Positions 1 to 64,000 of a stretch of DNA of 64,000 bases are shown here, piece after piece. The stretch's first letter is position 1; every line of letters begins with the position of its first letter. This stretch comes from Thermoanaerobaculia bacterium (lineage in GTDB: Bacteria > Acidobacteriota > Thermoanaerobaculia > Gp7-AA8). Made by a program: the position numbers and the translations under genes. The stretch is taken from positions 116,409 through 180,408 of the forward strand of contig DASVEE010000015.1 in NCBI GenBank assembly GCA_036380735.1, read 5' to 3'. The notes under the pieces were generated by a model, which was not told the origin of the DNA, ran no database searches, and saw only the letters and a program-made list of their open reading frames with translations.

Positions 1-4
1 GCGC

Positions 5-1162
5 ATGGGAGCCATCGCCAACATCAAGATCGTCAACGACGTCGAGCTCTCGAACGGCGAGACGCTGCCATTCACCATCCGCCGCTACTCGCCCTCGCTC
101 GGGGAGCGCGGCGTCGACCTCGCCGTCCTGCACGTCGGCCGCAAGAACCTCCCGTCGCTCGTCCTCGGCAACTCCGAGAGCGTCCGCGTCGGCGAATCGA
201 TCTGGGCCGTCGGTTACCCCGCCGTGGCCAGTAGCAGCGATGAAGTCATCGGCGGCTGGCTTTCGCGCGACAGCGACTTCGAGGCCACGCTGAACCCCGG
301 CACCATCACCGCGATCAAGCGCAACATCGCGAACGCGCCGGTCTTCCAGTCGAACGTCGCCATCTACCGCGGCAACAGCGGCGGGCCGGCGGTCAACCTC
401 GAGGGGGAGGCCGTCGGCGTCTCCACGTGGGGCCACACCAGCGCCGAGCAGATCAAGTTCCTCGTCCCCATCGCCATCGCCCGCCAGATGCTGGCGGAGG
501 CGAAGGTGCCGGCCGGCAGCGACGGCGAATTCAACCGCTACTACCACGCCGCGCTCGACGACGCCTACGACGGCCAGTGGCTCGAGGCGAAGAAGAACCT
601 GCACCACGCCGCCGGCATCTTCCCCCGCTCGCCCGACGTCATCCGCTTCATGCACGACGTCGACGAGGCCATCCGCGCGCTGCCGCCGTGGCAGCTTCAC
701 CCCGTCGTCAGCGGCGCCGCGGTCGCGTTCATCGCCGCGATCCTCGCCACTTCCGCCTTCCTGGTGGTCCGCTCGCGGCGTCCGCAGTTCGTGCCCGACG
801 TCCACAAAGCGACGACCGTCGAGACCCTGATCGCGCCGACCGGTGCCGCGTCCGCACGGGCCATACTGGGCAAGTTCACGATCCTCAACGGCCAGCGCGC
901 CGGCGAGCGCCTCGGGCTCGGAGGCTCCGGCATCCGCATCGGCCGGGAGTCGACGATTTGTGAGATCGTATTGGAAAATCCCAAAATCTCCCGGCTGCAC
1001 GCCGAGGTGGTGTCGATCGACGGGAAGGTGCTGCTGATCGACCGGAATTCGTCGAATGGGACCTACGTCAACGACCAGAAGATCGATAAGACGTATCTGA
1101 AGGACGGCGACATCATCTATTTCGGCGGGCGAAACGCCGTTGCTGTGGCATTCCATGCGTGA
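5..1162 (+). CDS. Trypsin-like (S1/HtrA-type) serine protease fused to a TM segment and a C-terminal FHA domain; 5' partial
   Basis: GNSGGP catalytic-serine motif and GYP..S protease core. Hydrophobic segment AAVAFIAAILATSAFLVV. C-terminal FHA signature GRES..ISRLHAEV..IDRNSSNGTYVND..DGDIIYFG. The ORF runs off the window start. Confidence 0.8.
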   Translation: MGAIANIKIVNDVELSNGETLPFTIRRYSPSLGERGVDLAVLHVGRKNLPSLVLGNSESVRVGESIWAVGYPAVASSSDEVIGGWLSRDSDFEATLNPGTITAIKRNIANAPVFQSNVAIYRGNSGGPAVNLEGEAVGVSTWGHTSAEQIKFLVPIAIARQMLAEAKVPAGSDGEFNRYYHAALDDAYDGQWLEAKKNLHHAAGIFPRSPDVIRFMHDVDEAIRALPPWQLHPVVSGAAVAFIAAILATSAFLVVRSRRPQFVPDVHKATTVETLIAPTGAASARAILGKFTILNGQRAGERLGLGGSGIRIGRESTICEIVLENPKISRLHAEVVSIDGKVLLIDRNSSNGTYVNDQKIDKTYLKDGDIIYFGGRNAVAVAFHA

Positions 1163-1887
1163 AGGTGGGGAACGTGGCTGACAAGAGGTGTGAGAACGGG
1201 CACTTCATCGACGAATCCTGGGACATCTGTCCCTATTGCCCGCAGGACGCGAGCGAGCCTGAGATTCCGATCGTGCGCCCCTCCCGTTTCGTGACCGCCG
1301 ACGGCGGAGCCGCTGCTGCTTCGGCCGCCGCGCCGGTCGCCGCTTCCGTCGCCGCCCCTCCCCCTCCGGCTGTCGCCGCACCGTTGCCCCTGCCGTCGCC
1401 CGCTCCCGCACCCGCGGCTGCCGCCGCCCCCTCGCCCTCCGCCTCCGGCTCCTTCGTGCGCCGCGAGGGCTCCGGTGTGCATGCGCCGCCGATGGAGCGC
1501 ACCGTCGCCGTCGGCCGCAGCGAGAACCCGCAGCCGAAGCGCTACGTCGTCGGCTGGCTCATCGGCCTCAACTCCGCCATCCGCGGCGAGTCGTTCGCGC
1601 TGCGCATGGGGCGCAACGTCATCGGCCGCGACCGCCGCTCCGACATCGTCATCAACGACGACCAGGCCTCCTCGCATCACGCCGACCTCGTGTTCCGGCC
1701 GGAGGAGCGCCGCTTCATCCTGATGGACCACAACTCCACCAACGGCACGTACGTGAACGAGGTGGAGATCGAGCCGCGCCGCGACCTCACGGCCAAGGAC
1801 ATGATCCGCATCGGCTCCCACAAGTTCCTCTTCCTGCCGCTCTGCCACGACGGCTTCCACTGGGATGACGAAGGGCCGCTGAAATGA
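1159..1887 (+). CDS. FHA-domain protein with N-terminal Cys4 zinc-ribbon and a Pro/Ala-rich linker
   Basis: GTG start overlaps the upstream stop (GTGA). CENGH..CPYCPQ zinc ribbon. PAPAAAAAPSP low-complexity linker. C-terminal FHA motif GRNVIGRDRRSDIVI..SSHHADLV..DHNSTNGTYVNE..MIRIGSHKF. Confidence 0.75.
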   Translation: MKVGNVADKRCENGHFIDESWDICPYCPQDASEPEIPIVRPSRFVTADGGAAAASAAAPVAASVAAPPPPAVAAPLPLPSPAPAPAAAAAPSPSASGSFVRREGSGVHAPPMERTVAVGRSENPQPKRYVVGWLIGLNSAIRGESFALRMGRNVIGRDRRSDIVINDDQASSHHADLVFRPEERRFILMDHNSTNGTYVNEVEIEPRRDLTAKDMIRIGSHKFLFLPLCHDGFHWDDEGPLK

Positions 1888-3116
1888 TCGGGAACGTCAT
1901 CGGAAACTACCGCATCGAGCGGGAGATCGGTGAAGGCGGCATGAGCCACGTCTACGTGGGCCGCACGCTCGCCGCGACGAGCCTCCTGCCCGCCGGCTTC
2001 GCCGTCGTCCTCAAGGTCATGTCCGAGGAGCTCGCGGGCGACCAGACGGCGCGCAAACGCTTCGAGCGTGAAGCGAAGATGCTGAAGGTGCTGCGTCACC
2101 GCAACATCACCCGCTTCTTCGAGTTCATCAACGGCAACACCGGCGCGGTGCTCGTCATGGAGTTCGTCGACGGCATCCCGGTCGACCTGCTGATCAACGA
2201 GAAGGGCGCGCTGCCGATCGGCGAGGCCGTCGGCATCTGCCAGAACATGCTCGACGCGCTGATCTACGCGCACGACAAGGACATCGTCCACCGCGACATC
2301 AAGCCGGCGAACCTCATCCGCGAGAAGAAGACCGGCGTCGTGAAGATGACCGACTTCGGCATCGCCAAGATGAAGGAAGGCGGCAACACCACCGGCCAGA
2401 CCGTCCTCACCAAGTCCGGCTTCCTCCTCGGCACGCCGCACTACATGTCGCCGGAGCAGATCCGCGAGCCGAAGGACGCCGGCCCGAAGAGCGACGTCTA
2501 CTCCGCCGGCGTCGTGCTGTACGAGATGCTCACCGGCGTCCTGCCGTTCAACAGCCGCTCGCTGCCCAAGCTCATCGACGCCATCTACCGCGGCGAGAAG
2601 CAGACGCCGCGCGCGCTGCGTCCCGAGATCGACGCCGAGCTCGAGGCCATCGTCCTCAAGTCGATGATGCCCCGCATGGACGACCGCTACAGATCCGCGA
2701 GCGAGTTCAACACCGCGCTCGAGGAGTACAGCGCCCAGCGGCCGGTCGGCTGGGGCACGTTCACCACGACGGACGACGACGACACCACCCCGCCGCCGCC
2801 GCGCGTCGATCCCTCGAAGCAGTGGGCGCTGGTGCACGTCAAGCCCGAAGCGAACGAGAAGCACGCCATCATCGGCGACAGCGTCATGGTCGGCCGCGAC
2901 CGCGCGTGCACCATCGTCCTCTCGCACCCGGCCGTGTCGCGCCGTCACGCGCGCATCACCCTCACCGGCTCCGTGCCGGTGCTCGAAGACCTCAAGTCCG
3001 CCAACGGAACCTACGTCAACAACGCCCGTGTCGAGCGCGTCACCCTCAAGGCAGGCGACATCGTCCGCTTTGGCGCCGACCCGGCGTGCAGTTATGTGTT
3101 GAGAGAGCACGTGTAG
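1884..3116 (+). CDS. Ser/Thr protein kinase with C-terminal FHA domain
   Basis: ATGA overlap with the upstream gene. Hanks kinase motifs GEGGMSHVY, VLK, HRDIKPANL, DFGIAK, SPE. C-terminal FHA: VGRDRACTIVLSHPAVSRRHARI..SANGTYVNN..GDIVRFG. Confidence 0.85.
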   Translation: MIGNVIGNYRIEREIGEGGMSHVYVGRTLAATSLLPAGFAVVLKVMSEELAGDQTARKRFEREAKMLKVLRHRNITRFFEFINGNTGAVLVMEFVDGIPVDLLINEKGALPIGEAVGICQNMLDALIYAHDKDIVHRDIKPANLIREKKTGVVKMTDFGIAKMKEGGNTTGQTVLTKSGFLLGTPHYMSPEQIREPKDAGPKSDVYSAGVVLYEMLTGVLPFNSRSLPKLIDAIYRGEKQTPRALRPEIDAELEAIVLKSMMPRMDDRYRSASEFNTALEEYSAQRPVGWGTFTTTDDDDTTPPPPRVDPSKQWALVHVKPEANEKHAIIGDSVMVGRDRACTIVLSHPAVSRRHARITLTGSVPVLEDLKSANGTYVNNARVERVTLKAGDIVRFGADPACSYVLREHV

Positions 3117-3123
3117 AGAAGAG

Positions 3124-3203
3124 AGAGAGACAGTTGTTGGTTTTCGGTTTTCGGTTGTCGGTGGGAGACCAAAAACCGAAAACCGACAACCGAAAACCAA
3201 ACC
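3124..3203. repeat. Hairpin element with arms made of heptad units (CGGTTTT/CGGTTGT)
   Basis: The arm ttgttggttttcggttttcggttgtcggtgg, a gaga loop, and the arm ccaaaaaccgaaaaccgacaaccgaaaacc form a perfect-looking inverted repeat. It lies between the kinase stop (3116) and the next start (3235). Related copies sit at 12377 and 62345. Confidence 0.65.
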
Positions 3204-3234
3204 CAACCGCGACCGACAGGGAGCGAACCAGAAT

Positions 3235-4992
3235 ATGCCCCAGATCAACTGCCTGAACTGCAAACAGTCGATCGACTCACAAGCCGATCAGTGTCCGCAC
3301 TGCGGCGAGCGCGTCACGCTGTTGCAGCGCACGTACGCCGGACGTCACATCGACGGCAAGTACCAGATCATCGACCGCCTCGGCGTCGGCGGCATGGGCG
3401 AGATCTTCAAGGTCCGCCACATCCACCTCAACGAGCTGCGCGTCATCAAGATCATGCGTGCGAACGTCGCGCACGACGAGCAGGGCCTCCAGCGCTTCCT
3501 CCAGGAGGCGCGCACGTCGACGATGATCAAGCATCGCAACCTGGCGATGCTCTACGACTTCGCGCAGCTCGAGGACAGCTCCTACTACATGGTGTGGGAG
3601 TTCATCGACGGCACGAACATCCAGAAGTGGATCGCGCAGAACGGCCCCGTGCCGCCGCGCCTCGCCGTGGAGATCGCCATTCAGGCACTGATGGGCCTCG
3701 ACCATCTCCACTCCATGGGCCTCATCCACCGCGACGTCTCGCCCGAGAACATCATGCTGTCGCAGGACCATCACGGGAAGCTCCTCGTGAAGGTCATCGA
3801 CTTCGGCATCGCCAAGCAGCTCGGCGAAGGGGAGCAGGGGCAGGGACTGACGCAGACCGGCATGTTCCTCGGGAAGCTGAAGTACGCCTCGCCCGAGCAG
3901 GCCGGCTTCCTCCGCGACGGCGAGCAGCTCGATCCCCGCAGCGACCTCTACTCGTTCGGCATCGTCATGTACGAGATGCTCTCCGGACGGGCGCCGTTCC
4001 AGGCGACGAATCCGCACGCGTACATCCTCAAGCACGTGCAGGAGGCGCCGGCGCCGCTGTCGCAGACGAACGCCGCCGTCAAGGTGCCGCCGAGCCTCGA
4101 AGCCGTCGTCATGCGCGCGCTCGAGAAGAAGCGCGAGGACCGCTTCGAGACGGCCGCCGAGTTCGCGTCGGCGCTCGAAGCGCTGCGCAACAGCATCTCG
4201 CCCGACCAGAAGTACGGCGTCGGCGAGCGCATGGTGACGCTCTCCGCCGCCCAGACGCTGGCCGACGCGAAGATGACGTCGACCGGTCCGGCGCCGACAC
4301 AGCAGACGCAGCAGACCATGGCCGGCACGCGGCGCGACACGAAGCTCGGCAGCGATGAAGCCACGATGATCACGCGCGGCGGCAGCGACGAAGCGACGAT
4401 GATGGAGCGCTTCGAGACGCAGCAGGCCGCGACGCCGACGGTGCAGGAGTCGAAGGCGTCGTGGAACGCCGCGACGCCGCAGGCCGAGGCGACGGTGATC
4501 GAGCGGCAGTACGCGGGGGCGCCGGCCGTTCCGGCGAAGAAATCCAACATGGCGCTCATCGGCGGCATCGCCGCCGCGGTCGTCCTTGTCATCGCCATCG
4601 CCGCGTACATGATGCTGAAGAAGCCGGACCCCGCGACGGTTCCGGCGGCGACGAACACCGTCGTGCCGAGCGGCACCGAGGTCGTCTCCGCCACGACGCC
4701 GTCGCAGCCGATCCCGTCGGGGCAGGGGCTGCTGCTGCTCTCCGCCACGCCGTGGGGCGATCTGGAGAGCATCGTCAGCGCCAGCGACAACAAGCAGATC
4801 ACCTTTCCGGAGTCGGAGCGCTCCACTCCGTCGCGCATCATCCTCGACCCGGGGAAATACACCGTGAAGGTGAGCGGCCCCGCGAAGACGGAGGAATTCG
4901 ACATCCAGATCGAGGCCGGCAAACCGGTCTCGAAGAACCTCGACCTCGGCACCGTCGACTACGACCAGCTCGCAAAGGAAATGCAGCAATGA
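3235..4992 (+). CDS. Ser/Thr protein kinase with N-terminal zinc ribbon, TM segment and C-terminal PEGA-like domain
   Basis: RBS agggag. CLNCKQ..CPHCGE zinc ribbon. Kinase motifs GVGGMGEIFK, HRDVSPENI, DFGIAK, ASPEQ. TM segment IGGIAAAVVLVIAIAAYMML. C-terminal beta-rich segment KYTVKVSGPAKTEEFDIQIEAGKP. Confidence 0.85.
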   Translation: MPQINCLNCKQSIDSQADQCPHCGERVTLLQRTYAGRHIDGKYQIIDRLGVGGMGEIFKVRHIHLNELRVIKIMRANVAHDEQGLQRFLQEARTSTMIKHRNLAMLYDFAQLEDSSYYMVWEFIDGTNIQKWIAQNGPVPPRLAVEIAIQALMGLDHLHSMGLIHRDVSPENIMLSQDHHGKLLVKVIDFGIAKQLGEGEQGQGLTQTGMFLGKLKYASPEQAGFLRDGEQLDPRSDLYSFGIVMYEMLSGRAPFQATNPHAYILKHVQEAPAPLSQTNAAVKVPPSLEAVVMRALEKKREDRFETAAEFASALEALRNSISPDQKYGVGERMVTLSAAQTLADAKMTSTGPAPTQQTQQTMAGTRRDTKLGSDEATMITRGGSDEATMMERFETQQAATPTVQESKASWNAATPQAEATVIERQYAGAPAVPAKKSNMALIGGIAAAVVLVIAIAAYMMLKKPDPATVPAATNTVVPSGTEVVSATTPSQPIPSGQGLLLLSATPWGDLESIVSASDNKQITFPESERSTPSRIILDPGKYTVKVSGPAKTEEFDIQIEAGKPVSKNLDLGTVDYDQLAKEMQQ

Positions 4993-6068
4993 CCCCGGTA
5001 CGCACGCTCGCGCTTCTCACACTCCTCTTCCTCGCCGTCACCGCCCAGGCTTCCTGGTACGACGACTACGATGCCGGCATTGCCGCCGCGCGCGCCGGCA
5101 ACTGGTCCACCGTGGTCACCAGGATGAGCGCGGCGATCAAAGGCAATCCGAAGGAAGAGAACAAGGCGCGCACGTACGGCGCGATCTTCATCAACTACAA
5201 GCCCTACTACTACCGCGGCGTCGCCCACCTCAACCTCGGCAACTACGAGCAGGCCGTGACCGACTTCGAGCGGACGCAGGGCCGCGGCGAGCTCGATCTC
5301 GGCTCCATCGAGACGCTCATGGGACGCGCGAAATCGCGTCTCGAAGCGGCGCAGGCACCGGCGCAGCAGCCGGAGCAGCGTCCCGATCCCACGCCGCCGG
5401 TACAGGTGCCTCAGCAGCCGCGCCCCACACCGCAGCAGCCGGTGGTGACACCGGCGCCGGCGCAGACGCCGGTCACACCGGCGATCGACGCCGCGCTGCG
5501 GCAGCGCGCGACGCAGGCCCTGGCGAACGCACGCCAGCGCATCAACGCGGCGCAGCAGCGCCGCGGCGCGACGTCGTCCGCGCAGTACCAGCAGGCCACG
5601 ACCGCGTGGGCCTCGGCCAACGCACGCAACGCGAACGCGCGCAGCAACGACGATCTCAACGCCGTCATCGCCGAAGCGGAGAACGCGTCGCTGCTGGCCG
5701 ACTCCGCGGTTGCGCCCTCGGCGCCGCAGCTCCCCGCCACGCGCCCGCAGGCCGCAACGTCGGCCGTGCTGGCCGACTACGAGAGCGACCTCCGCGACGC
5801 GCTCACCGCCTACTTCGCGGGCGACTTCGACGAATCGACGCCAAAGTTCGAAAGCCTCTCCCGCAAGCTGCCGAACAACGCATGGGTATGGGCGTTCCTC
5901 GGCGCCTCGCAGTATTCGCAGTTCGCCTTCGAAGCCGACGAAGACTACCGCCGCGCCGCGCTGCAGTCGTTCCAGAAAGCCAAGTCGCTGCGCTCCTGGA
6001 AGGGCGGCCTGCCGCCGAAGTATTTTTCGCGCAGGATCCGCAGAGCGTTCGACAACACCGCGGGGTGA
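4989..6068 (+). CDS. Secreted TPR-like / Pro-Gln-rich protein, translationally coupled to the kinase
   Basis: ATG overlaps the kinase stop (ATGA). Signal peptide MTPVRTLALLTLLFLAVTAQA. The segment YYYRGVAHLNLGNYEQAVTDFERT is TPR-like. Long PQQP-rich low-complexity region. The ORF-track 5' extension to 4461 lacks support. Confidence 0.65.
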   Translation: MTPVRTLALLTLLFLAVTAQASWYDDYDAGIAAARAGNWSTVVTRMSAAIKGNPKEENKARTYGAIFINYKPYYYRGVAHLNLGNYEQAVTDFERTQGRGELDLGSIETLMGRAKSRLEAAQAPAQQPEQRPDPTPPVQVPQQPRPTPQQPVVTPAPAQTPVTPAIDAALRQRATQALANARQRINAAQQRRGATSSAQYQQATTAWASANARNANARSNDDLNAVIAEAENASLLADSAVAPSAPQLPATRPQAATSAVLADYESDLRDALTAYFAGDFDESTPKFESLSRKLPNNAWVWAFLGASQYSQFAFEADEDYRRAALQSFQKAKSLRSWKGGLPPKYFSRRIRRAFDNTAG

Positions 6069-6378
6069 CGATAGGACAAATGGGACGGATAGGACCTATA
6101 GGACAGATGGGACGAATCCCCCGTTGCTGCGCCACCAATAGCTGCCGCCAGACACGATCCGCACGAATCCACTAGCCCCGGGCTTTGCCCGGGGACGCGC
6201 AAACGCAACTGTGCCTTGCGCGCCAACCCCCGGGCAAAGCCCGGTGGCTGGTGATGGGGCGCGTCCAGGGTGTGGGTTGGATCGCCGTGCACAGGGAAAG
6301 TCGCTTCCTCACGTGACACGCGGCGCATAAGTCCCATAGGTCCTATCCGTCCTATAGGTCCTATTCGTCCCATCGTTC
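6066..6378. repeat. Composite 9-bp-unit inverted-repeat element with a long (~210 bp) structured core
   Basis: Left array gataggacaaatgggacggataggacctataggacagatgggacgaat (6069-6118) starts 1 bp after the TGA. The reverse-complement array is at 6327-6376. The core holds nested hairpins ccgggctttgcccgg and ccgggcaaagcccgg flanking gcgcaa..ttgcgc. Confidence 0.65.
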
Positions 6379-6458
6379 GCCGCGCGCAAACGCCAGCCGC
6401 CCACCCACGAGGCACCTTCTCCCCGCTGGGCGGGGAGAAGGGCCACGCGAGGGACAAC

Positions 6459-7241
6459 CTAGCTGTTGCTGCCGCCGCCGCTGTTGCCGCCGCCGCTCTG
6501 CTCCGCGGTCGAGCCGATCACTTCTTCGATCTTCTCGCCACCGATCGGCAGAGCGTCTTTGACCTGCTCGACGACGCGGCTGATCACGCTGCGAGCGCGG
6601 CTCGCAACCGACTTCCGGCTGCCGCCCGACGCCTTGCCGCCTTTTTTCGCGGCAGAACGCTGGGCCGGCGAAGCTTTCCGCGCCGAAGAGGACGAGCCGC
6701 CCTTCTTCGAGGAGGAGGAAGCTTTCTTCGACGACGAAGAGGCTTTCTTCGACGAGGAGGACGATCCGCCCCGCTTCGCCGAGGAACCGCCACCACGCGA
6801 CGCCTGACCGCCCTTCTTGGCGGCAGCGCGTGACGGCGCTCTCTTCGACGACGACGAGGACGATCCGCCCCGCCCGGCCGACGAGGCCTTCTTCGACGAC
6901 GAGGAGGCTTTCTTCGACGACGAGGCGGCCTTCTTCGACGAGGACGACGATCCGCCCCTCTTCGAGGAGGAGGACGCGCCACGCTTCTTCGAGGAGGCCG
7001 AGGCCTTCTTCGACGAGGAACCGCCACCGCGCGACGCCTGTCCGCCCTTCTTGGCGGCAGCGCGCGACGGGGCCTTCTTCGACGACCCGGACGACTTCGA
7101 GGACTTCGAGGACTTCGACGACGACTTCGACGAGGACTTCTTACCCGAAGAGGACTTCGATGACTTCGACGACTTCGAAGCCGAAGATCCCTTCGACGAC
7201 TTGCTCGCTCCACCCTTCTTCGAGGCGGAGGCTTTCTTCGA
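6459..7241 (-). CDS. Highly repetitive basic Ser/Lys-rich low-complexity protein (possible histone-H1-like/nucleoid-associated)
   Basis: Strong RBS aaaggag 7 nt before an ATG on the minus strand (7241). The product is MAASKKASASKKGG..(SSKK/KSSK repeats)..SVISRVVEQVKDALPIGGEKIEEV. The DNA carries tandem repeats. The mirror-strand D/E/F-rich ORFs have no RBS. Confidence 0.55.
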   Translation of the reverse strand, partial: SKKASASKKGGASKSSKGSSASKSSKSSKSSSGKKSSSKSSSKSSKSSKSSGSSKKAPSRAAAKKGGQASRGGGSSSKKASASSKKRGASSSSKRGGSSSSSKKAASSSKKASSSSKKASSAGRGGSSSSSSKRAPSRAAAKKGGQASRGGGSSAKRGGSSSSSKKASSSSKKASSSSKKGGSSSSARKASPAQRSAAKKGGKASGGSRKSVASRARSVISRVVEQVKDALPIGGEKIEEVIGSTAEQSGGGNSGGGSNS

Positions 7242-7354
7242 TGCAGCCATGTATTTCTCCTTTTTCAAAACAGTCTCGGAGGGGAGCCGTACTTTTTGAT
7301 CAACGAGAGATGAGCTGCGTGGCAACAGTGTTGCTCCGAAAAATGTAGACGAAC

Positions 7355-9508
7355 ATGATGCGAATGTCACGCCCGGTCAGATGGCCACGCCTCACACTCA
7401 CCGTCGCCATCGCGATTTTTGTGGTCGCTTATGCGTTCGCGATCTACATTTTCGTGCTCAATCAGCGCCTTTCTCGCGAGCTGGTCGACCACAACTGGCG
7501 CGAGCCGACCATCCTCGTTTCCAACGCCGGCAAGAAGCCGCGTGAGGTCGCGCGGCTCTACGGAACCGACTGGCGCACCACGCCGCCGATCCGGCTCGGC
7601 GACCTGCCGCCGCACGTCGGCAACGCGTTTCTCGCCGCCGAAGACGTCCGTTTCCGCCGCCATCCCGGCGTCGATCCCATCGGCATCACGCGCGCCGCGG
7701 TGCGCAACGTCCGCGCCGGCGGCATCACCCAGGGCGGCAGCACCATCAACCAGCAGATCATCAAGCAGCGCTACTTCTCGAACGAGCGTACGTGGCGCCG
7801 CAAGATCGTCGAGATGATCCTCGCCGTCATCCTCGACGCGCGCCTCTCCAAGGACGACATCCTCGAGCTCTACCTCAACGACGTCTACCTCGGGCACCAC
7901 GAAGGCAGCCCGGTCCTCGGCGTCGACGAAGCCGCGCGCCTCTACTTCGACAAGTCGCCGCGCGAGCTCCGCTCCGACGAAGCGGCGATCCTCGCCGCCA
8001 TCGTGCGCGCCCCCAATCGCGACAACCCCCGCAAGCGCCCCGACCTCGTACGCGCCCGCCGCGACGGCATCCTCAAGGTCATGCGCGACCGCAAGTGGAT
8101 CAGCGAATCGCAGTACCGCGACGGCGCCGCCCGCCCGGTCGACCTCAATCGCGGACGCCTGCCGCAGACGCCCTTCCCCTACTACCTCCGCGCCTTGCGC
8201 GCCGACCTGGTGAAGGAGATCGGCATCGGACCGATCGTTCAGGGCGGTCTCACGATCGTCTGCGAGCTCGATGAAGAGGCGCAGCGCGTCGCCGAGCGCG
8301 TCGCCAGACGCACACCGGGTTCGCTCGAAGGGCGCTACCGCTGGCTGCGCGAGCAGGCCGCGCAGGACCCGCTGCAGGTCGCGATCCTCTCCGTCGATCC
8401 GCGTACCGGCGGCGTACGCGCCCTCGTCGGCGGCTCCGACTTCAAGCGCTCCCCCTTCGACCGCACCAAGAACATGCGGCGCCAGCCCGGCTCCGCGTTC
8501 AAGACGTTCGCCTTCCTCGCCGCCATCACCTCGAAGCGCGCGACCAACGCCACGCTGCTGCTCGATGCGCCGGTGACGATCGAAGTCGGCAGCGAGGAGT
8601 GGACGCCGCAGAACTACGACGAGCGCTTCCGCGGCCGCGTGACGGTACGTGAGGCGTTCGAGAAGTCGCTGAACGTCCCCACGGTGCGGCTGACGCAGCA
8701 GATCGGCATGAACCGCGTCGTGCGCACGGCGAACAAGTTCGAGTTCGACGAGAAGTTCACCTCCATCCCCGCCCTGCCGCTCGGCGTGAGCGAGGTCTCG
8801 ATGCGCGAGCTCACCGCCGCCTACACCGTCTTCCCCAACCTCGGCGAGCGCGTCGAGCCGTTCCTGCTGACCGAGGTGCGCAATCGCCGCGGGAAGACGC
8901 TGTACAAGCACGAGGTCGAGCGGAAGCGCATCGTCGACGCCGACTCCGCCTTCATCGTCCACACGCTGCTGCGCGGCGTCGTCCAGCGCGGCACCGCCTC
9001 CCGCCTCCGCCGCTACGGCCTCGGCTACGTCGCCGGCAAGACCGGCACGACCAACGACTACCGCGACGCCTGGTTCGTCGGCTACACGCCCGACATGGTC
9101 ACGACCGTGTGGGTCGGCTTCGACAAAGGGGCGCCGCTGCGCCTCTCCTCGGGCGAGGCCGCCATTCCGGTGTGGGGTGAGTACATGCGCGAGCTGCCGC
9201 ACCTCCAGCGCTACCCCGACTCACCGTCGGGCGTGACGTGGCGGCAGATCGATCCCGAGACCGGGATGCTGTGGCGCGAAGGCTGCCCCGGCCCGCGGCG
9301 CGAGGTGTTCCTCGACGGCACCGCACCGACGCGCCACTGCCCCCGCGGCATCCTCGGCAACGTCGTCCGCCGCGTCTTCTTCGACGAAGAGAACTTCGAC
9401 GAGCCGCCGGCCATCACCCTGGACAAGTTCCGGCGCTGGGCCAACGAAGCGGACCGCAACCGCCAGCAGGTGGAAGGGATCCTGGACCGGCTGCGCCGGA
9501 TGTTCTAG
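7355..9508 (+). CDS. Class A penicillin-binding protein (bifunctional transglycosylase/transpeptidase)
   Basis: N-terminal TM. GT51 motifs FLAAEDVRFRRH, GGSTINQQ, RKIVE. Transpeptidase motifs SAFK (SxxK) and KTGTT. Long C-terminal extension. Confidence 0.85.
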   Translation: MMRMSRPVRWPRLTLTVAIAIFVVAYAFAIYIFVLNQRLSRELVDHNWREPTILVSNAGKKPREVARLYGTDWRTTPPIRLGDLPPHVGNAFLAAEDVRFRRHPGVDPIGITRAAVRNVRAGGITQGGSTINQQIIKQRYFSNERTWRRKIVEMILAVILDARLSKDDILELYLNDVYLGHHEGSPVLGVDEAARLYFDKSPRELRSDEAAILAAIVRAPNRDNPRKRPDLVRARRDGILKVMRDRKWISESQYRDGAARPVDLNRGRLPQTPFPYYLRALRADLVKEIGIGPIVQGGLTIVCELDEEAQRVAERVARRTPGSLEGRYRWLREQAAQDPLQVAILSVDPRTGGVRALVGGSDFKRSPFDRTKNMRRQPGSAFKTFAFLAAITSKRATNATLLLDAPVTIEVGSEEWTPQNYDERFRGRVTVREAFEKSLNVPTVRLTQQIGMNRVVRTANKFEFDEKFTSIPALPLGVSEVSMRELTAAYTVFPNLGERVEPFLLTEVRNRRGKTLYKHEVERKRIVDADSAFIVHTLLRGVVQRGTASRLRRYGLGYVAGKTGTTNDYRDAWFVGYTPDMVTTVWVGFDKGAPLRLSSGEAAIPVWGEYMRELPHLQRYPDSPSGVTWRQIDPETGMLWREGCPGPRREVFLDGTAPTRHCPRGILGNVVRRVFFDEENFDEPPAITLDKFRRWANEADRNRQQVEGILDRLRRMF

Positions 9509-9596
9509 GGCGGGAACGATGGGACCCATAGGACGGATGGGACGAATGGGACAGGTGGGCTGCCGTCCTGTCTGGCCTATCAGTCCTGGTCGTCCT
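9508..9596. repeat. 9-bp-unit inverted-repeat element
   Basis: gggaacgatgggacccataggacggatgggacgaatgggac, then a short core, then a degenerate inverted array. It starts directly after the PBP stop TAG. Confidence 0.6.
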
Positions 9597-9638
9597 GTCG
9601 GCGGTTCCGCGCGACTACGCTGCTGTTGAAAACGACTG

Positions 9639-9828
9639 CAACATTGACTCGAAAGACAATGTTGCTGACTTGAAAGACAGCAACATTGACTCGAAAGACA
9701 ATGTTGCTGACTCGAAAGACAACAACATTGACTCGAAAGACAATGTTGCTGACTCGAAAGACAACAACGTTGACTCGAAAGACAATGTTGCTGACTCGAA
9801 AGACAGCAACATTGACTCGAAAGACCGC
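9639..9828. repeat. Tandem repeat with a 48-bp period made of two 24-bp subunits, about 4 copies, AT-richer than the surroundings
   Basis: caacattgactcgaaagacaatgttgctgactcgaaagacaac is repeated. It lies in the convergent gap between the PBP and the protease gene. In the + frame it reads (DSKDNxx)n from a TTG start (ORF 9670-9936); coding status is unresolved. Confidence 0.7.
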
Positions 9829-9919
9829 GTCGCTGATCCGCGCAACGGCAGTCTGACCCGCAAAGCAATCGAGCCGGCTTTCGCCGGCTCGATGCAGTCG
9901 TTGAGGCTGGATTCGAGGT

Positions 9920-12109
9920 CTAGAACGACACGCTGACGTTGTTCGAGCACGTCGTCGTGCCCGCGTTGCAGACGCGGTAGGTGAACGTGCCCCGCACTTT
10001 CCCGAGCTGGTCGGTGTGCGCGCCGTCGTTCGCCGTGGTCACGACTCTCATGTTGTTGCGGTAGATGTCGACCTGCGTCGAGGTCGCGCCGCTCCAGGTG
10101 AGGTCCGCGTAGGCCACGTTCTTCGCCTTCCGGGCGGTCGCGCTGAGGCTGATGCCGCTGGCGGAGGTGATCGTCACGTTGATCGAGGCCGATCCCGACA
10201 GCGAGCCGCTGTCCGTCGCCGTCGCCGTCACCGTGTGCGTGCCGGCGGCCAGGCCGCTCGTGGTGATCGAGGAGCCGGTGCCGAGGGCGCCGCTGAGGCT
10301 CGACGTCCAGTTGATGGAGGAGGCGAGCGAGCCGTCCTGCGTGTCGGTGGCGGTGCCGCTGAACGTCACCGCGGTGCCCTGCACGAACGAGGCGCCCGGC
10401 GCCGGGGCCGTGATGGCCACGACGGGGGCGGTGTTCACCGGGCCGCCGGCGCAGGTCGCCGGGATCGTGAACGACTCCGTGATCGAGACGCCGGAGCAGA
10501 AGAAGATGTTGCAGCTCTCGGCGCCGTTGGCGCCTTCGCCGATGCCGAACTGCGCGAACGCGGTCCAGATCAGGCAGTCCTGAGCCGTGGTCGGCGACGC
10601 CGCGAGGAGACCGTCGCGCATGTCCTCGTAGGCCGGGCGCGACGGGGTGAAGTTCATGCCGTCGATGACCACGTCGAAGAGGGCGTCCTGGGTGTAGCCG
10701 GCGCCTTCCCACAGCGACAGGAGCTTCCACATCGTCGCCGCGTAGATCTCGCCATCCGAGTGGACGCTGCCGCCGGTGACGTCGGCGTAGGTGTTCGGGT
10801 AGTTCGTGTAGGGGAAGCGGCGGATGCCTTTCGCGTTGTTGTAGGCGTACTCGCCGACCGTGTCCTGCCGGTTGACGTAGATGGCGAGGACGTCGCTCAT
10901 CCCTTCGCCGATGGCGCCGGCGAGCGGACCGCTCATGCCGCCGATCATGCGCTGCGTCAGGCCGTGCCCGTACTCGTGCCAGACGATGTCGGAGTCGAGA
11001 TCGCCGTCACGTCCGGGCGTGGAAGCGTTCCAGAGGTACATCTGCATGCGCGGGCGCGAGCCGTCGGTCGGTGTCGCGAAGTTCGCGTTGTTCGTGCCGC
11101 CGCCGTCCTGCGCTTCCGCGTTGACCGGGTCGTTGCCGAGGCCGCCCTTGCCGAAGTTGTTCGCCTGGAAGTTGCCCGCCGCCTCGTTGAAGCCGTGGCG
11201 GTACAGTTTGTCGTGGATGACGTTGTTCAGATAGAAGAGGTTCGCCACGGCGGCCTGCTGGTTCGTGGCCGTCGTCGGCGCCTGCGTCAGGTCGACGGTG
11301 TACTCGAAGTTCTGCGTCGCCGAGACCGGGCGTCCGTTCGTATCGGCGCCATTGTTGTTGTCGCGGTCGAGGTACGCATCGACGTTGTTGCCGATCGTCG
11401 TGTTCGTGGAGACCCAGCCGCCCGGCGACTCCGCGTTGCCGGTGCCGGGGCCGCTCACGACCGTCTGCGTCGAGTTGCCCGGATGGTCGGGGAAGATCTT
11501 GTAGGTGTCGTCCGCCGTGCGCAGCTCGCGGTAGACCACGTTCCCTTCGTTGTCGACGAGCGAGTGCCAGAGGATGTTCGTCTCTTCTTCCCACGTCTGG
11601 ACGAGGTAGCCCTCGACGAGGGTGCCGTCGGCGAGCGGGATCACGACCATCGTCGCGGTCGGCTCTTCGTGCCAGAACGACGCCGGCTGCTCGGCGCTGT
11701 CGTAGAGCTGCGAGACGCCGGCGCGGATCGAGTCCGTGTACGTGATCGTCGTCGGCTCCACGTCGCCCGCCGGCACCGTGTTCTCGATCATGCTGAGGAT
11801 GCGGCCGTGGCTGTCGACGGTCGCGCGGACGTAGGTGCCGTACACCGGCTTCCCGGCGATCCGCTGTTCCATCCGGATGTGGCGTCCGTGCTCCGCCGTC
11901 GTCACCAGCGTCTGTCCCTTGTTGCCGAGGAACGAGCGGACGATTTCGGAGCGCGATTTGTTCGAGGGACCGGTCAGGGGCTTGAGGTCTTGGTTGCGAT
12001 GGACCCGCGCACCTTTGGCGCTGAAATCGATCGTCTTTTTACCGGGGACCGCCAGGAGAGGGGAGGAAACGAGAAGCAGGGCACCGCACAAGGACAACAA
12101 CTTCGACAT
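9920..12109 (-). CDS. Secreted M36 (fungalysin-like) zinc metalloprotease with propeptide and C-terminal Ig-like domain
   Basis: RBS ggagg. Signal peptide MSKLLSLCGALLLVSSPLLA. HEYGHGLTQRM (HExxH). GEGMSDVLA third-ligand motif typical of M36. C-terminal Thr/Ser-rich beta domain. Confidence 0.8.
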   Translation of the reverse strand: MSKLLSLCGALLLVSSPLLAVPGKKTIDFSAKGARVHRNQDLKPLTGPSNKSRSEIVRSFLGNKGQTLVTTAEHGRHIRMEQRIAGKPVYGTYVRATVDSHGRILSMIENTVPAGDVEPTTITYTDSIRAGVSQLYDSAEQPASFWHEEPTATMVVIPLADGTLVEGYLVQTWEEETNILWHSLVDNEGNVVYRELRTADDTYKIFPDHPGNSTQTVVSGPGTGNAESPGGWVSTNTTIGNNVDAYLDRDNNNGADTNGRPVSATQNFEYTVDLTQAPTTATNQQAAVANLFYLNNVIHDKLYRHGFNEAAGNFQANNFGKGGLGNDPVNAEAQDGGGTNNANFATPTDGSRPRMQMYLWNASTPGRDGDLDSDIVWHEYGHGLTQRMIGGMSGPLAGAIGEGMSDVLAIYVNRQDTVGEYAYNNAKGIRRFPYTNYPNTYADVTGGSVHSDGEIYAATMWKLLSLWEGAGYTQDALFDVVIDGMNFTPSRPAYEDMRDGLLAASPTTAQDCLIWTAFAQFGIGEGANGAESCNIFFCSGVSITESFTIPATCAGGPVNTAPVVAITAPAPGASFVQGTAVTFSGTATDTQDGSLASSINWTSSLSGALGTGSSITTSGLAAGTHTVTATATDSGSLSGSASINVTITSASGISLSATARKAKNVAYADLTWSGATSTQVDIYRNNMRVVTTANDGAHTDQLGKVRGTFTYRVCNAGTTTCSNNVSVSF

Positions 12110-12235
12110 TCCGCCTCCGGATGAAAGAGAAGTTGAATGAGCCGCCCACGCGGCGGCACGGGCGGAACGGATACGTATCTTTTACTAAGGGGCGGAAGGA
12201 TAGCATGGGGGCATTCCTCGCCGCTGTCACGTTTG

Positions 12236-12376
12236 ACAGCGACGGATACCCGGGTCTACTCTCACCCCTGCTGGATTGATTTGAGGGGCCGCTTGCAACC
12301 AGCTTAAAAAAAGCTAAAGAGCCGGCAGGAACGTGCAATTTGACCTGGCCCCACGTGAGTGGGGCCGTTTTTTTTG
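12236..12376 (+). promoter_or_regulatory. Structured 5' leader (candidate riboswitch/attenuator) of the methionine-pathway gene
   Basis: TTGACA at 12227, then a leader with the alternative pairings cacccct/gagggg and gaggggcc/ggcccc and an AGCTTaaaaaaAGCTAAAG hairpin. It ends in the intrinsic terminator. Confidence 0.35.
12347..12376 (+). terminator. Rho-independent terminator inside the 5' leader
   Basis: ggccccac-gtga-gtggggcc is a perfect 8-bp GC stem. It is followed by gttttttttt. Confidence 0.7.
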
Positions 12377-12455
12377 AGTCGGTTTTCGGTTGTCGGTTGT
12401 CGGTTTTCGGTGCTGCGCCCGGCGCAGCGGAGCTACCGAAAACCGCCAACCGAAA
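12377..12455. repeat. Heptad-unit hairpin element (CGGTTTT/CGGTTGT)n
   Basis: Arms gagtcggttttcggttgtcggttgtcggttttcggtgc and gctaccgaaaaccgccaaccgaaaaccgaaaaccgactc, with loop tgcgcccggcgcagcggag. Confidence 0.65.
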
Positions 12456-12501
12456 ACCGAAAACCGACTCGCGATCACGGACAACGTCACCACTCACCAC
12501 T

Positions 12502-14367
12502 ATGCCAGACTTCATCCAGGCGATCGCCGACGAGCACGTCTACCTCTTCGATGGGGCGATGGGCACGATGCTCTATGCCAAGGGCGTCTTCATCAACAAG
12601 TGCTACGACGAGCTGAATCTCCGCAACCCGGAGATCGTGACCGAGGTGCACCGCCAGTACATCAAAACGGGCGCGGAGATCCTCGAGACCAACACCTACG
12701 GCGCGAACCGCGTGAAGCTCGGCAGCTTCGGCATCGACGACGAGCTGCGCGACATCAACCTGCGCGGCGCCGAGCTCGCGCGCAAGGCCGCCGGTGACTC
12801 CGTCTACGTCGCCGGCGCCATCGGCCCCCTCGGCATCCGCATCGAGCCGTACGGCCCCACCGGCGTGCAGGAAGCGGGCGACATCTTCCGCGAACAGGCC
12901 ACCGCGCTGGTCGAGGGCGGCGTCGACCTCTTCATCGTCGAGACCTTCTCCAACATCGCGGAGCTCGAGCAGGCCATCTTCGCCATCCGCGACGTCTGTT
13001 CGCTCCCGATCGTCGCGCAGATGACGATCGCCAGCGACGGCATGACCATCTACGGCGACGCGCCGCGCACGTTCGCGCAGCGCCTCGACCGCGCGGGCGC
13101 CGACGTCATCGGCCTCAATTGCTCCGTCGGCCCGGACGTCATGCTCGACGCGATCGAGGAGATCGCCGCGGTCACCGCGAAGAAGATCTCCTGTCAGCCC
13201 AACGCCGGCATGCCGCGCGAGGTCAACGGCCGCCAGATGTACATGGCGTCGCCCGACTACATGGGCAAATACGCCAAGCGGCTGATCCACAAGGGCGTGA
13301 AGTTCATCGGCGGCTGCTGCGGCACGACGCCGGAGCACATCAAGGTCATCGCCGACGCCGTACGCCCGCTCTCGCCGCGCCGCTCCTTCGTCGTCATCGA
13401 GCGCAACGGCGAAGACGCGCAGAAGCAGGGCGTCGAGTCGAAGCCGCTCGCGGACCGCTCGAAGTGGGGCGCGAAGCTGGCGAAGGGCGAGTTCGTCACC
13501 ACGATCGAGATCACGCCGCCGAAGGGTCCGAACGCCGACGCCATGATCAAGTCGGTCCAGTCGATCAAGGACGCCGGCGTCGACGCCGTCAACGTCCCCG
13601 ATGGTCCGCGCGCGCAGAACCGCATGGGCGCCATCGCCGTGTCGGTGCTGCTGCAGCAGCGCGTCGGCATCGAGACCGTCCTCCACTACTGTTGCCGCGA
13701 CCGCAACCTCCTCGGCATGCACTCCGACCTGCTCGGCTGCGCCGCGCTCGGGCTGCGCAACCTGCTGCTGATCACCGGCGATCCTCCGAAGATGGGGCCG
13801 TACCCCGAGGCGACGGCGGTGTTCGACATCGACTCGATCGGCCTGACCAACATGGTCAACCTCATGAACCACGGCCTCGACCTCGGCGGCAATCCCTTCG
13901 GCGAGCCGACCTGCTTCACGATCGGCGTCGGCGTGAACCCCGGCCATCTCGACCTCGAGTACGAGCTGCGCCGCCTCGACTGGAAAGTGAAGGCGGGCGC
14001 CGAGTACGCGATCACCCAGCCGGTGTTCGACGCAAGACAGCTCGAGGAGTTCCTCGACCGCATCGCCCCGATGAACCTCCCCGTCGTGGCGGGCATCTGG
14101 CCGCTGCTGTCGTACCGCAACGCCCAGTTCATGAACAACGAAGTCCCCGGCGTGTCGGTCCCCGACGACGTCATGGAACGCATGCGCATCGCCAGCGACA
14201 AAAGCCGCGAGCACGGCCTCCGCGAAGGCGTCGCCATCGCCCGCGAGACCCTCGAGCGCGTGCGCCACCGCGTAGCGGGCGTCCAGGTCAGCGCCCCGCT
14301 GGGCCGCGTGGACCTGGCGCTGCAGGTGTTTGAGGGTTTGGTGGCACCAGCGGTGGCGGCGGGGTAA
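12502..14367 (+). CDS. Bifunctional homocysteine S-methyltransferase / 5,10-methylenetetrahydrofolate reductase (YitJ-like)
   Basis: N-terminal Hcy-binding domain (DGAMGTML..ILETNTYGAN, Cys-rich GGCCGTTPEHI). C-terminal MTHFR domain (TPPKG..LHYCCRDRN..LLLITGDPP). The ORF-track extension to 12340 runs through the terminator/hairpin and is rejected. Confidence 0.85.
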   Translation: MPDFIQAIADEHVYLFDGAMGTMLYAKGVFINKCYDELNLRNPEIVTEVHRQYIKTGAEILETNTYGANRVKLGSFGIDDELRDINLRGAELARKAAGDSVYVAGAIGPLGIRIEPYGPTGVQEAGDIFREQATALVEGGVDLFIVETFSNIAELEQAIFAIRDVCSLPIVAQMTIASDGMTIYGDAPRTFAQRLDRAGADVIGLNCSVGPDVMLDAIEEIAAVTAKKISCQPNAGMPREVNGRQMYMASPDYMGKYAKRLIHKGVKFIGGCCGTTPEHIKVIADAVRPLSPRRSFVVIERNGEDAQKQGVESKPLADRSKWGAKLAKGEFVTTIEITPPKGPNADAMIKSVQSIKDAGVDAVNVPDGPRAQNRMGAIAVSVLLQQRVGIETVLHYCCRDRNLLGMHSDLLGCAALGLRNLLLITGDPPKMGPYPEATAVFDIDSIGLTNMVNLMNHGLDLGGNPFGEPTCFTIGVGVNPGHLDLEYELRRLDWKVKAGAEYAITQPVFDARQLEEFLDRIAPMNLPVVAGIWPLLSYRNAQFMNNEVPGVSVPDDVMERMRIASDKSREHGLREGVAIARETLERVRHRVAGVQVSAPLGRVDLALQVFEGLVAPAVAAG

Positions 14368-14523
14368 GGGGAACGATGGGACGAATGGGACCTATAGGAC
14401 CTATGGGACCTATGGGACCGCCACCCAACCCGCGGAGAACTTACCCATGCGTCTCCGCGGTGTCCCATAGGTCCCATCTGTCCCATCTGTCCCATAGGTC
14501 CCATTCCCATAGGTCCCATCGCC
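14368..14523. repeat. 9-bp-unit inverted-repeat element with conserved core
   Basis: The array begins ggggaacgatgggacgaatgggacctataggacctatgggacctatgggacc immediately after the TAA. The core is ccacccaacccgcggagaacttacccatgcgtctccgcggtg. An inverted array follows. Confidence 0.7.
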
Positions 14524-14577
14524 ACCACACCGTCACCCCACCCAAACGATTTCCCCGCCTGGCGCGTCTTCCTAGAC

Positions 14578-15108
14578 GTGGCAGCCATCGCACTCACGGC
14601 AGCGCAGACCCTCGGCGACAGCGACCGGCTCGCGCGGCTGTACGACCTGCAGCACCGGCGGCTCTACCGGCTGGCGCTGCGGCTCGCGCGTGATGAACAG
14701 GAAGCGCAGGATCTCGTCCAGGAGGCCTTTCTGCGCGCCGCGCGGCAGCCGGGACGCATTCCGCCGGGTGATGAACAGGCGGGGGCCTGGCTGGTGCGCA
14801 TCGTCGTCAACCTGACGAAGGATCGTCACCGCCGCCACGTCGTGCGCGACACGTTCAGGCGCCTCTTCGTGCGCGAACAGCCCGACCCGGCGGAGGCGCT
14901 CGACGCCAGAACCGCCGTGGCGAAGGCGATGAACGCGCTGCCTCCGCGCCAGCGCGTCATCGTGGCTCTCTACGAGCTCGAAGGGCACGGCACGCCGGAG
15001 ATCGCAAAGATGCTGAACGTCGCCGAGGTCACCGTGCGCTGGCACCTCGCCGCCGCGCGGAAACGGCTGGCGGTGCTGCTCGCCCCTTTCACGGAGAAAC
15101 AGAAATGA
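14578..15108 (+). CDS. ECF-subfamily RNA polymerase sigma factor
   Basis: Sigma-70 region 2 (LYRLALRLARDEQEAQDLVQEAF) and region 4 (ALYELEGHGTPEIAKMLNVAEVTVRWHLAAARKRL). GTG start. Confidence 0.85.
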   Translation: MAAIALTAAQTLGDSDRLARLYDLQHRRLYRLALRLARDEQEAQDLVQEAFLRAARQPGRIPPGDEQAGAWLVRIVVNLTKDRHRRHVVRDTFRRLFVREQPDPAEALDARTAVAKAMNALPPRQRVIVALYELEGHGTPEIAKMLNVAEVTVRWHLAAARKRLAVLLAPFTEKQK

Positions 15109-15410
15109 AGAACGATCGACTGAGTGCCTTGCTGAGAGAGCACGATCCGGCCGCGGGCCGCGAGCTCGCCGGCGATGACGTGCTGCGGATCCGGACCGCC
15201 GTGCTGTCGTCGACGCGCGAGCGCCGCGTTTCGTACGCCGTGCGGCTCTCCTTCGCGACGCTCGCGCTCGTCCTCTTCGCCGGCGCGTGGGCCGCGATGC
15301 GCACGCGTGAAGCCGCGCCGGCGCCGCAACCGCAGAAACGTCAGATCCACTACACAACCCCGGGCGGCACACGCATCATCTGGTCGCTCGATCCCGAGTT
15401 TCAGCTCTGA
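15105..15410 (+). CDS. Putative anti-sigma factor (small single-TM protein)
   Basis: ATGA overlap with the sigma gene. Single TM segment LSFATLALVLFAGAWAA. This position is typical for an anti-sigma partner. Confidence 0.5.
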   Translation: MKNDRLSALLREHDPAAGRELAGDDVLRIRTAVLSSTRERRVSYAVRLSFATLALVLFAGAWAAMRTREAAPAPQPQKRQIHYTTPGGTRIIWSLDPEFQL

Positions 15411-15423
15411 GAGGAACCCTCGA

Positions 15424-16011
15424 ATGAAGAAGATTGCCTTCGCCTTGCTGTTCGTCACCACCGCCGCCGTCGCGCAGAGCACCCCGCGCTCCGCGCCGTC
15501 TCCGGCCCCCGCCGCGATGGCGAGTCCTGCCGCGACACCGGCGCCTGCCGCTTCACCGCGCGCGCCGCACAACGTCACGCAGCTCTTCCAGGTCGTCATC
15601 CTGCACGGCACGATGAGTGGGGCCGAGGCGACGGAGAACGTGCCGAAGAACGTGGATCGGGCGATCGCCGACGTCCGCGACTTCCTGCCGTTCAAGCGCT
15701 ACCGCTTCATCGACTCCGGCCTGTTGCGCCTCGCCACCGGCTCGTCGGGGCAGCTCACGCTCGACGGCGTGAGCAACACGCAATACCGCGTCAACTTCGG
15801 CGTCAACCCCCGCACGCAGAGTCACGTCCACATCAGCAACTTCACGGTCCAACCGCTCACCGGCAACGTCGGCGAACAGAGCGTCGGCAAGGCGGTGATC
15901 CAGACGTCGTTCGAGATCAACGGCGGGGAAACCGTCGTGGTGGGCTCGTCGAGGCTCGGCGGCGGATCGGACGCGCTGATCGTGTTGCTGACCGCGCTGC
16001 CAGGACGATAG
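15424..16011 (+). CDS. Secreted hypothetical protein encoded in the ECF-sigma operon
   Basis: RBS gagagg. Signal peptide MKKIAFALLFVTTAAVA. The ORF-track 5' extension to 15175 overlaps the anti-sigma gene and is rejected. Confidence 0.6.
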   Translation: MKKIAFALLFVTTAAVAQSTPRSAPSPAPAAMASPAATPAPAASPRAPHNVTQLFQVVILHGTMSGAEATENVPKNVDRAIADVRDFLPFKRYRFIDSGLLRLATGSSGQLTLDGVSNTQYRVNFGVNPRTQSHVHISNFTVQPLTGNVGEQSVGKAVIQTSFEINGGETVVVGSSRLGGGSDALIVLLTALPGR

Positions 16012-16018
16012 GACAGAT

Positions 16019-17161
16019 CTAGGAGTGCGGTGGCAAAGTGCCGCCGCACTCCTGGATCTTCCGCCGCAGCACCGTCACCGTCACGTCATCTTCGATCGGA
16101 TGACTCCCCACGAACCCGCGCCATTCGCCGACGATCGTCTCCACCATCGTGGCGGCGGTGGCCTCGGGGTGCCAGCCGGCGATCGTTTCCAGGTAGGCGT
16201 CGCCGAACTCGCGGCCCTGCCCGTTGAGGGACTCGGTGAGGCCGTCGGAATGCAGCAGCAGCCGTTCGCCGCGCTCGAGGTGGCCGGTCGCCACTTCGTA
16301 CGACAGCGACGCTTTGATGCCGAGGGGATAGGCGCCGCGGCCGATGCGCTCGACGATTTTGCCGGCGGCGTCGACTTTCAGGATCGGCGGATGGCCGGCG
16401 ACCGTCGCGACGAACGAGCCGTCGGGCGACAGCAGCACGTAGACGGCGGAGAAGAAGGAGCGCGAGCCGCCGGTGCGGCAGAGGATGCGATTGAGGCTGG
16501 CGAAGATCGCCGGCGGCTCCGGATCGACGTCGAGCTGCGTGCGGAACGAGGCGTGCGCCACCGCCATCACCAGCCCCGCCGCCATGCCGTGGCCGGAGGC
16601 GTCGCCGAACAGCACCGCCAATCGCCCGTCGTCGAGCGGCACGAAATCGTAGATGTCGCCGCCGACCGTGTTCGCGATGCGGTTGAACGCGGCGACGTCG
16701 TACTGCTCCGTCGCCGGCATCACGTGCGGAATCAGGCTCGCCTGCAGATCGCGCGCGAGCGTGAGCTCGTCGCGGAACTTGATCTTGTCGATCAGCTCCA
16801 TCCCCAGGAGGAGCGTGATGAGGAGGAACATCGCGACGATCTCGACGAACGTCCAGACCGGCGGGTTCCTGACGTTGGTGACCAGCGAGAGAATGCAGAT
16901 GAAGAAGAAGACGAACGCGAAGACGAAGATCAGGCGCCGGTGTGGCGCGAGCCGGTTCGCCAGACCGTAAAGGATCGCGCTGCCGGTGCGCAGCCAGCGC
17001 CGCAGGCGCCGCGGATCGTTCTCGATCGCCGCGCGATGGTCGGCGATCAGCATCTTCTTCGTTTCGCTCCACTCGACCGCGTACACGTTCGTCATGTCGT
17101 TCTGATTGATCGACGAGATCGTGCTCTTCCCGAGGTCGAGCCAGTCGCGAAGCCGGGCCAC
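16019..17161 (-). CDS. Membrane-anchored PP2C-family (SpoIIE/RsbU-like) Ser/Thr phosphatase
   Basis: N-terminal TM helices. PPM motifs GGDIYDF, LAVLFGDASGHGMAAGLVMA, and a distal D..DG pair. Confidence 0.8.
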   Translation of the reverse strand: MARLRDWLDLGKSTISSINQNDMTNVYAVEWSETKKMLIADHRAAIENDPRRLRRWLRTGSAILYGLANRLAPHRRLIFVFAFVFFFICILSLVTNVRNPPVWTFVEIVAMFLLITLLLGMELIDKIKFRDELTLARDLQASLIPHVMPATEQYDVAAFNRIANTVGGDIYDFVPLDDGRLAVLFGDASGHGMAAGLVMAVAHASFRTQLDVDPEPPAIFASLNRILCRTGGSRSFFSAVYVLLSPDGSFVATVAGHPPILKVDAAGKIVERIGRGAYPLGIKASLSYEVATGHLERGERLLLHSDGLTESLNGQGREFGDAYLETIAGWHPEATAATMVETIVGEWRGFVGSHPIEDDVTVTVLRRKIQECGGTLPPHS

Positions 17162-17200
17162 GGAGGGATTGTACGGGGTGGCGCAGGCGGAGTTGCCGGT

Positions 17201-17352
17201 GGGGGACGATGGGACCTATGGGACAGATGGGACCGATGGGACCGATGGGACCCACCACCCCACGGAAAACCTACCCATGCGCCTCCCGGTGTCCCATAGG
17301 TCCCATAGGTCCCATTTGTCCCATAGGTCCCATTCGTCCCATCGTTCCCCCG
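17201..17352. repeat. 9-bp-unit inverted-repeat element with conserved core
   Basis: The array is gggggacgatgggacctatgggacagatgggaccgatgggaccgatgggacc. The core is caccaccccacggaaaacctacccatgcgcctcccggtg. The inverted array ends cccatcgttccccc. Confidence 0.7.
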
Positions 17353-17401
17353 CGGCACAACCGTTGCTTTGGTTGAGCCTGTCAGTTGGAGGAATCGACC
17401 C

Positions 17402-17665
17402 ATGAGCATCCTGATCTGGATCATTGTTGGCCTCGTTGCAGGCGTTCTCGCGTCCATGGTCATGGGCGGTTCCGGCTACGGCATCGTCGGTGACATCATC
17501 ATCGGCATCGTCGGCGCGTTCGTCGGCGGGTGGCTCTTCGCGAAGCTCGGCGTCTCGACGCCATTCGGCGGGCTACCCGGCACCATCTTCGTGGCATTCA
17601 TCGGCGCCGTCGTGCTGCTCTTCATCCTGCGCCTCCTGCGCAGGGGCAGCGCCCGGGCGCGGTAG
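17402..17665 (+). CDS. GlsB/YeaQ/YmgE-family small membrane stress protein
   Basis: RBS ggagg. Gly-rich double-TM sequence MSILIWIIVGLVAGVLASMVMGG..GDIIIGIVGAFVGGWLF. Confidence 0.8.
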   Translation: MSILIWIIVGLVAGVLASMVMGGSGYGIVGDIIIGIVGAFVGGWLFAKLGVSTPFGGLPGTIFVAFIGAVVLLFILRLLRRGSARAR

Positions 17666-17718
17666 CCGAGCCGCCTTCGGGCGGCCGTGAATTTCCAAAA
17701 CGCGCCTAAACTGCACGG

Positions 17719-20700
17719 ATGCCTCACAAGTGGCGCATCCTCCTGGCGCTGGCCGTGGTCCTCGCGTTCCGCGTGGACGCCCAGGACCTGCGGTTCCGGC
17801 ATTTCACGGCGGACGACGAGGCCACGCCGCTCTCGTCGGCGTCCGTGCAGAAGCTCGCGCAGGATCATCTCGGCTACCTCTGGCTCGGCTTCTTCTCCTC
17901 GGGTGTGTCGCGCTACGACGGCCACTCGATGGAGACCTACTCCACCGCCGACGGCCTGCCCGACCTCACGATCCGGGAGATCGTGGAGGACGCGTCGCAC
18001 CGGCTGTGGGTGGGGTCGGAGGCAGGACTCGTCGTCTCGCAGGGGCCGATCGGCGACGGGCGCGTGCGCTTCATCGCCAGCGTCCACGGCGAGCGGCTGA
18101 TTCGCGAGCGCATCCGCCGCAACTGCCTCGTCGCCACGCGAGACGGCTGGGTGTGGGCGGGGACGCAGGACGGCATCGTGCGCTACCGCTTCAACGGCGA
18201 CCGCCTCGTCAGCGAAGGGATCGACATGAGCGCGCTGCCGCGCCCGGCCGCGACGCTGGGCATGGTGGTGCTGCGCGACGGCTCGGTCCTCGCGTCGTTC
18301 AGCAGCGGCGCGATCGTGCAGTTCGGCAGCGACGGCAAGCTGCGGCGCACGCTGCCGCGTCCTCTCTCTCCCGCGACCGCGCTGATGGAGGCGAAGGACG
18401 GCACGCTGTGGGCCGGCGGCATCAACGGCGCGGTGATGCGGCTCGACGGCGACACATTCGCCATCGTCAACCACGACCTCCGCGAGCGCATCGTGGCCCT
18501 GCTGGAGACGCGCCACGGCGAGCTGTGGGCCGCCAGCCTCGGCACCGGCGCGCTCCGCCTTGCCGGCGGCCGCGCCACGCACCTTTCCCGCCGCAACGGC
18601 CTCCTCGGCGACACGCTCTGGTCGCTGCTCGAAGACCGCGAAGGGAACGTCTGGCTCGCGCAGAACGGTGGCGTCTCGCGCCTCCGCCGCGACTACCGCG
18701 CCTTCCTCGCGTACGGCGAGCCGGTGCTCCCCGACCGCAACACCTTCGCCGCGATCCCCGCCGGCACGAGCGATTCGCTCCTCGGCGCGTACCTCTGGGT
18801 CGGCACCGGCAGCGGACTCACCGCGGTCGCGCCCGATGGCACGTCGACCACGTTGCGCACGGCCGATGGGCTGCGCAGCAACTCCGTCTACGCCCTCGCG
18901 TTCGACGAGGCCGGGCGTCTCTGGATCGGCACCGCCGCCGGCGCGAACTGTCTCTCGATGAGCGGTCAGGAGCCGCCGCTCGTCGACGGCTCCACGCGCA
19001 AGCCGCTCGACTTCCGCGGCACGAGCGCGGTCGTGACGTCGTATCCCTGGGACTCCACGTACAACATCCGCCTCGTCGGCGGCGCGCTCTGGTTCACCGG
19101 CAACTGGGGCGCGGCGTCGCTGATCGACGGCCAGTGGACGCGCTACGGCGCCGCGCACGGGCTGCCGGCCGCGGGGACGACGAGCGTGGCCGTCGACGAC
19201 GCGGGGCACGTCTGGCTCGGCACGCTCGATCATGGCCTCTACCGCAGCGCCATTCCGGTGCGTGCCTCGGGCACGTCATCGCGCTTCCTCCCCGTTGCCG
19301 GCGCGGCGAACAGCGTCCGCTCGCTGCTCTGGTTCGACGGGAAGCTGTTCGTCGGCACGAGCCAGGGACTGGTGATTCCGTCCGCGCGGCGCGTGCTCTT
19401 TCCCGGCCAGCTCGTCGTCGGCATGACGCCGTCGCCGGTGCGCGACACGCTGTGGGTCACGCACAACGGGCGGCTCGCGGAGCTCGATCCCCGCACGCTG
19501 CGCCAGCTGACGCGCGTGTCGAAGGCGGACGGCCTCGCGGACGACGAGACGTGGGCGTACATGCCGCTGACTGCGTCGCGCGACGGGCGGCTCTGGCTCG
19601 CCACGCCGAGCGGCCTCTCCGCGTTCAACCCCGCGCTGCGCGAGCCGCTGACCACCGCGCCCGCCGTGCGTCTGCGCCACGTCGATGCGGACGTGCACGG
19701 CGTCAGCTTTGAGTGGGCCGCGCTGACGTTCGTCGATGAGACGCGCGTCCGCTACCGCACGCGCCTCGCCGGCTACGACGATGCGTGGTCCGCGGAAACG
19801 AGCGACACCAAGATCCGCTACACGAACCTCCCGGCCATCCTCTTCCCGAAGCGCTACACGTTCGAGGTCATGGCGCGCAGCGGCGAGGGGCAGTGGTCCG
19901 CGCCGGTCGCGCATCGCTTCTCCGTCCCGCCGCCGCCGGCGCTCCGCTGGTGGGCCGCACTGCTCTACCTCGCGCTGCTCGCGCTCGCGTTCTGGCTCTA
20001 CCAGCGCTGGCGCATGGCGCAGCTCAAGCGGCGCAACCGCGTCCTCGAAGACCTCGTCCTCACGCGGACCGAGGAGATCCGCACGCAGGCGAGGGAGCTG
20101 GAGACCGTCGACAAGATCGTCGAAGTCATCAATCGCGAGGTCGTGCTGGAAAACGTCCTCAAGGCGATTCTCGAACAGGGGATGAAGCTGTTCCCGCAGG
20201 CGGAGAAAGCCGTTTTCCTCAAGTTCGATCACGAGCTGCAGCGCACCGAAGTCGCCGCCGTCTCCGGCTACGACGCGGAGCTGTTCAAGGGCGTGTCGCT
20301 GTCGTTCGAAGAAGCGATGCGCCGCTACTCCGAGCGCGCGGAGCAGCTCGAGGAAGGCGTCTACCTCATCCGCGAGCCGCACCTCGTGCAGCTCGCCGGC
20401 GCGGAGAAGACGAAGCATCTGCCCGTCCCGAAAGCCATGCTGGCCATGGCCGTGCGCCTCGGCGGCCGCGTCGAAGGGTTCCTCATCTTCGACAACTTCT
20501 CGCGCACCGATGCGTTCGGCCGCTCCGACCTGCACAAGCTGGCGCGTGTCCGCGAGCACGCGATCTCCGCGATCTCGAAGGCGCGCATCCTTCGCGAGCT
20601 GCAGATTAAGAATCAGCAGGCGGAGGCGGCGAACCGCGCGAAGAGCATCTTCCTCGCGAACATGAGCCACGAGCTGCGCACGCCGATGAATGCGATCATC

Positions 20701-22125
20701 GGCTTCTCCGAGATCCTCACCGAGCGCCTGCAGGACCGCGTCGAGCCGAAGTACCTCGGCTTCCTCAAATCGATCCTGCAGTCAGGACAACACCTGCTGG
20801 CGATCATCAACGACCTCCTCGATCTGTCGAAGGTCGAGGCGGGGAAGATGGAGCTGTTCCCCGAGACGTTCTCCGTGCGCGCCGGCATCGAGAGCGTCTG
20901 CGCCGTCATGCGCGGCATGTCGACGAAGAACAACGTCGCCTTCGAAGTCGACGTGGCGGACGACGTCACGACCGTGGAGACCGACCAGGCGAAGCTCAAG
21001 CAGATCCTCTACAACCTGCTGTCGAACGCGGTGAAGTTCTCGCGCTCCGGCTCCGCGGTCACGATCCGCGCGCGCCGCGTCCCGGCGACCGAATTGAAAG
21101 CGGAGGCCGTGGCCATCAGCGTGATCGACCGCGGCATCGGCATCGCGCCCGAGCATCTGCGCATCATCTTCGACGAGTTCCAGCAGGTCGACAGCGCCAC
21201 GAGCCGCCAGTACGGCGGCACAGGCCTCGGGCTGTCGCTGGTGAAGAAGTTCGTCGAGCTGCAAGGCGGCAGCGTCGAGGTGCACAGCGCCGTCGGCGAG
21301 GGGAGCGAGTTCACCTTCACGCTGCCCGTGCAGTTCCAGGGCGCGACCATCCCCAGCCCGATCATCGGCAGCGACGGTGTCGTCGTGCCGCCGGGCAATC
21401 GCGTCCTCGTGGTGGAAGATGAAGAGGAGGCGTTCGAGACCCTCTGCGCGTATCTCGAATCCGCGGGCTACGTGCCGCTGCGTGCGCGTACGGGAGAGGA
21501 GGCGCTGCGCCTCGCTCGCACGATGCGGCCCGTGGCCGTCACGCTCGACCTCGTGCTGCCCGGCATGGAAGGGTGGAACGTGCTGCGCGAGCTCAAGCGC
21601 GACGACGACACCGCGTCGATCCCGGTGATCATCGTCTCGATGGTCGAGAACCGCGAGCTCGGCCTCGCGTTCGGCGCGGAGGACTACTTCGTCAAGCCGG
21701 TCGACTGGCCGCGCCTCATGCGCCGCCTGGCCGACATCACTCGCCGCGCCGCCACGCCGCGCCACGCAAGATTGCTGCTGATCGACGACGACGTCTCCGT
21801 GCACGACATGCTCGAACAGGAGTTGACGAAGGAAGGCTATGAGCTCGAGAAAGCCTTCTCGGGTCCGGAGGGGCTCGAGCGCGCGGAGCTGTCCCCGCCA
21901 GACGTGATCATCCTCGACCTGATGATGCCCGGCATGTCCGGCTTCGAAGTGGCGGAGACCCTCCGCCAGCGCGAAGCCACCGCCCGTATCCCCATCCTGA
22001 TCCTGACCGCCCGGGAACTGAGCGACATCGACCGCGAAGAGCTGCGCAACGGCGTGAATGGACTGGTGCTGAAAGGCAGCGCCGCGGGCGCCCGGTTGAT
22101 CCGGGCCATTCAGGGGCTGGCGTAG
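17719..22125 (+). CDS. Hybrid sensor histidine kinase (periplasmic beta-propeller/Y_Y_Y sensor, TM, GAF, HisKA, HATPase, two receiver domains)
   Basis: Repeated WVGT/LWLGT propeller motifs. TM segment [18 protein letters not shown]-box [14 protein letters not shown]-box [24 protein letters not shown]. Two receiver (REC) domains ([13 protein letters not shown].. and [11 protein letters not shown]..). Confidence 0.9.
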
Positions 22126-22128
22126 AGG

Positions 22129-22264
22129 GAACGATAGGACCTATAGGACGAATAGGACCTATAGGACAAATGGGACCCCGCCCACCCGGGATGGTGAATC
22201 ACGGGCTGTGCGGGTGACAGATTGGTCCTATCTGTCCTATAGGTCCTATTCGTCCTATAGGTCC
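22129..22264. repeat. 9-bp-unit inverted-repeat element
   Basis: gggaacgataggacctataggacgaataggacctataggacaaatgggac begins 1 bp after the TAG. The core is cccgcccacccgggatggtgaatcacgggctgtgcgggtgacag. An inverted array follows. Confidence 0.7.
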
Positions 22265-22272
22265 CTGCCGGC

Positions 22273-23352
22273 TTACGCGCTGGCCTTCTTCTGGGCCGAC
22301 TTCGGCTTGCGGATCGGCTGCACCGGGGCCGCCGGTTTTTCTTCCGGCTGGATGATCGCCGGCATCGCTTCGCGCGGGGCGCGCAGCATCATCATCAGCA
22401 TGCCGATGCCGGCCAGGGCGATGATGATGAGGAACGCGCCGCGGCCCGCCATCGGGTTCTCCACGCCCGGGGTTTCGATCGGTACTGGGATCGCCGGCGC
22501 CAGGACGTTCGCCTGAATGGGTTCAGCCTTCAGCTGCGGCACGGCCGGCTGCTGCGCCGCCGGTTTCGATTGCACGACCGGCGCGGCTTGCGCCACCATC
22601 ACCGGAGCCGGTTTCGCCGGCGCGGTAACCGGTGCGGCTGCTTCCGGCGCCACCGCTTCCGCTTTCTGCAGGCGCTTGCGCGAGGCGCGCGTCGTGGGTG
22701 CGGGAGTGGTGGTGGTGATTTCGCGCTCCCGCGTCACCACGGGTGCCGGCGTCGAGCGGCGCGTCACGATCGGGTTCAGGCGCGTCGAGGTGCGGTTCTC
22801 CGCGATCTGCACGCGCGACGACGGCGTCACGCCGGCGATGGCGCGCTCCGTCAGGTAGCGCCGCGTCTCCGCGGTCGGGTAGAAGACCTGGCCGCGGTCG
22901 TCGACGAGGCGGTGCGGCTCGATGAAGCTCGCGTAGCCGGGATATGCCCGGGCCAGCCGCTCGTGCAGCTCTTCGCCGTAGAACGCACCGACCGGGTTCG
23001 TCATCGCGTATGTCCACACCTCGTGCAGCGTGGCGAAGGCGGGGGAAGGATCTTCGAGATAGAGCTGATGGAAGCCCGCGTAGTCGTTGCGGCGCGCAGC
23101 CTCGGCCAGCGATTCCGCGAAGACGACCGATTCGCGCACCGGCTCGACCGGCAGCGGGAACGTCGGCTCCTCCGGCAGGAGCGGCGTCACCGAGTCGCGG
23201 GGACGCACCGTCGGCAGCGGAGCATCCTCCTGCCCGGTCACGGAAAACGACGTCGCGCAAAGCAGCGCGACCAGAACGAGAACGACCAGCCGTTGATGTC
23301 GCACGCAACCCTCCCGGTGCTGATTGACTGGCTGAAGTGTATCGCGATTCAT
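22273..23352 (-). CDS. Hypothetical Pro/Ala-rich protein with N-terminal signal/TM and C-terminal TM anchor
   Basis: Long ORF with a hydrophobic N-terminus (LVVLVLVALLCATSF) and C-terminal TM segment (AFLIIIALAGIGMLMMML). The true start may be the internal GTG preceded by gggagg (~23301). Confidence 0.5.
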   Translation of the reverse strand: MNRDTLQPVNQHREGCVRHQRLVVLVLVALLCATSFSVTGQEDAPLPTVRPRDSVTPLLPEEPTFPLPVEPVRESVVFAESLAEAARRNDYAGFHQLYLEDPSPAFATLHEVWTYAMTNPVGAFYGEELHERLARAYPGYASFIEPHRLVDDRGQVFYPTAETRRYLTERAIAGVTPSSRVQIAENRTSTRLNPIVTRRSTPAPVVTREREITTTTPAPTTRASRKRLQKAEAVAPEAAAPVTAPAKPAPVMVAQAAPVVQSKPAAQQPAVPQLKAEPIQANVLAPAIPVPIETPGVENPMAGRGAFLIIIALAGIGMLMMMLRAPREAMPAIIQPEEKPAAPVQPIRKPKSAQKKASA

Positions 23353-23397
23353 GCCAGCCGGAGCTGCATGGGGCAGCTCTCAACCGGGTGGGGTGGG

Positions 23398-23452
23398 GGT
23401 CCCATTCGTCCCATAGGTCCTATCCGTCCCATTCGTCCTATCGTTTCCCCGT
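23398..23452. repeat. Half copy of the 9-bp-unit element (inverted arm only)
   Basis: gggtgggggtcccattcgtcccataggtcctatccgtcccattcgtcctatcgtttcccc. Confidence 0.55.
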
Positions 23453-23507
23453 CGCCCAAACAAAAAGCCCCGCTCTCGCGGGGCTCTTCGCTTCCGGGTT
23501 GCGGCGG

Positions 23508-23975
23508 TTACTGGCGCGAGGCCGTCGTCCGCGTCCGGCCCGATTCGGCGCCGAGGAGGCGGGCGGTGTCGATCAGCTCCTGGATGGTCGTCTGATCCTT
23601 GCCGCTGGCCTGCAGCAGATAGATACGGATGGCGCTGCCGATGGGGATGACGGTGTTGGCCGGTTCCGCGTAGAAGCGCTCGAGGCCCGACACGAGCTCG
23701 AAGCCGCTGACCTTGCCGGAGGTCGAGGTCTGGCGCTCGGTCCGCGCCGCGAGGTTCGCGCACGGCGAGGTCGGGCCGGCCGTGACGTCGATCTTGTCGA
23801 GAGCTTCCTGATACCCCTGCGAGTAACCGATGGCCCAGAAGAGCTTCTCGGTGCTGCTCAACCGGAGCCACTCGTCACCGTTGTTGGGAGGCGTGATCTG
23901 CGGCGTGGAGGCCGTCTGAGCAAAGCCAACCATCGAGACGAGCAGCAGGGCAATTCCGATCGCGATCTTCTTCAT
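23508..23975 (-). CDS. Secreted hypothetical protein
   Basis: Signal peptide MKKIAIGIALLLVSMVGFAQT. No recognisable catalytic motif. Confidence 0.55.
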   Translation of the reverse strand: MKKIAIGIALLLVSMVGFAQTASTPQITPPNNGDEWLRLSSTEKLFWAIGYSQGYQEALDKIDVTAGPTSPCANLAARTERQTSTSGKVSGFELVSGLERFYAEPANTVIPIGSAIRIYLLQASGKDQTTIQELIDTARLLGAESGRTRTTASRQ

Positions 23976-24054
23976 GGACGCACCTTTTCAGACAGAGATG
24001 AGGATGGCTGGTAGAAACGCGTCGGATTCTAACCAAAAAGCGGCGATTCGCAAA

Positions 24055-25056
24055 TCAACGCGCGGAGCCTTCGATTTTCGCCTTGTAGCGCGCGACGTCC
24101 GGCGTGACCTCGATGTGCGGCAGCGCGGCGGTCAGCTCGCGCTTCGCCGCCGCGTAATTGCCCGTCTCGTACAGAGCGACCGCGAGGTAGTAGCGATACG
24201 GCTGTTCCTGCGCCCGCAGCGTCCCGGCGCGGCCGAACGCCCGGACCGTCGTCTCGAAGTCGCGCGCGCGGTACGCCCCCTCGGCGATCCGCAGCAGCGT
24301 GGCGTGATCGAGCGAGCTGACCGCGATGAGCTCGCGATAGATCGCGCGTGCCTCCGTCAGCTCGTTCCGCCCCAGCAACCGCTCCCCCTCGGCCAGCCTC
24401 GTCCGGACATCCACGGCGCGCGGCTGCGGCGCGGGCGTTGGGGGGACGGGGCGCGAGGTCGCCGGTGCGGACGTCATCGGTTCGGAAGTCGAAGGCGCAG
24501 GGGTCGTCGTCTGCGGTTGCCGTTGCGGCTGTGTGGCCGGCGGGGTCGGTTCCGGCTGGCGCTGTGTCTGTGTCTGCGTCTGAGGCGCGGGGACCGGAGT
24601 CTGGCGCTGCGGTGCCGGAGCCGGCGTCTGCGTCTGCGGACGCGCTCCGCCGCGCAACACGGCGAACTGCTCCGCCGCCAGCAGCCGCTGCGCGAGCGCA
24701 TCGAAGCGCGTGCGCAGCTCGGCCCCGAGCGGCAGCGTCGCGTAGTGGCTGGCGACACGCTCCGCGGCGATCACGCGCAGGGCGGCGGCGCGTGCGTCCG
24801 CCTCCTGTCCCAGCCGCTCGTAGACGAGCGCGAGGTGCACCTGCGCCGTGACGAACTGCGGCAGCGCATCGAGCAGACCGAACGCCGCGATGCGCAACTC
24901 ACGTGCGGCCTCCGGGTTCTGCCCCGCCGCGGCGCTCGCGATCCCGCGGTCGAGCATGTTCAGGTAGAACTGCGCGTCACTCTGCGCGGACAACGTCCCG
25001 GCCGTGAGCCACAGCAGCAGCGCCAGTACCGCCGTACGTCCGTAAAATATCCGCAT
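24055..25056 (-). CDS. Secreted TPR-repeat protein with a Pro/Thr/Gln-rich linker
   Basis: RBS ggagagg before the ATG at 25056. Signal peptide MRIFYGRTAVLALLLWLTAGTLSA. TPR-like helices (YYLAVALYETGNYAAAKRELTAAL). The ORF-track extension to 25293 is rejected. Confidence 0.65.
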   Translation of the reverse strand: MRIFYGRTAVLALLLWLTAGTLSAQSDAQFYLNMLDRGIASAAAGQNPEAARELRIAAFGLLDALPQFVTAQVHLALVYERLGQEADARAAALRVIAAERVASHYATLPLGAELRTRFDALAQRLLAAEQFAVLRGGARPQTQTPAPAPQRQTPVPAPQTQTQTQRQPEPTPPATQPQRQPQTTTPAPSTSEPMTSAPATSRPVPPTPAPQPRAVDVRTRLAEGERLLGRNELTEARAIYRELIAVSSLDHATLLRIAEGAYRARDFETTVRAFGRAGTLRAQEQPYRYYLAVALYETGNYAAAKRELTAALPHIEVTPDVARYKAKIEGSAR

Positions 25057-25125
25057 TCTGTCGTGAGACCCTCTCCGATTCTGCCATAGACGCCTTGGGA
25101 ATTGCGGTAGCATTTCCCTCACAAC

Positions 25126-26427
25126 GTGAGCCGAAATGTCGTGATCGTCGGGGGAGGCCTCGCCGGATTGGCGGCCGCGCTCTATCTGGCGCGCGGCGGA
25201 CGCACCGTCACGATCTTCGAGAAGAAGCGCCAGCTCGGCGGACGCGCCGCCACCCACCTCCGTCACGGCTACCGTTTCAACCTCGGTGCCCACGCCGTAT
25301 ATCGCGGCGGCGCCGCGGCACGAGTCTATCGCGAGCTGGGCGTTCCGCTGCGCGGCGGCAAGCCGAAATCCGCCGGCCTCGCGTTCGTCGGCGACGAGGC
25401 GTACAAGCTGCCGGCGACGCCGTGGTCGCTCCTCACGAGCTCACTGCTGTCGTTCCAGGAAAAGCTGCAGTTCGCGAAGCTGATGTTGACCGTCGGCCGG
25501 ATCGAGACCAAGCCGTACACGCGGGTCACGACGCGCGACTGGCTGCAGCAGCGGTTCCGCTCGAAGCGGCTGCGCGACGTCGTGGAGATGTTCGTCCGCC
25601 TCGCCACCTACGCCAACGCCCCCGATCAGCAGAGCGCCGCCGCGACCATCGAGCAGTTGCGGCTTCTCCGCCGCGGCGTGCTGTACATCGACGAAGGGTG
25701 GCAGAAGATCGTCGACGCGCTGCACAGCGCGGCCGTCGCGGCAGGGGTGAACTTCGTGACCAGCTCGCGCGTCGTGGCGGTCAACTACGACACGCGCGTG
25801 CGCAGCGTCGAACTGGGGGAGCTGGAGCTCGACGACCGCATGGACACGCGGAACATCGCCCATCCCGACCTGCACCCGAGCGGCATGCACGGCGCGCGCA
25901 TCCCCGCCGACACGGTGCTGCTCGCCGTCGACCCGCAGACGGCGTGCGCGCTCGTCGGCGAGCACGAGATCACCGCCACGTGGAGCGCCTGCCTCCCGGT
26001 GAAAGCAGCCTGCCTCGACGTCGGCCTTTCGCGGCTCCCCGAGCCGCGCAACACGATGGCCATCGGCGTCGACCAGCCGTTCTACTTCTCCGTGCACTCC
26101 ACGTGGGCACAACTGACGCCGAAAGGCGGCGCGATGGTCCACGCCGCGAAGTACCTCCGCGACGGCGAGACGGCGGAGGAGGCGGAGCTCGAAGCCGTGA
26201 TCGACCGCATGCAGCCCGGCTGGCGCGACGCCATCGTGCACAAACGCTGGCTGCCGCAGATGACGGTGTCGAACGCCCTGGTCCGCCCCAACACCCCCCG
26301 CCCCGCCGCCGCCACCCCCATCCGCGGCCTGTACGTGGCCGGCGACTGGGTCGGCACCGAAGGGCTGCTATCCGACGCCGCGCTGGCCAGCGCCCGCTAC
26401 GCCGCCAAACAGATCCTGGCGCTGTAA
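25126..26427 (+). CDS. FAD/NAD(P)-binding oxidoreductase (amine-oxidase / phytoene-desaturase-like)
   Basis: Rossmann dinucleotide motif VVIVGGGLAGLAAALYLARGGRTVTIFEKKRQLGGRA. C-terminal LYVAGDWVG. Confidence 0.8.
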   Translation: MSRNVVIVGGGLAGLAAALYLARGGRTVTIFEKKRQLGGRAATHLRHGYRFNLGAHAVYRGGAAARVYRELGVPLRGGKPKSAGLAFVGDEAYKLPATPWSLLTSSLLSFQEKLQFAKLMLTVGRIETKPYTRVTTRDWLQQRFRSKRLRDVVEMFVRLATYANAPDQQSAAATIEQLRLLRRGVLYIDEGWQKIVDALHSAAVAAGVNFVTSSRVVAVNYDTRVRSVELGELELDDRMDTRNIAHPDLHPSGMHGARIPADTVLLAVDPQTACALVGEHEITATWSACLPVKAACLDVGLSRLPEPRNTMAIGVDQPFYFSVHSTWAQLTPKGGAMVHAAKYLRDGETAEEAELEAVIDRMQPGWRDAIVHKRWLPQMTVSNALVRPNTPRPAAATPIRGLYVAGDWVGTEGLLSDAALASARYAAKQILAL

Positions 26428-26430
26428 GGC

Positions 26431-26524
26431 AATAGGACAAATAGGACCTATGGGACAAATAGGACCTGTGAAAGTCCCATCCGTCCTATAGGTCCTATAG
26501 GTCCCATTCGTCCTATCGTTTCCC
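26431..26524. repeat. 9-bp-unit inverted-repeat element (short core)
   Basis: aataggacaaataggacctatgggacaaataggacc, core tgtgaaag, then tcccatccgtcctataggtcctataggtcccattcgtcctatcgtttccc. It starts 3 bp after the TAA. Confidence 0.7.
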
Positions 26525-26529
26525 TGCTG

Positions 26530-27459
26530 TTACCCCAGCGGCCGAATCGCGATCCCCCCACCCGAGGTCCGCAGCGTCAGCTTCGGGCCGCCGCCGCCGA
26601 TCGTTCCCTGAAGCTGTTCGCGCTTCTGCGTACCGATGACTGTCACCGGGACGTCGGATCTGACGCCGCCGCCGTTCGACTTGGCGTCGATCTGCGCGCC
26701 GATGTTCGGCGCCAGCGCCACGCGGACGTTGCCACCCGAGGTGGAGAGACGCGAATCGCCGCGCGGCTGCGTGGCGAAGGCGGCTTCGATGGAGCCACCG
26801 GAGGTCGACGCATCGATGGCGCCGCCCGATCCTTCGATCTTGATGTTGCCGCCCGACGTGCGCGCGGTGACGGTGCCGCCGACGCGCGCCAGCATGACGT
26901 TGCCGCCCGAGGTGCGGGCGTCGACGATGCCGTTCACGTCGCCGATGCGGATGTTGCCACCCGAGGTGCGCACGAGGACGTCGCCGGAGGCGCCTTCGAT
27001 CGTGACGTTGCCGCCCGAGGTGCGGAGCTCCGTCGCGCCGTTGATGCGGCTGACGTTGATATTGCCGCCGGAGGTGCGCACATCGACGCTGTAGCGTGCC
27101 GGCACTCGGATGTTGAACTTCACGTTCCGCAGCGGCGAGCCGCCGAAGTTGAACCAGTCGCGGTCGTCATGGTCCCAGTCGGTCGTGACGGTGACGTCGT
27201 TACCGTTCTGCGCGAACTGCACGGCGTGCTCGCGGAAGACCTCCGCGGCGCGGCCGGCGTCGGAGGTGCGTGCCGTCCGGACGACTTCCACGGCCACGCC
27301 GGTGCCGCCCGTGACGATGGTGACGTTGCCCACGTCGACGTTCACCGTCAGCTTTCCGCCTTCGCTGACGTTGAAGCCGCGGCGCATCGTGTCGTCGATG
27401 GCCGCGTGGGCGCTGACCGTGATGAGGAAGGTGAGTGCGAGGAGTGAGGCTCGGCGCAT
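26530..27459 (-). CDS. DUF4097-like beta-helical repeat protein (putative adhesin), secreted
   Basis: RBS aaaggag. Signal peptide MRRASLLALTFLITVSAHA. About 9 degenerate repeats of TSGGN(I/V).(I/V). Confidence 0.65.
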   Translation of the reverse strand: MRRASLLALTFLITVSAHAAIDDTMRRGFNVSEGGKLTVNVDVGNVTIVTGGTGVAVEVVRTARTSDAGRAAEVFREHAVQFAQNGNDVTVTTDWDHDDRDWFNFGGSPLRNVKFNIRVPARYSVDVRTSGGNINVSRINGATELRTSGGNVTIEGASGDVLVRTSGGNIRIGDVNGIVDARTSGGNVMLARVGGTVTARTSGGNIKIEGSGGAIDASTSGGSIEAAFATQPRGDSRLSTSGGNVRVALAPNIGAQIDAKSNGGGVRSDVPVTVIGTQKREQLQGTIGGGGPKLTLRTSGGGIAIRPLG

Positions 27460-27529
27460 GTGCAGGCTCCTTTTATCTACATCCTCATACGCCGCGGCCC
27501 GGCCAAAGTTTGCAGTAAACTCCGCCCCC

Positions 27530-28003
27530 ATGCCGATCGATGACGCTCAGTTCAAATTGGCGATGTCGCACTTCGCCAGCGGGGTGACGGTCGTGACGAC
27601 CGCACACGAGGGCCAGCTCTACGGGATGACGGTGGCTTCGTTCGCCTCACTCTCGCTCCATCCACCGCTCGTGCTCGTCTGCATCGAGAAGAGCGTCAAG
27701 ACGCACGACGCCATCGTCCATGCCAAGCAGTTCGGCGTCAGCATCCTCGGCGTCCATCAATCCGACCTCTCCGGCCGCTTCGCCTCGAAGACCGAGGACA
27801 AGTTCTCCGGCATCACCATCCACCGCGGCGAGCTCGACGTGCCGCTTCTCACCGGCGCCATCTGCACGCTCGAATGCCGCGTCAGCGAATCGCTGCCCGG
27901 CGGCGACCACACCATCTTCGTGGGGCGGGTCGTCAACTCCGCCGTCAGCGACGGGCAGCCGCTCGTCTACTGGCGCAGCGGCTATCGCGAGATCCTGCCG
28001 TAA
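27530..28003 (+). CDS. Flavin reductase-like (FMN-binding split-barrel) protein
   Basis: FASGVTVVTT..GMTVASFASLSLHPPLVLVCI matches the flavin reductase family. Confidence 0.8.
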   Translation: MPIDDAQFKLAMSHFASGVTVVTTAHEGQLYGMTVASFASLSLHPPLVLVCIEKSVKTHDAIVHAKQFGVSILGVHQSDLSGRFASKTEDKFSGITIHRGELDVPLLTGAICTLECRVSESLPGGDHTIFVGRVVNSAVSDGQPLVYWRSGYREILP

Positions 28004-28845
28004 TGCGTGAGATGGGGGAGACGCTGAGGACGACGTTCCGGCGGATGCTGCGCCTCGAGAACCGGCGCGCCGCCGTGCGCCCGGGACGCCTCGAAAAGAT
28101 CACAGCTTTTCAGTCGGCGATCTTCGGCAACACGCGCGAGATCACCATCTACCTGCCGGCCGGCTACGACGAGCGCGAGGACCGCCGCTACCCCGTGCTC
28201 TACATGCACGACGGGCAGAACCTGTTCGAAGGGCACCGCGCCTTCGTGCCCGGCAACGACTGGCGTCTCGCCGACGCCGCGAACGCCGCCATCGGCGATC
28301 GGACGGCGGCGCCGGCGATCATCGTCGGCCTCGACCACGCCGGTCCGGCACGCGTCGATGAGTACACGCCGACGCGCGATGAGGCGCGCAACGCCGGCGG
28401 ACGCGCGGCCGAGCACGCGCGCATGCTCTTCGAGGAACTGAAGCCGGTCATCGATGAGCGTTTCCGCACGCTCTCCGAGGAGACGTTCGTCGGCGGCTCC
28501 TCCCTCGGCGGCCTCGTGTCGATCTTTCTTGCACTGCATCGCCCCGACGTCGTCCGCGGCGCCCTCGTCATGTCCCCCTCGGTCTGGTGGAACGGGAAGA
28601 CGATCCTCGGCGACGTCGATGCATTCTCCGGCGAGCGCCGTCCGCGGCTCTGGCTCGACATCGGCGGGCGCGAGGGGATCGAGGCGCTCGAAGACGCACG
28701 CCTGCTGCGCGACCGTCTCCGCGCGAAAGGGTGGCGCGACGACGAGGACTTCCGCTACTACGAGGACCGCCGCGCCGACCACAGCGAGCGCGCCTGGGCC
28801 AGCCGCGTCCGGAAGGCGCTGGAGTTTTTGTTCCCGCCGACGTAG
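28003..28845 (+). CDS. Esterase-family alpha/beta hydrolase (enterochelin-esterase-like)
   Basis: TAATG overlap with the upstream gene. [31 protein letters not shown] nucleophile elbow. Confidence 0.75.
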
Positions 28846-28858
28846 TTTGCTGGGAGGC

Positions 28859-29869
28859 ATGTCGCTCCGCGACGCTCTCGGGCGCCCACTCCACGATCTC
28901 CGGATCTCGGTCACCGACCGCTGCAACTTCCGCTGCACGTACTGCATGCCGAAGGAGATCTTCGACCGCGGGTTCGCCTTCCTGCGCCGCGACGAGCTGC
29001 TGACGTTCGAGGAGATCGCGCGCCTCGTGCGCCTCTTCGTGCAGCTCGGGACGAAGAAGGTGCGCCTCACCGGCGGCGAGCCGCTGTTGCGCCGCGACAT
29101 CGAACGGCTGGTGGCGATGCTCGCGTCGATCGACGGCCTCGACGACGTAGCCATGACGACGAACGGCTCCACGCTGACGCGCGAGAAAGCGCGCACGCTG
29201 AAAGATGCCGGCTTGCGGCGCATGACCGTCAGCCTCGACTCGCTCGACGACGCCGTTTTCCGCGCCATGAACGACGTCGACTTTCCGGTGGCGAAAGTGC
29301 TGGAGGCGATCGAGGTCGCCGCGGACGCCGGGCTGACGCCGGTGAAGATCGACATGGTCGTGAAGCGCGGCGTCAACGACCAGTCGGTCGTCGAGATGGC
29401 CCGCTACTTCCGTGGCACCGGCCACATCCTCCGCTTCATCGAATACATGGACGTCGGCAACACGAACGGCTGGCGCATGGCGGACGTCGTCTCCGGCGCC
29501 GAGATCCGCGATGCCATCGCGCGGCACTGGCCGATCGAGCCCGCCGACGCCAACTACTTCGGCGAAGTGGCGGAGCGCTGGCGCTACACCGACGGTGCCG
29601 GTGAGATCGGCATCATCACCTCCGTCACGCAACCGTTCTGCGGCAGTTGCACGCGAGCGCGCCTCTCGGCGTCCGGATCACTGTACCTCTGCTTGTTCGC
29701 CACGCACGGCCGCGACCTGCGCGCCCTGCTGCGCACCGGCGCTACCGACGCGGAGCTGCTGGCGGCGATCACCCAGACCTGGGGCGCGCGCACGGACCGC
29801 TATTCCGAGATCCGCACCGAAGCCACGCCGGGAACTCCGAAAGTGGAGATGTCGTACATCGGGGGCTGA
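28859..29869 (+). CDS. moaA: GTP 3',8-cyclase MoaA (molybdenum cofactor biosynthesis)
   Basis: RBS gggagg. CNFRCTYC radical-SAM cluster motif. [12 protein letters not shown]-terminal [13 protein letters not shown] auxiliary-cluster motif. Confidence 0.9.
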
Positions 29870-29958
29870 AGGACGATGGGACCTATAGGACGAATGGGAC
29901 CTATAGGACGAATGGGACCTATAGGACGAATGGGACCTATAGGTCCTATCCGTCCGAT
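29870..29958. repeat. 9-bp-unit inverted-repeat element (minimal core)
   Basis: aggacgatgggacctataggacgaatgggacc x3 folds straight back into ataggtcctatccgtcc. It starts 1 bp after the TGA. Confidence 0.7.
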
Positions 29959-30134
29959 CTACTCTTCTTCCCGCCCCCCGTTGTACTTCTCCTCGGAGGA
30001 ACTGGGCACCGTGGACAGCCGCACGGCGTTTCTGGTCGGCAACGGGGCTGCCGGGCCGAACGGCTGGTTGCGGTTGGCGTACACGCGCTCGCGCATCGCG
30101 CGGCCTTCTTTGATTTCCTGAATCTGGCTCTTCT

Positions 30135-30788
30135 TCATACCCCTTCAGACTGCGAGAGCCGGGCCATTCCGGCCACGAATTGCACCTTGCCGCCCATCGA
30201 CGGATGGCGCACACGCTCGTGCTCGATGGAGAGCTTCTCCAGCGAGGCCGACGCCTGGTTGCCAACCGCCACGACCTGTTCGATTCCGAAGATACGGATG
30301 AGGCGCTCGATGAATGGTGCGCCCTGGGCGAGCTCGGCGGAGGAGGGGACGCGGTTCGACTCCGGCTTCCCCGGATGGAAGGGGTGGAAGGGGAACGCGT
30401 TCCACAGCAGCGGCAACGGCTCGAGCGCGCGGATCGTTCCCCACACCATCGTCGCACTCGCCTCGGTCGAAAGACGCGGACCGGCGGTCGCTTTGCGGTA
30501 GCCGCGGTCGTCGCCGAGGATGCGGCGGTTGCCGGTGAGGTCGACGCCGCCGAGCATGACGGTCTCGCTGCAGAATGCGATGCCGGTGAGGCGTCCGCCG
30601 CGATGGCTCACCGCCTCGCCGACGAGCAGCACGCGCGGCGCGAGTGCGTGCACCTCTTCCAGGTAGAGGCGCAGATTGCGCCGGCGGATGGCGTTCGCTT
30701 TCAGGTCGCCGATCGTGCGTGAGTACTGATTGACCGCGCGCTCCGACACTTCCGCGGAGGCGAGCGCGCTGATGAATTTGTCGAACAT
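30135..30788 (-). CDS. Uracil-DNA glycosylase superfamily protein (family 4/5-like)
   Basis: LLVGEAVSHRGGRLTGIAF matches the GEAPG..G..F motif region. Conserved C-terminal HPS motif. Confidence 0.7.
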   Translation of the reverse strand: MFDKFISALASAEVSERAVNQYSRTIGDLKANAIRRRNLRLYLEEVHALAPRVLLVGEAVSHRGGRLTGIAFCSETVMLGGVDLTGNRRILGDDRGYRKATAGPRLSTEASATMVWGTIRALEPLPLLWNAFPFHPFHPGKPESNRVPSSAELAQGAPFIERLIRIFGIEQVVAVGNQASASLEKLSIEHERVRHPSMGGKVQFVAGMARLSQSEGV

Positions 30789-30949
30789 CACAGTGCACGA
30801 TATCTGAATTCCGCTTGACACTGCATTGAAGCGTCTGGCACTATGCGCGCTCCTATGACGACCATGAAATCATTTTTGCTGCAACCCGCCCGATTGGGTC
30901 GAGGAGGCTCTGCGCCGTCATAGTGCGTTTGCACAATGCGTTTTCCGCA

Positions 30950-30986
30950 GAGCCCCTTCGGTCCGAAACCCGAAGGGGCTTTTTGT
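30950..30986 (+). terminator. Rho-independent terminator in a 630-bp non-coding gap
   Basis: gccccttcgg-tccgaaac-ccgaaggggc followed by tttttgttt. Confidence 0.65.
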
Positions 30987-31448
30987 TTCTGGCGATAACC
31001 ACCCGGGCCGGCGGCGCACAGTGCGTGCGTTCCGTGAACGGGTTCTGACGAAGGGTGGCAACCGCGTTGGGTTCGATTCCCAATCTCCTGAAAGCGGAGT
31101 CCTGGTAGGTTCACCTGGAATGACGATTGATCGCCGTAAGCGATCGCAACCCGTACGCGGACGTCCGGCGTCGTGCGCCGGTCAGTGGGCGAAGTCTGCT
31201 CAATGACAGCACGTGAGGCGTCCTGCAGCTCGTGGTCTGCCCGTGCCCTGCACGGCGGGATGCTCACAATGGCCGGTTCGTGCATTGTGCGCCGAATGCC
31301 GGAACGGACACGGTGCGCACGTCGCTCCACGCCGATACGTGTGGCGCCGGCGCTCGGACGTTCGCGTGCGGACTTTTTCACAGTAGCAACGATTGGTCAC
31401 GGTGGCTCTGTACGACTCATTGTGGCCAGGCAACAAAGGAGGTGCCCC

Positions 31449-32552
31449 ATGTTCAAGCGTTACAAGATCAATCCTCACGAACGCGGTCTGCTCTGGCGCG
31501 ATGGTGAATTCATCGGCGTGCTGCAGCCGGGCGTCCACTGGAAGCTCGATCCGCGGTTCCGTCTGCACATGGACCGCGTGGCGACGCGCGACGCGTGGCT
31601 CACGCACAAGAGCATGGCCCTGATCATCCGGTCGGGACTGCTCGGTGACGACGCGATCGCGCTGGAGCTCGCGGATCACCAGCGTGCGCTCGTCTGGTTC
31701 AACGGCCGCTTCAACGCGATCTGCGCTCCGGGGCGTTATGTGATCTGGAAGGACATGTTCGACGTGCGCGTGGAGCTCGTCGACGCGCGCGAGATCCAGT
31801 TCACGCATCCAGATTTCCCGTCGATCATGAAGGAGCCGGAAGCCGCGACGCTGCTCGAGAAGGTCGTGGTGGAGCCGGGCCGTGTGGCGGTCGTGTTTCA
31901 CGACGGCGCGTTGTACGCGACGCTGCAGCCGGGGACGTACGCCTTCTGGCGGAACACCGGACAGCTCCGCGTGCTCGACGTCGACCTGCGCGAGCAGGTG
32001 CTCGACATCGGTGGACAGGAGATCATGACGGCGGACAAGGTCACGCTGCGGCTCAATGCGCTCGTGACGTATCTCGTGGCGGACCCGGTGCGGACGGTTA
32101 CGGCGTCGGCGGATGCGCCGCAGGCGCTCTACCGTGCCGCGCAGCTCGCGCTGCGTGAGCTCGTCGGAGCGCGTGAGCTCGACGTGCTGCTCACGTCGCG
32201 CGACGTGCTGACCACGGAGCTCGAAGCGCACGTGCGTGCACGTGCCGAGGAGCTGGGGCTCGCTGTTGTGAGCACGGGTGTGCGTGACGTGATTTTGCCG
32301 GGAGACATGAAGGAGTTGCTCAACCGGGTGACGGAGGCGAAGAAGGCGGCAGAGGCAGCGCTCGTGACGCGCCGTGAAGAGACGGCGGCGATGCGCATGC
32401 AGGCCAACACCGCGAAGATCCTCGAGGGCAGCCCGACGCTCATGAAGCTGCGTGAGCTCGAAGTGCTCGAGAAGGTCGCGGCCAAGGCCAACCTCACGGT
32501 GGTGCTCGGCGATGGCGCCGGGCTCAGTGACCGTGTGGTGAAGCTGCTTTGA
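31449..32552 (+). CDS. SPFH/Band-7 (stomatin/prohibitin-like) domain protein
   Basis: Strong RBS aggagg. SPFH core VTLRLNALVTYLVADP. C-terminal coiled-coil KAAEAALVTRREETAAMRMQ. The ORF-track extension to 31173 is rejected. Confidence 0.8.
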   Translation: MFKRYKINPHERGLLWRDGEFIGVLQPGVHWKLDPRFRLHMDRVATRDAWLTHKSMALIIRSGLLGDDAIALELADHQRALVWFNGRFNAICAPGRYVIWKDMFDVRVELVDAREIQFTHPDFPSIMKEPEAATLLEKVVVEPGRVAVVFHDGALYATLQPGTYAFWRNTGQLRVLDVDLREQVLDIGGQEIMTADKVTLRLNALVTYLVADPVRTVTASADAPQALYRAAQLALRELVGARELDVLLTSRDVLTTELEAHVRARAEELGLAVVSTGVRDVILPGDMKELLNRVTEAKKAAEAALVTRREETAAMRMQANTAKILEGSPTLMKLRELEVLEKVAAKANLTVVLGDGAGLSDRVVKLL

Positions 32553-32557
32553 TTGTG

Positions 32558-32634
32558 GTGGGACGAATGGGACGGATTTGACCTACAGGTCGATGAAGTC
32601 CCATTCGTCCCATTTGTCGTATCGGTCCTATCGC
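32558..32634. repeat. 9-bp-unit inverted-repeat element
   Basis: gggacgaatgggacggatttgacc..gtcccattcgtcccatttgtcgtatcggtcctatcg. Confidence 0.6.
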
Positions 32635-33791
32635 TACTTACCCACCGCCCGCCGTCTTGGCCCCACGCGGTTGGCGTCGATCACCTGATAGATGCCGCCG
32701 CTGCTGCCGTGGCGGGCTACGTACAACTCCCCGGCGACGTCTTCCCCGAACGTGCTGATCGAAAAGTTCGTGTCGAAGAGGTCGCGCGAGGTCCAGCGCC
32801 CGGTCGAGTCCTGCGTCGCGCCCCAGATGATGCCGCTGCAGTAGTCGCCGTAGAGGAACATGCCGCGCAGGCGCGGGTAGCGCGTGCCGCGGTAGCGGTA
32901 GCCGCCGGTGACGGAGCAGCCGTTGGCGTGCGTGTACTCGAGGACGGGCAGCACCAGCGTCCCGTCGTTGCAGTTGCTCGTCGGATTGAAGCAGCGCGTT
33001 CCTTCCATGCGCCGCCAGCCGTAGTTCTCGCCGCCCGTGCTGGTGGCCGGCTGGAAGTTGATCTCCTCGATCTGCTGCTGCCCGACGTCGGCGATCCAGA
33101 GGTCGCCCGTCTCGCGGTCGAAGGAGAAGCGCCACGGGTTGCGCAGCCCGTAGGACCAGATCTCGCCGCGGGCGCCGCCGCGGTTCACGAACGGATTGGA
33201 CGGCGGGATCGCGTATGGCGAGCCGCTGTCGACGTCGAGGCGGAGCATCTTCCCGAGCAGGTCGCCGAGGTTCTGGGCGCGGTTGCCGGGATCGCCGCCG
33301 CTGCCGCCGTCGCCCATGCCGATGTAGAGGTAGCCGTCGGGGCCGAAGTGCATCTGCCCGCCGTTGTGATTGGCGAACGGCTGATTGACGCGGAGGATGA
33401 CGAAGGCGGAGCCCGGGTCGGCGCGGTTCGGGTCGCTCGCCGAGCGGCTGTAGCGCGCGACCACGGTGTGGCCGTTCACGTCGGTGTAATTGACGTAGAA
33501 GTAGCCGTTGTCGCGGTACCGCGGATGAAAGGCGATGCTGAGCAGGCCGCGCTCGCCGCCGGTGGAGACCAGCGACCGGACATCGAGGAACGGCGTGGGG
33601 AGGAGCTGCGTGCCGTCGTGGATGACGACGCGCCCTTCCTGCAGGGTGATGAAGAGGCGAGTGTCGCCGGCGTGCGTGATCGCGACGGGGTTGACGAAAC
33701 CGGAGGCGACGAGGCGGAGCTCGACGCGTTCCTGCGCGAGGAGCAATGTGGGGAGAAGGAACAGGAAAAGGAGGCCCGGGAGTTTCCGCAT
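32634..33791 (-). CDS. PQQ-dependent soluble sugar (glucose/sorbosone) dehydrogenase, beta-propeller
   Basis: RBS aggagg. Signal peptide MRKLPGLLFLFLLPTLLLAQ. NHNGGQMHFGPDGYLYIGMGDGGSGGDP and RNPWRFSFD are family motifs. Confidence 0.8.
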   Translation of the reverse strand: MRKLPGLLFLFLLPTLLLAQERVELRLVASGFVNPVAITHAGDTRLFITLQEGRVVIHDGTQLLPTPFLDVRSLVSTGGERGLLSIAFHPRYRDNGYFYVNYTDVNGHTVVARYSRSASDPNRADPGSAFVILRVNQPFANHNGGQMHFGPDGYLYIGMGDGGSGGDPGNRAQNLGDLLGKMLRLDVDSGSPYAIPPSNPFVNRGGARGEIWSYGLRNPWRFSFDRETGDLWIADVGQQQIEEINFQPATSTGGENYGWRRMEGTRCFNPTSNCNDGTLVLPVLEYTHANGCSVTGGYRYRGTRYPRLRGMFLYGDYCSGIIWGATQDSTGRWTSRDLFDTNFSISTFGEDVAGELYVARHGSSGGIYQVIDANRVGPRRRAVGK

Positions 33792-33856
33792 GGTGACCTC
33801 CTGCATGCAAAAACAGGCACCATTCTTGAGAGGGAAAGAGAGTGGGAGGAAAACTG

Positions 33857-34030
33857 ATGGGAACGATTCATCAGCCTAAGCCGAGCGAGCCGAAAGGCAT
33901 CCAGCCGGACCAACAGCCTCTGCAGCCCGGCGGCCCCGCGAATTCGCGCTCGACCGCCGAGAACCCCCAGCGCCCGAACATCCAGACTCCTGAATCGCAG
34001 CAGGAGAAAAAGGGCGAGCGCCGGTCCTGA
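33857..34030 (+). CDS. Small hypothetical Pro/Gln-rich protein (57 aa)
   Basis: RBS gggagg 6 nt before the ATG. Followed 45 bp downstream by its own intrinsic terminator. No Cys/Trp/Tyr; no homology recognisable. Confidence 0.35.
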   Translation: MGTIHQPKPSEPKGIQPDQQPLQPGGPANSRSTAENPQRPNIQTPESQQEKKGERRS

Positions 34031-34077
34031 ACCCCTAACCCCCTACACGAACGGACACACCCCCAAACAAAAAGTCA

Positions 34078-34112
34078 AAGGCCGCGGCGCAAGTCGCGGC
34101 TTTTGATTTTTT
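34078..34112 (+). terminator. Rho-independent terminator
   Basis: gccgcg-gcgcaagt-cgcggc followed by ttttgatttttt. Confidence 0.55.
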
Positions 34113-34115
34113 GGG

Positions 34116-34303
34116 GGAGGAAACGATGGGACCCATGGGACCTATAGGACCTATGGGACGAATGGGACCGCCGCCCAACCCTCAGTAAAGTTGCCATGCG
34201 TCTCCACGGTTCCCATAGGTCCCATCTGTCCCATAGGTCCCATTCGTCCCATTTCCCATAGGTCCCATAGGTCCCATTTCCCATCGGTCCCATTGGTACC
34301 ATC
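34116..34303. repeat. 9-bp-unit inverted-repeat element with conserved core (long arms)
   Basis: ggaaacgatgggacccatgggacctataggacctatgggacgaatgggacc. The core is gccgcccaaccctcagtaaagttgccatgcgtctccacgg. An inverted array of ~9 units follows. Confidence 0.7.
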
Positions 34304-34309
34304 CACGGC

Positions 34310-35596
34310 ATGCTTCGCGTTGCCCTGATCCTGGCCCTGACCGTGCGCGTGCTACTGATCGCCGCGGCCTACGCCCAGCGCGGCGACGCGCCGTTCGTGG
34401 CGCCGGATTCGTGGAGCTACCTCCAGGGCGCGTTCTCCATCGCCACCGACTTCACGTTCCGCGGCGAAAACGGCTCGCCCGAGCTCTTCCGCACGCCGGG
34501 CTACCCCTTGCTGCTCGTGCCGGCGATGCTGCTGCAGCAGCCGGTGCTCGTCGGGCTGGCCCTGAACCTTCTGCTGATGGTGGGCATCATCCTCCTCACG
34601 CATCGCCTCGCGCTGCGGCTGACGAACGAGCGCATCGCCGGCTTCTGCGCGGTCGCGGTCGCCATCGAGCCGACGCTGATGACGTGGTCGATGAAGCTGA
34701 TGCCGGAGACGTTGCTGACGTGCTGCCTCCTCCTCTTCGCCGTGGCCGTGCCGAAGCATCCGCTCGCGGCGGCGGTTGCGCTCTGCGCGGCGGCGTACGT
34801 CAAGCCCATCGTCTTTCCGCTCGTGCTCGTGCTGGCCGTCGCGGCGCTCTTCGTCCGTCCGCGCTTCGCCCTGGCCTGCCTGGCGCTCCTCGCGCCGTGG
34901 CACCTCCGCAACTACGCCGTGGCGGGGTATGGCGGCTTCTCCACCGTCGTGGAGCGCACGGCGTACCTCTCCGCCGGCGGTGCGGTGGCCGCGGACGATG
35001 CCAACGTCAGCCACGCGGAGATGCGCCTGCGCATGCTGCCGCGCGCCGATGGGACGGCGCCGGAGCAGCTTCGCCGCGAGGGGCTCGCGCTCGTGGCCGC
35101 GCATCCGCTCCGCTACGCCGCCATCCACGCGAAGGGTATGGCCCGCACGCTCTTCGATCCCGGCGCGGTCGAGTACCTGCGGATGCTCGGGATCTACGGG
35201 GAGGGGGGACGCGCCTTCCTGGAGCGGAGCGGCTTCCTCGCCACGGCACGCGCGTATCCGCTCGAGGTCGCGCTCTCCATCGCCCTCGCCGCCGTGCTCC
35301 TGCCTCTGATCGTGCTTGCTGCCGCAGGTGCGGTGAGAGGGTGGCGCAATCCCCAAATCGTGCTCCTGGCGGTGCTCGCCGGCTACCTCCTCGTCGCCGG
35401 CGGCGGCGTGCACGGCTATCACCGTTTCCGCGTTCCGGCCGTGCCGTTCCTCCTGCTGCTCGCATCCAGTACACTGCGAAGAAATGACGTTTCTGGCCGT
35501 CGCAGCGTGCCTGGTCCTCGCGTCGGGGGGGATCGTGACGACGTATCTGCTCTGGCTGGCGGCGGCGCCGCGCCGGCCGCGTGCGGCAGTCAGTAG
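34310..35596 (+). CDS. Polytopic membrane protein, GT-C-type (PMT/ArnT-like) glycosyltransferase candidate
   Basis: About 11 predicted TM helices. N-terminal periplasmic-loop region with an acidic residue (DSWSY) as in GT-C enzymes. Overlaps the next gene by 113 bp. Confidence 0.55.
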   Translation: MLRVALILALTVRVLLIAAAYAQRGDAPFVAPDSWSYLQGAFSIATDFTFRGENGSPELFRTPGYPLLLVPAMLLQQPVLVGLALNLLLMVGIILLTHRLALRLTNERIAGFCAVAVAIEPTLMTWSMKLMPETLLTCCLLLFAVAVPKHPLAAAVALCAAAYVKPIVFPLVLVLAVAALFVRPRFALACLALLAPWHLRNYAVAGYGGFSTVVERTAYLSAGGAVAADDANVSHAEMRLRMLPRADGTAPEQLRREGLALVAAHPLRYAAIHAKGMARTLFDPGAVEYLRMLGIYGEGGRAFLERSGFLATARAYPLEVALSIALAAVLLPLIVLAAAGAVRGWRNPQIVLLAVLAGYLLVAGGGVHGYHRFRVPAVPFLLLLASSTLRRNDVSGRRSVPGPRVGGDRDDVSALAGGGAAPAACGSQ

Positions 35597-36569
35597 CGCC
35601 CCCGCCGCGCCGGTCCTCATCGTCGTCCCGATCTTCGACGAGGCCGCCCTCATCGAGCGCAAGCTGGAGAACCTGGACGCGCTGACCTACGCCGGCCGCG
35701 GCGTGGTCCTGGTGGATGGCGGTTCCACCGACGGCACCGTGGACCTCGTGCGCCGGTGGATCGAAGGCAGGTCCCATTCGTCCCAGTTCACCGTCATCGA
35801 AACCGCGCACCGCAACAAGACCGCGCAACTGGTCGACGCCGTGCGCACCCATCCGCACGCGGAGTGGATCCTCGTCACCGATGCCGACGCGCTGCTCGCG
35901 CCCGACACCATCGAGCGTCTGTTCGACGTCGTCGCGGCCGATGCGAACGTCGGCGTCGTTGGCGCCAGCGTGCACCCCACGACGGCGCACGCGCTCGAAG
36001 CGCTCCACTGGCGCGCCACCGACTGGCTGCGCGACCGCGAGTCCGACCGCGGCTCCGCGGCCATCGTCGCCGGGCCGTGCTACCTCACCCGGCGCAGGTT
36101 CCTCGCCGACCTGCCGGCCGACACCGTCGCCGACGACGTGTACGTCGCCTGCAGCGCGATGCTCGCCGGCCAGAGCGTCGGCCACGGACACTCCACCGTT
36201 TTCGAGCTGCGCTCTCCGCGCACGCTGCGCGCGCTGCTCCGCCACAAGTACCGCAAGGCTGACGCGTATCTGCGCGAGATCCTCCGCTTTCTGCCGCTCG
36301 CGCCCAGGATGCCGGCCGCGCAGCGTGCAGTCTTTCTCTGGCGCGCCGCTCTCCTCACCCTCGTCCCCATTCTCGGCGCCCTCGGCAGCCTCGCCTTCCT
36401 TCTCGGCGCGGCGGTCGAGGCGTCGGTCGTCATCGCCCTCCTGCTCACCATCCGTCCGGCGCGTCTCGCGGCGATCCTTGCTGCTGTCGCCGCGCTCGCG
36501 CTGCTGATGACGCCGTTCTCCCGGCAGACCGCCTCGTTACCCAAAATCACGAACGTCGAGGAAGCATGA
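35484..36569 (+). CDS. Family-2 glycosyltransferase (membrane-anchored)
   Basis: N-terminal TM segment. LIVVPIFDEAALIERKL. DGGSTDGT and TDADA (DxD) motifs. C-terminal TM helices. Confidence 0.7.
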   Translation: MTFLAVAACLVLASGGIVTTYLLWLAAAPRRPRAAVSSAPAAPVLIVVPIFDEAALIERKLENLDALTYAGRGVVLVDGGSTDGTVDLVRRWIEGRSHSSQFTVIETAHRNKTAQLVDAVRTHPHAEWILVTDADALLAPDTIERLFDVVAADANVGVVGASVHPTTAHALEALHWRATDWLRDRESDRGSAAIVAGPCYLTRRRFLADLPADTVADDVYVACSAMLAGQSVGHGHSTVFELRSPRTLRALLRHKYRKADAYLREILRFLPLAPRMPAAQRAVFLWRAALLTLVPILGALGSLAFLLGAAVEASVVIALLLTIRPARLAAILAAVAALALLMTPFSRQTASLPKITNVEEA

Positions 36570-37597
36570 AAAACAGCGACAAGCTCCGCATCGGCAGCAA
36601 GATCCTCATTTCCAAAGCGACCGGCAAGCCGCGGCCGTTCTTCATCCAGTACTCGCTGCTCAATGCGTGCAACGCGAAGTGCGTCTACTGCAACTGCCCG
36701 GAGCGCGAAGATCCGCGCGCCGGTCTGGAGCAGCACCGCCACGTCCTCGGCGAGTTCGCCCGCCTCGGCGCCGTGCGCATCAAGTTCCTCGGCGGCGAGC
36801 CGCTGCTGCATCCCAACCTCGGTGAGCTCGTCGCCATCGCCAAATCGCACGGCATGCGCACCGCCATCGTCACCAACGGCTTCCTCGTCCCGGCGCGCAT
36901 GGAGATCATGAAGCAGCTCGACGAGGTCATCATCTCCATCGACGGCAGCGAAGCAGCGCACGACGGGCAGCGCGGCCGCGGCACGTGGAAGAAGGTCATG
37001 GCCGCGATCGACGCGTGCGCGAACGCGAAGCTCGACTTTTTCCTCAGCGCCGTCGTCACGCGCAACACCGTGGGTGAGGTCGACTGGCTGATCGAGACGG
37101 CGAAGCGCTACAACGTCTCCGTCAACTTCCAGATCCCTCAGTTCAACCCCGAGATGTACGGGCCGGGCGCGAAGGAGTGGATGCCGTCGCCCGACGAGAT
37201 CCGCAAGCTGATCGGCAAGATCATCATGGCCAAGGAAGCCGGCGCGCCGGTGCTCTTCTCTTCACGTTCGTACGGCCGCACGCTGCAGTGGGACGACTAC
37301 GCGCGCGAGCGCGACCATCGTCCCGGCGAAGCCTCGCCCTGCACCGCCGGCAAGTACTTCCTGCAGATGGAGCCGAACGGCGACATCTATCCGTGCGTGC
37401 TGCAGATCGGCACGTTCCAGCCGAAGAACGCGTTCCGCGACGGCGTGGAGACCGCCTGGCGCAACGCGTGGAGCCACTCCTGCTTCGACTGCTACAACAC
37501 CTGGCTCAACGAAAACCGCGCGATCTTCGACCTGCACCCCACGGTGCTGAAGAACTTCTGGACGAACTACCTGCGACAGGGGACGGCGTCGGCGTAG
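36566..37597 (+). CDS. Radical SAM enzyme with C-terminal SPASM-like Cys-rich domain
   Basis: ATGA overlap with the upstream gene. CNAKCVYCNC (Cx3Cx2C). GGEPLL. C-terminal cysteines C..CTAGKYF..GDIYPCVLQ..HSCFDCYN. Confidence 0.8.
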   Translation: MKNSDKLRIGSKILISKATGKPRPFFIQYSLLNACNAKCVYCNCPEREDPRAGLEQHRHVLGEFARLGAVRIKFLGGEPLLHPNLGELVAIAKSHGMRTAIVTNGFLVPARMEIMKQLDEVIISIDGSEAAHDGQRGRGTWKKVMAAIDACANAKLDFFLSAVVTRNTVGEVDWLIETAKRYNVSVNFQIPQFNPEMYGPGAKEWMPSPDEIRKLIGKIIMAKEAGAPVLFSSRSYGRTLQWDDYARERDHRPGEASPCTAGKYFLQMEPNGDIYPCVLQIGTFQPKNAFRDGVETAWRNAWSHSCFDCYNTWLNENRAIFDLHPTVLKNFWTNYLRQGTASA

Positions 37598-37600
37598 CGG

Positions 37601-37727
37601 CGATAGGACATAGGACCCATTGGACAAATAGGACCCATAGGCCTGCGGACCCTGCAGCCTCGGTGGTCGGGTGGGGGACTACCTATCTGTCCCATCGGTC
37701 CCATAGGTCCCATTCGTCCCATCGTCC
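37601..37727. repeat. 9-bp-unit inverted-repeat element
   Basis: gataggacataggacccattggacaaataggacccatagg, core cctgcggaccctgcagcctcggtggtcgggtgggggac, then ctatctgtcccatcggtcccataggtcccattcgtcccatcg. It fills the convergent gap exactly between two stop codons. Confidence 0.7.
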
Positions 37728-38648
37728 TCAGTTGCGACCCCGCCGCCGCCCCATCGCCTTGACGGCGCATTGCAGCCCGTCGATGGCCACGCGAATCGCC
37801 GCGCGGCGCGCGGCGTCGCTGCGCCAGATGACGTGGACCTTGCGGTGCAGGATGGGCGTGGCGGCGATCATCTTCACGCCTTCGGGCACGGTTCCGCGCC
37901 CGAGGCGGGGGATGATCGCCATGCCGAGTCCGGCGGCGACGAGGGCCAGCTGGGTGTCGTGCTCCGCGGCGGTGTGCGTGATCCGTGGCTCGTGACCGGC
38001 GGAGCGCAACGTGTGCAGCAGCCAGTCGTGGCAGATCGACCGCACCGGCCAGGTGATCCACTGCTCGTCCGCCAGATCCTCCAGTTTGATCGTGGCGCGG
38101 CGCGCGAGACGATGACGCGCCGGCACGGCGACGTCGGCCAGGTCATCGAACAGCGCCTCTTTCTCCAGTCCATCCGGCAGCGCCAGCGGGTTGTTGAACC
38201 AGTCCTGCGCGATCACCAGATCGAGCTCGCGGCGCATCAGCTGCGGCACGGCGTCCAGCGGCTCGAGCTCGCGCAGCTCGACGCGCAACTGCGGATGCTC
38301 GTCGCGTAACAGCGCCAGCGCCCGCGGCGCGAGGCCGCGCGCGGCCGTCGGGAACGCGGCCATCACGATGTGCCCGCTCACCGTGTCGCGATGCGCTTCG
38401 AGGTCCGCCTCCGCGCGCTCCAGCAGCGAGATCACCTCGCGCGTGTGCGCCACCAGCAGCGCGCCGGCATCGGTCAGACGCACGCCGCGGCCGACGCGCT
38501 CGAGCAGCAACTGGTCCGTCTCGCGCTCGAGCTTCGCGATCTGCTGCGACACGGCGGACGTGGTGACATGCAGCGCTTCGGCGGCGGCCTGGATGGAGCC
38601 CTGGCTCGCAACGGCGTGCAGCGCGGCCAGGCGATCGACGTTCAACAT
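37728..38648 (-). CDS. LysR-family transcriptional regulator
   Basis: N-terminal HTH LAALHAVASQGSIQAAAEALHVTTSAVSQQIAKLE. LysR substrate-binding domain follows. Confidence 0.85.
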   Translation of the reverse strand: MLNVDRLAALHAVASQGSIQAAAEALHVTTSAVSQQIAKLERETDQLLLERVGRGVRLTDAGALLVAHTREVISLLERAEADLEAHRDTVSGHIVMAAFPTAARGLAPRALALLRDEHPQLRVELRELEPLDAVPQLMRRELDLVIAQDWFNNPLALPDGLEKEALFDDLADVAVPARHRLARRATIKLEDLADEQWITWPVRSICHDWLLHTLRSAGHEPRITHTAAEHDTQLALVAAGLGMAIIPRLGRGTVPEGVKMIAATPILHRKVHVIWRSDAARRAAIRVAIDGLQCAVKAMGRRRGRN

Positions 38649-38722
38649 GTAAGCAATACTAAAGCATCACGCAAGAAAGAATCACTTGTCCTAATGCTTC
38701 CGCGGACGCATCTTGGGTCGTC

Positions 38723-39637
38723 ATGAGTACCTGCCCCGCCGTTGCCACCCCGCAGCTCTCCTTCACCGACAGCGTCCGCAATCACCCGCTCTTCGACTGG
38801 CTGCTCCTCCTCGCGCCCGGGATGATCTGGGGAGGGTCGTTCCTCTTCATCGCCGAAGCGCTGGAGTCGGTTGGGCCGTTCGGCATCGCGTTCCTGCGCA
38901 TCCTCATCGGCTTCGCCACGCTCTCGCTGCTGCCCGCTGTGCGCCGTCCCCTCAGCGGCGCCGACTGGCGCGCCACCGCCTGGGTGGGGCTGCTCTGGAT
39001 GGCGTTCCCGCTCTGCATGTTTCCCCTCGCGGAGCAGCACGTGAGCTCCGCCCTCACGGGGATGCTGAACGGCGCCACGCCGCTCTTCACCGCCGCGGTC
39101 ACGGCGCTGCTCACGCGCAAGCTCCCGCAGCGGAAGATCGCCCTCGGCCTCGCCGTCGGTCTCGGCGGCGCCGTGCTGATGGCGGTGGCGGGCGGCGCCG
39201 GCCGCATGCAGGGTGAGTGGAGCGGCATCGCCATGATCCTGGCCGCCCTCCTCTCCTACGGCATCGCGTTCAACCTCGCCGTCCCGCTGCAGCGCCGCGC
39301 CGGCGCGCTGCCGGTGCTGTGGCGCGCGCTCGGCGTGGGCGTGATCCTCACCGCGCCGCTGGGCTTACCGGAGGTGTTCGCGGCGCAGTGGAAGCTGAGC
39401 GGCGTGCTGTCGATTCTGGCGCTCGGCGCGCTGGGAACCGGGCTGGCGTTCGTCATCTTCGGCGCGGCCGCCGGCCGGCTGGGCCCCACGCGCGCTTCCG
39501 CGACGACGTTCCTCACGCCGGTGGTGGCTTTGCTGCTGGGCGTACTCCTGCGCGGCGAATCCGTCGCCGTGCTGTCGATCGCCGGCGCCGCCATCTGCCT
39601 CGGCGGCGCATGGCTGATCCGGGCGGGGGCACGATAG
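38723..39637 (+). CDS. DMT-superfamily (EamA-like) transporter
   Basis: Ten hydrophobic helices with duplicated EamA-like halves. Divergent from the LysR gene. Confidence 0.8.
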   Translation: MSTCPAVATPQLSFTDSVRNHPLFDWLLLLAPGMIWGGSFLFIAEALESVGPFGIAFLRILIGFATLSLLPAVRRPLSGADWRATAWVGLLWMAFPLCMFPLAEQHVSSALTGMLNGATPLFTAAVTALLTRKLPQRKIALGLAVGLGGAVLMAVAGGAGRMQGEWSGIAMILAALLSYGIAFNLAVPLQRRAGALPVLWRALGVGVILTAPLGLPEVFAAQWKLSGVLSILALGALGTGLAFVIFGAAAGRLGPTRASATTFLTPVVALLLGVLLRGESVAVLSIAGAAICLGGAWLIRAGAR

Positions 39638-40315
39638 GACGAATAGGACGAATAGGACCAATAGGACGGATGGGACAAATAGGACATTAGAACCTTCGCA
39701 CGGCGCATCAGTCCCATCGACGTTCTTCACGCCAGTGGTGGCGTTGCTGCTGGGCGTACTCCTGCGCGGCGAATCCGTCGCCCTGCTGTCGATCGCCGGC
39801 GCCGCCATCTATTTCGGCGGCGCATGGCTGATCCGCGCGGCGGCACGATAGGACGTTAGAACCTCGGACAGATGGGCCACGCCCATTCGCACGGCGCATC
39901 AGTCCCATCTGTCCTATCCGTCCTATAGGTCCTATTCGCCTATCGTTCCCCGTCTCTACGGCACCTGCAACACCGACAGGATGTTGCCCGCCGGTTCGCG
40001 GAACCAGGCGACCTGGCGTTCGTCATCTTCGGCACGGCCGCCGGCCGGCTGGGCCCCACGCGCGCTTCCGCGACGACGTTCCTCACGCCAATGGTGGCGT
40101 TGCTGCTGGGCGTACTCCTGCGCGGCGAATCCGTCGCCGTGCTGTCGATCGCCGGCGCCGCCATCTGCCTCGGCGGCGCATGGCTCATCCGGGCAGGGGC
40201 ACGATAGAACGTTGGAACCGCCGGACAGATGGGCCCACGCGCCATGACCACGGCGCATGAGTCCCATCCGTCCTATCCGTCCTATAGGTCCTATTCGTCC
40301 TATCGTCCCCCGTCC
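39638..40315. repeat. Mosaic of three 9-bp-unit elements interleaved with duplicated 3'-end fragments of both flanking genes
   Basis: 39715-39852 is a divergent copy of the EamA 3' end (39512-39637). 39956-40010 copies the 3' end of the glyoxalase gene (40316-40372). 40011-40205 copies the EamA 3' end again (39441-39637). Each fragment is followed by an element copy with a related core. Confidence 0.75.
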
Positions 40316-40696
40316 CTACGGCACCTGCAGCACCGACAGGATGTTGCCCGCCGGGTCGCGGAACCAGGCGATCTGGGGGCCGCCGCTGTCGCGGGCGATG
40401 CCTTTTGCGTCGGTCTTGATGTCGCCCTCGTACTGCTCGAACTTGACGCCGCGCCACGTCAGCTCGTCCACTGCCGCCTCGATGTCCGGCACCGGGAAGT
40501 TGAGCACCGTGAACGTGGCCGGCTGGTGGTCCGGCTTCGGGTAGACCATCACGGCCTCGCTGCCGGAGATGTGCAGCTCGAGGATGCCCATCTCGTTGTC
40601 GCGGACGTCGACGCCGAGGAGCTCGCCGTAGAACTTGCGGGCGCGGCCGATGTCGTCGACGGAGAAACTGCTGAATGCTTTCGTGTCTTTGAACAT
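40316..40696 (-). CDS. VOC-family (glyoxalase/bleomycin-resistance/dioxygenase) protein
   Basis: About 126 aa with the VOC beta-alpha-beta-beta-beta fold pattern. Ends [13 protein letters not shown]. Confidence 0.7.
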
Positions 40697-40709
40697 CTCG
40701 GATCCTTCC

Positions 40710-41129
40710 TCAGTCCTTGTGCGGCTCGCCGCCGTTGACCATCCACGGTGTGCCGTAGCGGTCCGTGACCATCCCGAAGCCGTCGGCCCAGAAGGTCTTC
40801 TCGAACGGCATCAGGACGGTGCCGCCCTCGGCGAACGCGTCGAAGACGCGCCGCGCTGCGTCCGCCGTCGGGTACACCAGCGACACGTGGAAGCTGGTCA
40901 TCTTGTCCTGCACGCCTTCGAAGTTGTCGGAGGCCATGAGGACGCCGCCGTCGGCTGCCTCGAGGCGCGCGTGCATGATGCGGTCGGCCATGCCGGGAGG
41001 GATTTGCTCCGGCGGCAGCGCGTCCTTGTGCGTCATCAGTTGCAGCTTGCCGCCGAGGACTTGTTCGTACCAGCGCATGGCCTCGGCGCAGTTGCCGTTG
41101 AAGATGAGGTAAGCGTTGATTGCGGGCAT
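40710..41129 (-). CDS. VOC-family protein, PhnB-like
   Basis: [53 protein letters not shown] resembles the PhnB/3-demethylubiquinone methyltransferase-like VOC proteins. Confidence 0.7.
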
Positions 41130-41160
41130 TGATTCGTCTCCTTCTCGCGGATCTCGGCGG

Positions 41161-41595
41161 TCAGTTCTTCTTCTCGATCTGGGCGCGCAGGCGGTCTTCC
41201 TGCTCGCGCAGCTCGGGGGTGAACTCCGCGCCGAAGTCCTCGGCTTCGAAGATCTGGCGGATCTCGACCTCGCTCTCGCTGTCGTCTTTGCCGTCGGGAT
41301 TCGGGATCCGCTTCACCCAGTCGATCGCTTCCTGCAGCGAGCCCACCTGCCAGATCCAGAAACCGGCGATCAGCTCCTTCGTCTCGGTGAACGGGCCATC
41401 GATGACGGTACGGCTGGAGCCGGAAAAGCGGACGCGGGCGCCCTTCGCGCTGGGATGGAGGCCTTCGCCGGCGAGCATGATGCCGGCGTTGACGAGCTCC
41501 TCGTTGAACTTGCCCATCTCCGTCAGCAACTGCTCGCTGGGCATGACCCCATTCTCACTGTCCGCGTTCGCCTTGATCAAAACCATGAATCGCAT
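41161..41595 (-). CDS. YciI/DGPF-like small protein
   Basis: RBS aaggag before the ATG at 41595. MRFMVLIKANADSE..DGPFTETKELIAGFWIW matches the DGPF/YCII-related fold pattern. The ORF-track N-terminal extension is rejected. Confidence 0.6.
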   Translation of the reverse strand: MRFMVLIKANADSENGVMPSEQLLTEMGKFNEELVNAGIMLAGEGLHPSAKGARVRFSGSSRTVIDGPFTETKELIAGFWIWQVGSLQEAIDWVKRIPNPDGKDDSESEVEIRQIFEAEDFGAEFTPELREQEDRLRAQIEKKN

Positions 41596-41727
41596 CGTTC
41601 GTCTCCTTGCGTGTTCTTGCCTATGCGTCGAACGAGCCTGGACGAAATCGACAGGGGCCGCAAAAAAAATGTGGCGACCGGCGAAAAAATCGCCGGCCGC
41701 CACGAAGAAGGCTGCTGCTGAGCGTCC

Positions 41728-44688
41728 TCAGTGGTCGTGCTGAGCCCCCTCGGGACCGGCGACCACGATGTGGAACGTCAGGGACGGGCCCTTCCCGCCG
41801 CGGTCGTCGACGCCGACGGCCCAGACCATGTAGTGGGCAGGCGGCAGGCTCGGCAGGGTGACCTCGTACGGGGCGGTGGTGTCGACGGCGACGAGCTGCG
41901 CCGGGGAGGCGAAGGAGTCGTGCTCCCGGACCCAGAACTCCACGCGGTCCACCCGTCCTCCGCGGTCGGTCGCGGCGGCCCTGAAGACGATCGGTGCGCC
42001 CGCCGCGAAGGTGGCGAGATCGCGCGGCGACTGCAGGTCGACGGCGGGGAGGGTGTTCTCGATGACGCTGATGGTCATGTCGGTCCGCGCCGTCTGGCTG
42101 CTGTTGAGGGCGAGCGCCCGCACGCGGCGCGGTCCGGTACCGGCGGCGGTCCAGTTGAAGGAGAACGGCGCCATGTCGGACGTCGCCACGAGCTTGCCGT
42201 CGATGAAGACCTGCACGCCCTTGATCGTGCCGTCCGGGTCGATGGCGTCGACGTGGAACGGGACGGTGTCTCCCGGCTGGAAGAGCGCGCCGTTCGGCGG
42301 CGACGTGATGACGACGGTGGGCGGTGTGTCGCGGACCGCATGGTTCGCCGTCAGCGCGAGGTCGAAGGTGGCGTCGTCGCCTTTGGCGTCCTGGTGGAGC
42401 TCGACCGCGATGACGTTGCGGCCGTCGCGCACGAGCTCGAGCGGCACCGGCACCGGGAAGAACGCTTCCTCCTCCGCACCGTTGACGCTGCCTTCGGCGT
42501 AGGCGTCGTCGCCTTCACCCTTCAGGTTCACGCGATGCAGCTCGGAGCCGTTGAGATACACGACCGCGCCGTCGTCGCGCTTGAGGTGCACCAGCATCTC
42601 GCGGTAGATCGAGCGGTCGGCGACGTCGAAGCCGTGGCGGTAGTAGGTGGTGGTGCGGCGGCCGACGGTCGTTTCCGGGTCGTCGCCGTAGCCGAACTCC
42701 GCGCGGCCGGTCCGCCACTTCTCGTCGTCGTAGCCGGGCTGCTGCCAGCCGTCTGCGGCGGCTTCGGTGTCGAGATAACGCCACCCCTCGTCGTTCTCCG
42801 GAATGAGGACGAGCCTGCGGAAGTCGACCTCGAAGCGCTGGCCGCCGACGAGCTCATTCGCATCATCGGGCGTGCCGTACTGGATCAGGTCGAACTTCGC
42901 CACGCCGTTGGTGGGGAGGTAGCCTTTGTTCAGCGCGAAGCCGACGGTCACGGGGAACGCCTCTTCGGGGGCCAGGCGGATGCCGGTGAGGGCGGCCTTG
43001 GCTCCGGTGATCTGGAGGCGGCCGCGCTCCGCGTCGACGGTGCGCACGTTCTCACCGTCGCCGCCGTCTTCCTGCCAGCGGTCGTAAAGCTCGCGCGGCA
43101 GGTCGACGTAGACGCCGCCGGTCTCCAGGTAGTCGCGCTCCTCGCGGCCCTCATAGACCTGGGCCAGTTCGAGACGCGTCACCGCCGTGAAGCGGGCCGG
43201 ATTGCGGACGAGGATCGGCGCCACGCGCTGCGCGCCGGTGAAGTTGTCGACGATCTGGATGTTCTTCCAGACGATGTTGTTGTTGTTCTTCGTGTTCGTG
43301 TTGACGCTCGCCACTTCCGGCGTGGTGATGCCGGGCTCGATGCGCGCGAGCAGGCAGAAATGCGATTGGTCGCCGCCGAAGCAGGAGAAGTTCGCCGGAT
43401 CGGGCGGATACCAGGGGATCTGCAGCACGACCGCCTGTCCCGGCTGAAGCACCGGCACGGTGAGCAGCGCGTTGTCGTAGATCGGCGGCGAGACCACGGA
43501 AGTGTGCGTCGGCGTCTTGGAGATGATGTAGCCGCCGGCGATCGTCCACGGGATGATCGGCGTGCCGGTGCCGTTCCACGGACCCATCGCCGTCGTGATG
43601 TTGATGTTGCCCGTGAGGGCGCCGTACGTCAGCGTCGGATCGAGCCGCCCGAGCTGGGCGGTGTTGCGCTGCCAGCGCGACCAGAGGCGGTCGGCGTTCG
43701 CATGCAGCATGAAGAAGAACGGATCTTCCGCGGCCGTCGGGATCGACCCCATGTTACCGCCGATGTGCACGTGCGAGCCGTCGTGCGGATCGCTCTCGAC
43801 GAAGGCGAAGTTCGAGTAGGGCGTGCGGTTCAGCACCGTGGTGTCGCTGGTGCCGGGCAGGCCGCTGCCGCCGACGTTGCGCGAGACGCTCGGCGGCGCC
43901 AGCACGTTGAACGGCGCGCCGATCGCGCCGTTGGAGTTCCCCATGAACGACGACGTCCAGTAGGTGCCGGCCGGCGGGGTGCTCTGCCAGTCCCAGTAAA
44001 GCAGCTTCAGGGTGGGCTCGTGCTCCTGCAGCAGCGCCTCGTAGCGGTTGATGTACTCGCGGTGCCACGGGAGAAACGCCGGTGAGCCGTGGCGGTTCGA
44101 CGGGCCGGACTGGTGCACGTGATCCTGCTTGTCGAAGTAGCTGACGCCGTCGCTGAAGGTGAACGGCGCCACGGTGCCGACGGCGATGATCGCGTCGCGG
44201 TAGGCGTTGCGCTCGGCCACCGTCGCGCTGACGGCGTTCTTGCGCGGCTTGGTGATCTCCATGCCGTACAGCTTCTGCGGGCCGCAGGTGGTGGCCTTGT
44301 AGTCGACCCACTGCGTGGGCCAGTTCAGCCCGGTCGAGGCCTTCGCCCAGTAGAGCTTGAGCGTGTCGTTGCCGCTCGACGCCACGTTGCCGCGGTTCCG
44401 CACGCGCACGTAGACGTAGTTCGGGACGCTGTATTTCGGGTCGCGGTATTCGGCGCTCTGGTGCGTTCCGGGCGCCCAGGGCGGCGTGTTGGCGGGGAAG
44501 GGGTATGGCTGGTAGGCCGGGTCGGGCGCGGTGCGGACCCAGATGTCCTCCGTCACCCACATCGCCCCGGTATCGGGATTCGGCTCCACCCCCGTATCGG
44601 CCGGGGTGTCCTTCATGTAGAGATCGGCCTGTGCGAAGGCGAGGAGCGGGAACAACAGGAGTGCCGCAAGGACTGCGAACCGCTTCAT
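41728..44688 (-). CDS. Large secreted tyrosinase (type-3 copper) with extra N-terminal, lectin/jelly-roll-like and Ig-like domains (986 aa)
   Basis: RBS ggagg. Signal peptide MKRFAVLAALLLFPLLAFA. CuA site H..HQSGPSNRHGSPAFLPWHREY. CuB site HVHIGGNMG..DPFFFMLHANADRLWSRWQ. C-terminal Big-like domains. Ends HDH. Confidence 0.8.
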   Translation of the reverse strand: MKRFAVLAALLLFPLLAFAQADLYMKDTPADTGVEPNPDTGAMWVTEDIWVRTAPDPAYQPYPFPANTPPWAPGTHQSAEYRDPKYSVPNYVYVRVRNRGNVASSGNDTLKLYWAKASTGLNWPTQWVDYKATTCGPQKLYGMEITKPRKNAVSATVAERNAYRDAIIAVGTVAPFTFSDGVSYFDKQDHVHQSGPSNRHGSPAFLPWHREYINRYEALLQEHEPTLKLLYWDWQSTPPAGTYWTSSFMGNSNGAIGAPFNVLAPPSVSRNVGGSGLPGTSDTTVLNRTPYSNFAFVESDPHDGSHVHIGGNMGSIPTAAEDPFFFMLHANADRLWSRWQRNTAQLGRLDPTLTYGALTGNINITTAMGPWNGTGTPIIPWTIAGGYIISKTPTHTSVVSPPIYDNALLTVPVLQPGQAVVLQIPWYPPDPANFSCFGGDQSHFCLLARIEPGITTPEVASVNTNTKNNNNIVWKNIQIVDNFTGAQRVAPILVRNPARFTAVTRLELAQVYEGREERDYLETGGVYVDLPRELYDRWQEDGGDGENVRTVDAERGRLQITGAKAALTGIRLAPEEAFPVTVGFALNKGYLPTNGVAKFDLIQYGTPDDANELVGGQRFEVDFRRLVLIPENDEGWRYLDTEAAADGWQQPGYDDEKWRTGRAEFGYGDDPETTVGRRTTTYYRHGFDVADRSIYREMLVHLKRDDGAVVYLNGSELHRVNLKGEGDDAYAEGSVNGAEEEAFFPVPVPLELVRDGRNVIAVELHQDAKGDDATFDLALTANHAVRDTPPTVVITSPPNGALFQPGDTVPFHVDAIDPDGTIKGVQVFIDGKLVATSDMAPFSFNWTAAGTGPRRVRALALNSSQTARTDMTISVIENTLPAVDLQSPRDLATFAAGAPIVFRAAATDRGGRVDRVEFWVREHDSFASPAQLVAVDTTAPYEVTLPSLPPAHYMVWAVGVDDRGGKGPSLTFHIVVAGPEGAQHDH

Positions 44689-44859
44689 GATTCTTCCTCC
44701 AATCGAGGAGGTAGAGCCGCCCTGGATGCAAATCCCTACCGGTAGCGAAAGCAATGACACTAACGGCCGGGGTTGGTGCGGCAGTGCTCAGAAGGAAAGG
44801 GGCCCCAGGGTCTGACCCCTGAGCCTTCACTGGTTCACGGCCTGCCAGACGTTCTGCCG

Positions 44860-45249
44860 TCACTGAGACAGCGGCAGCGCGGCCTCGGCCACGCACGTCC
44901 TGACGGCCTCACGCAGCAGGTCGAGGTCGAACGGCTTGCGGATGACCGTGTGCACGTTCCTGGATGCGCGCACGCTTTCGATCGACGGCGTGTTTGCGGC
45001 TGATGAAACGATGACTTTCGGCGCGCCCGCATCGTCATGCTCGGCCAGATAGCGCAACACTTCGAAACCACTGAGGACGGGCATCATCAGGTCGAGAATC
45101 ATCACACCGTAACTCCCGGTGCGCAGCTTCTCCAGCGCTTCCTCGCCATTAGTCGCTTCCCCCACGCCATAGCCGTCGCGAAGGAGGATCCGCGTCATCA
45201 GCATCCGGATGGAGCTGTCGTCATCGACCACGAGGATGGTGACTGGCAT
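44860..45249 (-). CDS. Stand-alone response-regulator receiver (CheY-like)
   Basis: RBS ggagg. VTILVVDDDSSIR..MILDLMMP..KVIVSSA..KPF. Confidence 0.8.
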   Translation of the reverse strand: MPVTILVVDDDSSIRMLMTRILLRDGYGVGEATNGEEALEKLRTGSYGVMILDLMMPVLSGFEVLRYLAEHDDAGAPKVIVSSAANTPSIESVRASRNVHTVIRKPFDLDLLREAVRTCVAEAALPLSQ

Positions 45250-45746
45250 CCGCCTCCATTGTATGCAGGTTCCTCACGTCATGGCGTCAGCGAATGCCGA
45301 GGAACGGCGTCTGCCGCCGAATGCAAGGCTTCACCAATGCGTGATGACCTCTTCGCGCTGCTCGCCGCCATTGGTGATGACTCCCCGGAAAAGCAGCACA
45401 TCCTGGCACGCTTCGAAGCCTCAGCCTCGCCTTCCTGATGCTGGAAGAGATGTCGCCGGAGAAACACCGCGCCTGCGAAGACGCTCGAGCGCATCCTCGC
45501 CAGCGCAGGCGTCTGAGCATCCGGGCACGGACATCGCACCTTCGAAAATGCTGACGTTCCCTCCGGCATTGGCATCCGGCGCGATCCCACCACGGGCGAA
45601 ACTTCGAGGCGGTGTTGCATACGGCGCAACAGGCGCCGGAGGGCGATCATGAAACACCAACAGCGTGGATGGAGCCGCCGCAGGGGTGGCGAGGAGGGCG
45701 TCGCGCCGAACCGCGGAGAGACCGCGCGGCGGAGGCTGCAGCGACC

Positions 45747-46178
45747 ATGGATCGACCGCAACTCACGGAACAGATCGGAGCCAATCTCCGCGCGGCGCGG
45801 CTCCACAGCGACACTTCGCTCGCCGCCGTCGCCGGCGATGCCGGGATCAGCACCGCCACGTTGTCGCGCATCGAAAACGGGAAGCAGTCGCTCGACGTGA
45901 CGCTGCTCGTCGTGCTCGCCGCGATCGTCGGCGCCTCTCCGGCCAGCATTGTGGGCGTTGGGGAATCGCTTCCCAGCGACGAGCGGGCGCTGGTCGCGGC
46001 TCTGCGCGCCGTGGAGCCCGCGCAGCAGCGGCGCATCATGCGTGCGGTCGAACGCGACGGCTCAGCGACCACGCCTGCGGCCCAACTGATGGAGGAAGTC
46101 GCCGAGCACCTCGCCGCGGCAACGATCAAGCTCAAAGCTGCGCGGCGACAGATGGCCAGGGAACGGCGCCGCTCCTGA
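45747..46178 (+). CDS. XRE-family (Cro/C1-type) HTH transcriptional regulator
   Basis: RBS ggagg. LRAARLHSDTSLAAVAGDAGISTATLSRIENGKQS helix-turn-helix. Confidence 0.7.
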   Translation: MDRPQLTEQIGANLRAARLHSDTSLAAVAGDAGISTATLSRIENGKQSLDVTLLVVLAAIVGASPASIVGVGESLPSDERALVAALRAVEPAQQRRIMRAVERDGSATTPAAQLMEEVAEHLAAATIKLKAARRQMARERRRS

Positions 46179-46363
46179 GAGCCTCGGCAGTCACCTCTCG
46201 CCGTCTTTCAGCTCGTTCGCGACAGCCGCAGGTCAGTTCATCCCGACATTTGTACGGTAGCGTAATGATCGCGCAGCGTTTTTGCATAACTGCTATGCAC
46301 ACCCGACAAGTGCGCGCGCGATTTCTTGCACGGCATCTGTCCGTCCGCACACGGAGAACGCTC

Positions 46364-46990
46364 ATGACGACGATGATTGGGGAAGCTGAGGCCGCGGCGT
46401 CCGAGCCGCACTGGCTGCAAACCGTGGTAACCGAGGGCGATGCCGGCTTTCTCATCGAGTCCGCTGAACAGATCACCTACGTCAACCGTGCGTACGCGTT
46501 GATGCTGGGCTACGACTCGCCGGCGCAACTCCGTGGGCATCATCTGTCGGCGATCGTGGCCGAGGAAGACCTGCCGCGGCTGCTGAGTTTCAGCAAGATG
46601 CGCCTGCATGGGTTGTCTGCCCCGCGCAACTACGAGTTCACGGCCCGCTGCCGCGATCGCTCCCTGATCCGCCTCAGGGCTACCGTTTCCGCCGCACGCT
46701 CCGGCCCCTCTGTCGTCATCGGCACGATGGTCCTGCCCTGCGACCGGCGGGAGGCGTTGGTGCGTAGCGACTCGCCCGCCGTCCTCGCGTCGCGGCTCTC
46801 GCGGCGGGAGCGCGAAGTGATGGAGCTGATTCTCGCCGGGCACAGGATGAAAGAGATCGCACTCGCGCTCGATATCAGCGCCAAGACCGTGTCGACGCAC
46901 CGCACCCGGATGCTCAAGAAGCTGAACCTCACCACGATCCGCGAGCTGTACCAGTACGCGGTGACGCACCGTCTCGTCGAGTGGGCCTGA
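46364..46990 (+). CDS. PAS-domain / LuxR-type HTH transcriptional regulator
   Basis: RBS ggaga. PAS-like N-terminal half. C-terminal LSRREREVMELILAGHRMKEIALALDISAKTVSTHRTRMLKKL. Confidence 0.8.
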   Translation: MTTMIGEAEAAASEPHWLQTVVTEGDAGFLIESAEQITYVNRAYALMLGYDSPAQLRGHHLSAIVAEEDLPRLLSFSKMRLHGLSAPRNYEFTARCRDRSLIRLRATVSAARSGPSVVIGTMVLPCDRREALVRSDSPAVLASRLSRREREVMELILAGHRMKEIALALDISAKTVSTHRTRMLKKLNLTTIRELYQYAVTHRLVEWA

Positions 46991-47097
46991 AGGCGCGAAG
47001 GTGACGACCCGGAGCCGCCCGGGAGTGTCGCGCGGCCGCCGGGCTGAAGCTGATTCTCGCGTTTGTCCTCCACTCTGCGTCGCCAGTGCGTGCGGTG

Positions 47098-47781
47098 CTA
47101 GGGTATCGGCTCGGCGAGAAACCGATAGCCGATCCATGGCTCGGTCACGATGTAGCGCGGTGACGAGGGGTCCGGCTCGATCTTGCGTCGCAGCGAGCTG
47201 ACATGCACGCGCACCGTTTCATCCGTCGTGGCCGGAGCCGCGGCCCAGATGCGCGCCACGATCTGCCTCATCGAGACCGGCTTCCCGGCGCGCGTCGCGA
47301 GGAGCTCCAGCAGCGCGAACTCCGTCGGGGTGAGCTTGATCTCGCGCGCTCCCTGCGTCACGCGATGCTGCTCGATGTCGATCGTGAGATCCGCGAAGTG
47401 CAGCACCGAAGGGCCTGCGCCGGCACGGCGGAACTGCGCCCGGATGCGGGCCAGCAGCTCCGGGACCGAGAACGGCTTCGTGACGAAGTCATCAGCGCCC
47501 AGATCGAGCGCCCGGATCTTATCGGCGTCGCCACCGCGCACCGAGAGGACGATGATGGGCGTACGCGACCTAGCCCGCACGGCCGCGATCAACGCGAAGC
47601 CGTCAGCTACGGGCATCGCCAGATCGGTGAGGATCAGGTCCGGCACATGCACGCGAAAGGCGGCCATTCCGGCGCGCCCATCCGCCGCCGTCACGGTGTC
47701 GTAGCCGGCGGCTCGCAACTCGTGCGAGAGCGATTCACGGATCGGCGGATCGTCGTCGACGACCAGCACGAGCGGCTCGGT
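47098..47781 (-). CDS. OmpR-family response regulator (KdpE-like)
   Basis: Receiver LVLVVDDDPPIR..ILTDLAMP. Winged-helix C-terminal domain ..LTPTEFALLELL..YIVTEPWIGYRF. Confidence 0.85.
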   Translation of the reverse strand, partial: TEPLVLVVDDDPPIRESLSHELRAAGYDTVTAADGRAGMAAFRVHVPDLILTDLAMPVADGFALIAAVRARSRTPIIVLSVRGGDADKIRALDLGADDFVTKPFSVPELLARIRAQFRRAGAGPSVLHFADLTIDIEQHRVTQGAREIKLTPTEFALLELLATRAGKPVSMRQIVARIWAAAPATTDETVRVHVSSLRRKIEPDPSSPRYIVTEPWIGYRFLAEPIP

Positions 47782-48818
47782 CATCCTTCCGCCCCCGACG
47801 CTGCCGCTTCGCCGCGCGCGGCGGGCAGATCGATGCGCGCCACGGCACCGCCGCCTTCGCGGTTCTCCAGCACGAAGGTTCCGCCGCTCGCCACGGTCAA
47901 GCCCCGCGCGATCTCGATCCCCAGCCCACGGTGCGAGACGTCGGAGTCGGACGGCAGACCATGGCCGCGGTCGAGCACCTCGAGGCGCACGGCCGACTGA
48001 TGGCGCATTGCCGTCAGCTCGATCGGAACCTCCGGCGGCGACGCCTGGTGCGCGTTCTCCACGACGTTCGCTACGATCTCCAGCGCCAGCGACGGATCGA
48101 CGAACGCATCGGGGCAATCCTCCGCCACGTGAATGGCCACGGTCCTGGTCGCGAACACGCTCGTGAGGCTCTCGCGCACCGCGTGGAAAATGTCGGCCGG
48201 CGGTGTCGGCTCCGGATGCGGTGTGAAGCGTCCGGCTTCGAGCCGCGCGATCGTCAGCAGGTTCTCGATCCGCCGGTGGAGGCGTCCCGTCTCGACGTCG
48301 ATGGCCTGGATCGTCGCCGACAGCTCCGGCGTGGATGCCGCCTGCCGGGCCAGTGCAGCGATATGGATACGCACCGCGGTGAGCGGCGTCGTCAGGTCGT
48401 GCGACGCCGCGCGGAGCAGCGAAGTCTTGAACGCGTCGCTCTGCCGCAGCAGGTCGATGTGCGCGTTGGCTTCTCCTTCCAGGCGGCGCCGCTCGGCGTA
48501 CATCGCCTCGGCACGCGCCGCGAGGACGATGCGGGAGACGACGAGCGATGAGAGAAGAAACGCCGTGAGCGCCACCCAGTTCCGCGCATCGTCGACATGG
48601 AATGTGTGCTGCGGCGGCAGGAAGAAGTAGTTGTAGGCGCCCGTGGCCAGCAGCGAAGCCGCGATGCCGCCCCAAAGGCCGCTCCACATCGACAGAAAGA
48701 CGACGGCCACCAGATAGGCGAAGCCCATCGTGATCGGGTTCAGTTGCGCGCGTTCGCCCGCCGCGGTGACCGCGGCGATGATCGCGGGAATGGCGAGCCA
48801 CCGGAAATCAACCTTCAT
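47781..48818 (-). CDS. Sensor histidine kinase corresponding to the KdpD C-terminal module (DUF4118-type membrane domain + HisKA + HATPase), no Kdp-sensor N-domain
   Basis: ATGA overlap with the response regulator. Four TM helices. H-box SHDLTTPLTAV. GHGLP..GLGIEIARG. Confidence 0.8.
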   Translation of the reverse strand: MKVDFRWLAIPAIIAAVTAAGERAQLNPITMGFAYLVAVVFLSMWSGLWGGIAASLLATGAYNYFFLPPQHTFHVDDARNWVALTAFLLSSLVVSRIVLAARAEAMYAERRRLEGEANAHIDLLRQSDAFKTSLLRAASHDLTTPLTAVRIHIAALARQAASTPELSATIQAIDVETGRLHRRIENLLTIARLEAGRFTPHPEPTPPADIFHAVRESLTSVFATRTVAIHVAEDCPDAFVDPSLALEIVANVVENAHQASPPEVPIELTAMRHQSAVRLEVLDRGHGLPSDSDVSHRGLGIEIARGLTVASGGTFVLENREGGGAVARIDLPAARGEAAASGAEG

Positions 48819-48919
48819 GGGCTGGTGCGTAGCAGAACATACGCGGCGGGGCCGAGGTGCTAAAGAGTTCGTAAAGGTCCGGAGGTGTGGGCGTTCCGGC
48901 TGCTAGATTCTGCGCGGAT

Positions 48920-50812
48920 ATGTCGACTCCCACGGAGCAGCACAGCCGTCGCTATTTTCTCACGCTTTCCTTCGGTGCCCTCGGCGTCGTCTACGGCGAC
49001 ATCGGCACCAGCCCGTTGTACGCGCTGAAGGAATGCTTCATGTCGCACCACGGCCACCGCCTGCCGGTGACCCACGACAACGTCATCGGCGTGCTGTCGC
49101 TCATCACGTGGTCGCTCGTGCTCGTGATCTCGATCAAATACCTGCTGTTCGTGCTCCGTGCCGACAACCGCGGCGAAGGCGGCATTCTCGCTTTGATGTC
49201 ACTCGTGCGGCCCAGTGCCGCGGGGCGCCGCGGCGTGCGCCGGTCGGTCCTGCTTGCGCTGGGTCTGTTCGGTTCGGCGCTGCTGTACGGCGACGGCATG
49301 ATCACACCGGCGATCACGATGCTCAGTGCGTTCGAAGGCGTCCGCGTGGTGACGCCGGTGCTGTCGTCATGGATCGTGCCGCTGACCGTCGTCGCACTGG
49401 TAGGGTTGTTCGCCGTGCAAAAGTACGGGACCGCGCGCGTCGGTGCGCTGTTCGGGCCGCTGATGCTGGCGTGGTTCGCGGTTCTCGCGCTGCTCGGAAT
49501 CCCTCACATCGTGCGCATGCCGCATGTGCTGACGGCGCTCAATCCCGTCGAGGCACTGCGGTTCCTCGTGGCGCATCAGGTGGCGGGCTACCTCGTGCTG
49601 GGTGCGGTGTTTCTCGTCGTCACGGGTGGCGAGGCGCTGTACGCCGACATGGGGCATTTCGGCTCCGGCCCGATTCGCACGGCATGGTTCTCCGTCGTGT
49701 TCCCCGCGCTGCTGCTGAACTACTACGGGCAGGGCGCGCTGCTGCTCGGCAACCCTGCCGCCGCCAGCGATCCGTTCTTCCTCATGGCGCCGCGCTGGGC
49801 ACTCTGGCCGCTCGTCATTCTCTCGACGCTGGCCGCCGCGGTGGCGTCGCAGGCGGTGATCTCCGGCGCGTTTTCCCTGACGCGTCAGGCGGTGCAGCTC
49901 GGCTATCTGCCGCGCCTCAACATCATCCATACGTCGGCACGCGAGATCGGCCAGATCTACATCCCGTCCATCAACTGGCTGCTGATGCTGTGTGCGATCG
50001 GTCTCGTCCTCGGGTTCCGCGAAGCCACCGCACTGGCCGGCGCCTACGGCGTCGCCGTCACCGCAACCATGGGCATCACGACGGCGCTGTTCGCGGTGGT
50101 CGCGCGGGAGCGCTGGAAGTGGAGCCTGCCGGCGGTGCTCGGCTTCGCCATTCCTTTCCTGATCATCGACCTCGCATTCTTCGGCGCGAACATCATCAAG
50201 GTCGCCGATGGCGGCTGGTTCCCGCTGCTCGTCGGCGCCTTCATCTTCACTCTGATGACGACGTGGTTCACGGGACGCCGCATCCTCACGGCGCGCCTGG
50301 CCGAAGGAGGGCTGCCCACGGACGCTTTCCTCCACGAGCTCGGCGTCGGGAGAGTGCATCGCGTCGCCGGCACGGCGGTCTTCCTGACCCGTCAGCAGGA
50401 AGGCATCCCCACGGCACTCCTCCACAACATCAAGCACAACAAAGTCGTGCACCAGCGCGTGGTGCTGCTGAGCGTCGTCAGCGAGGAGACCTCGCATCTG
50501 TCACCCGAGGAGCGTTTCGAGTGGACGGAGCTCGGGCACGGTGTGCACCGGCTCGTGCTCCGCTTCGGGTTTCTGGAGGACCCCAACCTGCCGCAGGTCC
50601 TCGGCAACATCCCCGGCCCCGTAAAGTTCGACACCATGACCACCAGCTACTTCCTGGGGCGTGAGACGCTGATCCCCAGCAGCGACCCGGGCATGGCCAT
50701 CTGGCGCGAGCACGTCTTCTCCTGGATGACCCGCAACGCCAGCGGCGCCGCGTCGTTCTTCTCACTCCCGCCGAATCAGGTGATCGAGCTGGGCGCGCAG
50801 GTGCGCATGTAG
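48920..50812 (+). CDS. kup: Kup/HAK/KT-family potassium uptake transporter
   Basis: GALGVVYGDIGTSPLYALKE. 12 TM helices. C-terminal cytoplasmic domain. An alternative upstream start at 48887 is possible. Confidence 0.9.
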   Translation: MSTPTEQHSRRYFLTLSFGALGVVYGDIGTSPLYALKECFMSHHGHRLPVTHDNVIGVLSLITWSLVLVISIKYLLFVLRADNRGEGGILALMSLVRPSAAGRRGVRRSVLLALGLFGSALLYGDGMITPAITMLSAFEGVRVVTPVLSSWIVPLTVVALVGLFAVQKYGTARVGALFGPLMLAWFAVLALLGIPHIVRMPHVLTALNPVEALRFLVAHQVAGYLVLGAVFLVVTGGEALYADMGHFGSGPIRTAWFSVVFPALLLNYYGQGALLLGNPAAASDPFFLMAPRWALWPLVILSTLAAAVASQAVISGAFSLTRQAVQLGYLPRLNIIHTSAREIGQIYIPSINWLLMLCAIGLVLGFREATALAGAYGVAVTATMGITTALFAVVARERWKWSLPAVLGFAIPFLIIDLAFFGANIIKVADGGWFPLLVGAFIFTLMTTWFTGRRILTARLAEGGLPTDAFLHELGVGRVHRVAGTAVFLTRQQEGIPTALLHNIKHNKVVHQRVVLLSVVSEETSHLSPEERFEWTELGHGVHRLVLRFGFLEDPNLPQVLGNIPGPVKFDTMTTSYFLGRETLIPSSDPGMAIWREHVFSWMTRNASGAASFFSLPPNQVIELGAQVRM

Positions 50813-50826
50813 AGCGGAACGAACGA

Positions 50827-50871
50827 CAGTTGGAAGACAGACGAAGAGTGTCTGTCTTCCACTCTGCGTCG
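50827..50871. repeat. REP-like palindrome (variant of the RAYT-associated family)
   Basis: ggaagacagacgaagagtgtctgtcttccactctgcgtcgc. It sits between the Kup stop and the GAF gene. Confidence 0.7.
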
Positions 50872-50914
50872 CTAATGCGTAACGGTGCGTGCCTCGCGCA
50901 CGGCACCACGGGAC

Positions 50915-51445
50915 TCACGCAGCAGCCAGCCGGGCCTGTTCGATCGCGGCTGCGGCAGTATCCCGGATCATGTCGGTCAACTCCTGGTCGGCGGGACTGG
51001 GGTCGCGAACGACTCGGTAGTAGTTGGCGAAGGTGCCGAGGACCTTGCCGTCGGAGCCGTGAATGGGCGTCGACCAGCAGGCGCGGAGGTCGTACTTCAG
51101 CGCGAGGTCGCGGAAGTTGGCCCACAGCGGGTTGTTCGCGATGTCGAACACCGAAACGGTCCTGTCGTGGAACGCGGCAGTACCGCAGGAGCCGACTTCA
51201 GGCCCGATCTCCAGACCGTGAATTGCCTCGTTGTACGCGTCCGGCAGCGAAGGCGCCGCTCCGTGGAGGAGGTGGCGCCCATCTTCATCGAGGATCAGGA
51301 TCGAGGCGATCATGCCTGAGGCGGTCGCGCTCTCGATGATCCGGACGAGCTCCTCGAGCGTCTCACGCAGCGGCACGCCGGAGGCGGTCAGTTCCGCGAT
51401 GCGTTCTTTCGCGCGTACGGCGGCGTCGCGATGGTCGTTTGGCAT
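50915..51445 (-). CDS. GAF-domain protein
   Basis: GMIASILILDEDGRHLLHGAAPSL..VGSCGTAA..ACWSTPI. The ORF-track N-terminal extension reads through a REP copy and is rejected. Confidence 0.7.
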   Translation of the reverse strand: MPNDHRDAAVRAKERIAELTASGVPLRETLEELVRIIESATASGMIASILILDEDGRHLLHGAAPSLPDAYNEAIHGLEIGPEVGSCGTAAFHDRTVSVFDIANNPLWANFRDLALKYDLRACWSTPIHGSDGKVLGTFANYYRVVRDPSPADQELTDMIRDTAAAAIEQARLAAA

Positions 51446-51474
51446 CGGGCGCGGACGTGCAGCACCCGTACCAG

Positions 51475-51600
51475 CGCAGGACGCAGAGTGGAGGACAGAC
51501 ACTCTTGTCTGTCCCGCGCAGGAATGGGGCGAACGCGACGCTCGTCCGCACACCCGGCGGGAACTTCGTGCCTCGCGGGACGATGCACGCTCTCCGTAGG
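51475..51600. repeat. REP/BIME-like unit (one palindrome + conserved spacer)
   Basis: gacgcagagtggaggacagacactcttgtctgtcc, then cgcgcaggaatgg..cacacccggcgggaacttcg.., which is shared with the units at 53262 and 54040. Confidence 0.7.
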
Positions 51601-51623
51601 GCGCCCGCGAACCGTTTCGACGG

Positions 51624-53015
51624 CTACGCCTCGTCGTACTTGCACGGCAGAATCACCCGGAACGTCGAACCCTGGCCCGGCTTCGTCGCGAGCTCCAGGC
51701 TTCCCTCCAGAAGCTCGCACAGCCGTTTGACGATCGACAGGCCGACTCCCTCGCCGTGGGGTGCGCCCGGCGCCACCGCTTCGGTGACGGACGTGGCTGT
51801 CGTGGCGCCTTCCATGTCGCGCCGCCGGTCCGTGCTCGCCTCCCGCGCCTCGTCGGCGATCGCCGTTGCATCGTGGATCTGCTGCGCGACCTCCATGAAG
51901 GGCGTGCCGTCGATTCCCGGTCCGGTATCCTGCACCGACAGCGTCCAGCGCTCCGTGTCGCGCGTCGTGTCGAGCCCCCAACTGACCGAGATCCCACCGC
52001 GCTCGGTGTACTTGACGGCGTTGAGCAGCAGGTTCTGCAGGATGCGCAGCACCTTCGGTCTGTCGCCTTCGACCGGGAGCGTGCGCGGACCATCCATCTT
52101 GAGGAACAGTCCGCGATCGGTCGCCGCGGCCTGCGACGCGGTACAGAAATCGCGCAGCAGGACGGCCGCATCGAAGGGCGTCACCGTGCGATGCTCGTGG
52201 CCTGCTTCGAGACGGGCCAGACTCAGGAGATCGTTGAGGAGGTCGTTGAGCGACGAGACGCCTTTGCTCAACATCTCCGCGACTTCGACACGCTCCAGTT
52301 CGGGGAGTGTCGCGCCGCTGGCGTTGAGCATGGCGGCGCCCTTGACGACGGTGACGCTTCCCCGCAGGTCGTGCGCCGCCGTCCGCCAGGCCTCGGCACG
52401 CGACTGCTCGATGGTGTGCAGAGCCGCGAGCGCCCGCTCCAGCGCAGTCACGTGTCCGGCGGACTCCGACTGCTGGAGCCGTCCGTATTGCGTCGCGCTC
52501 GCGGTGACGCCGTCCGCGCAGAGTTGCGCCCAGATGCGGCGTGCGTTCGGCATCACGGCCGGTTCCAGTGAGGGGTGCTCGCTGGCGTACCGTTCCAGTT
52601 CGGCCGCGACGCTCATCTGCAGGTAACCCCACTCGCGCAGCACTTCAGCGAGTGAATAGCCCTGCTGCCAGCGTTGCACACCGTGGTCGGCGACTTTGTC
52701 CGCTTCCGATTGGGCGGCGGCGGCGGTCGTCTCTTCGGGCCACGACTGGAGGCTCTGAGAAAGCGAGTCGAGCACGGCCGGGATGTGGTCGTTGAACTGC
52801 GCCCGGGAGAGCGAGGCCGAGATGTTCCGGCCGGGCACGACGTCGCCGTAGGCTCGCCATGCATCGAGAATCGCGTCGCGATGTTCGAGCAGGTGCGCCG
52901 CCAGCGCACTCAATTGCTCCCGCGCGGGATTGGCGGGAAACACGACGTGGATGTCTTTGTCAGCGTGGTGTACAGATTCCGGCATCGACGGTTTGGCAAG
53001 CGCGAGCCGTGCCAC
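51624..53015 (-). CDS. Sensor histidine kinase (HisKA + HATPase), soluble/N-terminal helical sensor
   Basis: H-box AAHDLRGSVTVV. LLLNAVKYT. GPGIDG. GVGLSIVKRL. GTG start at 53015 (an alternative start lies 10 codons downstream). Confidence 0.75.
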   Translation of the reverse strand: MARLALAKPSMPESVHHADKDIHVVFPANPAREQLSALAAHLLEHRDAILDAWRAYGDVVPGRNISASLSRAQFNDHIPAVLDSLSQSLQSWPEETTAAAAQSEADKVADHGVQRWQQGYSLAEVLREWGYLQMSVAAELERYASEHPSLEPAVMPNARRIWAQLCADGVTASATQYGRLQQSESAGHVTALERALAALHTIEQSRAEAWRTAAHDLRGSVTVVKGAAMLNASGATLPELERVEVAEMLSKGVSSLNDLLNDLLSLARLEAGHEHRTVTPFDAAVLLRDFCTASQAAATDRGLFLKMDGPRTLPVEGDRPKVLRILQNLLLNAVKYTERGGISVSWGLDTTRDTERWTLSVQDTGPGIDGTPFMEVAQQIHDATAIADEAREASTDRRRDMEGATTATSVTEAVAPGAPHGEGVGLSIVKRLCELLEGSLELATKPGQGSTFRVILPCKYDEA

Positions 53016-53039
53016 GTCGCAGCTGGAGGCTGGTCGAGG

Positions 53040-53160
53040 GCGCTCCTTCGCCGTCCCGGCACCCGCGGAGTGCCGCCCGTTCGCCGTTGGAGTGCCGCGC
53101 GTCAGCCGTGGAGTGCCGCGCGTTCGCCATGGACTGCCACGGGTTCGCCGTGGAGAGCCG
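53040..53160. repeat. Tandem ~21-bp repeat (x5) upstream of the histidine kinase
   Basis: ggagtgccgcccgttcgccgtt / ggagtgccgcgcgtcagccgt / ggagtgccgcgcgttcgccat / ggactgccacgggttcgccgt / ggagagccgcgcgtgtctgtcc. It runs into a REP half-site. Confidence 0.65.
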
Positions 53161-53261
53161 CGCGTGTCTGTCCTCCACTTCGGTTCGTCGTGTCAGCAAC
53201 CGTGCTGTTTCATCGTTCACTCATGCCGCGCGCGGAGCACGCACGGCACGCACTGGCGATG

Positions 53262-53431
53262 CAGAGTGGAGGACAGACACTCTTGTCTGTCCCGCGAGGA
53301 ATGACGCGATCACGACGCTCCTCCGCACACCCGGCGGGAACTTCGTGCTTCGCTGCGCGATGCACCGCTCTGCGTGGGTACTCCTGCGCGGGACAGACAA
53401 GAGTGTCTGTCCTCCACTTTTAGCGTCGCGA
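53262..53431. repeat. REP/BIME unit: two inverted 22-bp palindromes (GGACAGACAAGAGTGTCTGTCC) flanking a ~100-bp spacer
   Basis: gcagagtggaggacagacactcttgtctgtcc..spacer..ggacagacaagagtgtctgtcctccact. It lies immediately 5' of the RAYT gene. Confidence 0.75.
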
Positions 53432-53518
53432 GTGTGATCGTCTGCGTGCTTGTGGCGCCCACGCCCTACACGCGGTGGAATGTTTCTGCTCGAAGAAGTC
53501 CGAGGGAGACTTGGCGGA

Positions 53519-54007
53519 ATGGGAATCGGACACGATACGTATGCATACCGCCGACATCTTCCGCATCTGCAGCGCGCCCTCGCGACGTACACCGTCGCCT
53601 TCGCCACACGTTATCGACGCGTGCTCCCCGCGCAGGCTCGTGACCTGGTGCTGGCGTGCTGCGTCGACGAGCATCAGGTGAGCTGCTGGTTGCACGTCGC
53701 GGTGGTGATGCCGGATCACGTGCATTTGATGCTCACGCTCTACCAGGAGTGGACGCTTGACGATGTTCTGAAGGGGATCAAAGGGGTCTCTTCACGTCGT
53801 GCGAATCAACTGCTGAAGCGGAGGGGTACGCTGTGGGAAGAGGAATCGTTCGATCGCATCGTTCGAAGTGACGAGGATCTGATCCGGAAGGGTGAGTACA
53901 TCCTCAACAATCCGGTGCGCGCCGGACTTGTGAGCAGGTACGAGGACTACGCATGGCTCTGGTGTTCGTGGAGGACGAGCGATGCGGTCTCTGGAGACGA
54001 GGACTGA
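53519..54007 (+). mobile_element. REP-associated tyrosine transposase (RAYT, IS200/IS605 Y1-HUH superfamily)
   Basis: RBS gagggag. YRRHLPHLQ..TYTVAFATRYRR N-terminal motif. HUH motif PDHVHLMLTL. Catalytic-Tyr region RKGEYILNNPVRAGLV. Flanked on both sides by REP/BIME units. Confidence 0.8.
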
Positions 54008-54039
54008 CTCTGCTTCGCGGAGGACGCACCGCACGCCCT

Positions 54040-54452
54040 CGCGACGCAGAGTGGAGGACAGACACTCTTGTCTGTCCGGCGGGAATGACGCGACCACGAC
54101 GCTCCCCCGCACACCCGGCGGGAACTTCGTTTCTCGCTGGACGATGCAGCGCTCTGCGTGGGCACTCCTGCGCGGGACAGACAAGAGTGTCTGTCCTCCA
54201 CTTCGGTTCGTCGAGTCAGCCGCCGCGGTGTTGCATCGTGTACTTAAGCCTTTCGTGGAGCACGCACAGCACGCACTCGCGATGGGGAGTGGAGGACAGA
54301 CACTCTTGTCTGTCCCGCGAGGAATGACGCGACCACGACGCTCCCCCGCACACCCGGCGGGAACTTCGCTTCTCGCTGGACGATGCAGCGCTCTGCGTGG
54401 GCATTCCTGCGCGGGACAGACAAGAGTGTCTGTCCTCCACTCAGGGTCGCGG
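54040..54452. repeat. Two tandem REP/BIME units 3' of the RAYT gene
   Basis: Units 54040-54212 and 54282-54452 have the same architecture and ~90% identity to 53262-53431. Confidence 0.75.
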
Positions 54453-54536
54453 GTGCGGGCCCGTGCGTGCTCCGCGGAGCTGCTCAGCGAAATGGGGCTC
54501 AGGGGACGGATCCCCTGAGCCCTCGCCGCTCTGACT

Positions 54537-57524
54537 TCAGTGATGGTGAACGTGGCCGCTGGTGGCCGAGGCCGGGGCGTCCACGGTGAAATGTACGGTG
54601 AGGGACGGGCTCTTCTCTCCCCCCTCATCGACGGCGACCGCCCACAGCATGAAGTGACCGGCCTCGAGAGTCACGTTCGCCTCGAACGGAGCGGTGGTAT
54701 CGACGGCCACGAGCCGGTCCGGGGAGAGGAAGGAGTCGTGCTCCTTGACCCAGAACTCGACACGCGCCACCCGGCCTCCGCGATCCGACGCCGTGGCGCG
54801 CGCGAGGATCGGCGCACCCACCGGGAAGGAGACGCGGTCCTGTGGCGAGAGCAGCTCGACCACCGGAGGCACGTTGTTGACGACGGTGATGGTCCGCTCC
54901 GTCAGCGCGGTGGCGCTGGAGTTGATGGCCACGGCGCGGATGCGGTGCGGCCCCGCACCCATGGCCGTCCAGTTGAACGAGAACGGCGCCATGTCGGACG
55001 TGGCGACCAGCTTCCCGTCGACGAAGACGTTCACCCCCTTGATCGTGCCGTCGGGATCGATGGCGTCGACGCTGACCGGCACGGCCTCACCCGGCTGGAA
55101 CAACGCGCCGTCGGCGGGCCCGACGAGCAGGACGTTCGGCGGCGTGTCGCGGACCGCGTGGTTCGCCGTCAGCGCGAGGTCGAACGTGGCGTCGTCGGCC
55201 TTCTGATCCTGATGCAGCTCGACGGCGACGACGTTACGGCCGTCGACGATCAGCTCCAGCGGTACAGGCACAGGGAAGAACGCTTCTTCCTCCGCGCCGT
55301 CGACCGAGGTGTTGGCGTACGTGGCGTCGCCGCCGCCGTCGAGGTTCACGCGATGCACTTCCTTGCCGTTGATGTAGACGATGGCGCCGTCGTCGCGCTT
55401 GAGGTGCAGCAGCAGCTCGCGGTAGATGGTGCGGTCGGCCACGTCGAACGCGCGACGGTAGTACGTGGTCGTACGCCGGCCGACGGTCGTTTCGGGATCG
55501 TCCTCGTAGCCGAACTCGGCGCGGCCCGTGCGCCACTTCGCGTCGTCGTAGTCCGGCTGCTGCCAGCCGTCGCCCGCGGCCTGGTCATCGAGATAGCGCC
55601 ACTTCTCGTCGTTGGCCGGGACCAGCACGAGCTTCGTGAAGTCGACCTCGAAGCGCTGGCCACCGACGACCTCGTTCTCATCGTCGGGCGTGCCGATCTG
55701 CACGAGGTCGAAGCGCGGCACGTAGCCGGCGCGCGGCACGTAGTTGCGATTGAGCTGGAACGTGACGTCGACGTTGACGGCTTCCTCGGGCTCGAGACGA
55801 AGGCCGGCGAGGTAGGCGTCGGGGGAGGTGACGAGGAGGCGTCCGAGGCGCGGATCGAGCGGGCGCACTCCCTCACCGCGACCACCCTCGGCCATCCAGC
55901 GCTCGTAGAGCTGCGGCGCCAGGTCGAGGTAGACGTTCCCGGCTTCGCCGTAATAGTGCAGTGCCTCTTCATTCGCGGCGCGGAAGTGCAGACGCGTCGT
56001 CGCGATCGCGAGCGCCGGATTGCGCAGGATGACCGGCGAGACGCGCAGCGCGCCGGGGAACTGGTCGACGACCGAGATGTTCTTCCAGACGATGTTGTTG
56101 TTCGCCTTGGTGTTGGCGTTGACGCTCGTGTTCTCCAGCGTGGTCATGCCGAACGGCGACACGGTGGAGGTCTCGATGCGCGCCAGCAGGCAGAAGTGCG
56201 ACTGGTCGCCGCCGAAGCAGGAGAAGTCGGCCGGCTTCGGCGGGAACCACGGCACCTGGATGACCACCGCCTGTCCGGGGAGCAGCGGCGGCACGGTCAG
56301 CGGCGCCGTGTCGTAAATCGGAGGAGAGACGACGGAGTGATGCGTGGGTCCCTTGGAGACGATGTAGCCGCCGGCGGTCGTCCACGGGATGATCGGCGTG
56401 CCGGTACCGTTCCACGGACCCATCATCGTCGTGATGTTGACGTTGGTCGTCAGCGCGCCGTAGGTCTGCGTCGGATCGAGGCGCAGGACCTGCGTGCTGT
56501 TGCGCTGCCAGCGCGCCCAGAGGCGGTCGGCGTTGCCGTGCAGCATGAAGAAGAAGGGATCCTCCGCCGCGGTCCCGATCGACCCCATGTTGCCGCCGAT
56601 GTGGGTGTGCGAGCCGTTGTGCGGATTGCCTTCGATGAGGCCGAAGTTCGAGTACGGCGTGCGGTTCAGCACCGTGGTGTCGCTGGTGCCGGGAAGCGCG
56701 CTGCCGCCGACGTTGCGCGCAACCGTCGGTCCGCCCAGCGCGTTGAACGGCGCGCCGATATTGGGTCCGGTGGCGTTCCCCATGAACGTGCTGGTCCAGT
56801 AGGTCAATGCCGGCGGCGTGGTCTGCCAATCCCAGTAGAGCAGCTTGAGGGTCGGCTCGTACTCCTGCAGCAGCGCTTCATAGCGGTTGAGGTACTCGCG
56901 GTGCCACGGCAGGAAGGCGGGGGAGCCGTGCCGGTTGCCGGGGCCGGCCTCGTGCACGCGGTCCTGCTTGTGCCAGTACGAGACACCGTCGCTGAACGCG
57001 AAGCTCGCGGTGCCGGCGGCGAGGATCGCGTCGCGGTAGGTGTTCCGCTCCGTCGACGTCGCGGTCGCGGCGTTCTTGCGCGGCTTGGTGATCTCCATGC
57101 CGTACAGCTTCAGCGGACCGCAGTTGTTCGCCTTGTAGTCCACCCACTGCGACGGCCAGTTCAGGCCCGTCGACGCCTTCGCCCAATACACGCGCAGGCG
57201 CTCGTTGCCGGTCGACGCGACATTGCCGCGATTGCGCACGCGGATGTAGACGTAGTTCGGCGTGCTGTACTTCGGGTCGCGGTACTCGGGACTCTGGTGC
57301 GCCCCCGGCGTCCACGGCGGAGCCGTGGCGGTGAACGGATACGGCTGATACGCCGGATCGGGAGCCGTGCGGACCCAGATGTCTTCCGTCACCCACATCG
57401 GCCCGTTATCGGGATTCGGCTCCACGCCGGTATCGGCCGGAGTGTCTTTCATGAACAAATCCGCCTGTCCGAACGCGACGAGCGGGAACAACAGCACTGC
57501 AAGCAGTACAGCAAGTCTCTTCAT
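54537..57524 (-). CDS. Large secreted tyrosinase paralog (995 aa), same architecture as 41728-44688
   Basis: RBS aggagg. Signal peptide MKRLAVLLAVLLFPLVAFG. CuA site ..GSPAFLPWHREY. CuB site HTHIGGNMG..DPFFFMLHGNADRLWARWQ. Shares long, largely collinear amino-acid similarity and matching DNA stretches with the first copy. Ends HVHHH. Confidence 0.8.
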   Translation of the reverse strand: MKRLAVLLAVLLFPLVAFGQADLFMKDTPADTGVEPNPDNGPMWVTEDIWVRTAPDPAYQPYPFTATAPPWTPGAHQSPEYRDPKYSTPNYVYIRVRNRGNVASTGNERLRVYWAKASTGLNWPSQWVDYKANNCGPLKLYGMEITKPRKNAATATSTERNTYRDAILAAGTASFAFSDGVSYWHKQDRVHEAGPGNRHGSPAFLPWHREYLNRYEALLQEYEPTLKLLYWDWQTTPPALTYWTSTFMGNATGPNIGAPFNALGGPTVARNVGGSALPGTSDTTVLNRTPYSNFGLIEGNPHNGSHTHIGGNMGSIGTAAEDPFFFMLHGNADRLWARWQRNSTQVLRLDPTQTYGALTTNVNITTMMGPWNGTGTPIIPWTTAGGYIVSKGPTHHSVVSPPIYDTAPLTVPPLLPGQAVVIQVPWFPPKPADFSCFGGDQSHFCLLARIETSTVSPFGMTTLENTSVNANTKANNNIVWKNISVVDQFPGALRVSPVILRNPALAIATTRLHFRAANEEALHYYGEAGNVYLDLAPQLYERWMAEGGRGEGVRPLDPRLGRLLVTSPDAYLAGLRLEPEEAVNVDVTFQLNRNYVPRAGYVPRFDLVQIGTPDDENEVVGGQRFEVDFTKLVLVPANDEKWRYLDDQAAGDGWQQPDYDDAKWRTGRAEFGYEDDPETTVGRRTTTYYRRAFDVADRTIYRELLLHLKRDDGAIVYINGKEVHRVNLDGGGDATYANTSVDGAEEEAFFPVPVPLELIVDGRNVVAVELHQDQKADDATFDLALTANHAVRDTPPNVLLVGPADGALFQPGEAVPVSVDAIDPDGTIKGVNVFVDGKLVATSDMAPFSFNWTAMGAGPHRIRAVAINSSATALTERTITVVNNVPPVVELLSPQDRVSFPVGAPILARATASDRGGRVARVEFWVKEHDSFLSPDRLVAVDTTAPFEANVTLEAGHFMLWAVAVDEGGEKSPSLTVHFTVDAPASATSGHVHHH

Positions 57525-57639
57525 GGATCCTCCTGGGATAAGCAGGGAGGAGAGGTGGTAAAGATGGAAATCCCTACCCATCGTGAAAGGAATGTGACCG
57601 ACGGGCGCGACTGCAGGAACAGCGATGTTCCTGGAAACA

Positions 57640-57742
57640 TGGGACCTATGGGACCGAAGGCAGAAGGCAGAGGCAGAACCCAAAGCAGAAGCCGCCCGGA
57701 CGTTCCTCTTTCTGCCTTGTGCCTTCTGCCTTCTGCCTTCGT
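57640..57742. repeat. Hairpin with arms of heptad units (GAAGGCA)3 / (TGCCTTC)4, preceded by a short 9-bp-unit stub
   Basis: gggacctatgggacc gaaggcagaaggcagaggcagaa..ttctgccttgtgccttctgccttctgccttc. It lies in the divergent intergenic region between the tyrosinase and MMPL gene starts. Confidence 0.65.
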
Positions 57743-57749
57743 GGTATAG

Positions 57750-60302
57750 ATGCGCCGCTTGATCCAGTCACTCATCGCACGCGTGACCGAGCTGATTCTC
57801 CGGCGCCCGCGCGCCATCCTGACGGTCGCGCTCGTCGTCGTCGTGATCTCCGCGCTCGTCGCCACCCAGCTCCGGCTCGATCCCGACGTCCTCAACCTCA
57901 TCCCCCACAACAACCGGGAAGTGAACGAGTTCAAGGAGACGCTGCAGGCGACCGGCACGCTCGACTTCCACGTCGTCGTCGTGCAGTTCCCCAAAGGCGC
58001 CGACCCCGCCGCCTACACGCCGCTCCTCGACGACCTCGGCGAGCAGCTCCGCGCCTCGAAGCACATCGAGAGCGTGTCGTGGCAGCTCCCCGACCCGATG
58101 GAGCTCGTCGACAAGATCCTCCCGTACTCGCTCCTCATCCTCACGCCGCAGCAGTTGGAGCAGGTCGCGGCGAAGCTCACCGACGACCAGATCCGCGCCG
58201 CCGTCGAGCGGAACCGCACGCTGCTGCAGACCCCCCAGTCGGCGGTGGTCAAGGACCTCGTGCGCGTCGACCCGTTCAATCTACTGCCCGTCTTCATGGA
58301 CAAGGTGCAGCGCGCGAGCGGCGGCATGAAGATCGATCTGTCGAGCGGCTACTACGTCTCCACCGACCGCACCGCCGCGCTGGTCATCGCCAAGCCGAAG
58401 CACGCCGCGCAGGATCTTCCTTTCAGCCGCCAGGTGATGGACGAGACCGAAGTCATCGCCACAAAAGCGCTGGAGCGCTTCCGCGCCGCGCATCCCGGCG
58501 TCGCACCGCCGAAGGTCGGCTTCACCGGCGGCTACGCCATCGCCGCCTCGGACGAGAAGACGATCCGCCTCGACATGGCGGTCAACAGCGTCACCTCGAT
58601 GCTGGGCGTCCTCCTCCTCTATCTCTACGCCTACCGCCGCCCCTCGGCGCTGCTGTACGCAGCGGGGCCGATGACCGCGGCGATCATCATCACCTTCGCC
58701 ATCGGCGTGCTGGCGTACGGCACGCTCTCTGCCGCCAGCACCGGCTTCGCGGCGCTGCTCGCCGGCCTCGGCGTCGACTTCATGACCGTGCTGTACGAGC
58801 GCTACGTCGACGAGCGCAATCGCGGCGCCGACCTGACCACGGCCGTCCGCACGCTGATGCGCCACGGCCTTCCCGGCGTGATCGTCGGCGCGCTCACCAC
58901 GGCGGCCACGTTCTACGCGTTCCTGGCGACCGACTTCCGCGGCATGACGGAGCTCGGCTTCCTCACGGGCAGCGGCATCCTGGTCTTCCTGCTCTGCGTC
59001 ATCTTCGTGCTCCCGGCGCTGCTGGTGATCGTGGAGCGCCGGCGCGAAGGGAAGCGCCGCCTGCGCGTGCACGCCTTCGGCTCCGGCCACATCGTGCGCT
59101 GGAGCCTGCGCCGCCCGCGGCTGGTGATCGTCACGTGGATCGTCATGGTCGTCATCGGCGCGATCGGCGCGCGCGGCGTCCACTTCAGCGACAGCCTGCA
59201 GAGCCTGCGCGCGACCGGCAACGAGCCCTCGCGTCTGCAGGAGCTGGTGACACAGAAGTTCGGCCAGTCGTTCGGCTTCATGATGTACGCCGTGCGCGGC
59301 AAGACGGCGGCCGAGGCGATCGCGAGGACGGAGAGCGCCATTCCGGACCTCGAGGCGATCGTGAAGAAGGGAACGATCGGCTCGTACCAGTCGGTCAACA
59401 CGTTCCTCCCGAGCGAGACGCAGCAGCGCACCGTCATCACCCGCCTCGGCACTCCGGCCTTCGAGTTCGCCCGCATCGAGCGCACGTTCCGCGAAGCCCT
59501 GGTGGCGAACGGCTTCCGTGCGGACGCGTACGACGACGTGCTGCCGCTCTACGCGCAGGCCGTCGCCCAGCGCGAGCCCGTCACCGTCTCCACGCTGGAG
59601 CGTCTCGGGCTCGCCGAAGCGATCCAGCGCTTCGTGAAGAAGACGCCGAAGGGGGAGTACCTCTCCATCACCTACGTCTATCCGACGAACGGCTCGTGGC
59701 CGCGCTTCCTCCCGCCGGAGCTGGAGGCGTTCCGCAAGAACCATCCGGAAGGGATGCTCACCGGCGTGAACCTGGTGTCGCAGGCGCTGCGCACGATCAC
59801 CACCGCCGACGCGATCCGCGCGTCGATCCTCGGGCTCGCGCTGACGTTCATCCTGCTGTGGGGCGGCTTCCGCTCCTTCACGCGCGCCTGCCTCGTGTTC
59901 CTCCCGTTCGTGGCGGGCCTGGTCTGCATGCTCGGCATCATGGGAACGTTCCACATGGAGTTCAACTTCATGAACATCTTCGTGGGACTGATGCTCGTCG
60001 GCACGGCGACGGATTACGCGGTGTACATGATCCAGCGCTACGACGAGTCGCCCTCACGCTTCCCGCACAACGCGACGGAGACGGGGCGCGCGGTCGTGCT
60101 GGCGGCGCTGATGTCGATGGTGGGCTTCGCGTCGTTCGCGATCTCGCACTACCCGGGCGTGCGCTCGATCGGCATCGCCGCGGTGGCCGGCATCGCCCTG
60201 AGCTGCCTGGCGTCCATCACCCTGCTGCCCGCCCTGCTGGCCACCGGAAAGTTCCGGCATCACAAAGCGTCGATGCTGGGTGAACCGGAACCGAAGTCGT
60301 AG
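57750..60302 (+). CDS. MMPL/RND-superfamily transporter (12 TM, two periplasmic loops)
   Basis: Duplicated 6-TM + large-loop topology. Conserved GxxxD-type motif TATDYAVYMIQRY in TM10. Confidence 0.85.
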   Translation: MRRLIQSLIARVTELILRRPRAILTVALVVVVISALVATQLRLDPDVLNLIPHNNREVNEFKETLQATGTLDFHVVVVQFPKGADPAAYTPLLDDLGEQLRASKHIESVSWQLPDPMELVDKILPYSLLILTPQQLEQVAAKLTDDQIRAAVERNRTLLQTPQSAVVKDLVRVDPFNLLPVFMDKVQRASGGMKIDLSSGYYVSTDRTAALVIAKPKHAAQDLPFSRQVMDETEVIATKALERFRAAHPGVAPPKVGFTGGYAIAASDEKTIRLDMAVNSVTSMLGVLLLYLYAYRRPSALLYAAGPMTAAIIITFAIGVLAYGTLSAASTGFAALLAGLGVDFMTVLYERYVDERNRGADLTTAVRTLMRHGLPGVIVGALTTAATFYAFLATDFRGMTELGFLTGSGILVFLLCVIFVLPALLVIVERRREGKRRLRVHAFGSGHIVRWSLRRPRLVIVTWIVMVVIGAIGARGVHFSDSLQSLRATGNEPSRLQELVTQKFGQSFGFMMYAVRGKTAAEAIARTESAIPDLEAIVKKGTIGSYQSVNTFLPSETQQRTVITRLGTPAFEFARIERTFREALVANGFRADAYDDVLPLYAQAVAQREPVTVSTLERLGLAEAIQRFVKKTPKGEYLSITYVYPTNGSWPRFLPPELEAFRKNHPEGMLTGVNLVSQALRTITTADAIRASILGLALTFILLWGGFRSFTRACLVFLPFVAGLVCMLGIMGTFHMEFNFMNIFVGLMLVGTATDYAVYMIQRYDESPSRFPHNATETGRAVVLAALMSMVGFASFAISHYPGVRSIGIAAVAGIALSCLASITLLPALLATGKFRHHKASMLGEPEPKS

Positions 60303-60409
60303 GGAACGATAGGACGAATAGGACGAATAGGACCTATGGGACGAATAGGACAGAGGCCGCTGCCTTTGTCCCATTCGTCCTATCTGTCCTATTCGTCCTA
60401 TCGTTCCTA
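60301..60409. repeat. 9-bp-unit inverted-repeat element exactly filling a convergent gap
   Basis: ggaacgataggacgaataggacgaataggacctatgggacgaataggac, core agaggccgctgcctt, then tgtcccattcgtcctatctgtcctattcgtcctatcgttcc. The MMPL stop TAG (60300-60302) abuts the left end. The convergent gene's stop (CTA, 60407-60409) forms the right end. Confidence 0.7.
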
Positions 60410-62293
60410 TTCCACCCACGGCCTGGCCTGTTTCACGATCAAGTCACCGCGCTTATCGATCTTGAATTCGATGTCCATGGCGAAGCCGGATTTCGCCGTC
60501 TTGCCGTAGACGCGCAGGAAGTGGGTCTGGATGCGCTCCATGGCGGAGGTCAGGGCGGCGATCTGTTCTTTCGTCATCACCGGCTGGCCCTCCTTCGTCA
60601 ATGAAGAATGGCGGATGTACTGGGTCTCGTACTCGCCCTGCTCGCCGATCGCGGAGATGAGGAACTCGTCGGGCGTGGCGCCTCCCTCCGGGTTGGTGAC
60701 CAGTTCCTCGCCGACCTGCACGTTGACGTAGAAGCCGCGCCACTCGGGGTCGTACGGGTTCTTCGTCACGGCCACGCCGTTGGCGCCTTCGTCGTCGAAG
60801 TTGGGATGCACCAGGACGCCCATCGCGGTGGCGAAATGGTCGATGCGGTAGAACTCGCGCTCCTCGAAAGCGCGGAAGTTCCAGAGGCTGGCCCACACCT
60901 GCTTGACCGTCTTTTCCAGCTTCCCCTCATCGGGCCGATGCGTGAAGGAGTCGTACAGCCCGGCGCCGCTGAAGCCCTCGAGGTCTTCGTTGTTCGTGCT
61001 CGAGCGGCAGCGCAGCGGCGTCTGGGCGGGAAACAGCTCCTGCAGCGCGCGGAGCTGCTTCGCCAGCTCGTCGGGCACGCTCTCCTTCTTGATCCTCTTG
61101 CGGAAGTCGTCGAGCGCCTTCTCGCGCGCGGCCGGATCGGCGGCGAACGACTTCTTCGCCAGCATCTTCTTCGCGCGGTCGTAGAGCCCCGTGCGGCGCA
61201 TGAAGACGTCGTAGAACGCGAGCGGCACCGCGTAGCCGTCCGGCACCGTGCCGGGGGGCAGGATCTTGCGCAGCTCCGCGACGTTCGCCGCCTTGGCGCC
61301 GACCGAGGGGACGTCGGCGTGTCCGAGGCCGTCGAGGTCCCGGATCGTCCGGCGGGTGAGGTCGCGCGGCGGCGTCTGCGCCTTCGGCGGCCGCACCTTC
61401 TCCAGGAACGCATCCGCCTCGGCCTGCGTCGCTTCGGTGAGCTGGAAGTTCTCCGCGGTGACGACGTAGTGCACCACTTTGCCGAGCAGCGGCTGGATGC
61501 GCGCGTCGGTCGACGCGTTCTTCACGTACGCGTTCGGCGTGTCGTTCTGCTTCGCCTTGAGGTTGACGTGCGACAGCGGCGTCTGCGGCATCTCGGTGAT
61601 CACGCCGGCGACGTGACTGAGGTCGTTCGGTAGCGTCTTGAAGAGGACGACGTCGCGGACCGTCGGTGGCCGCTCGCCGGGACGCGCGCCTTCGATGATG
61701 CGCAGTACGCCGTAGCCCTCGCCGAGGTTGAGGGGGCTGTAGGTCACGTTGCCGAACAGCTCTCGCGTATCGATGAGGCGGACGCCGAGCTCCACGAGCT
61801 TCGTCTTCTCTTTCTCCGCGAGCGCCTGCTGCGTGTCGCCGGCCGGGTGATACGCGAGCTGCTTCGCCGCGAACGGCATCGCCGCGCTCACTGCCTTGAA
61901 GGCGAGGGAGACATGCGTCGCATTCACCGGATCGGTCGGCCAGAACTCGAGCGCGTAGAGGCCCTTCGCGCCGTCGGAGGCGACGTACTCGTCGTGGGAG
62001 ATGAGCGACCCCGCGAGGTTCTTGCGCGCATCGCGAAAGTACGTCTCCTGATTGAAGCCGCTGTTGTCGTCCGGGAAGCCGAGCGCGTCGCGCGCGAAAA
62101 AGAAGTGGTACTCGATGTTTTTGGTGTTGATGAAGTAGAGCAGCGGCGAGGCGGTGTCGACGCCGGTCATCAGGAACTTCACTTCCTCGACGCCGAGGGC
62201 GCCGGGGACGTCATCGCGTCGGGCGAGATGCTCGAAGGCAGCACGGTCGGCGACCGCCGTCGCGCCAGCGGAGAGGGGAAGATTGATGGCCAT
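60407..62293 (-). CDS. PEP-utilizing enzyme family protein (mobile His domain followed by PPDK_N/ATP-grasp PEP-pyruvate-binding domain)
   Basis: Mobile-domain-like LFKTLPNDLSHVAGVITEMPQTPLSHVNLKAK. ATP-grasp region SVGAKAANVAEL..SSTNNEDLEGFSGAGLYDS..VQVGEELVTNPEGG..IEFKIDKRGDLIVKQARPW. Confidence 0.65.
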   Translation of the reverse strand: MAINLPLSAGATAVADRAAFEHLARRDDVPGALGVEEVKFLMTGVDTASPLLYFINTKNIEYHFFFARDALGFPDDNSGFNQETYFRDARKNLAGSLISHDEYVASDGAKGLYALEFWPTDPVNATHVSLAFKAVSAAMPFAAKQLAYHPAGDTQQALAEKEKTKLVELGVRLIDTRELFGNVTYSPLNLGEGYGVLRIIEGARPGERPPTVRDVVLFKTLPNDLSHVAGVITEMPQTPLSHVNLKAKQNDTPNAYVKNASTDARIQPLLGKVVHYVVTAENFQLTEATQAEADAFLEKVRPPKAQTPPRDLTRRTIRDLDGLGHADVPSVGAKAANVAELRKILPPGTVPDGYAVPLAFYDVFMRRTGLYDRAKKMLAKKSFAADPAAREKALDDFRKRIKKESVPDELAKQLRALQELFPAQTPLRCRSSTNNEDLEGFSGAGLYDSFTHRPDEGKLEKTVKQVWASLWNFRAFEEREFYRIDHFATAMGVLVHPNFDDEGANGVAVTKNPYDPEWRGFYVNVQVGEELVTNPEGGATPDEFLISAIGEQGEYETQYIRHSSLTKEGQPVMTKEQIAALTSAMERIQTHFLRVYGKTAKSGFAMDIEFKIDKRGDLIVKQARPWVE

Positions 62294-62344
62294 GTGCCGT
62301 CAATATGGAGCGGCGGCGGCGGAAGTGCCACTCCACACCGCCGC

Positions 62345-62445
62345 CCGGTTGTCGGTTTCTGGTTTTCGGTTGTCGGTGCTGCGCTTCGCGATGATCGCCG
62401 TGGAGCGCAAGCACCGAAAACCGAAAACCGACAACCGAAAACCGG
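62345..62445. repeat. Heptad-unit hairpin element (CGGTTTT/CGGTTGT)n
   Basis: Arms ccggttgtcggtttctggttttcggttgtcggtgc and gcaccgaaaaccgaaaaccgacaaccgaaaaccgg, with a ~30-nt loop. Confidence 0.65.
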
Positions 62446-62517
62446 CCGTGCGGGCCGCGGGGCGGTGAAACGCTTCCGCGCTTTCCATCACTACTCCCTC
62501 GTGCAAGGGAGGCAGCC

Positions 62518-62859
62518 ATCGATCGCCGGGTAAAACGCGCTCTGGAGTTTCTGGAGTCTTCGTGGAGGGAGCCTGTCGCCGTGCCGGACCTCGCGGCACG
62601 CGTCGGATTGTCTCCGTCGCGGCTCGAGCATCTTTTCCGCGAGCATACGCGCATCACGATTCGCGACTATCTCCGCGACCGCCGGCTGCGCCATGCCGCG
62701 GCGATGCTCGTGGAGACGGACGAGCGCATTTCGCAGATCTGCTACTCCGCCGGCTTCGGCGATCCGTCGAACTTCAACCACGCCTTCAAGAAGACGTTCG
62801 GGGTGAGTCCAAAACAGTACCGCGACCAGGAACGCGCGGCAGAAAGCACCAACGAATAG
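62518..62859 (+). pseudogene. AraC-family regulator remnant: C-terminal HTH domain only; N-terminal domain replaced by the hairpin element
   Basis: The in-frame translation reads IDRRVKRALEFLESSWREPVAVPDLAARVGLSPSRLEHLF..AFKKTFGVSPKQYR, a typical AraC HTH_18. There is no in-frame ATG/GTG/TTG between the upstream stop (62392) and the GTG at 62581. The hairpin element occupies 62345-62445. Confidence 0.5.
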
Positions 62860-62945
62860 CAGGAACTACCAATTACGAACGGGTGACCGCGCGCGAGAAT
62901 CGTCGTTCGCTCCATCCATAACGAAATCACACGCGGAGGTGGTGA

Positions 62946-63377
62946 ATGACGGTGATCAAAACCGCGGTCGACGTGCAGGTCAGCGACGGCCCGCGGATCA
63001 ATTTCAAGAATCAGCTCGAGGTCGACGCCTACGACCGGATCGACGTCTCGGTCCCCAGCGACAACACGCCGGTGAACGCCGAGGTGCAGCCGGGCAGCAC
63101 CGTCACGTTTCTGCTGATCCGCTCCAGCGTGTCCAACGACCTGGTGACGCTGAAGAACGGGACGGCGCAGATCAGCCTGGCCAGCCCGATCGTGCTGGCC
63201 GGCGGCGGCGTCGGGCTGCTCGCCGCTCCGGCGAAGACGCTGACGTTCACGAACGACTCCGGCACGGACGCGAAGATCACGGTGCTCGTCGGCCGCGACG
63301 CGACGCCTCCGCCGCAGCCTCCGCAACCGCCCCCGCCGCCGCCCCCGCCGCAGGACGGAGAAGAAGACAACCCTTAG
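62946..63377 (+). CDS. Hypothetical beta-rich protein with a poly-Pro/Gln acidic tail; first gene of the putative contractile-injection-system locus
   Basis: RBS ggagg. No known tube/sheath motifs. C-terminal PPPQPPQPPPPPPPPQDGEEDNP. It sits 60 bp upstream of the sheath gene. Confidence 0.5.
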   Translation: MTVIKTAVDVQVSDGPRINFKNQLEVDAYDRIDVSVPSDNTPVNAEVQPGSTVTFLLIRSSVSNDLVTLKNGTAQISLASPIVLAGGGVGLLAAPAKTLTFTNDSGTDAKITVLVGRDATPPPQPPQPPPPPPPPQDGEEDNP

Positions 63378-63436
63378 GACGCCAGAGGAGCCAGCAAGAT
63401 CCGCTGCAGCCGTAAGGAGAGAGGAGAACTCGCATC

Positions 63437-64000
63437 ATGCCCACTCCGTTGACCTATCCAGGCGTCTACATCGAAGAAGTGCCCAGCGGCGTACGCACGA
63501 TCACCGGCGTCGCCACATCCATCACCGCGTTCATCGGCCGCGCGCTCCGCGGCCCGGTCGACAAGCCGGTGCGCATCCAGAGCTACGCCGATTTCGAGCG
63601 CGCCTTCGGCGGCCTCTGGGAAGAGAGCACGATGAGCTACGCCGTGCAGCAGTACTTTCTGAACGACGGCGTCGACGCCGTCATCGCGCGCGTCCATCGC
63701 GGCGGCACGGTCTCGGTCATCGAGCTCGACACCGCGGTGCCGGCGGAGAAAGTGGTTCTCGAATCGGCGAATCCGGGACACTGGGGGCGCGACCTGCGTG
63801 CTCGCGTCGACCACACGACGAAAGAAGACCCGGACGACACCACGCTCTTCAACCTGATCATCGAGGAGATGGACGGCAACGTCGTCGCGCGCACCGAGAC
63901 GTTCCGCAACGTCTCGGCGCTACCGGCCTCGCCGCGCTTCCTCATCGAGGTGCTGAAGCAGCAGTCGCAGCTCGTCCGCGCCACCGCCGTCCCGGGGCAA
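63437..64000 (+). CDS. Contractile tail sheath protein (phage-tail-like / eCIS sheath), 3' partial
   Basis: RBS aaggagagagg. N-terminus MPTPLTYPGVYIEEVPSGVRTITGVATSITAFIGRALRGP is the hallmark sheath N-terminal motif (PGVYIEE..I.GV.TS..AFIG). The ORF runs off the window end. Confidence 0.8.
   Translation, partial: MPTPLTYPGVYIEEVPSGVRTITGVATSITAFIGRALRGPVDKPVRIQSYADFERAFGGLWEESTMSYAVQQYFLNDGVDAVIARVHRGGTVSVIELDTAVPAEKVVLESANPGHWGRDLRARVDHTTKEDPDDTTLFNLIIEEMDGNVVARTETFRNVSALPASPRFLIEVLKQQSQLVRATAVPGQ

Follow-up and report, generated by a model that had tools for sequence, protein, structure and literature searches.

The region between the genes encoding an EamA/DMT transporter and a VOC/glyoxalase-family protein is a head-to-tail array of one unit of about 360 nt, in which the EamA 3' end, a hairpin element and the glyoxalase 3' end follow each other and one unit is truncated. 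This array lies in a window of 64,000 nt of DNA from a Thermoanaerobaculia bacterium, and all positions given here are those of the window, the whole stretch that was analysed. The array is best explained, with a probability of about two in three, as the fossil of a local tandem duplication that arose by illegitimate (microhomology-mediated) recombination or template switching and was followed by a second rearrangement and neutral decay. Events of this kind are well known, and the locus adds a clean natural case in which a small tandem duplication covers the ends of two convergent genes, has kept both junctions and has persisted to 4-9% divergence.

The EamA and glyoxalase genes are convergent, with 678 nt between their stop codons (Table 1). 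The EamA stop codon TAG (39635-39637) falls within the half element E1. In alignments with homologues, the real EamA C-terminus is homologue-like, with WLIR followed by a few residues (4, or 3-13 over the aligned set). The glyoxalase gene product covers positions 8-119 of the 121 positions of its profile in the Pfam search. The neighbouring genes, annotated from open reading frames and Pfam, encode LysR, radical SAM, VOC, VOC and YCII proteins.

Table 1. Genes, repeat units, gene-end copies, hairpin elements and junctions of the EamA/glyoxalase locus
Feature	Position	Strand	Description	Basis
EamA/DMT transporter gene	38723..39637	+	Intact, 304 aa, HEX7151217.1	Pfam EamA 2.4e-26; exact protein present in NCBI MAG record
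VOC/glyoxalase-family gene	40316..40696	-	Intact, 126 aa, HEX7151219.1	Pfam Glyoxalase 4.3e-11; exact protein in NCBI and Logan
Unit A	39443-39718		Real EamA end and half element	
Unit B	39719-40016		5'-truncated	
Unit C	40013-40376		Complete, continues into real glyoxalase gene	
Copy A	39443-39637	+	Last 195 nt of real EamA	Self-alignment
Copy B	39719..39851	+	5'-truncated EamA 3'-end pseudo-copy, equivalent to 39505-39637	93.5% identity
Copy C	40013..40207	+	Pseudo-copy of EamA last 195 nt	96.5% identity
Glyoxalase-end pseudo-copy	39956..40016	-	Last 19 codons and stop, equivalent to 40316-40376	3 differences in 61 nt (95%)
E1	39625..39718	+	Half element: left terminus GGGGGCACG, six 9-mers ATrGGACnn (39634-39687), partial core TAGAACCT/TCGCACGGCGCATCAGTCCCATC	
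E2	39840..39951	+	Left terminus and one 9-mer, core with 22-nt segment CGGACAGATGGGCCACGCCCAT (39865-39886), right arm of five 9-mers (39902-39945) and terminus	
E3	40196..40311	+	E2-like architecture: one left 9-mer, extra core segment, five right 9-mers	
J1	40013..40016		Glyoxalase-end copy joined to EamA position 39443 via 4-nt CTGG overlap	Overlapping alignments
J2	39718..39719		...CAGTCCCATC / GACGTTC; left side at element loop/right-arm boundary, right side at EamA position 39505	

The repeats were identified by self-alignment with BLAST. The segments 39443-39641 and 40013-40211 are 96.5% identical over 199 nt, and 39504-39641 and 39718-39855 are 93.5% identical over 138 nt. A third alignment, of 39718-40016 with 40074-40376 (91% over 303 nt, offset 356), extends without a break from the EamA 3' fragment through the hairpin element into the 61-nt end of the glyoxalase gene. 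Repeats of 135-300 nt at 91-96% identity are far above what chance would give. The intergenic content amounts to three EamA 3' ends (the real one included), two glyoxalase 3' ends and 2.5 hairpin elements, and only about 375 nt lie between copies A and C. The array copies are direct, contiguous and in register, and they have the same strand and the same internal order. The anatomy, the junction sequences and the decay pattern are directly visible in the DNA. Self-alignment thus confirmed the duplication and triplication of gene ends together with an element that had been proposed in a preliminary description, whose coordinates were right within a few bases and required small corrections for copy B, copy C and the glyoxalase-end copy. 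The proposed shuffling of the gene ends was not found, since the EamA end, the element and the glyoxalase end follow one another in this order and with unchanged orientation in all units.

The hairpin elements belong to a family with periodic arms that occupies about 17 loci in the window. The pattern ATAGGACNNATAGGAC (at most 2 mismatches) gave 100 matches in the window against 0.05 expected, and the element consensus is GGGGAACG-(ATrGGACnn)x4-8 - variable core - (nnGTCCyAT)x4-6 - CGTTCCCC. Family members in the window start at a stop codon or directly after it. Intact members were predicted by folding to be very stable hairpins (z about -11). The elements carry no T-tracts and are not canonical intrinsic terminators.

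Three elements (E1, E2 and E3) are present at the locus, as had been described, but E1 is only a half element. It has neither a right arm nor the 22-nt core segment, and it does not fold alone (z -0.6). E2 and E3 are identical at 94 of 107 positions, and each is a weak hairpin on its own, with z values of -3.8 and -1.8, respectively. The extra core segment of E2 and E3 relative to E1 measures 22-24 nt. The left arm of E1 is complementary to the right arms of both E2 and E3 (pairing with the E3 arm extends over 56 nt at 88%), and the segment 39615-39960 folds into one long stem around unit B (z -7.7). Most simply, this complementarity is explained by a single complete element that the duplication split in two. 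E2 and E3 have in common a loss of 45 nt (5 x 9) from the left arm and the extra core segment, and they lie at equal distances to both stop codons, which indicates copying together with the flanks rather than separate insertions. Elsewhere in the window there are asymmetric or one-armed elements with no duplicated flank (29870, 23398 and 32598); loss of arm units is therefore ordinary decay for this element family.

Two novel junctions, J1 and J2, were identified in the array. The parents of J1 are otherwise unrelated coding sequences with no long repeat at the endpoints, and an overlap of at least 4 nt has a probability of P = 0.027 for random joints drawn from the window. The hexamer GGAACC is found upstream of J1 in both parents, at 7 nt in the glyoxalase gene and 3 nt in the EamA gene. 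The junction had been placed on a GGAACC(A/G)GG microhomology; the motif does occur in both parents, but the crossover lies 4-7 nt further on, in the CTGG overlap. The element lies about 180 nt from one J1 endpoint and about 65 nt from the other, each of them within a coding region, and the elements are passengers at this junction. The overlap at J2 is about 1 nt (C), and chance alone would give 1 nt or more in 47% of random joints. J2 is thus nearly without microhomology and may reflect a different joining mechanism, namely end joining after a break; it could represent either end joining or a deletion joint.

The extra copies decay in a pseudogene-like manner, and both real genes keep normal ends. 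In the codon comparison, the real EamA gene differs from both copies solely at two synonymous sites. Copy B contains seven unique substitutions, mostly nonsynonymous; its codon changes comprise five nonsynonymous (L>F, V>L, C>Y, L>F and G>A) and one synonymous change. Two nonsynonymous (A>T and V>M) and two synonymous changes are present in copy C, and the glyoxalase-end copy shows two nonsynonymous changes and one synonymous change in 61 nt. The numbers of unique sites in the EamA part are 7 in B, which is the outlier, 4 in C and 2 in A.

Copy C has been annotated by NCBI as a 60-aa 'EamA family transporter' (HEX7151218.1, 40025-40207), an ORF that needs an ATC start and matches the C-terminal third of the Pfam EamA profile. 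This annotation and match, together with the direct orientation of the copies and the conserved stretches that they have in common, would suit a functional cassette or mini-gene, in which either the transporter would vary its C-terminus by drawing on the silent 3' copies as donors, or the 60-aa ORF would be expressed. Such a function is hardly credible, as the ATC start points to homology-driven annotation and a scan of 39300-40500 for promoter and terminator consensus sequences gave no such site. The variation consists of a few scattered substitutions and not of a variable cassette, just two donors are available, and no recombinase or integrase gene was found near the locus among the neighbouring ORFs by Pfam. 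HEX7151218.1 is regarded as a homology-driven annotation of a pseudogene fragment, and the few scattered substitutions of the promoterless partial EamA copies are typical of decay. The locus illustrates the origin of such scars and of spurious mini-CDS annotations. The idea that the elements generate variant C-termini likewise finds no support, and no altered C-terminus has resulted, because EamA ends like its homologues, the glyoxalase matches its profile to the end, and the extra copies are promoterless and carry nonsynonymous changes.

From these features we infer the order of events, the enzymology and the neutrality of a local tandem duplication. The ancestral locus would have consisted of the EamA gene, one complete element (six left 9-mers, a core and five right 9-mers) and the glyoxalase gene. 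A segment of about 360-400 nt, comprising the last 195 nt of EamA, the element and the final 61 nt of the glyoxalase gene, would then have been duplicated head to tail, and the join at the CTGG overlap beside the common GGAACC would have produced J1. Both real genes are intact because a tandem duplication over two convergent gene ends leaves one full copy of each outside, whereas the inner fragments have no 5' parts and would consequently drift as pseudogenes. Slippage in the 9-nt-periodic arm would account for the loss of five left-arm units (45 nt) in the E2/E3 lineage. The duplication scar is probably neutral.

The third, truncated unit (B) could have been formed by two routes, each of which would belong to a history of five events. 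In the first history, the J1 duplication would have been followed by the 45-nt arm loss in the second unit, by unequal crossing-over between the two units to give three, by a deletion of about 170 nt, which makes J2 a deletion joint, and by the 22-nt deletion in the E1 core. In the second history, an earlier duplication of 214 nt would have created J2 as a duplication joint and the arm loss would have occurred in its second copy. The J1 duplication would then have given four EamA ends, a homologous deletion between two of them would have produced copy C, and the 22-nt deletion would again have come last. A single multi-switch replication event is also conceivable. Unequal crossing-over and slippage-type mechanisms, which had been named in the preliminary description, were judged reasonable.

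A single clock-like history of two steps was rejected, as the similarities among the copies are mosaic and the EamA part, the core and the indels conflict. In the common core, 1 of 40 positions distinguishes E1 from E2, and E3 differs at 4 of 23 right-core positions and at several left-core positions. The indels group E2 with E3, at odds with the substitution pattern. This mosaic requires a further assumption, namely gene conversion (among the copies or with family members), a raised mutation rate in the hairpin loop or additional events.

The closest genomes (about 82% at the nucleotide level in flanking DNA) are represented by ENA k141_491223, GCA_036399695.1 DASWMP010000362.1 and JGI Ga0334956_000063. 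These genomes are syntenic with window positions 27477-37575 and 54921-60763. About 2 kb of other genes stands in place of the 37.6-54.9 kb segment of the window, and the whole locus is missing, which places the locus in a variable region. Comparison with related genomes, by which the duplication was to be checked, accordingly yielded no unduplicated allele, and no pre-duplication allele was found in the genome contigs, proteins and metagenomes searched. A scan of genome contigs for EamA detected homologues that are 45-64% identical, none of them with an element. The closest EamA proteins are 73% and 68% identical, have different downstream neighbours and likewise lack the element. Among 15 billion sequences, no protein at least 90% identical to EamA was found except copy C, and the 90% cluster contains the protein itself and copy C. 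JGI metagenome contigs gave 0 matches to a 27-mer that the three EamA copies have in common, and EamA-derived sequence was found nowhere else in the window.

Location of the locus within a 17-kb segment that is missing from the closest relatives is one of two observations that favour foreign DNA; the other is the mosaic similarity of the copies, which is awkward for a clock-like history in situ. A diverged EamA-element-glyoxalase fragment of a related strain would in that case have been integrated via one homologous and one microhomology end, and the divergence of the copies would be strain divergence. Such an origin is very unlikely, given that the differences in copy B are mostly nonsynonymous, unlike those of a functional allele of another strain, that E2 and E3 have unique structural defects in common, and that no related allele was found in the databases searched.

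The source of the sequence is a metagenome-assembled genome and the locus is rich in repeats, so that an assembly artefact has to be considered, in which the assembler expanded a locus with only one EamA-element-glyoxalase arrangement or chained strain variants into one sequence. Very little credence can be given to this explanation. The copies differ by 4-9% with indels, and their longest identical runs are 86 nt (A/C), 47 nt (B/C) and 39 nt (A/B); with this divergence and such short runs, the copies are resolvable by reads. At most 4 nt are common to the joined sequences at J1 and J2 (at J1 there is also the separate GGAACC hexamer a few nt upstream), and no k-mer graph could therefore make these joins without real reads.

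Further evidence against an artefact was obtained from Logan, where two k=31 contigs (SRR25158503) are 100% identical to window positions 37698-39494 and 40283-41227. The first contig stops exactly at 39494, which is the unitig end predicted by a k=31 de Bruijn simulation of the window. In this simulation, the next k-mer (39465-39495) also occurs in copy C, and 39464 is the last base specific to A, whereas a simple SNP bubble would have put the contig end at 39463 and not at 39494. The contig end indicates that two or more distinct EamA 3' ends, in the arrangement of the window, are present in the SRR25158503 read set. A look-up of partial ORFs predicted for the k=31 unitig 39753-40064, aimed at independent contigs across J1 or J2, gave no match. 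The Logan contigs are independent support as regards the assembler, though not necessarily as regards the sample.

Whether the elements themselves drove the duplication of the gene ends was also considered. A hairpin or cruciform may stall the fork or be cut (SbcCD-type, at the loop), and template switching or end joining would then duplicate or delete the flanks, making element loci prone to copying gene ends. Several features are in line with such a role. The left endpoint of J2 is located exactly at the boundary between the element loop and the right arm, the 45-nt arm loss and the 22-nt core indel lie inside elements, and the duplicated unit is centred on an element. In addition, intact family members form very stable hairpins, and a 42-nt tandem array (9613-9836) lies 33 nt from another element. 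J1, however, which is the joint that produced the duplication, has its two endpoints in coding sequence away from the element. Local repeats unconnected to elements are also present in the window (51.4-54.5 kb).

To survey the frequency of such events, the window and 80 metagenome loci retrieved with CGATRGGACNNATRGGACNNATRGGAC, together 439 kb with about 75 element loci, were compared with themselves by BLAST, and local direct repeats of 50 nt or longer were recorded. Gene ends duplicated next to an element were detected only at the EamA/glyoxalase locus, a count of 1 in about 75 that is biased downward, as short-read contigs tend to break at such repeats. An active role of the elements is therefore considered unlikely, and the duplication is not the direct evidence of element-promoted duplication that it had been taken for: the J1 endpoints are coding, only J2 touches an element, and a single locus among those surveyed is affected. 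Hairpin breakage or instability may nevertheless have contributed to J2 and to the internal indels, as all three small indels, like one of the junctions, are located within elements.

A broader form of the same proposal is that the periodic-arm hairpins (ATrGGACnn)n...(nnGTCCyAT)n are recurrent hot spots of fork stalling or breakage, where template switching copies flanking gene 3' ends into the element or its surroundings. This is distinctly improbable. If it were true, C-terminal variation would have a source in these copies, and the first case on record would be the EamA/glyoxalase locus. The matter would be of greater importance only if these abundant hairpins raised the local rearrangement rate genome-wide, which the present data do not show.

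A tandem duplication of the proposed kind resembles the amplification of lac in E. coli, in which the tandem repeats are bordered by microhomology of 4-15 bp, template switching is held responsible and REP elements are not preferentially used (Slack et al. 2006, PMC1428787). Both cases show head-to-tail repeats and a novel junction with few G/C-rich identical bases (4 nt here and 4-15 bp in E. coli), without long homology at the endpoints and with later changes in copy number by unequal crossing-over. The unit is about 360 nt here, whereas it is 7-32 kb in E. coli. The present array also differs in having no evident selection, a divergence of 4-9%, one internally deleted unit and a second junction with an overlap of about 1 nt.

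REP-mediated tandem duplications are known from Salmonella, according to the citation of Shyamala et al. 1990 in PMC7661048. Intergenic palindromic repeats at a tandemly duplicated locus are common to that case and the present one. Here, however, the two endpoints of J1 are coding, and only one side of J2 reaches an element. Shyamala, Schneider and Ames reportedly placed the join-point within REP sequences at both ends and ascribed it to recombination between two REPs.

Pack-MITEs, known from plants, are non-autonomous elements that take up pieces of genes between their terminal inverted repeats, a process called transduplication. The EamA/glyoxalase locus is similar in that copy B is enclosed by the E1 left arm and the E2 right arm, which pair around it. 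A tandem duplication through a single element gives the same picture as such a capture. Unlike Pack-MITE cargo, the fragment originates from the adjacent gene in native order and orientation, the composite was found nowhere else, and no transposase is linked. Transduplication, one of the mechanisms put forward earlier, was thus rejected, as the fragments come from immediately adjacent genes in native order and no copies were found elsewhere in the window or in JGI metagenomes.

Integrative elements duplicate gene 3' ends at their integration sites, as e14 does in icd and phages do in tRNA and tmRNA genes. A diverged copy of a gene 3' end shortly downstream of the intact gene is also the situation found here. 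The locus differs from such sites in that it has no integrase and no cargo, and the ends of both convergent genes are duplicated. Duplication of an att site was rejected on the basis of the short distance between copies A and C, the missing integrase and the lack of an insert on the kb scale.

The hairpin family is a more interesting object than the duplication scar and constitutes a separate finding. No Rfam match was obtained anywhere in the window and the arm sequences were not found in the published literature; the family is apparently so far undescribed. It is widespread in metagenomes and polymorphic between close relatives. The elements vary between lineages and are positioned exactly at gene ends.

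A family of hairpin elements with a 9-nt period was identified in the window, which is rich in these elements (see the table for copies). The arms have the form (ATrGGACnn)n / (nnGTCCyAT)n, and the termini read GGGAACG...CGTTCCC. The family was also found in at least 120 metagenome stretches, including the loci L086-L165, on contigs with a GC content of 44 to 73%. Rfam contains no family for this element, and its arm sequence was found in no paper. The 9-mer hairpin family appears to be undescribed.

Features of the window (a, missing at the orthologous site of relatives)
Feature	Position	Strand	Remark
9-mer element	6070-6373
9-mer element	9518-9580
9-mer element	14376-14519
9-mer element	17203-17349
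9-mer element	22134-22264
9-mer element	23398-23442
9-mer element	26431-26516
9-mer element	29870-29958		a
9-mer element	32598-32631
9-mer element	34126-34302		a
9-mer element	37609-37724		a
9-mer element	60309-60412		a
Tyrosinase/Big_7 gene	41728-44760
Tyrosinase/Big_7 gene	54537-57683
IS200-like Y1 transposase ORF	53450-54007	+	Pfam Y1_Tnp 1e-8
Y1-locus repeat	51453-51588
Y1-locus repeat	53231-53426
Y1-locus repeat	54016-54210
Y1-locus repeat	54254-54449

Four 9-mer elements are insertion polymorphisms, because they are missing from the orthologous intergenic sites of relatives with approximately 82% flank identity (L206 4489-4508, 7132-7230 and 11010-11075; L207 11100-11260). At the MMPL/PPDK site, the relative instead contains a different hairpin at that position, with arms (GGATTGA)n...(TCAATCC)n and a 7-nt period. 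Hairpins with arms of 7-nt tandem units are also present in the window at 3139-3198, 12378-12467, 57656-57740 and 62346-62444 (units GGTTTTC/ACCGAAA, GTCGGTT/ACCGAAA and GAAGGCA/TTCTGCC), which suggests that this genome has a wider class of intergenic hairpins with periodic arms. Downstream of the 9-mer element at 9518-9580, at a distance of 33 nt, a convergent intergenic region contains a 42-nt tandem array (9613-9836; 4.6 copies, 96% matches) in which 21-nt halves are alternately inverted.

In the stretch 39625-39642, the EamA stop codon (TAG, 39635-39637) falls within the first 9-mer of an element. At 6060-6075, the left terminus of another element contains the stop codon of an ORF that ends at 6068. 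Insertion of 9-mer elements may therefore set the last codons of some genes. The cores of the three copies between EamA and the glyoxalase gene, E1 (39679-39718), E2 (39848-39909) and E3 (40204-40268), form a similarity mosaic. The E1 and E2 cores are near-identical, with 1 of 40 shared positions different, whereas E3 differs at many positions; despite this likeness, structural indels are common to E2 and E3. Such a mosaic is suggestive of gene conversion, or of a raised mutation rate in the loop of the hairpin.

The genomes most closely related have no counterpart of the region 37600-54900 (approximately 17 kb); in its place they contain other genes, over approximately 2 kb. Within this region of the window lies a second tyrosinase/Big_7 gene, 12.8 kb from the conserved one and sharing approximately 75-87% DNA identity with it.

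The Y1 transposase ORF is surrounded by repeats of approximately 190 nt that hold GGACAGACACTCTTGTCTGTCC palindromes as inverted pairs, an arrangement that is RAYT/REPIN-like. The sequence of these repeats is unrelated to the 9-mer elements.

Copy C, the pseudo-copy of the EamA 3' end, is publicly annotated as a 60-aa 'EamA family transporter' (HEX7151218.1, 40025-40207) with an ATC start; this entry is probably a spurious CDS produced by the duplication.

Follow-up and report, generated by a model that had tools for sequence, protein, structure and literature searches.

Results

Genes at the 3' end of the window

The window, a stretch of 64,000 nucleotides, comes from a soil MAG of an uncultured lineage of Thermoanaerobaculia (Acidobacteriota). 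Between 62.5 and 64.0 kb it carries, in this order, an AraC-type gene, a gene for a 143-aa protein and a contractile sheath gene (Table 1), and good Shine-Dalgarno sequences precede both the 143-codon ORF and the sheath ORF. The 20 kb inspected upstream (41.7–62.3 kb) encode an MMPL transporter, tyrosinase/Big_7 proteins, histidine kinases, a GAF protein, a Kup transporter and a PPDK_N-like protein. These are chromosomal housekeeping and sensor genes, and phage genes, including those for capsid, portal and terminase, are absent from this flank, as the initial annotation had stated in describing a 5' side free of prophage context.

Table 1. Features at the 3' end of the window (window coordinates)
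Feature	Position	Strand	Evidence
Hairpin with 39-nt arms	62342..62380 and 62410..62448		
Short HTH-only AraC-family regulator gene	62518..62859	+	Pfam; homologues at the same place in relatives
Sheath-linked accessory gene, 143 aa, jelly-roll domain and tail	62946..63377	+	ORF; fold model
Contractile sheath gene (Cis2/Afp2-like), first 188 codons; runs past the window end	63437..64000	+	Pfam, PHROGs and PDB on the extended ORF

The sheath very probably belongs with contractile injection systems

The sheath ORF starts with an ATG and opens with MPTPLTYPGVYIEEVPSGVRTITGVATSITAFIG. The 188 residues inside the window match no Pfam family. We extended the ORF with a 2.5-kb Logan contig (L001) that is 100% identical to window positions 62418–64000, and it stays open to 491 aa. 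The 491-aa protein matches Phage_sheath_1 (4.7e-10) and Phage_sheath_1C (4.7e-9), each passing its curated cut-off, and the PHROGs family phrog_23, 'tail sheath' (3.3e-56). Among PDB entries the best match is Cis2 of Streptomyces coelicolor (8BKY, 6.4e-69), aligned over sheath residues 3–490, followed by Cis2 of Halogeometricum (9EZM, 1.5e-68), with weaker matches to Pvc2 (6e-45), Afp3 (1e-41), T4 gp18 (1e-6) and a pyocin sheath (1.4e-4). The Pfam, phrog_23 and 8BKY matches bear out the earlier reading of this ORF as a contractile tail sheath.

Canonical T6SSs have a two-protein TssB/TssC sheath, the ClpV ATPase and a TssJLM membrane complex. The present sheath is a single chain of the phage type (Phage_sheath_1 plus Phage_sheath_1C), not TssB/TssC, and no T6SS family occurs among the genes read in a 69%-identical relative (L003/L082), which rules out a canonical T6SS.

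The closest genomic relatives of the sheath, which belong to contractile injection system (CIS) loci, are 53–76% identical to it, and the best match in 50,697 phage records is 30% identical.

Conserved gene order downstream of the sheath

All 80 of the closest genomic relatives of the sheath, from bacteria and archaea, encode a sheath together with a tube protein (PF06841, 4e-48), with the tube gene directly 3' of the sheath gene and the tubes 75–95% identical to one another. Among the relatives with enough retrieved DNA, nearly all continue after the tube with a T4_baseplate/DUF6760 protein, a variable gene, a Pvc16_N cap (formerly DUF4255; 1e-39 in L003) and a WHD+AAA ATPase. Loci of the clade continue with a CIS_tube-like protein, VgrG/Pvc8 (Phage_GPD), Phage_base_V, GPW_gp25 and large baseplate proteins, the latter of about 830 and about 1,110 aa in L082–L085, of which L083–L085 are Logan contigs with clade VgrG genes from samples other than the source. 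The four nearest relatives retain the conserved genes throughout the DNA retrieved for them, and in L003/L082 the full set is seen through gp25. The clear exception is a Nitrosospira locus (L022), which has sheath and tube but, within 10 kb, no further gene of the conserved set.

The large protein encoded after the ATPase in the clade has 1,100–1,640 aa and no Pfam match, and no eCIS_core domain was detected in it in the closest relatives. More distant relatives (L023 and L040) encode eCIS_core (formerly DUF4157) proteins at this place (E about 1e-32). Capsid, portal and terminase genes were seen neither up- nor downstream in L003/L082 or L083–L085. No tail-fibre family was recognised in the genes read in L082–L085, and neither an Afp13-like fibre nor an Afp14-like tape measure was identified in the relatives' genes read.

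Public records for the source genome list the 143-aa protein as HEX7151237.1 (locus tag VF618_07095) and place it on a contig of 216,896 bp. HEX7151243.1 (P0049), a 720-aa WHD+AAA ATPase of the Afp15 type, is likewise recorded on a 216,896-bp contig and lies exactly six protein accessions later, adjacency being read here from accession order rather than DNA; this matches the position predicted by the conserved gene order. Beyond sheath residue 491 we infer the genes of the source genome, the ATPase alone being placed, by accession order and recorded contig, and the accession spacing points to a tube gene. A VgrG homologue of the source genome is not among the 120 matches listed, and a 44-mer taken from the end of L001 had no exact match among metagenome contigs.

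The 143-aa protein is a sheath-linked jelly-roll protein

The 143-aa protein ends in ...ATPPPQPPQPPPPPPPPQDGEEDNP. Its jelly-roll domain spans residues 1 to ~120 and closes with a conserved VGRDATP, and the proline-rich acidic tail that follows is a lineage-specific extra. The AF2 model is confident (pLDDT 89), and its matches are jelly-roll, cupin and lectin folds, with no tube protein among them. No signal peptide or membrane helix is visible in the sequence. Searches against Pfam and NCBIfam, tube families included, returned no match, PDB sequences searched with a profile yielded nothing beyond chance matches (E 0.03–0.06, to designed Ig proteins and to a GntR regulator), PHROGs gave a single marginal match (phrog_30506, E 0.0015), and tblastn against phages and plasmids found nothing. 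The structure prediction that the initial annotation had called for yields a confident jelly-roll, in keeping with its remark that the protein matches no tube motif. A tube identity is ruled out by the fold, by the lack of any PF06841 or PF19266 match and by the real tube gene 3' of the sheath in relatives.

Clustering at 50% identity divides the family, which occurs in both bacteria and archaea, into about 1,200 clusters; the family has neither a Pfam model nor a solved relative. In 78 loci picked by the 143-aa protein alone, independently of the sheath, the sheath gene lies directly downstream on the same strand in 76 (97%). The small gene is present in one of two sister sheath lineages and absent from the other, which suggests that the jelly-roll protein is dispensable. 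Comparison of ORF lengths gave no obvious sign that its presence goes with a particular sheath length or with an additional sheath domain, and a weak-match profile search for fused or hidden copies found none except a divergent copy in L010.

The AraC-type gene is short in relatives as well

The mechanically called ORF of the AraC-type gene covers 62581..62859 (92 aa). The conserved frame runs from an ATC at 62518 (IDRRVKRALEFLE...), the putative start codon, and encodes about 113 aa; a Shine-Dalgarno-like AAGGGAGG ends 5 nt ahead of this ATC, and upstream of 62581, back to the stop at 62392, this frame contains no ATG, GTG or TTG. The protein matches HTH_18 (9.9e-29) and HTH_AraC (7.3e-17). 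In the four closest relatives (L002, L003/L082, L004 and L005), HTH-only homologues of 117–126 aa, 54–57% identical, immediately precede the small gene and the sheath. Because this short form has the same position in all four, the earlier claim that the hairpin truncates the AraC gene has to be dropped: the hairpin is real, and truncation by it is ruled out by short homologues in relatives, none of the four closest of which contains the heptamer repeat of the element. A promoter and terminator scan of 62250–63600 found no sigma-70-like promoter and otherwise only artefacts of the hairpin element. The AraC-type protein is probably a clade-specific transcriptional regulator of the operon.

Discussion

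Identity of the locus

Our data indicate that the genes at 62.5–64.0 kb are very probably the 5' end of a chromosomal CIS cluster of the Afp/PVC-like superfamily. We infer that the cluster continues beyond the window because the gene order is conserved in relatives and the ATPase lies six accessions downstream. Past the sheath, the expected order would be tube, T4_baseplate/DUF6760 protein, a variable proline-rich gene, Pvc16-type cap and AAA+ ATPase, and past the ATPase a small protein (~75 aa), a very large protein without Pfam match that may be the cargo, a tube-initiator, a VgrG/Pvc8 spike, gp25 and baseplate. From established knowledge of CIS, the products would assemble in the cytoplasm as a phage-tail-like particle with a baseplate and spike, an inner tube, and a contractile sheath whose cap is the Pvc16-like protein, and sheath contraction would push tube, spike and cargo through a membrane.

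The sheath falls in Pfam phage sheath families and phrog_23, and the DNA past L001 is known here from relatives and accession order, so that one could picture an ordinary prophage with a contractile tail, its tail module beginning here and its head and packaging genes lying past the window end. This is very improbable and close to refuted. The best phage sheath is 30% identical, against 53–76% for relatives that carry Pvc16_N and an AAA+ ATPase; the more distant relatives carry eCIS_core, and none has capsid, portal or terminase genes. On the source contig itself the hallmark ATPase is found at +6, and the 20 kb upstream are chromosomal. The initial annotation had preferred a CIS to a myophage and had proposed to look downstream for the genes that would tell them apart; read in relatives, these comprise tube, cap, AAA+ ATPase, spike, gp25 and baseplate, and the preference is supported.

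A sheath locus that stands alone, away from any head genes, would also suit an R-type tailocin, a pyocin-like bacteriocin. Pvc16_N corresponds to Afp16, and it is carried, with the AAA+ ATPase, by the relatives of the locus. One published survey required at least one homologue of Afp12, 13, 14 or 16 for its eCIS set, so as to keep R-type pyocins out (PMC8213781). The pyocin sheath is very distant (1.4e-4, against 6e-69 for CIS sheaths), and no lysis cassette was seen in L003/L082. We regard a tailocin as extremely improbable.

The Nitrosospira locus, with only sheath and tube within 10 kb, demonstrates that degenerate loci exist, and the VgrG of the source genome is missing from the 120 matches listed; both would fit a decayed or partial remnant, a sheath with or without a tube and lacking a functional baseplate. 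Against this stand three intact window genes with ribosome-binding sites, a sheath ORF uninterrupted over at least 491 codons, an ATPase of the expected kind placed six genes downstream, and the conserved genes of the four nearest relatives, with the full set through gp25 in L003/L082. A remnant is improbable in our view, and a CIS cluster remains the reading that we adopt.

A possible role for the jelly-roll protein

Most likely, though we hold this tentatively, the 143-aa protein serves as a structural accessory that the system can do without and that is produced along with sheath and tube, for example a decoration or adaptor on the sheath surface. Possibly it is an undescribed component of lineage-II CIS, an outer sheath decoration or lectin-like adaptor that would alter the behaviour or binding of the particle. 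A role outside the particle, as cargo or effector or as an assembly chaperone, seems rather unlikely: family members have a uniform size (~125–135 aa) and are 34–55% identical across bacterial and archaeal phyla, and CIS toxins have been described as highly variable (PMC8213781). The 143-aa protein also has no DUF4157/eCIS_core domain, disordered N-terminal region or coiled coil, and its linkage to the sheath gene is tight, at 97% of independently picked loci.

Mode of action

Three modes were considered: release from the cell (eCIS), firing inside the producer as in Streptomyces (cytoplasmic) and firing from the membrane (T6SS-like). According to the literature, sequence does not allow a reliable prediction of which mode a system uses (PMC12998442). 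The nearest characterised sheaths are those of the cytoplasmic CIS of Streptomyces and the genus Calidithermus and of the membrane-bound archaeal CIS (PMC10066040, PMC12998442, PMC11566945). Because these closest characterised sheaths work without release and no tail-fibre family was seen in the genes read, we lean slightly towards a non-released mode over an extracellular eCIS.

Significance

CIS clusters of the Afp/PVC superfamily have already been catalogued in more than a thousand genomes, and one further CIS in a soil Thermoanaerobaculia MAG is no surprise. The locus does give a clear-cut case in an uncultured Acidobacteriota lineage, the nearest characterised relatives being non-extracellular systems, and it cautions that such loci should not be named 'eCIS' from sequence alone. 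The small gene ahead of the sheath marks a large, sheath-linked and uncharacterised family that is invisible to Pfam-based surveys, and none of the solved CIS structures in the PDB copy searched matches it. If the jelly-roll protein is in the particle, it would be a missing piece of lineage-II CIS models and a possible engineering handle. Regulators of eCIS reported so far include GerE/LuxR types, and the HTH-only AraC-type gene is a candidate regulator unlike these.

Comparison with known systems

With myophage tails (Bacillus phage BCD7, T4 gp18) the locus shares sheath fold families and the principle of contraction, but identity reaches 30% at best, no head or packaging genes were seen here, and relatives contain the pair of cap and ATPase. 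Afp of Serratia and PVC of Photorhabdus have the same core parts, namely sheath, gp19-type tube, VgrG/Pvc8, gp25, baseplate, Pvc16/Afp16 cap and Afp15 ATPase, read here mostly in relatives. However, a tube gene (Afp1) opens their clusters, which encode three paralogous sheaths, whereas the present locus has one sheath behind a non-tube jelly-roll gene, and the similarity to Pvc2 and Afp3 is limited to the C-terminal half of the sheath.

The membrane-bound CIS of Halogeometricum borinquense ('archaeal T6SS', clade IIa) supplies the second-best solved sheath, 9EZM, and has its tube gene directly 3' of cis2, as do the relatives here, but the best aligned stretch covers query residues 211–490 only. 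A six-helix membrane anchor (Hbor_38620-like) correlates with the T6SS mode (PMC11566945).

A further known group is the cytoplasmic clade of Roseiflexus, Calidithermus and Deinococcus (lineage IId). The sheath of Calidithermus roseus (L063) is 57% identical to that of the window and is followed in the same order by the tube and the T4_baseplate-like gene, although the small upstream gene is absent; Chloroflexota relatives of the sheath are 60–62% identical. The species in which cytoplasmic localisation was shown is C. chliarophilus (PMC12998442), distinct from C. roseus and from the clade of the window.

CIS-Sc of S. coelicolor is a cytoplasmic CIS of lineage IId with the sheath operon sco4253-sco4251 (PMC10066040). 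It differs from the present system in several respects: the host of the window is a Gram-negative acidobacterium, sheath identity is about 35%, as estimated on a Streptomyces anthocyanicus plasmid sheath taken as a presumed proxy for Cis2, and the candidate cargo is the large protein without Pfam match rather than transmembrane effectors such as Sco4256-4258. Yet of the solved structures its Cis2 matches the sheath best, with the nearly identical N-terminal motif PGVY(I/V)EEV.SG.R.I.GV.TS..AF(I/V)G, the tube follows the sheath directly as in sco4253-sco4251 (read here in relatives), and the two systems share a Cis15-type ATPase and, as far as the cap genes of the relatives show, a Cis16-type cap, with no conventional tail fibre or tape measure seen in the genes read.

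Results and discussion

The two ORFs claimed by the initial annotation at the 3' edge of the window are both present, each preceded by a good ribosome-binding sequence (see the table below). On their own, the 188 sheath residues inside the window matched no Pfam family, and an exact-protein look-up retrieved a public contig of 2,492 bp (L001), 100% identical to positions 62418-64000, which extends the sheath ORF to 491 codons. The 491-aa protein matches Phage_sheath_1 (4.7e-10) and Phage_sheath_1C (4.7e-9), both passing the curated cut-offs, and PHROG 23 'tail sheath' (3.3e-56); the N-terminus that had been called diagnostic thus belongs to a sheath. It aligns, residue by residue, with Cis2 of Streptomyces coelicolor, a solved sheath (8BKY; 6.4e-69, residues 3-490).

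Scanning one genome per species yielded 80 loci with sheaths 53-76% identical to the window sheath, in Acidobacteriota, Chloroflexota, Beta- and Gammaproteobacteria, Cyanobacteria, Planctomycetota, Nitrospirota, Actinomycetota, Myxococcota, Deinococcota and several archaea. The gene order 3' of the sheath is near-invariant among them: tube, T4_baseplate/DUF6760, variable, cap and ATPase. The locus can be followed further 3' on a JGI contig (L082) that is identical to L003, a relative with 69% identity, and three more clade contigs (L083-L085) show the same order and add proteins of ~830 aa, ~1,110 aa (Beta-prop_PLL) and 680-890 aa. After the ATPase, the closest relatives encode a conserved ~75-aa protein and a 1,100-1,640-aa protein without Pfam match, a possible cargo or tape-measure-like protein; in more distant relatives its place is occupied by eCIS_core (formerly DUF4157) proteins (~1e-32).

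Features of the window and of related loci, with their positions
Feature	Locus	Position	Strand	Remarks
143-aa ORF	Window	62946..63377	+	Ends in ...ATPPPQPPQPPPPPPPPQDGEEDNP
Sheath ORF	Window	ATG 63437 to window end	+	188 codons inside; opens with MPTPLTYPGVYIEEVPSGVRTITGVATSITAFIG
AraC-type frame	Window	62395-62581		Open and conserved 5' of first canonical start codon
Likely AraC-type start	Window	ATC 62518		5 nt past Shine-Dalgarno-like AAGGGAGG
Hairpin arms, 39 nt	Window	62342-62380 and 62410-62448
Hairpin element copies	Window	62342-62448; 3173-3198; 12381-12465
Tyrosinase/Big_7 paralogues	Window	41728-44760 and 54537-57683	both -	1,010 and 1,048 aa
Tube gene	Relatives	1st after sheath		PF06841, 4.3e-48
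T4_baseplate + DUF6760 protein	Relatives	2nd after sheath		Domain matches
Variable gene	Relatives	3rd after sheath		Often proline-rich
Pvc16_N cap	Relatives	4th after sheath		1e-39; TIG domain too in nearest relatives
Winged-helix + AAA+ ATPase	Relatives	5th after sheath		1.5e-31
Genes after ATPase	L082	In order		75-aa protein; 1,560-aa protein without Pfam match; HEAT-like 190-aa; CIS_tube-like 232-aa; Phage_tail_X-like 92-aa; Phage_GPD/VgrG; Phage_base_V; GPW_gp25; 811-aa protein
Very large post-ATPase protein	L082; L083; L085; L003	12265-16947; 2-3367; 1600-6510; 17294-21475
Sheath and tube	L022	10001-12125		Nitrosospira MAG
Jelly-roll gene followed by 536-aa protein	L138, L139	4001-6464		Near-identical contigs
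Alternative small protein	L030, L060, L066, L077, L079	~9500-9960		100-400 bp 5' of sheath

The source genome can be linked to this gene order. The 143-aa protein is identical to HEX7151237.1 ('hypothetical protein VF618_07095 [Thermoanaerobaculia bacterium]'), which belongs to a MAG contig 216,896 bp long; the G+C content of the window is 66.8%. A search with the L003 ATPase recovered a WHD+AAA protein of Thermoanaerobaculia bacterium (P0049, HEX7151243.1), whose contig is likewise 216,896 bp and whose accession lies six past HEX7151237.1. Six is the offset predicted by the conserved order (small, sheath, tube, T4_baseplate-like, variable, cap, ATPase). This indirect placement at +6, by accession order and not by DNA, would be difficult to account for if the cluster did not go on in the source genome as it does in the relatives.

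The tube, cap, ATPase and spike/baseplate families in relatives, together with this ATPase at +6, support a contractile injection system (CIS). The finding is real and its reading as an eCIS-type machine essentially right, the locus belonging to an already known kind of system and being cut by the window edge. Capsid, portal and terminase families, which would point to an ordinary prophage, were found nowhere in the relatives' DNA examined, where tail-module genes were found instead. Cap, ATPase and eCIS_core serve as markers that tell such systems apart from phages and pyocins (PMC8213781); relatives carry the first two, and distant relatives the third. In a set of 50,697 phage records, the top sheath match, that of Bacillus phage BCD7, is only 30% identical, and the 20 kb 5' of the locus encode an MMPL transporter, two tyrosinase/Big_7 proteins, histidine kinases, a GAF protein, Kup and a PPDK_N-like protein. 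This makes a prophage tail very unlikely. The tyrosinase/Big_7 proteins are large paralogues with a tyrosinase central domain and Big_7 bacterial Ig domains.

Two other contractile systems were considered and rejected: an R-type tailocin, the pyocin sheath match being only 1.4e-4, and a canonical T6SS, the window sheath being neither TssB nor TssC. A slight probability attaches to a decayed CIS remnant. One relative (L022) keeps sheath and tube, with the other conserved CIS genes absent within 10 kb 3', and may be a decayed cluster; against such decay here, the window ORFs are intact and the source genome has the ATPase at +6.

A small jelly-roll protein linked to the sheath gene

The 143-aa protein is one of a family of stand-alone proteins, ~125-135 aa long, with a conserved (I/V)LVGRDATP at the end and invariant positions that include A-Y-D near residue 28, Q-P-G near 48 and G-G near 86. 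When 1.84 billion representative proteins were searched with a profile, 1,184 clusters came up at E<=1e-3, 911 of them at E<=1e-10; Pfam, NCBIfam and PDB sequences contained no relative. Apart from the window protein, only its two closest homologues have the proline-rich acidic tail, a lineage-specific appendage. Fold matches of the predicted model (m5424cb2bcdaa) include viral jelly rolls, and among the BFVD predicted viral structures it resembles small uncharacterised tailed-phage proteins (E down to 7.7e-7), including those of the jumbo myophages phiRSL1, BcepSaruman and AR9 (TM 0.5-0.63). Neither a tube protein nor any solved CIS component was matched among solved structures, in agreement with the earlier remark that the protein matches no tube motif.

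A family member lies 5' of the sheath on the same strand in 34 of the 78 sheath-selected relatives with upstream sequence. Its end mostly falls 16-216 bp ahead of the annotated start of the sheath gene; mechanical ORF calls in four loci overlap, by 41-56 bp. A divergent copy is present in L010. On the sheath tree the gene is clustered yet patchy, sister lineages differing in its presence, and this distribution points to a dispensable accessory with repeated losses. In the reverse test, 80 metagenome loci were picked by the small protein alone, and a sheath starts within 600 bp 3' on the same strand in 76 of the 78 with at least 200 bp of downstream sequence (median gap 31 bp). In the two exceptions (L138 and L139), a 536-aa protein without Pfam match follows ~400 bp after the jelly-roll gene, with no recognisable sheath downstream.

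We tentatively propose that the 143-aa protein is a structural accessory of the particle, a role favoured over a toxin because its linkage to the sheath gene is near-exclusive, its size is uniform and members from two domains of life share 34-55% identity; the toxins of these systems vary greatly (PMC8213781). Some probability stays with a cargo or chaperone role, and in Streptomyces lividans the gene directly 5' of the sheath does encode a cargo (PMC13277306). The sheath-linked jelly-roll family is the sole part of the locus with some novelty. Relatives without the jelly-roll gene often have another small protein (~95-160 aa) 5' of the sheath. A motif resembling '...L.YL..HP.A.DT.EGI..WW...' is common to these proteins, which look like winged-helix proteins and may be another regulator or accessory.

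The upstream AraC-type gene and the hairpin element

The initial annotation described an AraC-family gene truncated by a hairpin. The hairpin exists (predicted RNA fold -92 kcal/mol, z -7.6); truncation did not hold up, as the four nearest relatives all have HTH-only AraC homologues (117-126 aa, 54-57% identity) directly 5' of the small gene. The hairpin is a palindrome of AACCGA(A/C) heptamer repeats that occurs at three or more places in the window (6 matches versus 0 expected). The only related locus in which the heptamer repeat was found is L001, the window copy. The element looks like a genome-specific REP/MITE-like repeat. The AraC frame has no ATG, GTG or TTG before 62581, so that the gene likely starts at a non-canonical ATC, where the conserved N-terminus (IDRRVKRALEFLE...) begins; the L003/L082 gene likewise has no canonical start. 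The gene is conserved in the acidobacterial clade only, and its product is plausibly an operon regulator.

Mode of action and comparison with known systems

The proposal of a stand-alone eCIS holds for the type of machine, whereas 'extracellular' is not established, the nearest solved sheaths being cytoplasmic or membrane-bound. These are the Cis2 proteins of S. coelicolor, whose CIS mediates cell death from a cytoplasmic location (PMC10066040), and of Halogeometricum borinquense, whose CIS sits on the cytoplasmic membrane and has T6SS-like action (PMC11566945). The sheath of Calidithermus roseus (L063) is 57% identical to the window sheath, and another Calidithermus species has a free cytoplasmic CIS of lineage IId (PMC12998442). 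Afp and PVC sheaths match the window sheath in the C-terminal half alone (1e-41 to 6e-45), and no tail-fibre family was recognised in the relatives' genes read. On these grounds we lean slightly towards a particle that would not be released.
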